Assembly: GCA_029259185.1 (NCBI GenBank)
Contig: JAPDJF010000053.1
Span: 1 to 39,172, forward strand
DNA: 39,172 nt
Direction: 5' to 3'
Origin: Hadesarchaea archaeon
GTDB taxonomy: Archaea > Hadarchaeota > Hadarchaeia > Hadarchaeales > WYZ-LMO6
In this document: in pieces, positions 1 to 39,172 of the stretch
Position numbering within the stretch: position 1 is the stretch's first letter
Layout of the letters: each line of letters begins with the position of its first letter
Program-made: the position numbers and the translations under genes
The notes under the pieces: generated by a model
Database searches by the model: none
What the model saw: only the letters and a program-made list of their open reading frames with translations
Told to the model about the DNA's origin: nothing

Positions 1-85
1 GTGCTAGAGCCGTGTGGGATATACCCGCGGAAGTCCTGAGCCAGAGGGGGGGAAAACTAATCGACTTCAGCCGATTGGGGTAAAG

Positions 86-745
86 ATGGATAAGCCCGTC
101 TGGGTAAAAGTGAACCCGAATTTTCCAGAACCCGAGAAGATAAGGCTCGCTACCAACACCTTGATGGAGGACGGATTGGTGGTCTATCCAACTGAAACCG
201 TGTATGGGCTGGGAGCGAATGCGATTTCTGAAAGGGCAGTGAAAAAGGTTTTTGAGGTAAAGCGTAGGGATCCGGGTGAGCCGGTCTCGGTGGCCGTGAG
301 TTCTTTGGAAATGGCCAAAAAAATCGCCAACGTGACGAAGGATGCCGAGAAGATTTTTAGATGGCTCCTTCCGGGACCTTTGACCCTCGTTCTACAAGCG
401 AAGCTTGGTCTTCCAAAACTCCTCATGGGGGGGCGGGAGAAGATCGGGATACGAATGCCAAATTCCAAAGTAGCCCTCGAACTGGTGAGGATGGCTGGGG
501 TCCCGCTCACATCCACCTCAGCGAATCTCTCGGGTGGTCTAGAGCCCTCAACCGCGGAGGAGGCCGTTCGTCAGCTGGGAAAAAGAGTAGATTTGATCTT
601 AGACGCTGGCAGGTGCCCCATATCCCTGCCATCCACGGTCTTAGACCTCACCGAGGATCCACCCTTGATACTTCGAAAAGGGCCGGTATCCTATAAGGAA
701 GTGATGGCCGTACTCAGAGCGAAAGGTAAAACGCGAACCGTTTGA
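86..745 (+). CDS. sua5: L-threonylcarbamoyladenylate synthase (YrdC/TsaC/Sua5 family, single domain)
   Basis: PTETVYGLGA, KRR-x-P, PGPLTLVL, TSTSANLSG and PSTVLDL motifs. ATG at 86 preferred over GTG at 14. No C-terminal SUA5 domain. Confidence 0.93.
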   Translation: MDKPVWVKVNPNFPEPEKIRLATNTLMEDGLVVYPTETVYGLGANAISERAVKKVFEVKRRDPGEPVSVAVSSLEMAKKIANVTKDAEKIFRWLLPGPLTLVLQAKLGLPKLLMGGREKIGIRMPNSKVALELVRMAGVPLTSTSANLSGGLEPSTAEEAVRQLGKRVDLILDAGRCPISLPSTVLDLTEDPPLILRKGPVSYKEVMAVLRAKGKTRTV

Positions 746-749
746 GGAC

Positions 750-2612
750 TTACACGAAACACTCGGGTGACACGTAGTCTCCGTATCTACTCTTAGCTTC
801 CATCAGCCTCCGTTTCTGATCACTCAATACTCTGAAAAGCAGCCTGGGGGTGTTGGGCACCGTTTTGTAAATTTTTTCTATCCGCTCGATCTTTGCCAGA
901 TTCTGAGGTATCCTGAGGGTAAACTGTTTGATGTAGCTTTTTCTAGAATACTCTCTTTTTAGAACCTCTTTGAACAGCCGTTGCAGGTCTTCGTATCTCG
1001 GTATGAAGCCGGTGGGGGTTCTGAGGGCCCCTGTATCCCTGTGAACTCGAAGTTCCATCCATTTTAGCCAAACGGCTTTGTCCATCTTGCTTGTGAGAAA
1101 ATTTCCGTTTTCGTCACGGAGGAAATAGTTCACTGAAAATATCAGCGGAGGTTTCTTGAGATCTTTCCCGAACTCGATATAGTTCTGTATGTAATCCCCC
1201 AGAGGTATGGAGAGGAAATCGATGTTCGCCATGGGGTTGAATTCTCTTATCCCCTCATCCCCCAGAACTGCGGCTGTGGCTTCGGACTCTAATGAAGCCC
1301 CCTTGGTCACCACTCCGTGGATCCAGTTAAATGATTCCTCCACAGGGACCGAGGTATCTGAATCCCTCCCCCCATATATGATTCCACCAACTTCCACACC
1401 CATGGGGTCGTCGAGTCTCGGATCCACATTTTCAACATCTTTGAGAGCTATAGCAAATCTGGCGTTCTTGTGGGATGGGGGAATGGGTTTTCCTTCACTG
1501 TCCCTCTTTCCAGGGAACCACTCCCCAGAGTAATTCGTTCCACGAGGTGGGGGATCCCCATTCATTCCCACCCAATACACCTTCCCATCTTCTGTTACGA
1601 GCACGTTCGAGAAGATTATCTCTGCAGGTTTATGGAGAGTTCTCCACAACACTTGATCATCCCTAGGGTTTATCCCTTCGATCACTCCGAATATCCCCTT
1701 CTCAGTGTTGACGGACCAGACCTTACCGTCTCTCCTCCACAGGAATGCTATGTCGTCTCCGATTATACTCTCACCCGTTAACATACATGTGGATGTCTTC
1801 CCACAAAGCGATGGGAAAGCGCCCGTGAAGTAGGTAACTCTACCATTTGGACCGTGGACTCCCATTATGAACATGTGCTCCACGAGCCAGCCCTCCTTTG
1901 AAGCCTTGTGGATGGCCAACCGCATGGCAAGCTTTTTAAGTCCTATCGTGTTTCCGCCATATTGGGTGTTGATACTGAAGACTGTCTTCCCCTCTAGATC
2001 TATGTATATCCTGCGTTTGTCCAGGTTTTTGCTTACCCCATTCACGAGTTCTCCACTGGAGTGAACGAATTTGAAGAAACCATTTGAGTCCCCCATCTCC
2101 AGGAACAGCTTATACCCTCCGCGGTAAAGCAGGTTTTCTGTGTGGGCCACATAGCTCGAATCGGTGAGTTGTATACAGGGTATCCGATATTTTGAATCCA
2201 CCGGCCCCAAGCAAAAGAAGAGGACGTAGAGTCGGTGACCCCTCATTATCCCCCTCATCAGTTCATGGATCTCCCTTAATCCCTCATCTCTTTCGATAGC
2301 GTTTACGTGACGACCTATTCTAACACCTTCCGGGAGCAAGTATTTCGTGTTCTTCCTGTCTCTCGCTTGGTCGTAGTACCCATCGAAATGAACGGTATGT
2401 CCAGGAGTAGCGAGTTCTTTCTCTTCTCCTAGTCTCAGTGCCTCACTCCTTATGAAATTCATATCATCCTCCGAACCCGTGCTGACGAAAATGCTCTCGG
2501 GGTCACATATTTTTACGTATTTGGAAATGAATCGATGTACTTCTGGGTTCTTTATCGCTTCCAGCTTCTTCGCATCCTCTTCCCCGAGTTTGGTTTGGAG
2601 TAGAGGGTCCAT
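750..2612 (-). CDS. pckG: Phosphoenolpyruvate carboxykinase (GTP)
   Basis: 620 aa. YGGNTIGLKK, WLVEHM, GAFPSLCGKT, IGDDIA, SHKNARF, YGGRD and FNPMA motifs. Confidence 0.95.
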   Translation of the reverse strand: MDPLLQTKLGEEDAKKLEAIKNPEVHRFISKYVKICDPESIFVSTGSEDDMNFIRSEALRLGEEKELATPGHTVHFDGYYDQARDRKNTKYLLPEGVRIGRHVNAIERDEGLREIHELMRGIMRGHRLYVLFFCLGPVDSKYRIPCIQLTDSSYVAHTENLLYRGGYKLFLEMGDSNGFFKFVHSSGELVNGVSKNLDKRRIYIDLEGKTVFSINTQYGGNTIGLKKLAMRLAIHKASKEGWLVEHMFIMGVHGPNGRVTYFTGAFPSLCGKTSTCMLTGESIIGDDIAFLWRRDGKVWSVNTEKGIFGVIEGINPRDDQVLWRTLHKPAEIIFSNVLVTEDGKVYWVGMNGDPPPRGTNYSGEWFPGKRDSEGKPIPPSHKNARFAIALKDVENVDPRLDDPMGVEVGGIIYGGRDSDTSVPVEESFNWIHGVVTKGASLESEATAAVLGDEGIREFNPMANIDFLSIPLGDYIQNYIEFGKDLKKPPLIFSVNYFLRDENGNFLTSKMDKAVWLKWMELRVHRDTGALRTPTGFIPRYEDLQRLFKEVLKREYSRKSYIKQFTLRIPQNLAKIERIEKIYKTVPNTPRLLFRVLSDQKRRLMEAKSRYGDYVSPECFV

Positions 2613-2646
2613 AGTTTGTTGTTGTAAAATGTAAATTTTTAACCTT

Positions 2647-2660
2647 TTCTGTTAACAGAA
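2647..2660. promoter_or_regulatory. Perfect 14-bp palindrome TTCTGTTAACAGAA beside the pckG BRE/TATA; candidate operator
   Basis: Seen directly. Lies between divergent pckG and the Lrp gene and overlaps the upstream edge of minus-strand GAAAAGGTTAAAAA. Confidence 0.5.
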
Positions 2661-2751
2661 TGTTAAGGAAAAAGGGGGGAGTCCCCTGACCTAGGATCGG
2701 GACATTACCTTTTGGGATAGCTTTAATCTTTCTTCGTACCTATATCTTAGG

Positions 2752-3225
2752 ATGAGGGACATCGAAAGGCGCATTTTGTGCGAGCTTCTAAAGGACAGTG
2801 CCCGGCCACTCATCGAGATCGCTAGGAAGGTTGGAGCGTCCAGACAAACCGTGGCGAAGAAGATCCAAGAACTGAAGGCTAAAGGGATCATATCAGCATT
2901 CACAGCAGAGCTGAATCCCACCGCACTCGGTTTGAAAACAAAAGCATACGTTTTCTTACAAGAAGATCCTAGAGCTGAAATAAGGAAGAGGAACGAAACC
3001 ATCATAAAGAAAATGCCCAACGTTGGAGAGTTTCATCGCCTTTTCGGGAGATACAGCGCGATCTTGGTGGCGTTGGTCAAGGATGGTGAGGAGCTCAAAA
3101 GATTGGTCAGAAGGATTCACAAACTTAAAGGTGTGAGGGGAACCGAGACGTTTATAGTCCACAGCACGTTAAAGGACGAGCCAGAGGCACCACTCATCCA
3201 TTTTTTGAAGTCTGAAAGGTCCTGA
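2752..3225 (+). CDS. Lrp/AsnC family transcriptional regulator
   Basis: N-terminal HTH (ILCELLKDSARPLIEIARKVGASRQTV) plus RAM domain (GRYS...GVRGTETFIV); 157 aa. Confidence 0.9.
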   Translation: MRDIERRILCELLKDSARPLIEIARKVGASRQTVAKKIQELKAKGIISAFTAELNPTALGLKTKAYVFLQEDPRAEIRKRNETIIKKMPNVGEFHRLFGRYSAILVALVKDGEELKRLVRRIHKLKGVRGTETFIVHSTLKDEPEAPLIHFLKSERS

Positions 3226-3233
3226 AGCTAGGG

Positions 3234-4505
3234 ATGGATTTGTCAGAGAAGAGTGAAAAAACGATTCATGATCCCATTCACGGGAGCATCCGCATAGAAG
3301 GCCTGGCCCTTGACCTGCTTGACACTCCAGAAGTCCAACGCTTGAGAGGAATTCACCAGTTGGGACTAGCACATTTGGTTTTTCCCGGTGGGAATCACTC
3401 CCGCTTTGAACACTCATTGGGTGTGCTTCACCTAGTCAGGAAGTTCGGGGAAATCAGGAGACTGGAAGAGGAGGACTTGAAGCTCTTGAGCGCAGCGGCC
3501 ATTCTTCATGATTTGGGCCATCCTCCGTTCTCCCACACGTTGGAGCCTCTCATGATAGAACATCTGAAGAAAAACCACGTGCGGGTGGGATGTGAAATCC
3601 TCATGAGGGGTACTGAGATAGATGAAAGGGAATCTAAAAGATTGAACTCTTGGGGGGTCCAGAGGGTGGCGGAAGTCCTAGAGAAGTACAGGATAGACCC
3701 ACGTGAAGTTTGTGCGGTTATCAAAGGAAAACATGTGAGACCGTATCTAGCTGAACTCATGAACAGTGAAGTAGATCTAGATCAAATGGATTTCCTGCTG
3801 AGGGATGCCCACTTTACCGGGGTGGCGCTGGGGATGATAGACGTCGATCGTCTGATGCGTACCCTTACCATTCAGAGAAAACGTCTGGTGATACTCAACA
3901 AAGGTGTTGAGGCGGTGGAGGGTCTACTTACTGCCCGCGCCCTAATGTACACCTCCGTGTACTTTCACCCTACGGTCCGAGCAGCAGAACTCATGCTTGC
4001 CAACGCGGTTGAGCGGGCCCTCCATGAGTCTGATCGCCTCACGAGTTTTAACCTGATGACGGATGCCGAACTCATCGAAAAGCTCTATGAAGCGGGAGGA
4101 TATTCCCGAGAGATGATCATGCGCCTTAAATATCGACTGCTCTTCAAACCAGCGTATGAAGAAAAGAGAAAGAAACTGAATGAGAAGGAATGGAATACAT
4201 GGCTCAAGAAGTTTCGCACGTGGCATGACCTCCAAGAACTCCAGAACATGATAGCCGACAAGGGTGGGGTTCCAGAAGGATACGTGTTGTTAGATGTGCC
4301 CATTACGGATCTTCTCCTTTCAGAACCTAGGATAGGAAAGGTTGAAATTCCAGTATTGATAGACGGGCATCGCTTTAGACTCTCAGAAGTCTCCCCGATA
4401 GCGAGTGCTTTAAAGGAGAGAGCTACTCCTCGATATTTGTTGAGGGTACTAACGCTCCCGAAGTTCGCCAAAAGAATAAACAAAGCGACGAGGTTGGTTC
4501 TTTGA
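3234..4505 (+). CDS. HD-domain phosphohydrolase (SAMHD1-like dNTP triphosphohydrolase family)
   Basis: IHDPIHG, QRLRGIHQLG, HSRFEHSLG, HDLGHPPFSH, DLDQMDFLLRD and MYTSVYFHP motifs. Confidence 0.9.
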   Translation: MDLSEKSEKTIHDPIHGSIRIEGLALDLLDTPEVQRLRGIHQLGLAHLVFPGGNHSRFEHSLGVLHLVRKFGEIRRLEEEDLKLLSAAAILHDLGHPPFSHTLEPLMIEHLKKNHVRVGCEILMRGTEIDERESKRLNSWGVQRVAEVLEKYRIDPREVCAVIKGKHVRPYLAELMNSEVDLDQMDFLLRDAHFTGVALGMIDVDRLMRTLTIQRKRLVILNKGVEAVEGLLTARALMYTSVYFHPTVRAAELMLANAVERALHESDRLTSFNLMTDAELIEKLYEAGGYSREMIMRLKYRLLFKPAYEEKRKKLNEKEWNTWLKKFRTWHDLQELQNMIADKGGVPEGYVLLDVPITDLLLSEPRIGKVEIPVLIDGHRFRLSEVSPIASALKERATPRYLLRVLTLPKFAKRINKATRLVL

Positions 4506-4513
4506 CCTCGAAG

Positions 4514-5086
4514 TCAGATAACCATCTTTCCCAGGTCTGTGGGATTGAGTTTGTCGTCCAAGTATCCTAAAGTCTGTAGCCTCTTGATTTCATTCTTCAC
4601 GATAGCTAGAGGTGCTCCCGATTTGACCGAAGCGTTCTCGATGGAGGGGGATGAAGCCAAGGCCCTCAAAACGGATCTTCCAACTTCTCCCACCAATATT
4701 TCTTGGGCTAGCTTCTCCTTCAAGATCCAACTCACACCGGGTTGGGATTGGAGGATGCGCTTGACGAGTTCAGGTCCCGCATCGGTTCCATACTTTTTCT
4801 GAAGTTCCTCCCAGCTAGTTTTTGCCCCGGCCATCGCACTCCTTAGCCTCTCGAGATCCCTCACCAAGCAGGAAATCTTCTCCGCTTCATTCGCTTCCTC
4901 TTCAGGTTTTCTGAAGAGTTCGGCCTTCAGTTTCACGTTTTCATCGCTCAGGCGCCTGATTTCTCTTTCCAATTTATTCATCTCTTCTGCGAGCTTTCGT
5001 CTTTCGATAAGCTTCCAGCCGGGGAGAAATATCCAGCTTAGGAGCACCACGATGATAGCTACTAGGATGACTTCTACCGCGCTCAC
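4514..5086 (-). CDS. Hypothetical membrane-anchored coiled-coil protein with HTH-like C-terminus
   Basis: 190-aa ORF. Hydrophobic N-terminal helix, heptad-rich segment, C-terminal IKRLQTLGYLD..TDLG. Fills the intergenic space. Confidence 0.75.
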   Translation of the reverse strand: MSAVEVILVAIIVVLLSWIFLPGWKLIERRKLAEEMNKLEREIRRLSDENVKLKAELFRKPEEEANEAEKISCLVRDLERLRSAMAGAKTSWEELQKKYGTDAGPELVKRILQSQPGVSWILKEKLAQEILVGEVGRSVLRALASSPSIENASVKSGAPLAIVKNEIKRLQTLGYLDDKLNPTDLGKMVI

Positions 5087-5276
5087 CTCATTCCCGTCTC
5101 TAACATCGATTCTCTGGGTTTAAAGCTTGCGAGAGCCAGACGCGGATCTCATTTACCCTCCAGTTCCTAGCGAACCTTTCTCACGAAAATCGGGGAGTGA
5201 TTATACCCTGTCCGACTCATTCTGCAAGATTTCGTCGATAAGGAGTTAAATGATGTTTTAGAGGAAGTATTATGGT

Positions 5277-5351
5277 GCGGCAGTAGTCCAGCCAGGTCTA
5301 AGATCCTGCCCTGCCACGGCAGAGACGCGGGTTCAAATCCCGCCTGCCGCA
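5277..5351 (+). tRNA. tRNA-Gly (GCC), intronless, CCA not fully encoded
   Basis: Acceptor GCGGCAG/CTGCCGC, anticodon arm CTGCC-CTGCCAC-GGCAG, T-arm GCGGG-TTCAAAT-CCCGC. Upstream TTAAAT box and downstream T5 run. Confidence 0.96.
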
Positions 5352-5429
5352 CCTTTTTCGGGAAATAATAACTACTTGAAGCAGTCTTCGCGTTCGTTAC
5401 GATGGGGTAGCTAGTTCGATGTTGGTTTG

Positions 5430-5660
5430 GGTTCTGGAAAACGGTAACAAACGAACCGCTTTCCTTGGGACTCCCCACGCCCGGAGCCCTCGAGAGTTCA
5501 TCGGGGGCCCTCAACACGCTTCTCCTCGCCAGAGCGAACCCGCGCGTGGCGCGATCGAACTTTGCGTGAGGAAGTTCCTCATCTGGAGGTGCGAGTTTAC
5601 TGACTCCGCTCCTTTCGGGCTTTGTTTAGCCCCCACACCTAGAGCAAAGAAAGGTTTCCG
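5430..5660 (-). mobile_element. Degraded 3' end of a TnpB gene (IS607/IS605-type relic)
   Basis: Frameshifted minus-strand fragments FLCSRCG (Zn finger half), VNSHLQM (like TnpB INLYLQM) and GFAL..RAPDELSR..SPK resemble archaeal TnpB C-termini. Recognition by eye. Confidence 0.55.
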
Positions 5661-5711
5661 TCATCGCCGATATACTTACGCATGTGTGCACTCTGGGAAC
5701 TGTTAAGAAAG

Positions 5712-7142
5712 CTAGTCTTTGATGCCGGCTAGGTGTTTGACGAGTTTTTTCTTCGCATTGAAATCGTAAGAAAGGTGAATCAGGATTTCTTCCATTATTG
5801 GTGACCCACCTCCATGTACCCCCGCTACTGCCCAGACCCCACCTAGCGCAGAGCACAGCATTTCTGAAAGCATGCGGAAGCACCTGTGGATGTTCTCCGT
5901 TGATACTCCCTCTCTTCTTTTAAGGTACTTCTCCAAATAGGCTCCAGTTTCCGGATTTGAGAAGTCTCCCTCAAAGGGCAATGTGGCTGGCAGTCCACCA
6001 GCTACATCGGTAAGGGTTTCCAATTCGTGATAGATATTAACTCCCGCGTGGCGCCTTCCTACGTTCACATAAACTAAATTGGGCACAAAATTCCCAGAGG
6101 GATGTTTTTCCCCGGTAACTGCTGCTGCTATGCCCGCGGCATAAACGAGTTCGGCCACGCACGCCAAGTCGGCCAATTTGGATCTGATGTGGGGCTTGTT
6201 TTCTACCCCCTGGTAGTCTGCGGTGAGGGCCATTGCCCCCATAACTAGATCGGTCACAGCAGGTTTACATCCACAGTAGCTGTGTCTGTGATATAGCCCT
6301 CCAGCGGCATGGGCGAGTAAACCAGCGAAGGGCCATTCACCACACAGGAATACCCGATCCCAAGGGACAAAAACATCGTCGAATATCACGAATGAGTCGG
6401 CCACCCCAAACTCGCTCATCGGGGCCTTTAGGTATTTTCTGGGTCTCGGATTGGCCACATGCGTAATGAGCTTTATGCCCTCAGCATCGGCTGGAAGTGC
6501 AAAAGCAACGGCCCAGTCTACATCGTTCTCCGTCATCGCCCTAGTCGGTACGCATATTATCTCATCCGCGTTCGGAGCCATCGTTATGTGGTTTTTAGCC
6601 CCCCTCACCACTATTCCATCCGATCTTCTCTCTACGACTCTCACGTATAGATCTGGATCCTTCTGCTGGTGAGGTCTAAGGCTTCGGTCGCCCTTCACGT
6701 CCGTCTGTGCCATAGCTGCTGTGAGATCCTCCTTCTGGAAGTATTCTAGATACTTCTGAAATCTTTTGTGGTAATCGGTACCGTAGCTTTTGTCTACCTC
6801 ATACGTTATGAGAGAAAGCGCGTTTATTGCATCACAGCCCATACACCGTTGGATACAACCACCCGTGAGGTGACAGGCTCTCCGTATTAGTTCCTGTTTC
6901 TTCAGAAGGTCCTCTGCGTTCTGATTCACATGGGTAAAGCGATTTATTTCAATACCCGTGAGGTGGGACCTCGCAGTAATCAGTCCCTTGAACTCGGGAT
7001 CGTCAACCAAATCAAATGTTTTTGCTAGGACATTCGTAGATGGTACTAGAATCGGGTCATCACGTTCCACGAGCTTGCCGTCAATGTATACATTTTTCTT
7101 CATTTTTCGTAAAGATGTTCTGTACTCCTCTGATGTCCTCAT
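5712..7142 (-). CDS. 4-hydroxybutyryl-CoA dehydratase-like flavoprotein (AbfD / HpaB-like fold)
   Basis: 476 aa. CIQRCMGCD and YHRHSYCGCK Fe-S ligand motifs, TDVKGDRS, VRGAK and HGGGSP. Confidence 0.85.
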   Translation of the reverse strand: MRTSEEYRTSLRKMKKNVYIDGKLVERDDPILVPSTNVLAKTFDLVDDPEFKGLITARSHLTGIEINRFTHVNQNAEDLLKKQELIRRACHLTGGCIQRCMGCDAINALSLITYEVDKSYGTDYHKRFQKYLEYFQKEDLTAAMAQTDVKGDRSLRPHQQKDPDLYVRVVERRSDGIVVRGAKNHITMAPNADEIICVPTRAMTENDVDWAVAFALPADAEGIKLITHVANPRPRKYLKAPMSEFGVADSFVIFDDVFVPWDRVFLCGEWPFAGLLAHAAGGLYHRHSYCGCKPAVTDLVMGAMALTADYQGVENKPHIRSKLADLACVAELVYAAGIAAAVTGEKHPSGNFVPNLVYVNVGRRHAGVNIYHELETLTDVAGGLPATLPFEGDFSNPETGAYLEKYLKRREGVSTENIHRCFRMLSEMLCSALGGVWAVAGVHGGGSPIMEEILIHLSYDFNAKKKLVKHLAGIKD

Positions 7143-7311
7143 CCAAGTCCTTAAAGATTAAGGGTGTGCGCTTAAATCTTTTCCAGTTAAGATGGTGTTG
7201 AGCCGCGACATGTCAAATGACGCTCATAACCTTCCCCGCAACCCGACAACAGTATTGAATCACCCACTGGAAGAACACTCGCTCCTCTCTCCTGCTCTTG
7301 TTCTATAGAAT

Positions 7312-7494
7312 TCAGAGTAGCAGGATCAATAGATCAATGATTCCAACGAATATGCCTGAGGGCACCGCTACCCTCATCAGTTTGACGAACTTCGGGAGGT
7401 CTCCCCTCGTTCCTAGAACCCCCAGAGCGGAGAACGTCAGTATCAGATACAAACCGCTTACGATAAGCATCGTCGAATCCAACTCTAAACTCAT
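7312..7494 (-). CDS. Small hypothetical two-helix membrane protein
   Basis: 60-aa ORF with two hydrophobic segments, divergent from nep1 across an AT-rich TTTAAAAA box. Confidence 0.5.
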   Translation of the reverse strand: MSLELDSTMLIVSGLYLILTFSALGVLGTRGDLPKFVKLMRVAVPSGIFVGIIDLLILLL

Positions 7495-7557
7495 TTTTAT
7501 CTTTTTTATTCAGATTCACGTTTAAAAAAGCTTTTTCTGGATTGTAGTCATTGTTAG

Positions 7558-8283
7558 ATGATGCTTCACTTAATCCTAGCCGATTGTGAACTCGAAAGGG
7601 TACCACCAGAAATATCTCATCATCGGATCATCAAATGGTGGGCACGTCGGAGGGGGAGGAAGCCAACCGAGCTTATCTTAGATTCCAGTCTTTTCTTCCC
7701 AGCTATCCGAAAATTGGAGAATGGAAGTCGCAGGGGGAGACCAGACATCGTCCATCGTTGCTTGCTGGTTGCGCTGGATTCTCCGCTCAACAAAGAGGGA
7801 CTACTCCGAGTTTACGTACATACCCGTAACGACGAGCTAATAACGATAGAACCCCACACCAGGCTCCCCAGAACTTTCAACAGATTTGTTGGGCTCATTG
7901 AATCGTTATTTCTCAAGGGGTTTACCGAAAGGAAGCTGTTGAAGATGCGAAAAGCCACGCTGGAAGAAGTGGTGAACACTATTCGACCATCCAAAACGAT
8001 ATGCTTTAGTATGAGGGGGAAACCGAAGACTTGGAAAGAAATATACGGGGGAGTCCACCCCACCCATAGAATATGTTTGATAATCGGTGGCTTTCCGGAA
8101 GGGGAATTCATATCGGATGTCGATCATTTATGCGACGAGATCGTGTGTGTCGATCCGGAACCCCTAGCGTCCTCCTCCATTGTGGCCCGAGCAATATTTG
8201 CTTACGAGGAAGAAGTTGGACTACAGATGAAGAGGTTCGCGAGGAGTGGATTTGAAGGAATCCCACAAAATGATAGCCGTTGA
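7558..8283 (+). CDS. nep1: 16S rRNA pseudouridine N1-methyltransferase Nep1/Emg1
   Basis: RGRPDIVHRCLL, DSPLN, RLPRTFNRFVGL and IGGFPEG motifs. Confidence 0.93.
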   Translation: MMLHLILADCELERVPPEISHHRIIKWWARRRGRKPTELILDSSLFFPAIRKLENGSRRGRPDIVHRCLLVALDSPLNKEGLLRVYVHTRNDELITIEPHTRLPRTFNRFVGLIESLFLKGFTERKLLKMRKATLEEVVNTIRPSKTICFSMRGKPKTWKEIYGGVHPTHRICLIIGGFPEGEFISDVDHLCDEIVCVDPEPLASSSIVARAIFAYEEEVGLQMKRFARSGFEGIPQNDSR

Positions 8284-8638
8284 AAGGATCGAGCGACTTT
8301 TGAGCTTAGCCGAGCGGAAGTTGGGTGAGAATCAGGATTTGGCTAGAAGATATGTCGAATTGGCTTGGAAGCTCAAGCTCAGATATCGGGTGAGGCTTTC
8401 ACCCGAACTCAAGAGGAAATTTTGTAGGAAATGCAAAATACTTTGGAAGCCGGGAGTATCCTGTAGGGTACGCATTAGATCTGGGAGAGTTACAATAATA
8501 TGTTTAAGGTGTGGTCACATCACGCGCATACCTCTAAGACCTAAAAAAAATCTCGGATTCAAAAACGTTAATAAGCTAGGGATGGAACACGAAAGGGATG
8601 CCGGTGAGAGATGTACCTGCGGGCAAGCTCATAGATAA
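8246..8638 (+). CDS. rnp4: Ribonuclease P protein component 4 (Rpp21)
   Basis: IAVERIERL, ARRYV, KRKFCRKC and CLRCG zinc ribbon. Start uncertain (8246 or 8270). Confidence 0.92.
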   Translation: MDLKESHKMIAVERIERLLSLAERKLGENQDLARRYVELAWKLKLRYRVRLSPELKRKFCRKCKILWKPGVSCRVRIRSGRVTIICLRCGHITRIPLRPKKNLGFKNVNKLGMEHERDAGERCTCGQAHR

Positions 8639-9044
8639 AGTAACCCAGGAGCTAAAAAAATTTGAGGAACTCAAGCCTCCCGAGTGGAGTTTCTACGTTA
8701 AAACGGGCGTTCATAAAGAGAGACCTCCAAACCAACCCGATTGGTGGTACGTAAGAGCGGCTTCGATCCTGCGAAGGATATATCTGGAGGGACCTGTTGG
8801 TGTTTCAAGGCTCCGAACCCGTTATGGGGGAAGGAAGAACAGGGGGAGCGCGCCCGAGCACTTTAGGAGGGGAGGGGGAAAGATAATACGGACGATCCTC
8901 CAGCAACTCGAGAGTGCAGGCTTCATCAAACGGGTTGAAAAGGAGGGGAGAAAGATTACTCGGAGGGGAGTCGAATTTTTAGAGAAAATTTCTAACGATG
9001 TAATGAGGGAGACTCGAATGGGTGAGACTCATGGTGGAAGATGA
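8598..9044 (+). CDS. rps19e: 30S ribosomal protein S19e
   Basis: PEWSFYVKTG, DWWYVRAASILR, GPVGV and IIRTILQQLE motifs. Confidence 0.97.
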   Translation: MPVRDVPAGKLIDKVTQELKKFEELKPPEWSFYVKTGVHKERPPNQPDWWYVRAASILRRIYLEGPVGVSRLRTRYGGRKNRGSAPEHFRRGGGKIIRTILQQLESAGFIKRVEKEGRKITRRGVEFLEKISNDVMRETRMGETHGGR

Positions 9045-9363
9045 GGAACTGGAGGAGATACGAAGGAGGAAAATGCTTGAGTTGCAGGCACAAATTCAAG
9101 AACAACAACGCCAAGCCGAGGCTAGGAGACAATTTGAAATCGAAAAGAAGGCGATTCTTCAACAGATCCTCACTCCAGAGGCTAGGAGCCGGCTGACCAA
9201 TCTTAAGATAGTGAAACCCGAGTTCGCCGAGCAACTCGAACTTCAGCTCATTCAGCTCGCCCAGACGGGGAGGTTGAGACTTCCACTCACAGATCTCCAG
9301 CTCCGGGAGATCCTCCGAAGACTACAAGAACGAAAGAGGGAGATAAAAATCCGGAGAATATGA
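9031..9363 (+). CDS. PDCD5/TFAR19-like DNA-binding protein
   Basis: ELEEIRRRKM, ILTPEARSRL and KREIKIRR; conserved position after rps19e. Confidence 0.92.
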   Translation: MVEDEELEEIRRRKMLELQAQIQEQQRQAEARRQFEIEKKAILQQILTPEARSRLTNLKIVKPEFAEQLELQLIQLAQTGRLRLPLTDLQLREILRRLQERKREIKIRRI

Positions 9364-9519
9364 ATGGGCAGGAATAAATCCCTCTCCCTTAAGAAGAGAT
9401 TGGTCAAAGCGGGAAAGCGCACGCGGAGGGCACCCATCTGGGTCGTGGCTAAGACCAAGGGGAGAGTGCGCGACAACATCAAACGCAGAAGATGGCATCG
9501 TTCGCGCATAAAGCCATAG
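9364..9519 (+). CDS. rpl39e: 50S ribosomal protein L39e (absent from the ORF track)
   Basis: Own translation: MGRNKSLSLKKRLVKAGKRTRRAPIWVVAKTKGRVRDNIKRRRWHRSRIKP (51 aa). Confidence 0.95.
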   Translation: MGRNKSLSLKKRLVKAGKRTRRAPIWVVAKTKGRVRDNIKRRRWHRSRIKP

Positions 9520-9528
9520 GTGTTCAAG

Positions 9529-9780
9529 ATGTCTGAAGAAAGAATATACGTCATTCCGCTCAGAGAAGTCAAGAAAAAGGCAAGATACAAGCGAGCATCG
9601 AGGGCTGTGAAGGTGATTAAGGATTTCCTCAAAAAACACATGAAAACGGAGAGCGTACGGATAGACGAAGATTTGAATAAAAGAATATGGGAGAGAGGCG
9701 CACAAAAACCTCCAGCGAGGATAAGGGTGAGGGCAGTAAAAAAAGATGATGGATCAGTGGAGGCATTTCTGGCTGAGTAA
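9529..9780 (+). CDS. rpl31e: 50S ribosomal protein L31e
   Basis: ERIYVIPL, RAVKVIK and LNKRIWERGAQKPP motifs. Confidence 0.96.
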   Translation: MSEERIYVIPLREVKKKARYKRASRAVKVIKDFLKKHMKTESVRIDEDLNKRIWERGAQKPPARIRVRAVKKDDGSVEAFLAE

Positions 9781-9789
9781 AGGGATACG

Positions 9790-10458
9790 ATGCCTTTTGT
9801 GCGTCTTAACCTCGGTCGTGTGCCTTACATCGGAGTGTTCAGTCTCGTCACCGATCGAGTTGCGCTCTTCCCAAAAAGAGTGAAAATCGATGAATCGGAA
9901 GTGGAAAAAACGCTTGGAGTGCCGGTGGTCCGGGCTGAGATAATGCGATCTCCCTTATTGGGGGTGTTCTTAGCGGGAAACTCAAGGGGGGTAATCGCGC
10001 CAGAACTCTTGGATAAGGATGAAGAGAGAACTCTGCGTGATTCGGGGATCGAGGTCACGAGGATCTCTGGAAGATTTACGGCTTTGGGAAACCTTCTGTT
10101 GGTGAACGACAAAGGTGGTCTCGCGAGTATCGTCCTACCCCAGCAGACGATTGAAACGATAAGTTCTGCTCTAGAAATTCCTATCGAAAGAGGAACGATA
10201 GCGGGGCTCAAAACCGTGGGGACAGCCGGAGTCGTGACGAACAAGGGTGCGCTTGTACACCCAGATATCACCGAAGAAGAACTTGAAACGATGAAGCAAG
10301 TGTTAAAGGTTCCTGTCTTAACAGGTACAGCCTGTGATGGGGAAAAATATGTGGGGATATGTGTTGTAGCAAATTCTAGATCATTTCTTGCGGGGGAACC
10401 AACCACAGGTGCTGAGTTGGGTAGGATAGAAAACGCATTAGAGCTCGTGGGGGATTAA
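9790..10458 (+). CDS. eif6: Translation initiation factor 6 (aIF6)
   Basis: IGVF, AGNSRG, ALGNLLLVND, TNKGALVHP and TTGAELGRIE motifs. Confidence 0.95.
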   Translation: MPFVRLNLGRVPYIGVFSLVTDRVALFPKRVKIDESEVEKTLGVPVVRAEIMRSPLLGVFLAGNSRGVIAPELLDKDEERTLRDSGIEVTRISGRFTALGNLLLVNDKGGLASIVLPQQTIETISSALEIPIERGTIAGLKTVGTAGVVTNKGALVHPDITEEELETMKQVLKVPVLTGTACDGEKYVGICVVANSRSFLAGEPTTGAELGRIENALELVGD

Positions 10459-10462
10459 CGGA

Positions 10463-10615
10463 GGGCTTTGCACAAAAATTAGCCCCCGAGGCCAATTTCC
10501 GTGCTCGGGGGCTCGAAGTCTCCCCAAGGGCCGAAAGCCCCTGCCGTTTTGGAGACCAACTAACCACCATCTTTTGGATCCATTTGACTTTTGCGGTATT
10601 TTTTGTGCGAAGCGT
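10463..10615 (+). mobile_element. MITE-like element, short copy (153 bp)
   Basis: Terminal inverted repeats GCTTTGCACAAAAA / TTTTTGTGCGAAGC. Flanks TTAACGGA / TAAACGGA (7 of 8 match, possible TSD). Both ends match the element at 36948-37257 in inverted orientation. Confidence 0.8.
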
Positions 10616-10665
10616 TAAACGGAGAAAATGGCTATATGGGGGAAATTCAAAAACTAAAGGAAAAC

Positions 10666-11103
10666 ATGCCAAAACTCACCGAGGAAGAAAAACGAAGACT
10701 TGAGAGCGCATTGGCAGAATTTGAGCAAAGCCAAGCGCTACTGGAGGTCCTAAAGGGGCAGATAGCACTTCTCACGAATTCCATGTCTGAAGTCTCGACT
10801 ACGGCTGAAACCATAAAGAATTTAAGAAAATTGGAATCCGGGGCTGAAATACTGGTGCCGATAGGATCGGATTCATTCGTTAGGGCAAAGCTTCCGTCCC
10901 TCGACAAAATAATGACGGGAGTGGGTGCCGGGGTGGTCGTAGAAAGGGATCCTGAAGAAACGATCAAATTCCTTGAAACGCGGACGGCGGAGATAAGCAA
11001 AACTATCCAAGAGCTGAGGGCTAGACTTGAGAGCTTAGGGGAGAGAATAGAGTCTCTCAGACCAGAGATAGAGAGGCTGCTGGCCAAATCTAGAGGGAAA
11101 TGA
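10666..11103 (+). CDS. pfdA: Prefoldin subunit alpha
   Basis: EILVPIGSDSFV and GVGAGVVVE hairpins flanked by coiled coils. Start 10666 or 10636. Confidence 0.93.
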   Translation: MPKLTEEEKRRLESALAEFEQSQALLEVLKGQIALLTNSMSEVSTTAETIKNLRKLESGAEILVPIGSDSFVRAKLPSLDKIMTGVGAGVVVERDPEETIKFLETRTAEISKTIQELRARLESLGERIESLRPEIERLLAKSRGK

Positions 11104-11106
11104 GGA

Positions 11107-12108
11107 ATGTTTGAAAAGCTGAGAAAAAAATTAGGCGACGTAAAAAATAAACTAAGCAGAAAGATTGAGGAAAAGTCTGAAAAGCCGGAGGGAGTTGTTA
11201 AGCCTTCAGCTAAGCTCGAGGTCAAAAGGGCTCTTAAGAAAGTAGCTCGAATAGAACTTTCCCCTGAAGACCTTGAGGACATCTTATGGGATCTCCAAGT
11301 TTCCTTGTTGGAGAGTGATGTGGCGGTGCCAGTAGCTGATCAGATATTAGAAAAAGTTAAAACCAAACTCGTAGGCAAGAAGATCGGTATTAGGGAGGAC
11401 CCGAAAAGGATCGCGAGCGAAGCACTTCGGGAAGCCATAAACGAGATCCTTAGAACAGGAGGGAAGGTAGACCTGCTTGAGGTGGTGAAATCAAAACGTG
11501 CGAGAGGGGAGCCCGCGATCTTCGTTTTCTTCGGTATAAACGGTACGGGAAAGACCACCACCATCGCTAAGCTCGCTAAGTATCTGAAAGATAGGGGTTT
11601 CAGGGTGGTGTTAGCTGCTTCGGACACTTTCCGCGCGGCCGGTATCGAACAGCTTGAGATCCACGCACAAAAAGTTGGTGTGGAAGTGATCAAGCAAAGA
11701 CGAGGGGCCGACGCAGCGGCGGTGGCATATGATGCGATAGCCCATGCAAGGGCTAGGAGAATGGATGTGGTTCTCGTAGATACGGCTGGACGCATGCAGA
11801 CCGATATCGACCTGATGGATGAGATGAAGAAAATAGTCAGGGTAACGAACCCAGATCTGAAAATATTCGTGGGCGATGCTTTGACGGGCAATGATGCGGT
11901 CGAACAGGCCCAGACTTTTGACCAAAAGGTGGGAATAGATGGTTCCATTCTTTGCAAAATGGACGCGGATGCGCGGGGTGGAGCAGCGCTCTCGATAGCT
12001 CAAGTCACCAAGAAGCCGATCCTCTTTTTGGGAACCGGGCAAGATTATGATGATTTGCTTGAGTTTAAACCAGAGATAATTTTAGAAAATCTCTTCGACA
12101 CCGGATGA
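11107..12108 (+). CDS. ftsY: SRP receptor FtsY
   Basis: GINGTGKTTT, DTFRAAG, DTAGR, KMDADARGG and GTGQDYDDL motifs. Confidence 0.97.
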   Translation: MFEKLRKKLGDVKNKLSRKIEEKSEKPEGVVKPSAKLEVKRALKKVARIELSPEDLEDILWDLQVSLLESDVAVPVADQILEKVKTKLVGKKIGIREDPKRIASEALREAINEILRTGGKVDLLEVVKSKRARGEPAIFVFFGINGTGKTTTIAKLAKYLKDRGFRVVLAASDTFRAAGIEQLEIHAQKVGVEVIKQRRGADAAAVAYDAIAHARARRMDVVLVDTAGRMQTDIDLMDEMKKIVRVTNPDLKIFVGDALTGNDAVEQAQTFDQKVGIDGSILCKMDADARGGAALSIAQVTKKPILFLGTGQDYDDLLEFKPEIILENLFDTG

Positions 12109-12109
12109 G

Positions 12110-13096
12110 TCATGCCTTCATCCTATCCTTTATTTCACGTATACGCTCGAGATAGTCGGTCTTGAGTCTTTCGTACTCCTCGGCTGAGATCTTTCCCTCT
12201 TTTTTGAACGATTTTAATCTTTCCATCATTTCTTCAAGTCCGTGCAGCATGTACTCCATCCTCATCTTCTGATCGGATGGTCGCATGCTTTTAGCTTCCT
12301 TTTCACGTGTTTTCTTCTTAGCCATCTTGGAGAGGTGTCTGAAAGCTAGGTACATCAAACATATCCACCCCACCAAAAAGATCAACTCAGAAAACATCCG
12401 AACGGTACCTTCACCGAAGAAAAAGCGGATTGAGATGAAGGAATTGTTCAGACCGTGCATGAAAACTGGTGCTACGGTGTTCCTAGACTTGGTGTATGCT
12501 ATTCCCATCCAGCAGAAGAATAGAAAGGCTGATCCGAACATCGTCAAACCAGGAATCCCAAAGTTGAGATACCAGAGGTGTACCGAGGAATGCATCGCAG
12601 AGGTACTCAAGATCGCGAAAATGGCCCCCCTATGGATTAGCCTTTCCAAAATGAAACCCCTGAAAACGAGTTCCTCAGAGAGAGCCACGGGTATAAATGA
12701 GGAGACCATCAAGTACGCGAAATACCAATCCGGCAACTCTCGTCTCATACGATTGAAGACTTCTTCACCAGGGTCCTTCCCTACGATCCTGAGAGCAACT
12801 TCTTGATAGGCTGTTAGGATGAATGTGAATACCACGAGTAGAGCCAATATCCAAACGAAACCTAATCCGAGTCCCCTTTTCTTGACCCCAACTGCCGACC
12901 AAAATTTTCTTTTTTCTCCCCTTAAGAAACCGAAAATGAGGAGGAGGGGAAGGACATATCCTATCCACTCCCCGACTATAGACCCGTAGGGCGACTCGAG
13001 TTCTATCGCGATTAACCCAACTAACCCGAGCGCAAGAAAACAGGATAGCCAGACGATGAGGATCGGGCCTGATTTCTCTCTATATTCCCTTTTCAC
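12110..13096 (-). CDS. CPBP (CAAX protease/Abi) family intramembrane metalloprotease with soluble C-terminal tail
   Basis: EELVFRG, HSSVH and HGLNN motifs; multiple TM helices; GKISAEEYERLK SHOCT-like end. Confidence 0.85.
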   Translation of the reverse strand: MKREYREKSGPILIVWLSCFLALGLVGLIAIELESPYGSIVGEWIGYVLPLLLIFGFLRGEKRKFWSAVGVKKRGLGLGFVWILALLVVFTFILTAYQEVALRIVGKDPGEEVFNRMRRELPDWYFAYLMVSSFIPVALSEELVFRGFILERLIHRGAIFAILSTSAMHSSVHLWYLNFGIPGLTMFGSAFLFFCWMGIAYTKSRNTVAPVFMHGLNNSFISIRFFFGEGTVRMFSELIFLVGWICLMYLAFRHLSKMAKKKTREKEAKSMRPSDQKMRMEYMLHGLEEMMERLKSFKKEGKISAEEYERLKTDYLERIREIKDRMKA

Positions 13097-14465
13097 GAAT
13101 TTCCTCCAGTTTTTTTCTCAGAATGGCAAGGGCTTCCCTCGGATCTGCCCTCCTCCTGCTCGCTGCAACCACCTTTCCCGTCAAAAAGTTGAGGACTTCA
13201 GACTTTCCTTCAAGATATTCACACACAGCTTGCTTGTGCTCGCGGATGACAGTGTTCACCACAGAGTCAAGCTCCTCTGGCTTGGGCGGAGAGAGTCCAA
13301 GCCTTTCGAGTATCCGTTCCGGATCATCCGGTTCCTTCACGAGTTCACGTAGAGCTAACTCCCCGTGCTCTCTCGGAATCTTTCTTGTCTCTACGAGCTT
13401 CAACAGACGGATTAGCTGGGTAGGGGTAAATCTGACATCTCTTGCCTTTAGGTTCACGTAGTTCAAAACTTTTTTGAGTTTGGTTCGGAACCAGTCCGCG
13501 GCGAGCTGAGGTTGTACTTCGGCAGCAACCCGCTCGAAGAGATCTGCAAGTTCCCGCTCACTTGTGATAACCCTCGCAGCTTGGGGAGATATCCCATATT
13601 GCCTTGCTAAACGCTTTTCTCTCAGGTGGGGTGGCTCAACCATCTGTTTTTTTATCCGCTCCACCATCTCTTCCGTGATGATGATCGGGAAGATATCTGG
13701 ATCCGGGATATACCTATAGTCCTCCTCGAACTCCTTTGTGCGCATGGGGACTGTTATCATCTGACTTTCTAGGTACGCCCTGGTTTCCCTCGTCACCACT
13801 TCACCTCGTCTGATTCTTTCCGCCTGTCGCTGCATTTCGAACTTTAACGCACGATAAGCTCCTTTGATCGAATTTATATTTTTGACTTCCACCCTTCCGC
13901 CCCCTTCGAGCGAAACGTTGACATCTGCACGCATTGCGCCCCCTGCTTCGGGTCTGACCTTACGAGTATACTCTAATACCCTCGTGAGTGTTCGCAGAAA
14001 ATTCCTAGCTTCTTCTGGAGATCTCATACCAGGTTCCGTAACTATTTCAACCAAGGGAACACCTGAACGGTTGAAATCTACGGTTCCGCTCACTGGATCG
14101 TATTGTCCAGGATCCTCCTCTATATGAACCTCCCGGATTCCTACCCCTTCCAAAACTCCATTCATTGCGATCGGCAAACTCGTCCGCTGATACCCGCTTG
14201 GAAGATCGGGATAATCGTAATGTTTCCGTTGGATGTATATTGGCTTGTTCTTCACTACCTCACATCCCAGCATGAGGGATATTTCCACGGCAGCATCTAT
14301 TGCTCCTTCATTGGGCATCATGGGTTTGGCTCCTGGCATCCCCGTGCATATTGGACAAACGTTCGTATTGGGGGGGACCTCAGCATAATTCGTGGGACAA
14401 TTACAATACAGCTTCTTGCTCGTCATGAGCTGGAGGTGAACCTCAAAGCCTATCCTGACTTGGAT
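13080..14465 (-). CDS. gatB: Asp/Glu-tRNA amidotransferase subunit B
   Basis: IGFEVHLQL, YPDLPSGYQ, EEDPG, DFNRSGVPLVEIVTEP, RVEVKN and DYRYIPDPD motifs. Start uncertain (see findings); the ORF-track start is 14585. Confidence 0.95.
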   Translation of the reverse strand: MQVRIGFEVHLQLMTSKKLYCNCPTNYAEVPPNTNVCPICTGMPGAKPMMPNEGAIDAAVEISLMLGCEVVKNKPIYIQRKHYDYPDLPSGYQRTSLPIAMNGVLEGVGIREVHIEEDPGQYDPVSGTVDFNRSGVPLVEIVTEPGMRSPEEARNFLRTLTRVLEYTRKVRPEAGGAMRADVNVSLEGGGRVEVKNINSIKGAYRALKFEMQRQAERIRRGEVVTRETRAYLESQMITVPMRTKEFEEDYRYIPDPDIFPIIITEEMVERIKKQMVEPPHLREKRLARQYGISPQAARVITSERELADLFERVAAEVQPQLAADWFRTKLKKVLNYVNLKARDVRFTPTQLIRLLKLVETRKIPREHGELALRELVKEPDDPERILERLGLSPPKPEELDSVVNTVIREHKQAVCEYLEGKSEVLNFLTGKVVAASRRRADPREALAILRKKLEEIREKGI

Positions 14466-15820
14466 GATTCCACCTCCAGAGCTCGCATCACTCTTAGGAT
14501 CTTCTCTTCCCCCAGCGGTTTTCCCTGAACCTGAATTCCAACTGGAATTCCGTTCACCTCTCCAGCTTTCACCACTCCAGCGCATGTTCCTGCGAGATTG
14601 GCCGGGATCGTGAGATAATCGTATGCGTACATCTCAAGGGGTGTGAGCCTCGTCCCGAGCTTGTGGGGAAGCTTGGGTACAGTCGGACCCACTATTGCAT
14701 CTACCTGTTTGAGAGCTAAACTGAGTTCCTTTCTTATTAGTGTCCTCACCTGAAGCGCTCGTTGGTAATACCTCCCTCTGTACTCTCTCCGGCTTATGTA
14801 GCTCCCAAGCATTATCCTTCTCAGAACTTCCTCACCACACACACTCTCGATGCGTTTTCCGTACTTTCTTCCGTCGTACTTTCGGGTAGCAGAGAAGAAC
14901 TCAACCGAAACTATTAGGTAATATGCGGAAAGTGCCTGCTCGATGTGGGGAAGGCGGATCTCCACGATCTCGGCTCCGAGGTCCTTTAGAAATTCCACTT
15001 TTTTTTCTATCACCCCTGTTATCCGTGGGTCAGTTAAATTTGAGAACTGGGGGCTGACCCCTATTCGCATTCCCTTCACCCCACCGTTTAACTCTCCATA
15101 GCTAACACGCTCGACATCCATCATCATTCCCTCTGCTTGGTTCTTCCCCGCGATGACTTCGAGTAGTAGAACAGATCCTGGGACATCGGGAGAGATAGGT
15201 CCTATCTGATCCAAGCTCATACCCAAGTCAATCAACCCTTGTCTGGGGACGAGCCCATAAGTGGGTTTCACCCCTATGACTCCGCAGTGACTGGCTGGGT
15301 TTCTGATGGATCCACCGGTGTCGGTGCCCAGAGCCAAGTCACACATCGCGGAAGCTACAGCTGCTGCGCTTCCACTGCTTGAGCCCCCCGGGATATAGCC
15401 AGGAGCAGCCGGATTGTCCGTGGGACCGAATGCACTCGTCTCTCCACTTGAGCCACATGCGAATTCGTCCATGTTCGTCATCCCTATGATGATTCCTCCT
15501 TCCCTCCGGATCCTTGTGATCACCTCAGCATCGTATGGACATACATAATCCTCAAGTGTTTTCGAAGCACATGTTGCTCGCAGACCTTTCACGTTGATGT
15601 TGGACTTCACAGCTATAGTGAGCCCCGCTAGCTTTCCAGCCTCACCGGCTTTTAGCATGCGGTCGACCTCGCCCGCTTCTTCCATCGCTTTCGAATTGAT
15701 CTCTAAAAACGCATTGAGCTTTCCGTTCAGTTTCCGAATGCGTTCCAACGCTAGTTCGACATTTTCTGTAGCAGAGAGTTCTCCGTTTCTGATAGCTTCA
15801 ATTTTTTCTAACGTGCCCAT
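14450..15820 (-). CDS. gatA: Asp/Glu-tRNA amidotransferase subunit A
   Basis: Amidase signature NMDEFA, PGGSSSGS, GTDTGGSIRNPA and KPTYG. Confidence 0.96.
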   Translation of the reverse strand: MGTLEKIEAIRNGELSATENVELALERIRKLNGKLNAFLEINSKAMEEAGEVDRMLKAGEAGKLAGLTIAVKSNINVKGLRATCASKTLEDYVCPYDAEVITRIRREGGIIIGMTNMDEFACGSSGETSAFGPTDNPAAPGYIPGGSSSGSAAAVASAMCDLALGTDTGGSIRNPASHCGVIGVKPTYGLVPRQGLIDLGMSLDQIGPISPDVPGSVLLLEVIAGKNQAEGMMMDVERVSYGELNGGVKGMRIGVSPQFSNLTDPRITGVIEKKVEFLKDLGAEIVEIRLPHIEQALSAYYLIVSVEFFSATRKYDGRKYGKRIESVCGEEVLRRIMLGSYISRREYRGRYYQRALQVRTLIRKELSLALKQVDAIVGPTVPKLPHKLGTRLTPLEMYAYDYLTIPANLAGTCAGVVKAGEVNGIPVGIQVQGKPLGEEKILRVMRALEVESSKSG

Positions 15821-16077
15821 CTCGCCACCTCAACCCTCAATTTTCCGTCATCGTCGGAAGCGGGCATTATCGAAATGAAACATTTCCTGAATTCTCTACG
15901 TACTGAAGGAGGTGAAGGTTCACCGTCAGGACGCAATGGGTTTACAAGTTCCTGCCCGTAGTATGTCTCCTCTTCTACTGGGAGGGATTCGATCACGCGC
16001 GTGAAAACTCTTAGGATTTCTTCAGCGCTTCTTTCGATTTCTTTTGGATTGAGATCCTGATCCTTTGAATCTGACAT
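15808..16077 (-). CDS. gatC: Asp/Glu-tRNA amidotransferase subunit C
   Basis: 89 aa directly upstream of gatA; EETYY and NPLRPD motifs. Confidence 0.8.
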   Translation of the reverse strand: MSDSKDQDLNPKEIERSAEEILRVFTRVIESLPVEEETYYGQELVNPLRPDGEPSPPSVRREFRKCFISIMPASDDDGKLRVEVARWAR

Positions 16078-16109
16078 GGAAAACCGTTTGAAGTCACGTA
16101 TGCAAAAAC

Positions 16110-16619
16110 TTAAGATTTGGGGGTAACTAGAAAGTCACAATGTTCATCCCCCTGGGAGAGACAGTGAATCTCCTCGGCCACGAATTCTCTCTTCACGAAC
16201 TCTTCGGTTACTCCTGCTATGAAACCAGCCATGTAGTAGCAAACCTTCATCCCCGTCCTTCCCATCTGTTTAGCGAGAAAGGTGCCATTCTTGAACCTCA
16301 GGATTCTCTTTCCGTTCTCCTTCAAGAATTCGATTTCCCCCGCACCGCTACAGGTGAAAAATGCGTTTGAATACTGCACCTTCTCCCGTATATCCTTATT
16401 CTCTAAGTGGAACTCCTCGGTCAACCACTTGCCGGCCCTTCTCCCGCAGTCTATTCCTATCTCATAGAGGAGGGAAAATGGGAGACCAGTCCGTATGTCT
16501 CTGGGGATCACATCTTGAATTTTCTTCCCCATACTCAACATGCAACAAAACCACATCTCGAATGCCTTTCTCCAGTTCCTTCCAAGAAACTCTTCTATCT
16601 CCTTCCTAGCCTTCTCCAT
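16110..16619 (-). CDS. V4R (4-vinyl reductase) domain protein
   Basis: LYEIG..G, CYYMAGFIAG and EIHCLSQGDEHCDF motifs. Confidence 0.85.
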   Translation of the reverse strand: MEKARKEIEEFLGRNWRKAFEMWFCCMLSMGKKIQDVIPRDIRTGLPFSLLYEIGIDCGRRAGKWLTEEFHLENKDIREKVQYSNAFFTCSGAGEIEFLKENGKRILRFKNGTFLAKQMGRTGMKVCYYMAGFIAGVTEEFVKREFVAEEIHCLSQGDEHCDFLVTPKS

Positions 16620-16673
16620 CTTTTCTTTTCAACTCACCAAAATATTAAGCTTGACTTCAGGGGATATGGGGGC

Positions 16674-17285
16674 CTAGGAGGGGTCCCTAGCCAGCCGTTC
16701 AGCGATTTTGAGATCGGCGCTCCTGTTCACATTCACAAGCCTTCTAACTTCCTTGCATATGAGAACTTCCTGTTCGATCCAAGGGTCGTCTACCTTTCTC
16801 CCGTCGATGATGTTGATCCCCACTGGAACAAAGCGTTCGCTCCCGATCTCAAAAAAGTACTGGGGTTTCAATCCAATTCTTTCATAAAGCCTGAACGGAA
16901 CGACCACGGTTAACGCAGGTTTCGTGCACCGCTCATAATACTTCACAACTTCATCGACTATGTCGGCTGTAAGGAGGGGCAGATCTGCCGAGACCACGAG
17001 CACCGGCAAAACAAAACCAAGCTTCTGGATCGCATAGCGCATGTCGGAATGATATCCTTCACCAGGAGTTCTAATGACTTCTAACGACATTTTTCTAACG
17101 ACCTCCTCGGTAAGAGGTGTGGCTTCGCTGACTGCTACAGCTATTTTTCTTACACGCTTGGAGTGCCGAAGGGCCTCGATAACACTCTCGATCATGGTTT
17201 TTCCACCCACCTTTAGCAAAGGTTTCTCACCCACACCTAGGCGTTCAGCCCTTCCTCCGGCCATCACGATTGCCGCTATGCCCAT
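16674..17285 (-). CDS. cobY: Adenosylcobinamide-phosphate guanylyltransferase (CobY)
   Basis: MAGGRAERLG.EKP, GEGYHSD, ADLPL, PVGIN and NVN motifs; cob operon context. Confidence 0.9.
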   Translation of the reverse strand: MGIAAIVMAGGRAERLGVGEKPLLKVGGKTMIESVIEALRHSKRVRKIAVAVSEATPLTEEVVRKMSLEVIRTPGEGYHSDMRYAIQKLGFVLPVLVVSADLPLLTADIVDEVVKYYERCTKPALTVVVPFRLYERIGLKPQYFFEIGSERFVPVGINIIDGRKVDDPWIEQEVLICKEVRRLVNVNRSADLKIAERLARDPS

Positions 17286-18034
17286 CCGGCCCCCACCAAT
17301 ACCCCCACGATGTTAATCGTTCTAGTTATCTCATTAGTCGCACCTAGGACATCCCCAGTCACGCCACCGAGTCGTCGGTGGGCGATCGATGTAAGGATGA
17401 GAGACGACACAACCGTAGTGAGCACCATGATTAGCCCGAGGGATCGAAGGAGAAGTGAGGAAAGAATGGTGGAGATCGAGAATGCGACCAAGAGACGATA
17501 TGAGCCAGAGGGGCCGTGCATAGCATTGATGAAGTAAGTGTTCACCCCCGGACGTGCAGACCTACCAGCCGCGGCCATGACTATCATCGAAAATTTGGCT
17601 AGAGTCTCCGCGACTATCAAGGTTGGGATTATACGGGAAACGTTGAGTTCAGCAACAGAGGATGCCGTTGCCAGTAACAAGAGTGATCCCAGCATAACAC
17701 CACCTGTGCCGATCCTCGGGTCATGCATGGCTTCGAGCCTCTGCTCTGGAGAACCGCAAACTATGAGGGCATCACCGAAGTCCAGAAGACCATCGAGGTG
17801 GTGAAACCCGCTCAACACATAGATGAACCCGGTCACCAACACCCCTGTGACTAGAGGTGGAACGGAGTGCAAAATCACCCATCCGAACGCTCCAGCGAGG
17901 AGACCGATGAGGGCTCCAACCACAGGGAAAAAATACATATTTTTCGCCGTCTTCTCCAATCCTTGGGGCCCCCCTCCAACAGGGAAAATGGTGAGAAATC
18001 TTAGAACGTTTTTGAATCCATCCACGGCTTCCAT
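17276..18034 (-). CDS. cobS: Adenosylcobinamide-GDP ribazoletransferase (cobamide synthase)
   Basis: FLT, HLDGLLDFGD, MHDPRIGTGG and GGVTGDVLGA motifs. Confidence 0.95.
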   Translation of the reverse strand: MEAVDGFKNVLRFLTIFPVGGGPQGLEKTAKNMYFFPVVGALIGLLAGAFGWVILHSVPPLVTGVLVTGFIYVLSGFHHLDGLLDFGDALIVCGSPEQRLEAMHDPRIGTGGVMLGSLLLLATASSVAELNVSRIIPTLIVAETLAKFSMIVMAAAGRSARPGVNTYFINAMHGPSGSYRLLVAFSISTILSSLLLRSLGLIMVLTTVVSSLILTSIAHRRLGGVTGDVLGATNEITRTINIVGVLVGAGWA

Positions 18035-18038
18035 CTTA

Positions 18039-18521
18039 TCACCCGTTCATCGCCCGCGCGTACATACGGGAAGATACCCCCCCGATAAGTCCTCCGATGA
18101 TATCATCCATCACTGGACCCAATTTTTTGAGCACACCCGGTTTGGCCCGATCAAACCTCATGTACTCGAAGATCCCATTGGTACCCCCTACATAATTGGC
18201 TATCGTCATGCCGAGCACCTCATCGGCCACAAAACTTCTTGGATCCTTTTTGAATTCAGATTTAGACATCCCGGGAATACCTCCCCGCTTGCCGCATTCT
18301 TCCAATTTTATTCCGGCTACTAAGAGGGCAGACACGTTTACGTCTGAGAGAGCTTTGCATAATTCTTTGTGGACCAGTTCAGCGGCTTTTTCTTTAGTCG
18401 CCACACCTGGGTGAGGCACATAGAGTTCCAAAACAGTGGCTACCAAATCAGAAAGAGAGATCCCCCTCCGCTCCAGTTCTTCAGTTAATGCCTCTAAAAC
18501 ATGGGTTCCTCTTACGCTCGT
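18039..18521 (-). CDS. cobZ: Alpha-ribazole phosphatase CobZ (archaeal, PgpA-like)
   Basis: ELYVPHPG, DVNVSALL, ADEVLG, FEYMRFDRAKPG and MDDIIGGL motifs. Frame is open up to ACG at 18521; first canonical start is TTG at 18446. Confidence 0.85.
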   Translation of the reverse strand, partial: TSVRGTHVLEALTEELERRGISLSDLVATVLELYVPHPGVATKEKAAELVHKELCKALSDVNVSALLVAGIKLEECGKRGGIPGMSKSEFKKDPRSFVADEVLGMTIANYVGGTNGIFEYMRFDRAKPGVLKKLGPVMDDIIGGLIGGVSSRMYARAMNG

Positions 18522-19606
18522 CTAAGCAACCTCCTGTAATTCTTCTCCACTTCTTTCATCAGCATCGCACACGTAATTCTCCCCCTCGTTTTCAAGATGG
18601 CTGACACCGCTGTCCCCCCTGCTCCAACGCCCTCTTTCACGACACCGGCCTCGTATGCTCTCAATCCATCCAATTCAGAACCGCTGAAGTCCAGATTGGC
18701 GGCGAGAATGGGAACGTCTGCTATTTGGGTGATTATCCCCTTCAAGTCCGCTGTTCTATCTTCTGTTATCCATCTTGTAGTCGCTATCGCTAGATTCCTG
18801 AGAACGTGTGGTCTCAGAGTCTTGATCACAGACAGCACCGCACCCATCTGAGTACCTCCTGCTAGCATAACAGGGATTTCTTGAGCAGCACCTATGGCCA
18901 CCCCTGCTACGGCTGGTATCATTGGATCTCCAACACAAGCTACAGCTCTGGAGGGATCCTCTTTCAGCTCCCCGAACCTCACGCCAGCAGCACGCATTCC
19001 TTGTTCAACCGTTTTCACCTTTAAGTCGTGCGGATTCCTGGGCATGCTGCTACTTACCTTTCTGCGGGCATCGATACCCATTCCCATCATTACCCCCAAT
19101 GCTGTCGTCGTCCCCCCCGGTATGCTCTCTCCGATCACCAAATAATCTGCACACTTAGCAAAGTTCCGTCCGCATATCTCAGCTCTCTCCAACACCTCCC
19201 CCACGTTTTCCACAGCTTTCCCCGTGCGGATATCTTTTCCCGGGGTCCCGCCGAGATCAATAAACGGTGTGTGGGGCTTGATCCTCGCCCCCCCAACCAC
19301 TACGAAGGTTGGAATGTTTGTCAGCTCCAACACCGACATCGTGATCAAGGCTGGAGTCGGAATCCCATCTGGGGTTATAGGAACCCCTTCCATACACCTG
19401 CATCTACCATGTAACAGCAGCTCTACATCCGCAGCTGGGGTGTAATCCGTGATCTCAGGAGTTTTTCCAGCGGCGGAAATTTTTGGGATCTTCGCCGTTT
19501 CCGTGGTTCCGATCGCACATATAAAGATCGGGCTCTTCCCCATGAGTCTGCCTATCCACTCTTTACCCTTTGGCTCGTTGTGAACAACAATTACGTCGTC
19601 GGTCAT
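18512..19606 (-). CDS. cobT: Archaeal nicotinate-mononucleotide:base phosphoribosyltransferase CobT
   Basis: ISAAG, TPAAD, PTPALIT, GESIPGGTTTA, LAGGTQM and KEGVGAGG motifs. Confidence 0.92.
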   Translation of the reverse strand: MTDDVIVVHNEPKGKEWIGRLMGKSPIFICAIGTTETAKIPKISAAGKTPEITDYTPAADVELLLHGRCRCMEGVPITPDGIPTPALITMSVLELTNIPTFVVVGGARIKPHTPFIDLGGTPGKDIRTGKAVENVGEVLERAEICGRNFAKCADYLVIGESIPGGTTTALGVMMGMGIDARRKVSSSMPRNPHDLKVKTVEQGMRAAGVRFGELKEDPSRAVACVGDPMIPAVAGVAIGAAQEIPVMLAGGTQMGAVLSVIKTLRPHVLRNLAIATTRWITEDRTADLKGIITQIADVPILAANLDFSGSELDGLRAYEAGVVKEGVGAGGTAVSAILKTRGRITCAMLMKEVEKNYRRLLRRA

Positions 19607-20553
19607 CAAGTATTCCTCCACAGACAGAGGGGAGTTACTACGATTGTCAAGAACAAAATAACGGAAAGCATCATTATTTGCAAAGCTTGAATCACGTGTT
19701 TACAATCCGTCTCCCCTCCGTCTCCTAGAACGTAATGTCCCGGTTTTTCCAATCGGACACCTAGGGCTCCAGCCATCGCAGACATTGGCCACCCAGCGTT
19801 CACACTTTCCGTCTTGCTCCTATCCCTTCTCAGGATCCTCCACGAATTTCTGCTGTTTTTCCCCACCAGCGAGGCCGAGATCACTATTAAATATGCTGTC
19901 AGGCGAGCGGGGATGAAATTCAGGAGGGTGTCGAGCTTCGCGGAAAACCACCCGATATGGACGTGCTTGGGATCCTTGTAGCCGATCATGGAATCTAGGG
20001 TGTTAACCACCCGGAATACAACCGCTCCCGGGACTCCAAAAAGGGCAAAATAAAAAAGTGGAGATGTTACCCCATCCACCGTACTTTCCGCCACACATTC
20101 TACTGTCGCTGATAACATCAGTCCCTGATCGAGTCCAGATGTATCCCTCCGAACGATCCGGGAGAGATGTTTGCGTGCTCTCTGGACATCACCATTTCTA
20201 AGGAAAGCTATCACTCTGAGAGAAGCGTCTTTCATGCTCTTTACAGCGAATGTAAGTTTCAAGAGAATTGCCGAAACGAGGATACACGTAGGCAGGGGGA
20301 GGTGCCGCTGGATCAGCAGGAGAACTACATAGACGGGGATCAAGAAAATGCAAATCACTGATATCGCAAACAGGGCTCCCTTTATCTTCTCGACTTTGGG
20401 ATTCTCCGCTCGAAAGCTGGGTTCCAAGATCCCTATCAGCTTTCCCATCCAAGCCGTGGGGTGAAATTTGTTCGGAGGATCACCAAGTAAATAATCCATC
20501 AGCACCGCCAGACCAATTATGGCGATCGAAACTGTGACCCCCTGAAGATTCAT
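19606..20553 (-). CDS. cbiB: Adenosylcobinamide-phosphate synthase CbiB
   Basis: GDPP..HP, IVRRDT, AESTVDG, NTLDSMIGY, PARL and NAGWPMSAMAGALG motifs. Confidence 0.95.
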   Translation of the reverse strand: MNLQGVTVSIAIIGLAVLMDYLLGDPPNKFHPTAWMGKLIGILEPSFRAENPKVEKIKGALFAISVICIFLIPVYVVLLLIQRHLPLPTCILVSAILLKLTFAVKSMKDASLRVIAFLRNGDVQRARKHLSRIVRRDTSGLDQGLMLSATVECVAESTVDGVTSPLFYFALFGVPGAVVFRVVNTLDSMIGYKDPKHVHIGWFSAKLDTLLNFIPARLTAYLIVISASLVGKNSRNSWRILRRDRSKTESVNAGWPMSAMAGALGVRLEKPGHYVLGDGGETDCKHVIQALQIMMLSVILFLTIVVTPLCLWRNT

Positions 20554-22022
20554 TTTTCACGCCCTTCCAAAATTTTTAGCCGGATACCGATCAATTTCTT
20601 CCTCGAAATTTTCTCTAACGGTTCTGCGATTTTAAGGAGCTCTTCAAGTATTTGCCTCGCTACCTCAGGCTGGTGAACCCACCAGCAGTTTTGGCAGCTC
20701 CAAACAACCCCACTACCGCTTTTTACCCACTCTCCACCTGTTGATTTCTCCTTACACGGGTAGAAGGGGCAAAAGCACCACGTACAATCCTGCCCATCAA
20801 AGTGACACGGATAATATTTGCACGCTCTGTTCTCCCCTAAAACCCGGCCAGCTTTAAGAACTTCGTTGATGTGCCTCTTGGTCCACCTTTCGCTTTTTAA
20901 AATCGCCCCCAAGGCCTTGAGGAGCCTTGCATTCTCTTTACGCCTGCGAACGGCTATTCTAACAAAATATTCATCAAGCCCCCTAAACGGGCTACAATCC
21001 CTTATTAGGATACCGTATCTAAGGAGTTCCTTCTTCAGCTGAGTAGCCGTCATACCGGTACCTCGGATATCCAGAAGTAGGAAATTAGTATCACTCGGAA
21101 ACACCCGAAGGTGCTTGAATTTAGTAAACCCCCTAGATAGATACTCTCTTTCCCTAACGATCAGCTGCCGGGCTCTAACCATGTATTCATCATCACCTAA
21201 TGCTGCCACCGCGGCGATTTGGGCGAGAACATTAACATTCCAAGGAGTCTTAGCCCTGTGAAGTAACTCGATCATCTCCTCGCAACCAGCACCATACCCA
21301 ACTCTGAGTCCGGGTAGCCCAAAGGTTTTGGTTAGGGATCTTAAGACAAAGAGGTTGGGGTGTGCCCGCACATCTCTTATGAGCGTGAATCGCTCATTAC
21401 CGTTGACAAAATCCATGAAGCTCTCATCGATGAAAACTAGGATATTTCTTTGGCTGGCTTCCTTGACTATTTTCAGCATGTCTTTTCTCTTGATGAGCTG
21501 ACCCGTGGGATTGTTTGGATTGCAAAAAAACAAGATTTTTGTCCTTTTCCTAAATTGGCCCACGACTTCATCCGCTTTAATACAAAAGCCGGCTGGATCT
21601 AACTTCAGAAAATTTATCTTTCCTCCAGCTTTTCTTACGGCGATCTCGTACTCTCCAAACGTGGGCGCAGGTATGAGGGCCTCATCCCCCCTCTCGATGA
21701 AAACTTCAGCGAATAACCGTATGAGTTCGGTCGAACCATTCCCTATTATGATGTTCCCAGTGCTTATGCCCAGCTTTCGGGCGATTATAAGTCTCAGTGG
21801 AAACGAGGCTGGGTCCGGATAGAAAGAAATTTGTTTGAGGTTGTCCCTGAGGGCTACCAGTGCTTTTGGGGATGGACCGAGCGGATTTGTGTTTGCGCTG
21901 AAATCAAGTATCTCCTCCGGTTTCTTTCTTTCCGTCCTAGCTACCTCCAACACCTCTCCGCCGTGCTTGCAGGGCTCCAGCGTCGGGATTTCCCTTCGGG
22001 CCAATTTTATGAGAGATCCCAT
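20550..22022 (-). CDS. cobD: L-threonine-O-3-phosphate decarboxylase CobD with fused C-terminal Cys-rich domain
   Basis: HGG, DFSANTNPLG, CNPNNPTG, DESFMDF and RSLTKTFGLPGLRVGY motifs; C-terminal CKYYPCH..CTWCFCPFYPC..CQNC. Confidence 0.92.
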   Translation of the reverse strand: MGSLIKLARREIPTLEPCKHGGEVLEVARTERKKPEEILDFSANTNPLGPSPKALVALRDNLKQISFYPDPASFPLRLIIARKLGISTGNIIIGNGSTELIRLFAEVFIERGDEALIPAPTFGEYEIAVRKAGGKINFLKLDPAGFCIKADEVVGQFRKRTKILFFCNPNNPTGQLIKRKDMLKIVKEASQRNILVFIDESFMDFVNGNERFTLIRDVRAHPNLFVLRSLTKTFGLPGLRVGYGAGCEEMIELLHRAKTPWNVNVLAQIAAVAALGDDEYMVRARQLIVREREYLSRGFTKFKHLRVFPSDTNFLLLDIRGTGMTATQLKKELLRYGILIRDCSPFRGLDEYFVRIAVRRRKENARLLKALGAILKSERWTKRHINEVLKAGRVLGENRACKYYPCHFDGQDCTWCFCPFYPCKEKSTGGEWVKSGSGVVWSCQNCWWVHQPEVARQILEELLKIAEPLEKISRKKLIGIRLKILEGREK

Positions 22023-22050
22023 TCCATTCTCCTCCCTATACCCCTCCGAT

Positions 22051-22083
22051 ATATTTAAATATTGGATGGACTATCCATCCAAT
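22051..22083. promoter_or_regulatory. Bidirectional TATA (ATATTTAAATAT) plus inverted-repeat operator ATTGGATGGA-CTA-TCCATCCAAT
   Basis: Both palindromes seen directly in the 59-bp gap between divergent cobD and btuF. Confidence 0.7.
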
Positions 22084-23011
22084 GATGAAAAAGGAACACC
22101 GAATGTTTATAGCACTCGCTTTAGTCTTAGTCTCCCTGCTTCTGATCGGCATAGGGATAACTGTAAAACCAATAGAGACTTCCGAATACCCAATGACAGT
22201 TGTGGACCAGATGGGAAGAACCGTATCTTTGCCGAAAGAACCTGAAAACATAATCTCGCTTGCTCCATCCAATACTGAGATTTTGTTTGCGTTGGGACTG
22301 GGTGACAAAGTTATAGGAGTAACGACATATTGCGATTACCCTCCCGAAGCTACGGAGAAGGAGAAAATCGGTGGCTTTTCAACAGTTGATGTGGAAAAAG
22401 TAGTCTCACTGCATCCGGATTTAGTCGTGGCCACAGGTGGGGTACAGACCAAATTCGTAGAACAGCTCGAGGACTTAGGCGTTTCCGTCATCGTTTTGGA
22501 TCCCGAAAACTTGGATGAAATCTTGGAAGGAATTGAGTTGGTAGGCAAGGTCACAGGTGTAGAGGACAGAGCAAGAGAACTCGTGGACAACATGCAGCAG
22601 AGGATAGAGTACATTACTTCCAAAACCGAAGATCTCTCAACCCGACCGAAAGTCTTCTACGTCACGTGGCACGATCCATTGTGGACGGCTGGTCGGGACA
22701 CATTCCAAGATGCCATTATAACCCTAGCTGGTGGAAATAACATCGCCTCTGATACCGAGGGGTACTTCGTCTACGATCCCGAGATGCTGGTGACCCAAGA
22801 CCCGGATGTGATCATCCTCGGTGCACATGGCATAACCCCTGCCGACATGGAATCGCTGTCCTGGTGGTCTGAATTAAAAGCTGTTAAAGAAAACAGGGTA
22901 TACACCATCGACCCTGATATTACAAGCAGGCCTGGTCCTCGAGTGGTCGAGGCCTTAGAGCAGGTGGCCCAATTCCTCCATCCTGAACTCTTTCAACTCG
23001 CAACAGCCTAG
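22082..23011 (+). CDS. btuF: Cobalamin ABC transporter substrate-binding protein
   Basis: N-terminal anchor; IISLAPSNTEILFALG, CDYPP, PDVII and SRPGPR motifs; cob context. Confidence 0.9.
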   Translation: MMKKEHRMFIALALVLVSLLLIGIGITVKPIETSEYPMTVVDQMGRTVSLPKEPENIISLAPSNTEILFALGLGDKVIGVTTYCDYPPEATEKEKIGGFSTVDVEKVVSLHPDLVVATGGVQTKFVEQLEDLGVSVIVLDPENLDEILEGIELVGKVTGVEDRARELVDNMQQRIEYITSKTEDLSTRPKVFYVTWHDPLWTAGRDTFQDAIITLAGGNNIASDTEGYFVYDPEMLVTQDPDVIILGAHGITPADMESLSWWSELKAVKENRVYTIDPDITSRPGPRVVEALEQVAQFLHPELFQLATA

Positions 23012-23022
23012 GGTGCAAGGAT

Positions 23023-24060
23023 TTGAACCACCCAGGTAAAAAAGCTTCTCTTTGGATCATCCTGATCGCTGGATTGATATCTTCAATTATTTTCTCCACC
23101 GTGGTGGGTTCTGCAGGCATTCCCTTTCCCGATGTCTGCAATGCGCTTTTGAGTAAGCTCCCGGTGCTGAACAAACTCGCAGGTCCAGTTCCCGCCACCT
23201 ACGAAACGATAATATTTCAGATCAGGTTGCCTAGGATCCTCCTAGGAGCGATGGTGGGGGCGGGTTTAGCTGTTGCAGGTACCGTACTCCAAGCGTTGTT
23301 CAAAAATCCGATGGCAGAACCCTATATAATCGGGGTCTCTTCCGGAGCCTGCCTGGGGGCCACGCTGGCCTTTCTGACCCCAATCAGCTCGGGGTGGTTC
23401 GGATCAAGCTGGGTGACGTTGATGAGTTTTCTGGGAGCAACCGTAACGCTCTATGTTGTATACAACATAAGCAAAATCGGGGGGAAAGTACCGATCGAAA
23501 CGCTGTTGTTGGCCGGAATAGCCGTGGCTTCCTTTCTCTCCGCCATAACAACGTTTTTAATGGTCCAGGCCGGTGAAGACCTTCACAAGATATACTTCTG
23601 GCTGGTTGGATCCCTGTCGGCCAAAGGGTGGGCTCAAGTGGAAGTGGCATCAGTGTGTGTGATAGTGGGAATCTTTGTTCTATATCTCTTCGCGCGAGAT
23701 CTGAATGTTATGCTCACGGGCGAGGAATCGGCCAGCCAGCTCGGAGTGGAAGTCGAAAGATCAAAAAAAGTGGTTCTCGCCGTGTCCACACTCGTCACCG
23801 GAGCAGCGGTATCGGTCAGCGGAGTGATCGGATTTGTGGGACTAGTCACGCCCCACATGATGAGGATTCTGGTGGGACCCAACCATTACACACTTATCCC
23901 TGCATCGGCTCTAGCTGGTAGCATAACCCTAACCCTTTCTGACACCGCGGCACGAATGATTTTCTCCCCCCAAGAGATTCCGGTAGGGGTAGTAACTGCT
24001 CTCTTCGGGGTACCGTTCTTCCTCTATCTCCTCAGGAAACGGAGGAAGGCGATGTTTTAG
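23023..24060 (+). CDS. btuC: Cobalamin ABC transporter permease (FecCD family)
   Basis: IRLPR, NPMAEPYIIGVSSGA, GEESASQLG, IGFVGL and EIPVG motifs. Confidence 0.92.
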   Translation: MNHPGKKASLWIILIAGLISSIIFSTVVGSAGIPFPDVCNALLSKLPVLNKLAGPVPATYETIIFQIRLPRILLGAMVGAGLAVAGTVLQALFKNPMAEPYIIGVSSGACLGATLAFLTPISSGWFGSSWVTLMSFLGATVTLYVVYNISKIGGKVPIETLLLAGIAVASFLSAITTFLMVQAGEDLHKIYFWLVGSLSAKGWAQVEVASVCVIVGIFVLYLFARDLNVMLTGEESASQLGVEVERSKKVVLAVSTLVTGAAVSVSGVIGFVGLVTPHMMRILVGPNHYTLIPASALAGSITLTLSDTAARMIFSPQEIPVGVVTALFGVPFFLYLLRKRRKAMF

Positions 24061-24069
24061 GTGACGAGC

Positions 24070-25413
24070 GTGGGGGAGGTCACTTTAAAAATAGAGAACG
24101 TCGAATGCACCTACGGCACCACCAGAATTCTCAAAAATATCAGTTTCGAAATCAAGCCAGGAGATTTCGTCGGTCTGATCGGTCCAAACGGTTCTGGAAA
24201 AACGACCCTCCTCAAGAGCATCAGCAGGGTGCTGAAACCACGTGTTGGTATAGTACTGTTGGATGGGAAGGACGTTTACACCCTCAAAGCGAAAGAGGTG
24301 GCAAAAAAGGTAGGAGTCGTCCCCCAAGAAACCCCAATTCCGTTTCAGTTCACGGCTTTGGAGATAGTGCTGATGGGACGCACCCCTCATCTGGGATGGT
24401 TGGAAAGCGAGAAGGAGAGGGATTACGAAATAGCGAGGACTGCCATGAAAATCGCCAATTGTCTGCATCTCTCCGATAGGATATTCGCGGAACTCAGCGG
24501 GGGGGAGAAACAGCGGGTTCTGATCGCGCGCGCTCTGGCACAGGAGCCAAAGGTTCTGCTGCTCGACGAGCCAACCGCGCACCTCGACATCAACTATCAG
24601 GAGGAAATATTGAACCTCCTCAAGCGTCTGAGCGGAGAAAAACTGACGATCTTGGCCGTTTTCCACGATCTCAACCTAGCCGCTCGATACTGTGACTCCC
24701 TCATCCTGCTGAACCAAGGGGAAATAGAAGCCATAGGAACTCCCGAAGAGGTTTTGACACCTGAAAACATCAAACGAGTTTACCGGATAGAAGTACTCGT
24801 AAAACGGCACCCAATAACGAATTCGCTTTACCTCATCCCCTTCCTGACTTCGAATCCGCAAACCGATGCTTGTGACGATTTTACGGTCCATTTGGTGTGC
24901 GGTGGGGGAACGGGAACACCTCTCATGCATTCCTTACTCAAGCAGGGGTACAGGGTAACGGTTGGTGCGGTGAGCACACTCGATACCGATTATGAGGCGA
25001 CTACGTATCTGAATGTCCCCGTCGTGACCCTTCCACCCTTTTCTCCCGCAAGCGATGATGCCCACAGGATACATCTGGAACTCGTGGGGCGGGCGGATGC
25101 CGTGGTGCTCACCGATGTCCCCATCGGTTGGGGAAACCTAAAAAACCTAGAGGCGGTTGAGGTTGCCCTGAGGAAGGGAATCCCGGTGATAATGGTTGGA
25201 GAAACACCCTTCGAAAAGCGGGATTTCACGGGGGGAGAGGCCCTGGAGCGTTTAATCCGTCTAAAAGATGAAGGGGCAATATGCGTCAAAAGTTTGAACG
25301 AAGTTTTGACCGTGATCGAGACGCTGAGAAGATCGTGCAGGGCATGCAGGGGTAAGAGCACCCAAAAACCGTTATCTGAGGCGAGAGGACGGCCCCTAGA
25401 AGCCTTTGAATAA
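24070..25413 (+). CDS. btuD: Cobalamin ABC transporter ATPase with extra C-terminal domain
   Basis: GPNGSGKTT, LSGGEKQRV, LLDEPT and HDLN motifs; extension starting VHLVCGGGTG. Start 24070 or 24061. Confidence 0.9.
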   Translation: MGEVTLKIENVECTYGTTRILKNISFEIKPGDFVGLIGPNGSGKTTLLKSISRVLKPRVGIVLLDGKDVYTLKAKEVAKKVGVVPQETPIPFQFTALEIVLMGRTPHLGWLESEKERDYEIARTAMKIANCLHLSDRIFAELSGGEKQRVLIARALAQEPKVLLLDEPTAHLDINYQEEILNLLKRLSGEKLTILAVFHDLNLAARYCDSLILLNQGEIEAIGTPEEVLTPENIKRVYRIEVLVKRHPITNSLYLIPFLTSNPQTDACDDFTVHLVCGGGTGTPLMHSLLKQGYRVTVGAVSTLDTDYEATTYLNVPVVTLPPFSPASDDAHRIHLELVGRADAVVLTDVPIGWGNLKNLEAVEVALRKGIPVIMVGETPFEKRDFTGGEALERLIRLKDEGAICVKSLNEVLTVIETLRRSCRACRGKSTQKPLSEARGRPLEAFE

Positions 25414-25421
25414 ACTCGGAG

Positions 25422-26414
25422 ATGATCATGGGACCCTGCGAAATCCAAAAAGGAAGGATCTTTGAAGAGATCGGCAGGAGGCTCGTGAAAGAGCTGGATG
25501 GAAGCGTGAAAAGAAATCCGGCAGATGCTATCCTGCTTTCAGGCGGACTGGACACTTCGATCCTCGCCTATCTGCTGTCCAAACGATCGAAGCCTACCGC
25601 TCTGACCGTTGTATTCGAGGGTGCCCCGGCATCGGATCTCCCTTACGCTGAACTCATGGCCAGACGATTAGATCTACCTCATTTCGTTCATACGTTCGGG
25701 AAAGACGAGTTTCAAGAAGCCGTTCAATTCGTGGTGAAAGTCATGGACTCGTTTGATCCAATGGAGGTCCGCAACAGCGTGGCGATCTATGAGGGCCTGA
25801 GGAGAGCGAGAGAACTGGGATTGAACACCGTTATGACTGGCGACGGGTGCGACGAACTTTTCGCGGGATACAGCTTTCTCTATTCTCTGAAACTCGATGA
25901 GCTCTCCTCCGAACTCCAGAAGGTGTGGTCCGTAATGGACTTCTCCTCCATACATCTAGCAAAAGCACTCGGGATGGAGGCCAAGCTTCCGTACTTGGAT
26001 CCGGAGTTCAAGCACTTCGCGATGAAACTCGATCCCATACTCAAAGTCGGGAAGAAAGACGGAAAACTATGGGGTAAGTGGATACTGCGCAAGGCGTTCG
26101 AGGATGTGTTACCGGAAGATGTCGTGTGGAGGATTAAGACCCCCATCGAGTGCGGATCCGGCACCACCATCCTCCCCAAGCTCTTCGATTCGCTCGTCTC
26201 CGACGCAGAGTTCTATGATAAAAAGAAGAAGTACCTCAAAGAGGACGGGATAAAACTCAGGACCAAGGAGCAGATGTACTACTATGAAGTTTACAGGAAA
26301 GTCGTGGGAGTCCCCCGCCGAACGAACCTAAAAGGCAAGGTTTGTCCTTATTGCAATTTTGATTTGCCTCCCATATCCACACACTGCCGGAGATGTGGGG
26401 CCTACCCGGTTTAA
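25422..26414 (+). CDS. Asparagine-synthetase-like ATP pyrophosphatase (no glutaminase domain) with C-terminal Zn ribbon
   Basis: LLSGGLDTS PP-loop, TGDGCDELFAGY, PYLD and KWILRKAF motifs; CPYC...CRRC at the C-terminus. Confidence 0.88.
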   Translation: MIMGPCEIQKGRIFEEIGRRLVKELDGSVKRNPADAILLSGGLDTSILAYLLSKRSKPTALTVVFEGAPASDLPYAELMARRLDLPHFVHTFGKDEFQEAVQFVVKVMDSFDPMEVRNSVAIYEGLRRARELGLNTVMTGDGCDELFAGYSFLYSLKLDELSSELQKVWSVMDFSSIHLAKALGMEAKLPYLDPEFKHFAMKLDPILKVGKKDGKLWGKWILRKAFEDVLPEDVVWRIKTPIECGSGTTILPKLFDSLVSDAEFYDKKKKYLKEDGIKLRTKEQMYYYEVYRKVVGVPRRTNLKGKVCPYCNFDLPPISTHCRRCGAYPV

Positions 26415-26424
26415 GGTAGTGCGT

Positions 26425-27132
26425 ATGAACGTTTACCATATAACTTACGCCCCGGAAATTAAAACCGCAAGTCTCTATTTTGACGGTTGTAATTTCAATT
26501 GCTTAGGCTGCATCAGAAAAAAGACCATGTACGATGTCCATTTGAAAGCCAGATCAGGAAGTAAATCCGGTTTTCTGAGTTTGAACGAGGTTTTGAAAAT
26601 TTTGAACCGGATCGGGGCTCGAACGGTGATAATGATGGGCGGCGAGCCCACCATCGATCCAGAACTTCCCACCTTAGTCGAAAAGTTGCGGAAATCTGGG
26701 ATTTCCAGCGTTTTGTTGACGAATGGTTATGAGCTAGAGGATAAACTGCTGGAAAACGTGGACAGGATATGTGTGAGCATAAAAGCATGGTCCGATGAAT
26801 TACACAGAAAATTCACAGGAAAATCCAACAAAAACACGTTGAAAAACTTCAGAAAAATCTATGATTCGGGTGTTAGCTTGTACTCCGAATCCATATACAT
26901 CCCTAGCCTAGTCGAGGTGAGGGAGATCGGGAAGATCGCGCGATTCATTTCTTCGGTTGACCCTGAGATCCCGTATCGCATTGATGCTTATATCCCGGTT
27001 AACGGTTTATGGCGGGCCCCTACTTCTAAAGAAGTTAAAGAAGCTGTAAAAGAAGCGAAAAAACACCTGCGGAGGGTAACTTGTCTGTACGGCGACGAGA
27101 AGTTAAAATATGAGGTCCTTAACGTGATTTGA
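26425..27132 (+). CDS. Radical SAM protein (activating-enzyme-like)
   Basis: CNFNCLGC (CxxxCxxC), GGEPT, LTNG and SIKA motifs. Confidence 0.9.
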   Translation: MNVYHITYAPEIKTASLYFDGCNFNCLGCIRKKTMYDVHLKARSGSKSGFLSLNEVLKILNRIGARTVIMMGGEPTIDPELPTLVEKLRKSGISSVLLTNGYELEDKLLENVDRICVSIKAWSDELHRKFTGKSNKNTLKNFRKIYDSGVSLYSESIYIPSLVEVREIGKIARFISSVDPEIPYRIDAYIPVNGLWRAPTSKEVKEAVKEAKKHLRRVTCLYGDEKLKYEVLNVI

Positions 27133-27145
27133 AAAGTTGACCGAT

Positions 27146-27805
27146 ATGACTAAAGTGGCCGTATCGTGGAGCGGAGGGAAAGAGAGTTGCTTGGCATGCT
27201 ACAGGGCGATCTCACGGGGCCTTGAGGTTTCTCACCTTTTGAATTTCGTAAACAAGGGAAGCGAAAGATCGATGGGACACGGGTTGGATCCTGAGCTGAT
27301 CCTCGCACAGTCTCAAGCGATGGGGATCCCGCTCGTTCAGAGAGAGACTTCATGGGAGACCTATGAACGGAAATTCAAAGACGCCGTGCTGGAGCTGAAA
27401 CGGAGGGGTGTGAAAGGCATCGTGTTTGGTGACGTTGATCTTCAGGAGCACAAAGATTGGGTGGAAAAAGTTTGCAGGGAGCTCGATGTTGAGCCGGTAG
27501 AGCCTCTGTGGGGAGGTGATCCGATGGAACTTCTCAACGAATTCGTGAACGCGGGGTTTGAAGCAATCGTAGTCAGGGTCAGGGGAGATCTGCTTGGTGA
27601 GGAATGGCTGGGACGCAGGGTGAACAGAGTTTTTCTAAGAGATATAGCAAAGGAACCCATCCATCCGCTGGGAGAGAAAGGAGAATATCACACATTCGTT
27701 ACCAATGGGCCCATCTTCAAGCACCGAATAAGAATACTCGGAAGTGACAAGGTCGTTAAGGATGGATACCACTCTATGGTTATAAAGAAGTGGAGGGTGG
27801 GATAA
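27146..27805 (+). CDS. Dph6-like (diphthine-ammonia ligase family) ATP pyrophosphatase
   Basis: SWSGGKES, VFGD, PLW, WLGR and GEKGEYHTFV..GP motifs. Confidence 0.88.
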   Translation: MTKVAVSWSGGKESCLACYRAISRGLEVSHLLNFVNKGSERSMGHGLDPELILAQSQAMGIPLVQRETSWETYERKFKDAVLELKRRGVKGIVFGDVDLQEHKDWVEKVCRELDVEPVEPLWGGDPMELLNEFVNAGFEAIVVRVRGDLLGEEWLGRRVNRVFLRDIAKEPIHPLGEKGEYHTFVTNGPIFKHRIRILGSDKVVKDGYHSMVIKKWRVG

Positions 27806-27845
27806 AAGAGGCTTGATTTTAGCATTTCCGGTTACTGATAACTCC

Positions 27846-28075
27846 TTACTCCGATGGAGGACTCTTTTCTTTTTCTCCTTCTTGCTTCTTCCTAGAGAGG
27901 ATCTCCAAGTAAAGGTTCTTAAGCTCCTCCTCCTTCTTCCTCTCTTCTTCGGGGGAGGGCTTAGGTAGCTCAAGACTTTCTCCGCTCTCAGCTAACATCT
28001 GTTTGTACTTAGCTAGCTTGGCTTCCCTAGCGAGCTGTCTAGCTTTCAAAGCTTTTTGCCCGGTTTTTTTGGTCA
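27846..28075 (-). CDS. Small charged hypothetical protein
   Basis: K/E-rich helical ORF. GTG at 28075 overlaps the upstream TGA and follows GAGGTG. Start uncertain. Confidence 0.55.
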
Positions 28076-28429
28076 CTGCATTTTCACCTCCGAGGCTTCT
28101 CTCAACCAAAACTCTGCTTCTTTTCGAAGATCTCTTAGGTACTGACTAAACCCTTCGTAACTCAGGTAGTAAATTGTCTTACCGTTGATCCTTCTAGCAG
28201 CGATCATCCCGGTCTCTCGGAGTGGTTTGAGTAGGATATAAAAATGCTTTCGGTTCGCCGCCGAAAGTGGGTTGAGGTTCAATTCCCTCATGAGTTCTTC
28301 GATCCCTCGAGGGCCTTCCCTCAGCACCCTCAGCACCTTTCGCCCCTCAGGTATAAGGGATGAACTCTTGGGATGATTCCCGTATGCGAGTGTCAACAAC
28401 CTCTCGGCGCCGACATCCATCATTTTCAC
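28073..28429 (-). CDS. Winged-helix (ArsR-like) hypothetical protein
   Basis: VLRVLREGPRGIEELMREL and LKPLRETGMIAARR.GKTIYYLS wing pattern. Confidence 0.7.
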   Translation of the reverse strand: MKMMDVGAERLLTLAYGNHPKSSSLIPEGRKVLRVLREGPRGIEELMRELNLNPLSAANRKHFYILLKPLRETGMIAARRINGKTIYYLSYEGFSQYLRDLRKEAEFWLREASEVKMQ

Positions 28430-28653
28430 CTTTAGTGAGTTATTTCTCCTCTATAATAAGTAATTTTCTCATTTAAGCCTCCTTTATGAGTGATTTAATC
28501 CCCTTTCCAGAGTAATTATTCCATCACCTCTGGCTGTTCATCTTTCTCCGGATTCCCCTTCAAAAGGTAACTCGCCGATTCCATCCCCATGAAAAGAAGC
28601 ACTTCTCACGTTTTCCCATGCTTTCATTTTCGGTATGTTACTTTTCAAAAGTA

Positions 28654-29154
28654 TTAGTCTCCGAAGCCCACTATCACTCCTGTGACCTCTTTCTTAACCT
28701 CCTCCATCCGGTTCAAACATTTCCTCGCATTTCTCTCGATTTCATCCCCTTTCTCTAAGAGATCCCGAATTCTTTTTTCACACTCTGCCAGTCTCTCCAG
28801 CACCCATGGCTTATTTATCTCTTCTCGGAGGTGGCCTTTTACCTCCTCCTCGTATATCTTCTCAACTTGTGCCATCGTTTCAATTATTTCTCCCAAGTCA
28901 GAGAACTTTTCTAAAATGGATGCCAAGCTTTCCCCGAGATCGGTGAGTCTCACAAATCTTATCCTCCCTCTCTCTTCGGACTTTACAATCTTCAATTCTT
29001 CAAATTTTGAGAGGATCTTCAGAGTATGTGCAAAAGTGCTTTTTATCTCCCGAGAAATTACAGTAGGATAAGTCCCTCCAGATTTCTTTAAGACTAGGAG
29101 AGCGAGTGAAGGCTTTTCCTGCATGAAAATCGTCCAGATTCCTCCTTTCATCAT
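28654..29154 (-). CDS. Winged-helix (MarR-like) DNA-binding protein
   Basis: FMQEKP, TYPTVISREIKSTFAHTLKIL and GRIRFVRLTDLG; helical C-terminal extension. Confidence 0.8.
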   Translation of the reverse strand: MMKGGIWTIFMQEKPSLALLVLKKSGGTYPTVISREIKSTFAHTLKILSKFEELKIVKSEERGRIRFVRLTDLGESLASILEKFSDLGEIIETMAQVEKIYEEEVKGHLREEINKPWVLERLAECEKRIRDLLEKGDEIERNARKCLNRMEEVKKEVTGVIVGFGD

Positions 29155-29169
29155 TATTTATTGTATATT

Positions 29170-29217
29170 TTCAAATAAATATTTTTTTCTCCATTCAAAT
29201 AAATATTTTTTTCTCCA
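29170..29217. repeat. Perfect tandem duplication of 24 bp (TTCAAATAAATATTTTTTTCTCCA x2)
   Basis: Seen directly in the AT-rich region upstream of the winged-helix gene. Confidence 0.9.
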
Positions 29218-29319
29218 TGATTTCCCATTTTAATTTTTTATAATATATATATTCTTGTGAATAATCACTAAAAAGAATATTTCATTTTGAACACTTTGGA
29301 GAAGAGGTCTGAAGACAGT

Positions 29320-29334
29320 AAAAAAATCAAAAAA
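29320..29334 (-). terminator. Oligo-T terminator candidate of the pyr operon
   Basis: TTTTTTGATTTTTTT immediately after the pyrG stop. Confidence 0.55.
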
Positions 29335-30942
29335 TCAATGAGGGTGAACTTGTAAGGAAGCGCGGAGAAAAGCGTCGAACACCGGGGAGGGTCGGTTTGG
29401 TCTAGACTTAAACTCGGGGTGGAACTGAGTAGCAACGAAAAATGGGTGATCGGGGATCTCCAAGATCTCCATTCTCCGCCCATCGGTCGCTTTACCCGAG
29501 AATACCAGCCCTCCAGCGGTGAGCTTTTCTATGTATTCTGGATTAACTTCATATCGATGTCTGTGCCGCTCTGAGATCCGCTCCCTTCCATAAATCTCGA
29601 AAGCTTTGGTCCCCTTTTCAATTATTATCTCTGATGCTCCTAACCTCATGGAACCACCTAGGTGGGTTAAAGTTTTTTGCTCGGGTAGAAGATCGACTAC
29701 TGGAAAAGGTGTGTATGGATTTATTTCAGTACTGTTGGCTCCATCAAATCCCAAAACGTTCCTCGCGAACTCCACAACTGCTAACTGAAACCCAAAACAC
29801 AAACCCAAAAACGGAACTTTGTTCTTTCGAGCCCATTCGATCGCAATTATTTTACCCTCAGCACCTCTTGGCCCAAACCCGCCAGGTACCACTATCCCGT
29901 CACATTCCTCAAGTTCTGCTAGGGTTCTACTGGTCGACTTCTCTAACTTCTCAGCGTCTATCCACTTTACCTCCAGCTTTCCCTCATTTTTTCCTGCAGC
30001 ATGCCTGAGGGCTTCATGAATGCTTAGATACGTGTCGGTAAAGCGGATATACTTCCCGATCATTCCTATTTTCACAGGCTTATTCGCATGGTGCATACGG
30101 GCCAAAACGGTTACCCAATCTGAAAGTTCGGTATCTCGACTCCTCAACCCGAGCTTTTGAAGCACTATTGTGCTGAAGTTTTCATGCTCGAGAAGAATTG
30201 GCAACTCATAGATGTCTCCTACATCCAAAGCGTTGATGACCTCATTCTCCCAAACATTACAAAAGAGCGAGATCTTGCGTTTAACATCTTCTGTTAGTGG
30301 CTTTTCGGACCTGCATACTATTACATCTGGTGAGATTCCCAGTTCTCTAAGCTCTTTCACACTATGTTGGGTTGGTTTCGTTTTTTGCTCCCCTACTGGT
30401 CCCACTGTAGGAACTAAAGTGACATGGACAAACACAGTATTAGTCGGCCCCTCTTCCAATCTCAACTGTCGAACTGCCTCAAGAAATGGCATGCTCTCCA
30501 TATCACCCACCGTCCCACCGATTTCGATCAGACATACATCCGCACCACTCTTGAGAGCCACTTGCCTGATACGTCTCTTTATCTCGTCGACCACATGGGG
30601 GATTATCTGTACCGTACGCCCCAAGTATTCACCCTTGCGTTCCTTCGAAATGACCTCATAGTACACTTGTCCTGTAGTGATGTTGTGTTCTTTAGTGAGG
30701 TTAATGTCCAAGAACCTCTCGTAGTGTCCCATATCCAAGTCTATTTCTCCCCCATCCTCGGTCACAAAGATCTCTCCGTGCTCAAACGGATTCATCGTGC
30801 CAGCATCGATGTTGAGATAAGGGTCGATCTTTATGGCCGTGACTCTCAATCCCCTCGCTTGAAGCAGTTTTCCTAGCGAGGCCGTGGTTATCCCTTTACC
30901 TAGCCCGCTCAGGACCCCACCCGTGACTATGACGTACTTCAT
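29335..30942 (-). CDS. pyrG: CTP synthase
   Basis: [41 protein letters not shown] and QFHPEF motifs. Confidence 0.98.
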
Positions 30943-31847
30943 TTTTTCCCCTCCAAACTTCCCATTAGTATGTCTACACTTTCGAAGCCATATTCTTTTA
31001 GATACTTCGCAAGCCCTTCGGTTATTTCCGAAAAAACTTTAAGTCCTTTTATCGCCACCGCTGATCCAACCTGAACGGCTTTAGCTCCTGCAAGAAGGAA
31101 CTCTGTTGCGGTTTGCCAGTCCTTCACCCCACCACACCCTATTACAGGTATCGAGAGTTCTCTATACAGTTCATACACGCAACGGAGTGCTATTGGATGG
31201 ATAGCAGGACCGGAGAGCCCACCACAGATGCGTGAGAGTATAGGTTTACGTGAATACACATCGATTACCATGGCAGGAAGTGTGTTGATGGCTACTACGG
31301 CATCTGCACCCGCATCCTCCGCAACCAAGGAAGATCGTATCAGTTCGTCACAAAATCCCATCTTGACATGTACCGGTATTTTGAGTACTCCCCTAGTGTC
31401 CTTTACTATCCTCCGAACGAGCTTGGGATCCTTTCCTATCTCTAACCCGTGTTTTTTTACATGAGGACAAGAAAGATTCAACTCCACGGCAGCGATTCCG
31501 GCGTCTTCGGCGCTAGAGGCTATCTTCACGAATTCATCCGGGCCGTCACCGGCTATACTCACAATAACACGATTCTTCTCCTTTATCATCTGAAGATCGT
31601 TTTTCAAGAAATCCTTGTATCCCGGGTTCGCAAGTCCTACTGCATTCACCAGCCCCTCTTCTACTCCCACCACCACCGGGGTCTCGTATCCTTTTCTTCC
31701 TTTCAAGGTCAAGCTCTTCGTGACGACGGCCCCCGCGCCCTCTCTTAGTGCCTTCTCCAAGAGCGATCCGTGGCTCAAGATCCCAGAAGCTAGCATCACG
31801 GGATTGGGGAGGACGAGTTTACCCAACTTCACCGTAAGTCTTGACAT
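30939..31847 (-). CDS. pyrD: Dihydroorotate dehydrogenase 1B catalytic subunit
   Basis: [28 protein letters not shown] and GGLSGPAI motifs. Confidence 0.95.
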
Positions 31848-33114
31848 TCTTTCCCCCTCCTTTCGAAACTATCTCTCCATCCAAAAATACTGGTCTCCCG
31901 CGTACGATCGTGCATATCGGAGCGCCCTTAACTAGCATGCCCTCAAATGGAGTGTATTTGGCCTTGCTTTCGAACTCCTCTGGGTTTATTCGATGGTCTC
32001 GACGAAGATCCACCACCGTAAAGTTCCCCCAGTTTCCTTCCCTTATTTCGCCAACACGTGGTATGCGGAGGATCTTCGATGGAGCAACGGAGCATAGCCT
32101 AACGATGTCACCCAACCTCAATTTCTTTTTATTCACAAGCGTTAGGAGGAGGGGGAGTGTGGTCTCTAAACCCGGAAACCCCCCACTGGCCGTTTCCATA
32201 TCCTGTTTTTCTTCGATAAGATGGGGCGCATGGTCAGAGGTGACGGCATCTATTCTCCCGTTTCTCAAACCTCGCAGGAGGACTTCTCGATCTTCATCTC
32301 CCCTCAAGGGTGGATATACCTTTGCCACCGCACCCTTCTTCAGGAGATCTTTTACAGTAAGCAGTAAATAGTGAGGGCATGTGTCCGTCGAGAGATCAAC
32401 CCTCCCCCTAAGAGATTTTTTTTTCGTCCAGAACTCCGATAGTCCCAAAGAGGAGGAGAGATGGGTGATGTGAAGTCTGGAATGATGCTTTGAAGCAACT
32501 TCAACAATGTGTCCTATGGCTGAAGCTTCCGCTTCAGGAGGTCTTTCATGTCCTTTGGATCCGAAAAACTCGGGATTTTCTGCGTGAACCACCACGGGCA
32601 TATCCTTCCGAGATGCAAACCGAAGTACCCCATCCACCATCTCCCTTTTCTCAGTATAGAATTCTTCCACCATGTAAATCTTAAAGCCAACACACAACAT
32701 CGGTACAGTTTCCGTTAGATCTTTCATTTTTTCTGGTGTCCCATAGTAGAATCCGTAGTCCACCACAGCTCTCCTCCTAGCCAAAGCGTCTCTCCTCCTT
32801 AGGAGTGAGGGACTGTTCAGTCTTGGTTTCGTGTTGGGCATATCTAAGACCACCGCAAAACCCCCACGCGCTGCTGCTCTCGTTCCTGTAAGAATGCTTT
32901 CCTCACGTGCAAGAGTGAAGTCCCTCAGGTGGACGTGCATGTCGATGAGTCCTGGAAGCACCACAACACCAGCTTTCCTGAAATCTAGGAATGAATCCAC
33001 CTTTCGCCGAAGGTTCTTTTCTATCCGAACTATTCTTCCATTTACCACCGAAACGAAACCCTCTGAAATCCCTCCTGGCATGAACATCTTCCCACCCACC
33101 ACAAGATCCGACAA
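31819..33114 (-). CDS. pyrC: Dihydroorotase
   Basis: DMHVHLR, DMPNT, HAE, TCPHYL and SDHAPH motifs. Confidence 0.94.
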   Translation of the reverse strand: MSDLVVGGKMFMPGGISEGFVSVVNGRIVRIEKNLRRKVDSFLDFRKAGVVVLPGLIDMHVHLRDFTLAREESILTGTRAAARGGFAVVLDMPNTKPRLNSPSLLRRRDALARRRAVVDYGFYYGTPEKMKDLTETVPMLCVGFKIYMVEEFYTEKREMVDGVLRFASRKDMPVVVHAENPEFFGSKGHERPPEAEASAIGHIVEVASKHHSRLHITHLSSSLGLSEFWTKKKSLRGRVDLSTDTCPHYLLLTVKDLLKKGAVAKVYPPLRGDEDREVLLRGLRNGRIDAVTSDHAPHLIEEKQDMETASGGFPGLETTLPLLLTLVNKKKLRLGDIVRLCSVAPSKILRIPRVGEIREGNWGNFTVVDLRRDHRINPEEFESKAKYTPFEGMLVKGAPICTIVRGRPVFLDGEIVSKGGGKNVKTYGEVG

Positions 33115-33128
33115 AGATTCACCGTCCT

Positions 33129-33171
33129 AAAATCCCGTATCAAACTGTACATCAGTCTGACACGGGATTTT
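33129..33171 (-). other. 19-bp stem hairpin upstream of pyrC
   Basis: AAAATCCCGTGTCAGACTG-ATGTA-CAGTTTGATACGGGATTTT; fully paired on the minus strand with two G-U pairs. Confidence 0.7.
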
Positions 33172-33188
33172 TTGCGTCTCGGTCCCCT

Positions 33189-33345
33189 CCTCGCATAGAT
33201 TATCGCCTGATTTTTCGGCGCCGGCTGGCCGAGCAAACGCTTGATCTCGCTTTCGGGGATGCGGTATTGTCCTCCGAGTGTTTTTATCGCATCGACCTCG
33301 CCAGCGCAAATGTATTGTTTTAGGTAGCAGCTACATCACCCCTAG
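33189..33345 (-). pseudogene. IS607-family transposase (TnpA serine recombinase) N-terminal relic
   Basis: Translation LGV..LKQYICAGEVDAIKTLGGQYRIPESEIKRLLG..KNQAIIYAR, truncated before the catalytic Ser. Confidence 0.8.
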
Positions 33346-33356
33346 AGAACTTCACC

Positions 33357-34181
33357 TCAAATCGGTCTCCTTCTTCCTGCGGCATCACGCTTGAACTTTC
33401 CAAAATCAGTTTGGAGAAGGATTCTCCCATCGAACACCGGCCCGTCAGTACATACACGCAGGCCAACCGGGTCCAGCACGCATGAGCCACACACACCGAA
33501 GCCACATTTCATGTATCTTTCAAGTGAGGCCTGAACCCTCACCCCGTGCTTTAAAGCGAGTTCCACGGTCTTCACCATCATTTTCTCGGGTCCACATGTC
33601 ATCACGGAGTCAAAGTCCTTTTTTATCAAAATCGGCTCAACAAGATCCGTGACCACCCCTTTGTACCCGGCGGAACCATCTTCTGTGGCCATCAGTAGCT
33701 TTTGGTTTAATCGCTTCACCTCCCTCAAGAACGGGAGCTCAGATGAAGTTTTAGCACCGATGAGAAAAACACACTCTTTTTTTTGATCTGAGATGGTCTT
33801 ACTCGCGTAAATGAGTGCAGCTACTCCGGAACCACCACCCACCAACAAATGAGATTTTCCTTTTAGGGAAAACCCTCTACCAAAGGGCCCTCTCACACCG
33901 ACCAAATCCCCTCTCCTCAGTTTCTGGATCTTGGATGTGGTTTTCCCTCTCCCAAGAACTGAAATTCTGACCCATCTCCTACCCGCCCCGGAAACACTCA
34001 TGGGTACTTCTTCCGCATCCGGGACCCAGATCATTAAGAACTGTCCAGGTCGAGGAAGGTTGGGCAAATGGAGCTTGATGTAAACGGAGACCATCTTCGA
34101 GGTCTCCCGAACCACTCGCTCAACCTTCCCCGGTCGGAATCCAAACTCCTCGAACGCTAGCACAGATTTACCGTAGGACAA
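33357..34181 (-). CDS. pyrK: Dihydroorotate dehydrogenase electron transfer subunit
   Basis: PGQFLM, RGPFG, GGGSG, CGPE, MKCGFGVCGSC and CTDGPVF motifs. Confidence 0.94.
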   Translation of the reverse strand: MSYGKSVLAFEEFGFRPGKVERVVRETSKMVSVYIKLHLPNLPRPGQFLMIWVPDAEEVPMSVSGAGRRWVRISVLGRGKTTSKIQKLRRGDLVGVRGPFGRGFSLKGKSHLLVGGGSGVAALIYASKTISDQKKECVFLIGAKTSSELPFLREVKRLNQKLLMATEDGSAGYKGVVTDLVEPILIKKDFDSVMTCGPEKMMVKTVELALKHGVRVQASLERYMKCGFGVCGSCVLDPVGLRVCTDGPVFDGRILLQTDFGKFKRDAAGRRRPI

Positions 34182-34194
34182 CAGGTCACCTCTT

Positions 34195-34674
34195 CTATCC
34201 TGCGTATTGTTTGATTATCTCCTCTTGGGACACCCTACTCCCACAGTACTCACACACGAGCAGGAGAGGTGACCTCAAGAGAACCTTGAACGTAGGGACT
34301 ACGGGTTCGCGGGGTTTGTTCGTTATACAATTAGGATTTATACACTTGACTATCCCTTGAAGGAGGTCGGGGAGCCTTACCTTAACCTTCCTGATGATAT
34401 GGTAGTTCTCAATCACGTTTATCGTCGCTTCCGGAGCTATGAGGGCTATCTTGTTGACCTCTGCAGGTGAGAGTTCTTTCCCCTCCACTTTCACTATGTC
34501 TTTTCTCCCATGTTTCTTGCTGTCAACGTTCATAACCAACGCTATCCGATACCCTTCTTCCCCTCTGATTCCCAAGATTTTCAGTACGTTCAGAGCTTGT
34601 CCTACCGGAATGTGATCAATTACCGTACCCCTTCGTATCTTCGTGACTACTAGCTCCTCGGGTTTAGCAGACAT
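34195..34674 (-). CDS. pyrI: Aspartate carbamoyltransferase regulatory chain
   Basis: [20 protein letters not shown] and CEYC motifs. Confidence 0.97.
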
Positions 34675-35592
34675 TTACCTCACCACACCTAGCAACAAAG
34701 AAAGGAGTGCCATCCTCACGGGAACTCCATAAGCGGCCTGTTTGAAGTATCGTGCATGTTTCATGTTGTCAACCATCATATCTATCTCGTCAACCTTAGG
34801 TAACGGGTGCATTATTATCATGTCCTCTTTAGCCCTTTCCAGCGACTTTGCTGATAGCTTATAGCTCCCTTTGACTTTTTCGAATTCAGCCATGTCTGGA
34901 AATCTTTCTTTCTGAATCCTTGTGACATAAAGAACATCGGCATCTGCGAGCACGTTGTCTAAGTTCTCTCCCTCCGTATAGTCAACCCCGACCTCCTTGA
35001 GGAAATTTATTACTTCTTCCCTCGGTCTCAGGAGGGGCGGTGAGATCAGCGAGATCTTCCGGATGCTGAACCTAGTTAACCCATAGATGAAAGAAGTTGC
35101 AGCACGACCGTATCTCAGATCACCCACTAACGCTACGTGTAACCCATCTATCTTTCCTAGCTCTTTCTTAATAGTGTATAGATCCACCATGGCCTGGGTC
35201 GGATGATGTTGTCTTCCGTCCCCCCCATTTATCACCGGAGCATCCACCACTTCCGCTGCGAGTTTTGCCGCACCCTCGAGGGGATGCCTGAGCACTATCA
35301 CGTCAGCATATGCATCAAGCATCCTCATCGTATCCGCCAAGTTCTCTCCTTTAGCGAGAGACGTAGCCCCCTCACCGGAAAAACCTATTACCGATCCCCC
35401 AAGCCTGTGCATCGCCGTCTCAAAACTCAACCTCGTGCGCGTGCTCGGTTCAAAGAACGCTGTGGCGAGGATTCTACCTTCAAGCGTGTTCCGTTTCAGA
35501 TGTTTCTCCATCCTCGCCGCCACCCTGAACACATGCTCTAACTCGCTCCTCGAGAAATCCAAGATGGACAGCACGTCTCTTCCCCTAAACAT
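34675..35592 (-). CDS. pyrB: Aspartate carbamoyltransferase catalytic chain
   Basis: [25 protein letters not shown] and MHPLP motifs. Confidence 0.98.
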
Positions 35593-36199
35593 CTCTTCCC
35601 TCCTCGATGTAGTCCATCACCTTCCGGTACTCCTCATTTGAAATATTGCCCCTGAGATAAAGCTCTTTTATGAGCTCCTTAGCGGTCGTGACTGCGATCA
35701 GTTCTACACCCTCGTTTCGAAGATTCTTCCTCGCCCCTTGTTCTCGATCCACTAGAACCACAGCGTGGGCAACTTCCGCCCCATGCCCACGTAGAACCTC
35801 TACAGCCCACTTCAGGCTTCTTCCCGTGGTAGCCACATCGTCCACCACCAGTACCACATCTCCGGGATTCAGCTCCCCCTCCACTGAACTCCTTGTTCCG
35901 TGAAGTCTCTCTCCCTTCCGGAGGTAAAGGAAGGGTTTTTTGGTTTTGTACGCTAAGAGCGTAGCTAAGGGAATGCTAGCCGTTGGGATTCCTGCTATCC
36001 TATCAAATCCCACCCCATGTTCGTTGAGGGTATGGATATACTGGTCACAAACCCTTTCGAACAGTTCGGGGTGGGAGGGAATAGTCCTTAGGTCTATGTA
36101 GTATGGACTGGACTGGCTGGAGGTAAGCTTGTATTTCCCTATTCTGATGCACCCCCGCTCAGCCAGCTCCCCCATTAGATCTCTCAAGCGCTCTTTCAC
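35585..36199 (-). CDS. pyrE: Orotate phosphoribosyltransferase
   Basis: [17 protein letters not shown] and VDREQG motifs. Confidence 0.95.
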
Positions 36200-36921
36200 C
36201 TCACCACCTTTTTTATTTCTTGGGCTTTTCGGAAGGGATCGGGAGAGGATGAGATGGCTCTTCCTATTATCTCAAAATCAGCCCCGACCTTTAAAGCTGA
36301 ACCAAACGGTGCACCTTGAGCACCGACACCTGGAGAGAAGATGAGTAAATCTGGATATTTCTTCCGCGCGGAAGATATAAAATGGGGGAATGTGCCGGGA
36401 AGGATGAATCCATCCACTCCTGCTGAGTAAGATGAGTCCATAAGTGCCTCGAAGTTTTTGTTTAGATGTTCTTCGGCACCGGCGTGAGACATTGCACAGA
36501 CCGCTAACACCCCCTTATCCTCTTTCTCGGCCAACTTCACCACCCCTTCCAACCCCTCCCGGATTCCAACGAATGCGTGAACGATTAATGCATCGAATCC
36601 TATCTCAAAAACCCTTTCAGCCACGAGTCTGTTGATGTATCCTATATCTGCCAGCTTCAAGTCGCAGACGAAGAAGTATTCATCCTTGAGTGGATCTATG
36701 AGCTTTTTTAACCCCTCCGATCCATGGAGTAGAAATGCTGGAAGGCCGAACTTGACCCCAACCACTACACTTTTGAGCTTCAGGAGTATTCCCCTTACAT
36801 CCTCCAAATCCCCCCGATCGGAAGGATCAAAAGCAAAGACTATCCTGGACCCCACACGCTCCGCTCTCTTCAGTACTCCCTCGCTGAAGTTCCTGCTCAA
36901 AGCCCTTATCCGTTTGTCCAT
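36196..36921 (-). CDS. pyrF: Orotidine-5'-phosphate decarboxylase
   Basis: DLKLADI, MSH, PGVGAQG and IGRAI motifs. Confidence 0.94.
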   Translation of the reverse strand: MDKRIRALSRNFSEGVLKRAERVGSRIVFAFDPSDRGDLEDVRGILLKLKSVVVGVKFGLPAFLLHGSEGLKKLIDPLKDEYFFVCDLKLADIGYINRLVAERVFEIGFDALIVHAFVGIREGLEGVVKLAEKEDKGVLAVCAMSHAGAEEHLNKNFEALMDSSYSAGVDGFILPGTFPHFISSARKKYPDLLIFSPGVGAQGAPFGSALKVGADFEIIGRAISSSPDPFRKAQEIKKVVR

Positions 36922-36947
36922 GTGGGAAAAAAACTTTTCGAACCTTT

Positions 36948-37257
36948 ACGCTTTGCACAAAAATACCGCAAAAGCAAATGGATCCAAAAGATCGTGGTTG
37001 AGGTTGGCCTCCAAGCGATAAGGGCTGAACCCTACGGCCTCCGATCCAAGTCGTGTCGACGAGCTTGAAGGAAACCCCCGCCCATCGCCAGCCTTCCAAG
37101 CCAAGCACGGCAGTAGTAAGAAGGCAGCCTCGTTTGCTCTTTCAGAGTCCGGTAATCCCTCTCAAGGGCCTGGGCCGTGGGGCTTTCGGCCCTTGAGGGG
37201 ATCCCGAGCCCCCAAGCACGGAAATTGGCCTCAGAGGCTAATTTTTGTGCAAAGCCC
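36948..37257 (-). mobile_element. MITE-like element, long copy (310 bp)
   Basis: Perfect 15-bp terminal inverted repeats GCTTTGCACAAAAAT (36950-36964 / 37241-37255). Ends homologous to 10463-10615. Internal GC-rich hairpins. No TSD visible. Confidence 0.8.
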
Positions 37258-37300
37258 GAGTCCACTTCAGCTATTTTTGACATGCCTCCTAACCCTATCG

Positions 37301-38353
37301 ATGGGTGGGCTGGATTTCGAACTGGTGTGGTTCGACTCACTAGGTGCCAAGAGTTCCTGCACCCTAGTCAAAACGGCGGACGTAAACGTGCTCATCGACC
37401 CAGGGGTGGCAGTAATGCAACCGAGCTTTCCGGCCCCTCTAGCCAAGAAGATATACTGGTACGAACGTGCCAAGTCCGCCATCAAGCGAGCGGCCAAACT
37501 CGCAGATGTTGTTGTGATTTCCCACTACCACTATGACCACTTCACAGACTTCGACCGCAGTCTTTACGAAAAAAAACTCCTGCTCACAAAAAATCCAAAC
37601 GAATACATCAACGATTCCCAAAGGGGGCGCGCTGAACGTTTTTTCAGCAACCTCTATCGCACCTTTGGTGGGATTGAATTCGAAGAGATACTGCATAGGC
37701 GTAGACGAAAGACCTACAGTAATCCCCTCGACACCATCCCCCACGCACGTGAGAAAGACTTTGGCGATTACAACCGTCGCAGGAGAGAACTCTTTCGAAA
37801 CGGGTTGCGGTGGTTCAACGGGAGGGTAGCTCGCTGGAACTCTGAGAAATGGATCCCAGAGATGAGGCTTGGGGAAATAGAAGTAAAATTCGCAGAAAAT
37901 AGAGAGTTCAAGTTCGGGAGAACGGACATACGCTTTACCCCAGCCCTCTTCCATGGAATAGAGTTCTCTCGGGTGGGATGGGTTTTCGCCACCGTGATCA
38001 AACGTGGAAAACGGAAGTTCATCCATTCCTCGGATCTCGATGGGCCAATCATTGAAGACTACGCTGACTGGATCATCCGGGAGAACCCCGAAATACTCAT
38101 CCTTGACGGCCCGATGACGTACATGTTCGGATACACCCTCACGCGTACGACTCTGGGTCGCACGATAGAAAATGTCATCCGTATCCTCAAGGAGAGCTCT
38201 GTGAAGCTGATGATCTATGACCACCATCTCCCCCGTGAGCGTAAATTCAGGGAGAGAACGAGAGAAGTCTGGGAAACCGGAAAACGTGAGGGGAAGGAAG
38301 TTCTAACCGCCGCGGAATACTTGGGAAAAGTTCCCGTAGTACTTCAGAAATAG
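37301..38353 (+). CDS. Metallo-beta-lactamase fold hydrolase (archaeal)
   Basis: DSLGAKS, LIDPG, SHYHYDH, FHG, HSSD, DGP and DHHL motifs. ORF-track 5' extension runs into the MITE. Confidence 0.88.
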   Translation: MGGLDFELVWFDSLGAKSSCTLVKTADVNVLIDPGVAVMQPSFPAPLAKKIYWYERAKSAIKRAAKLADVVVISHYHYDHFTDFDRSLYEKKLLLTKNPNEYINDSQRGRAERFFSNLYRTFGGIEFEEILHRRRRKTYSNPLDTIPHAREKDFGDYNRRRRELFRNGLRWFNGRVARWNSEKWIPEMRLGEIEVKFAENREFKFGRTDIRFTPALFHGIEFSRVGWVFATVIKRGKRKFIHSSDLDGPIIEDYADWIIRENPEILILDGPMTYMFGYTLTRTTLGRTIENVIRILKESSVKLMIYDHHLPRERKFRERTREVWETGKREGKEVLTAAEYLGKVPVVLQK

Positions 38354-38366
38354 CTTCCAGAAGATC

Positions 38367-39017
38367 TCATGCTCGAACGGTTCCCCGCCCAGTCGACTCT
38401 ATGATCCGCTTAGCTGTCTTCCAAGATTTCCGTGCGAATTCAGGTAGATGCCCTCGTTCAAGCACCCACTTCCTCAGGAAGCTGATGGTGGTGGGATCCG
38501 AGCTATACCCGGAGCCAAACTGGCCATATTTCCTCTGGAGTTCTGCGATGCGCTCATCTCTCCTGACTTTAGCTATTATCGAAGCCGCACCCACCACCGT
38601 GTATTTCCTATCTGCGAAGTTCTCAACCACCAACTTCGGCTTGTGCTTGAGATACTTCGAGAGTCTCTTCTTGAACAAGTCAGGGTTCGGATCTGGAGAA
38701 TCCACATAAGCTATTTCAGGCTTCAACTCATCAAGGATCCGAGCGAAATTCTTTGCTTCCACCTCGTTAAGACCGAGCCTTTCGTTTAAACGAAGTTTGT
38801 CTATAGTCGAAGGAGAGAGTTCTATTATTTCGATCTTGCTAGCCCTCTGCTCGATTATCTTAGCTAGAAATGCCCGTCTCTGGGGGGAAAGGAGCTTGGA
38901 ATCCTTCACTCCAGATTCACTCAATTTTTCAAGTTCGTTTTTCCTCAGGAGGATACCGCACAACACCATCGGTCCAAGTACCGGCCCCCGCCCCGCCTCA
39001 TCAACACCCGCTATCAT
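38367..39017 (-). CDS. rnhB: Ribonuclease HII
   Basis: GVDEAGRGPVLGP, DSK, AASIIAKVRRD and GSGY motifs. Confidence 0.97.
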   Translation of the reverse strand: MIAGVDEAGRGPVLGPMVLCGILLRKNELEKLSESGVKDSKLLSPQRRAFLAKIIEQRASKIEIIELSPSTIDKLRLNERLGLNEVEAKNFARILDELKPEIAYVDSPDPNPDLFKKRLSKYLKHKPKLVVENFADRKYTVVGAASIIAKVRRDERIAELQRKYGQFGSGYSSDPTTISFLRKWVLERGHLPEFARKSWKTAKRIIESTGRGTVRA

Positions 39018-39171
39018 GTTTTTCCCTCAGCTCACCGAGAATGGGTATCCCTCGAATCACTTCAGCTGGGAGGATCTCCCATCTAATACCTAAGGGCTTG
39101 GGATGTCGGCGTTTGGTTTCGATTATGCGCTCGGGTGTCAAGATGAAGTCTACAGGCACGTCGTGATCGGT
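39001..39171 (-). CDS. 3' end of a 5-formyltetrahydrofolate cyclo-ligase paralog (COG0212), cut by the window edge
   Basis: Own translation: TDHDVPVDFILTPERIIETKRRHPKPLGIRWEILPAEVIRGIPILGEL... Confidence 0.8.
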   Translation of the reverse strand, partial: TDHDVPVDFILTPERIIETKRRHPKPLGIRWEILPAEVIRGIPILGELREKHDSGC

Positions 39172-39172
39172 C

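Follow-up and report, generated by a model that had tools for sequence, protein, structure and literature searches.

A corrinoid importer operon in a Hadesarchaeon with three accessory enzymes that probably process imported B12-like molecules

Dph6 (diphthine-ammonia ligase) forms an amide with the use of ATP and NH3, and both Dph6 and AsnB convert a carboxylate to a primary amide. CbiA and CbiP/CobQ, which amidate corrin carboxylates in an ATP-driven reaction using a glutaminase domain, form ADP and not AMP. CbiZ (adenosylcobinamide amidohydrolase) acts by hydrolysis. A subgroup of Dph6 paralogues, DUF71-B12, was tied to B12 salvage in 2012, with a proposed CbiZ-like role (de Crecy-Lagard et al., Biol Direct, PMC3541065), and is defined in the accessible text of that paper by an ENGE[F/Y]H-type motif replacing the EGGE/DxE motif of Dph6. 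Searchable papers yielded no test of activity for this prediction, and no report of an AsnB-like enzyme and a radical SAM protein as partners in this role was found in the literature searched.

A stretch of 39,172 nucleotides from a Hadesarchaea archaeon (the window) was analysed. At 22082-27805 it holds six + strand open reading frames, encoding BtuF, BtuC, BtuD, an AsnB-like protein (AsnBL), a radical SAM protein (rSAM) and a Dph6-like protein. These and the adjoining features are as follows.

13080..16077, - strand: gatC-gatA-gatB, immediately following the cob operon on its downstream side (Amidase, GatB_N, GatB_Yqey)
16110..22022, - strand: cobD(zf-like)-cbiB-cobT-cobZ-cobS-cobY-V4R, nucleotide-loop assembly (Pfam matches)
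22023..22081, no strand: 59-nt intergenic region separating the divergent cobD and btuF, with an AT-rich TATA-like stretch at ~22049-22063, read directly
22082..23011, + strand: btuF-type substrate-binding protein (Peripla_BP_2, E 2.7e-38), hydrophobic segment at the N-terminus
23023..24060, + strand: btuC-type permease (FecCD, E 7.4e-97)
24061..25413, + strand: btuD-type ABC ATPase (ABC_tran, E 4.2e-35)
25422..26414, + strand: AsnBL, PP-loop ATP pyrophosphatase without glutaminase, four-Cys ribbon at the end (Asn_synthase, E 5.1e-38)
26425..27132, + strand: rSAM, small PflA-like radical SAM protein, 235 aa, one CxxxCxxC (Radical_SAM, PF04055, E 1.6e-23; Fer4_12)
27137..27805, + strand: PP-loop ATP pyrophosphatase, a Dph6 paralogue of the DUF71-B12 type (Diphthami_syn_2, PF01902, E 3.3e-55)

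The order of importer and enzyme genes given in an earlier note on this DNA stood, and its gaps of 8-13 bp were only close: the actual range is 0-11 nt (11, 0, 8, 10 and 4 nt from btuF to the Dph6-like gene, with the rSAM start taken as 26425). That start is the most likely one, rather than the overlapping TTG at 26359, because a database protein 99% identical to the window rSAM has 235 aa. All three importer component types were present (FecCD/Peripla_BP_2/ABC, Pfam). B12 models were the best NCBIfam matches for btuC and btuD, with all importer scores below cut-offs: 135.3 bits of 234 for btuF (BtuF model NF002894), 358 of 461 for btuC (BtuC model NF007081) and 346.8 of 537 for btuD (NF007082, 'corrinoid ABC transporter ATPase'). 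The C-terminal extension of btuD (~190 aa, ~24841-25410) gave no Pfam match when searched alone. Specificity of BtuFCD for corrinoids is suggested by the divergent cob operon, and the intergenic region between the two operons may have a promoter role. The operon stretch is no assembly artefact: a single contig from another run covered 22003-27900 with 7 differences, and in a different study a contig of 3370 nt covered 24340-27706, from btuD into the Dph6-like gene, where 2 differences were seen.

Pfam matches bore out the divergence from a cob operon described earlier, in the order CobD (with a zf-like domain), CbiB, CobT, CobZ (PgpA-like), CobS and CobY; a V4R protein and then GatC/A/B come next. 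V4R homologues with 43-46% identity adjoin an rSAM-DUF71 pair in the sister genus; membership of gatC-gatA-gatB in the module is doubtful. As the earlier note had it, cbiZ, cbiP/cobQ, cbiA and an adenosyltransferase gene are missing from the window. The first three are also missing genome-wide (1.27 Mb, 94.9% complete), and a CobA-type adenosyltransferase is encoded on another contig (C15). Neither CbiC nor a PduO-type transferase was found in the 1.27 Mb genome, and CobQ gave nothing above cut-off genome-wide (single match, 19.6 bits). Ring synthesis is also missing from the genome.

AsnBL (330 aa) aligned with E. coli AsnB (1ct9) solely over residues 229-508 of the latter and therefore has no glutaminase domain; Pfam likewise gave no GATase match in it. 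With the synthetase domain of AsnB, beta-lactam synthetase and CarA it shares a C-terminal PP-loop domain, an SGGLDS-type loop, GxGxDE and WRxK, the AsnB-type motifs reading GDGCDE and WRxK. It differs from those enzymes in its missing glutaminase, its changed aspartate-binding positions, its cob/btu linkage and an added ribbon whose four cysteines (C308, C311, C322, C325) were invariant in 20/20 aligned homologues, in line with the glutaminase-less, ribbon-bearing protein described earlier. SGGLDTS, TGDGCDELFAGY and WRxK were invariant or nearly so in 20 AsnBL sequences (alignment A1, also used for the cysteines). In the alignment to 1ct9, the positions that we take to bind aspartate in AsnB (Asp/Arg in YDCARANK) read FSSIHLAK. 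Scores were under the equivalog cut-offs (151.1 of 499 bits for NF006949; 111.8 of 267.1 bits for TIGR01536). A genome search for asnB, as proposed in the earlier note, gave AsnBL as the sole Asn_synthase-family member, the second Pfam match being argininosuccinate synthase.

The Dph6-like protein shares fold and PP-loop with Dph6 (best solved relatives PH1257 and PF0828-type, E ~1e-32), and SGGKES in its translation (alignment A2) fits the SGGK[DE]S loop. It departs from Dph6 in a score below the NCBIfam cut-off (TIGR03679, 152.9 of 197.3 bits), a catalytic-site Glu replaced by His, the presence of a separate true Dph6, and a cobamide rather than a translation context. Two PF01902 matches were found in the genome, at 261.9 bits on contig C9, with the motif EGGEYET, and at 186.9 bits in the window, with GEKGEYHT. 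Because the better Dph6 is on C9 and the window copy carries the 'DUF71-B12' His motif, the latter is, judged by sequence, a paralogue and not the diphthamide enzyme, which settles the earlier question of whether it is the only one. The His-bearing motif GExGE[YF]H was present in 25/25 full-length DUF71 genes adjoining AsnBL and in 22/22 from metagenome cob operons. Traits of the DUF71-B12 subgroup named in the accessible text of PMC3541065 recur here: the Pfam domain, the PP-loop, His for the Dph6 Glu, a second copy beside true Dph6, and clustering with btuCDF and cbiB (in the window, a btuFCD operon divergent from cbiB). AsnBL and rSAM partners are not mentioned in that text. The earlier view that no such step had been assigned to these families is therefore half right: DUF71-B12 was tied to B12 salvage in 2012, though with a proposed role other than amidation, and for AsnBL and rSAM the literature searched offered no such assignment. 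In producer-type operons, DUF71-B12 directly follows CobQ-CbiB (6/6 loci tested); amidation capacity already exists in such operons, a point counter to an amidating role.

The C-x3-C-x2-C spacing of rSAM is visible in its translation, confirming the radical SAM motif noted earlier. Size, the N-terminal CxxxCxxC and the Fer4_12 and Radical_SAM domains resemble small enzymes of the PflA/NrdG/QueE types, and among solved structures the best match is PflA (8fo0, E 1.9e-9). Unlike those types, rSAM adjoins btuF, has no glycyl-radical partner in view and falls below every NCBIfam family cut-off (best 61.7 of 250.2 bits, YjjW type; PflA 48.4 of 231.75 bits). Among 14 homologues from 13 genomes, 13 lay within 3 kb of btu, cob, AsnBL or DUF71 genes.

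The neighbourhood survey proposed in the earlier note gave recurrent linkage across many phyla, with either cob or btu genes at 27 of 80 AsnBL loci, against 0/20 loci around the canonical Dph6 gene in the same genomes; the loci were drawn from genome contigs, many of them incomplete MAGs, and related loci are not independent. Cob genes were found at 24 of the 80 loci and btu genes at 14, with either at 27, DUF71 at 26 and rSAM at 10 (16, 15 and 7 when only the 44 loci flanked on each side by 3 kb or more are counted). About half of the loci, 45, had no cob, btu, DUF71 or rSAM neighbour, which counts against a corrinoid role. The linked loci cover Hadarchaeota, Bathyarchaeia, Dehalococcoidia, Planctomycetota and others. 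Blind clustering of neighbours within 5 kb ranked DUF71 (20 loci), CobS (19), BtuD (16) and BtuF, BtuC and CobD (12 each) at the top. At least five changes across starred branches of the AsnBL tree are needed to account for the cob context, which occurs in Hadarchaeota, Bathyarchaeia, Heimdall, Methanomethylicota and one bacterial clade. In 5/13 bacterial loci btuF is preceded by a cobalamin riboswitch, as in riboswitch-btuF-AsnBL (L060). Natural fusions join AsnBL with its ribbon to DUF71-B12 (P0122), DUF71-B12 to a TM segment and BtuF (P0121, P0123), and DUF71-B12 to CbiC (P0124). Because unrelated microbes of many kinds have these enzymes next to genes for taking up and salvaging B12, the three probably process imported B12-like molecules.

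AsnBL could alternatively be a housekeeping ammonia-dependent asparagine synthetase or a GatCAB partner whose place in the btu operon has no corrinoid meaning. Its standing as the only gene of its family in the genome agrees with this, as do the 50-65% identity between phyla and the proximity of gatCAB, which is the neighbour of AsnBL at the 7 loci of one Nitrososphaerota clade and in the window lies 5.3 kb upstream of btuF and 8.8 kb from AsnBL. The gat context is, however, confined to that single starred clade, so one origin suffices for it, and cob contexts are scattered over the tree. The fusion to DUF71-B12, the riboswitch-led operons, the absence of cob/btu genes from the control loci and the altered aspartate-binding positions also speak against a housekeeping role, which is the least probable of the accounts weighed here.

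The phyletic pattern bears on the 2012 proposal, in which DUF71-B12, perhaps with AsnBL, would cleave or bypass the f-side-chain amide of cobamides or cobinamide and supply cobyric acid to CbiB. According to the accessible text of PMC3541065, hardly any genome with CbiB lacks both CbiZ and DUF71-B12, and bacteria show an anticorrelation between these two. DUF71-B12 shares operons with CbiZ and was assigned the same salvage step, and cbiB often adjoins DUF71. The window genome itself has CbiB and CobD and lacks CbiZ and CobQ. Of 50 genomes with AsnBL, 22 have CbiB, and 9 of those 22 show the same combination. Of these 50, however, 28 lack CbiB and 21 lack both CobS and CbiB, so that cobyric acid would be a dead end there; one record titled chromosome in the latter group holds AsnBL and B12-type DUF71. 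In the sister genus, where rSAM-DUF71 adjoins a putative transporter, CbiB and CobS were each found in 0/5 genomes (four of them at least 92% complete). CbiZ, whose fold is unrelated, occurs alongside the module in 13/50 genomes, and with DUF71 in 4/19 bacterial genomes, in the same operon in L030. We know of no PP-loop enzymes acting as hydrolases. The CbiZ-like idea is weakened by the occurrence of the module in genomes without CbiB, CobS or CbiZ; it fits the present data poorly and is clearly unlikely.

A further alternative is a soluble CbiB-like ligase, with AsnBL or DUF71-B12 adenylating the f-carboxylate of cobyric acid and joining aminopropanol(-phosphate), or otherwise feeding cobinamide-phosphate to CobY. 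Seven of the 50 genomes have CobS without CbiB, one of them a record titled chromosome that carries an S-component-CobT-CobS-CobY cluster, and in bacteria AsnBL is found directly after cbiB-cobD. Against such a ligase, the best CobD-like matches in five CbiB-less genomes reach 27-36% identity, compared with 49-56% for CobD from cob clusters within that class, which suggests that these genomes are also without the amine donor. CbiB and AsnBL also occur together in 22/50 genomes, and the module is found without CobS. This reading is a shade less probable again than a CbiZ-like route.

Processing could instead take place at the cobalt or by other chemistry, with rSAM removing or installing the upper ligand, or a PP-loop enzyme activating an amide oxygen instead of a carboxylate. 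Activation of amide or ureido oxygens is known among PP-loop enzymes (QueC, argininosuccinate synthase). The module works without loop-assembly genes, and rSAM is its member most tightly tied to uptake, with 7/14 homologues within ~1 kb of a BtuF gene, some of them between btuF and btuC. The genome, however, already has the CobA adenosyltransferase, and rSAM is present in just 13/50 AsnBL genomes and is therefore not the core of the module. We know of no precedent. Of the alternatives this is the least improbable, and unlikely all the same. Amidation, for its part, leaves rSAM without a role.

The earlier note's interpretation, re-amidation or other processing of imported corrinoids, is supported in part. 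In the best explanation, to which we give a probability of about 0.4, the operon's three final genes form an accessory module for corrinoid salvage that is conserved but optional, and ammonia-dependent amidation of side-chain carboxylates on imported corrinoids is the most economical candidate mechanism; it agrees with the phyletic pattern more closely than the rival readings do. Linkage, riboswitch control, fusions, the His-motif subfamily, the conserved PP-loop and AsnB-type motifs, and occurrence without loop-assembly genes speak for this explanation. BtuFCD would import corrinoids. Each of AsnBL and DUF71-B12 would most likely activate a free carboxylate on a side chain by adenylation, and free ammonia would turn that carboxylate into an amide, with AMP and PPi as products. 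Incompletely amidated or deamidated corrinoids would thereby be completed or repaired, and used by the cell or handed to CbiB/CobY/CobS; rSAM may act on the same imported corrinoid, through side-chain or Co-C bond chemistry. Amidation would be needed because the genome has neither CbiA nor CbiP for that step; among the 50 AsnBL genomes, 47 lack CobQ and 49 lack CbiC. The proposed net reaction is that of CbiA and CbiP/CobQ, to which the module shows no homology: by Pfam, neither the CbiA nucleotide-binding domain nor a GATase_3 domain is present in any of the three accessory proteins.

Most microbes rely on corrinoids made by others, and the usable forms shape communities, for example those of bioremediation Dehalococcoidia and subsurface archaea. 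Within the salvage operons of many uncultured lineages, riboswitch-led in bacteria, lies a conserved module of predicted function; for one of its families, DUF71-B12, a part in B12 salvage was predicted in 2012, and for the other two no corrinoid role seems to have been reported. The data weaken the sole published functional proposal, give a biochemical hypothesis that can be tested on concrete substrates, and expose genomes that have CbiB with no known source of cobyric acid, or CobY/CobS with no known source of cobinamide-phosphate. More tentatively, and on balance doubtfully, AsnBL and DUF71-B12, helped by rSAM, may form a glutamine-independent repair or re-amidation system for imported corrinoids. 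This would be the first dedicated pathway of side-chain repair or completion, independent of nucleotide-loop remodelling and passed between anaerobic corrinoid auxotrophs by gene transfer, and it would set which environmental corrinoids are usable.

Six consecutive open reading frames lie on the + strand of the window, with intergenic gaps of 11, 0, 8, 10 and 4 nt, and were assigned to families using Pfam and NCBIfam:

22082-23011, +, btuF
23023-24060, +, btuC
24061-25413, +, btuD
25422-26414, +, AsnB-like gene
26425-27132 (best reading), +, radical SAM gene
27137-27805, +, Dph6-like gene

Between btuF and the divergent operon cobD(zf-like)-cbiB-cobT-cobZ-cobS-cobY-V4R-gatCAB lies an AT-rich spacer of 59 nt; downstream of the Dph6-like gene come a T-rich stretch and a gene in convergent orientation. 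A contig of independent origin, from a different study, covers btuD through the Dph6-like gene and shows 2 differences. The order of the genes is therefore real, and an assembly chimera was ruled out. The importer operon with three extra genes described in the earlier note was confirmed by the reading frames, their families and this contig. Runs labelled hydrothermal vent metagenome contain contigs with near-identical copies of 22000-27900, and so does, at 0.76 of sampled words, one run of another study labelled marine metagenome; no RNA run was listed for the stretch.

Among NCBIfam models, corrinoid ones ranked first for both the permease and the ATPase. BtuF, BtuC and BtuD all scored below the curated equivalog cut-offs of NCBIfam, and the corrinoid specificity of the importer therefore rests on context. 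The C-terminal extension of BtuD (about 190 aa, 24841-25410) matched no Pfam family; BtuD matches in related loci spanned about 1250 nt in archaea versus about 740 nt in bacteria, so among corrinoid ABC ATPases the extension appears to be an archaeal trait. CobD (20550-22022, - strand) carries a C-terminal Cys-rich 'zf-like' domain (PF04071), which was lacking from bacterial CobD of related loci. Methanosarcina mazei CobD, a bifunctional threonine kinase/decarboxylase, has this architecture.

The AsnB-like protein (AsnBL, 330 aa) aligned to E. coli AsnB within the synthetase half only (1ct9 residues 229-508, E 6.8e-22). It retains the PP-loop SGGLDTS and the motifs TGDGCDELFAGY and WRxK, and its C-terminal four-Cys ribbon was invariant in 20/20 homologues, at a mean column identity of 74%. 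The radical SAM protein (rSAM) is minimal and PflA/QueE-sized, with a single CxxxCxxC motif; its closest solved relative was PflA (E 1.9e-9), and it reached no cut-off of the curated NCBIfam families. The Dph6-like protein scored 152.9 bits, below the Dph6 cut-off of 197.3. A second DUF71 copy on contig C9 of the same genome scored better against PF01902 (261.9 versus 186.9 bits for the window copy) and has the Dph6 motif EGGEYET, where the window copy has GEKGEYHT. The refuting condition named in the earlier note, that the Dph6-like gene is the sole true diphthamide enzyme, thus does not apply.

De Crecy-Lagard et al. (2012, PMC3541065) divided DUF71/COG2102 into Dph6 and a 'DUF71-B12' subgroup defined by an ENGE[F/Y]H motif. 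Subgroup members were described there as adjoining B12 transporter genes (75/102) or cbiB (18/102) and, in bacteria, as anticorrelated with CbiZ; for pseudo-B12 salvage a role like that of CbiZ was proposed. Carriers named in that paper include Pyrococcus furiosus (PF0295) and Methanosarcina mazei. The window gene has every feature used there to delimit the subgroup. A connection between the Dph6-like family and B12 salvage is already known as a prediction. No later experimental test of DUF71-B12 was found in the open-access literature, nor, the 2012 supplements aside, any paper there that connects cobamide salvage with an AsnB-like or small PflA-like radical SAM protein.

AsnBL relatives were collected by a pattern scan of one genome per species, and the best 80 of 164 (48-64% identity) were used. 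Archaeal sources among these 80 were Hadarchaeota, Bathyarchaeia, Nitrososphaerota, Asgard lineages and Methanomethylicota; bacterial sources included Dehalococcoidia, Planctomycetota, Calditrichota and Deltaproteobacteria-labelled MAGs. Neighbours were identified by tblastn of the window's proteins at fixed thresholds. Among the best 80 loci, a cob gene was found in 24, a btu gene in 14 and either in 27; DUF71 was present in 26 and rSAM in 10, and 35 loci had at least one of these genes. Restricted to the 44 loci flanked by 3 kb or more on each side, the tallies were 16, 15 and 7. In the same test 0/20 similar-sized loci around canonical Dph6 of the same genomes were positive. Blind clustering of reading frames within 5 kb gave DUF71, CobS, BtuD, BtuF, BtuC, CobD, CobZ, CbiB, bacterial CobT, rSAM and CobC as the commonest neighbours; a DUF4443 wHTH protein (11 loci) was one non-cob family among the top neighbours. 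Chance adjacency was ruled out by the control and the clustering, and the btu/cob linkage proposed for survey proved recurrent. The His motif was present in 25/25 full-length DUF71 neighbours.

A typical Dehalococcoidia operon (L030) reads rSAM / riboswitch-btuF-btuC-btuD-unknown-cbiZ-cbiB-cobD-AsnBL-cobT-cobS-cobC-DUF71-DUF71-cobU, and a cobalamin riboswitch precedes btuF in 5/13 bacterial loci. Such btu-cob operons also encode a conserved protein of about 240-256 aa that is rich in Cys (L030 4336-5061 and L066 3246-4016); the two copies are 47% identical and matched no Pfam family at E <=0.01. Natural fusions join AsnBL to DUF71-B12, DUF71-B12 through a TM segment to BtuF (two proteins), and DUF71-B12 to CbiC. 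A GAT-AsnB-DUF71 fusion (P0127) was dropped as an argument for amidation: its DUF71 domain carries the Dph6-type EGGEAE and is thus uninformative on the B12 subgroup.

A tree was built from all 80 loci (best 80 of 164) and the window. Cob-linked rows were scattered over it, in Hadarchaeota (the window's clade, 99, starred), a bacterial clade among archaea (98, starred), several Bathyarchaeia clades and others. In 7 loci of Nitrososphaerota and relatives (L048, L049, L052, L055, L056, L065 and L079) gatC-gatA-gatB lies directly upstream of AsnBL; these formed one starred clade, for which a single origin suffices. A housekeeping or ammonia-sharing role of AsnBL would fit this clade, the gatCAB genes that end the window's divergent cob operon (13080-16077, - strand), and the finding that AsnBL is the only Asn_synthase-family gene of its genome, the other Pfam match being argininosuccinate synthase. 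The fusions, the riboswitches and the 0/20 control make such a role very improbable.

Uptake genes near the module varied by lineage, being either BtuFCD or an ECF-type S component (L013, L047 and L181). A Hadarchaeota alternative is a multi-pass membrane protein with a DUF4430 protein; DUF4430 is described in PMC4350170 as the domain at the C-terminus of transcobalamins. This pair (L183 8830-9937 and L010 5017-6111), whose membrane protein (about 224 aa) matched no Pfam family, is divergent from AsnBL in Hadarchaeota loci. The L183 copy corresponds to about 60830-61937 of contig C3, elsewhere in the window's genome, and the pair is a possible second corrinoid uptake system. Eight Bathyarchaeia AsnBL loci (L027 8945-10435 and 7 others) without neighbouring cob genes encode, convergent to AsnBL, a radical SAM protein of 496 aa whose N-terminus carries an HMPTM-type zinc ribbon.

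The genome containing the window (1.27 Mb, 94.9% complete) was searched for the cbiZ and cbiP/cobQ genes that the earlier note had described as absent from the window. CbiZ, CobQ, CbiA, CbiC and a PduO-type transferase were not found over cut-off; a CobA-type adenosyltransferase and proteins with B12-binding domains were present. The organism is therefore a corrinoid user and salvager, with CbiB and CobD and without a known source of cobyric acid. Two MCR-alpha matches lie at contig starts (C13:272-646 and C38:269-649). The CbiA/CfbB-type diamide synthase model gave no match in this genome and the CobQ model only 19.6 bits, so a gene for the F430 amidation step was not found.

Genome-level counts were made over 50 genomes from the 80 loci (all 19 bacterial and 31 archaeal, longer contigs favoured); like the phylum and sister-genus counts below, they are limited by MAG incompleteness and kinship. 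CobQ was over cut-off in 3/50, CbiC in 1/50 and CbiZ in 13/50; CbiB was present in 22, CobS in 29, a BtuF-family gene in 32 and PF01902 in 45, including 14/19 bacteria. Every genome with CbiZ had CbiB, and every genome with CbiB had CobS. CbiB occurred without CbiZ or CobQ in 9/50 and CobS without CbiB in 7/50; 21/50 had neither CobS nor CbiB. A chromosome-titled Bathyarchaeota record holds S-component-CobT-CobS-CobY and CobZ, with no CbiB, CbiZ or close CobD. A chromosome-titled Freyarchaeota record holds AsnBL and a His-motif DUF71, with none of CbiB, CobS, CbiZ, CobQ and CbiC; the neighbours of its second DUF71, an acyl-CoA synthetase and a weakly B12-binding radical SAM protein, were uninformative.

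Over the 66 genomes of the window's phylum, AsnBL was found in 13 and CobS in 5, all 5 of which had AsnBL. The rSAM family is smaller (299 matches), with members in 9 of these 66 genomes and in 13/50 AsnBL genomes. Within the latter 13, 13/14 copies lie no more than 3 kb from btu, cob, AsnBL or DUF71 genes, and for 7/14 the distance to a BtuF gene is about 1 kb or less. In the sister genus, rSAM matched in 3/5 genomes; none of the five, four of them at least 92% complete, had AsnBL, CobS or CbiB. Two of them (G112 and G114) have an rSAM-DUF71 (His motif) pair divergent from the Hadarchaeota-type membrane protein and beside a V4R protein 43-46% identical to that of the window. The latter is encoded last before gatCAB in the cob operon (16110-16619, - strand), has homologues at L194 11676-12191 and L195 8313-8813, and is a possible additional component of the salvage system.

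Under the 2012 proposal DUF71-B12 would act like CbiZ. CbiZ and the module coexist in one operon and in 4/19 bacterial genomes, however, which removes the strict anticorrelation underlying that proposal. Moreover, the module is present without CbiB and CobS, so that a product feeding CbiB (a CbiZ-like role) or CobY (a CbiB-like ligase) is no explanation. With these set aside, the remaining reading is a step from which any corrinoid importer would benefit.

The favoured candidate for this step, at a probability of roughly 0.4, is that AsnBL and DUF71-B12 use ammonia to amidate imported corrinoids whose side chains are incompletely amidated or have lost their amides. Both PP-loop proteins keep the adenylation machinery, have no glutaminase and descend from enzymes that convert a carboxylate to a primary amide using ammonia, and un-amidated side chains are the only carboxylates on a corrinoid. 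The positions might be divided between the two enzymes, as with CbiA and CbiP, and the His-for-Glu change would still be compatible with general-base catalysis. The amidation scheme leaves rSAM without a role. Radical SAM enzymes often act on tetrapyrrole side chains (HemN, AhbC/D), and the position of rSAM beside btuF suggests that it handles the incoming cofactor.

Producer-type operons were taken from a metagenome search with the DUF71::CbiC fusion, in which 24/80 loci matched the DUF71 half and were used; the other 56 matched the CbiC half only. Their layout is CobS-CobD-(CbiJ)-CobQ-CbiB-DUF71-BtuFCD, with cob/btu matches in 19/23 loci with a DUF71 match, and neither AsnBL nor rSAM adjoined DUF71-B12 in any of the 24. 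A CobQ-like protein was encoded no more than 2 genes upstream of DUF71 in 6/6 loci tested, and CobQ beside DUF71-B12 in producers is a weak point of the amidation reading. A general role replacing CbiA/CbiP in de novo producers was rejected, CbiC being missing from 49/50 AsnBL genomes and DUF71-B12 of producer-type operons adjoining a CobQ-like gene. Upstream of CobQ or CobT-like genes, some metagenome cob operons encode SPASM-type radical SAM proteins that are unrelated to rSAM (L135 1430-2803 and L112 2329-3750).

The earlier note had proposed that the three genes re-amidate or otherwise process imported corrinoids. That proposal was partly supported: it gained from the recurrent linkage and the separate diphthamide enzyme, and lost novelty where the Dph6-like family was concerned. 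What appears to be new is the three-gene module with its fusions and spread, together with the evidence that speaks against a CbiZ-like role. The module is very probably part of corrinoid uptake and salvage, and is both optional and modular, DUF71-B12 being its commonest component, AsnBL a frequent partner in anaerobic salvagers and rSAM a rarer one.
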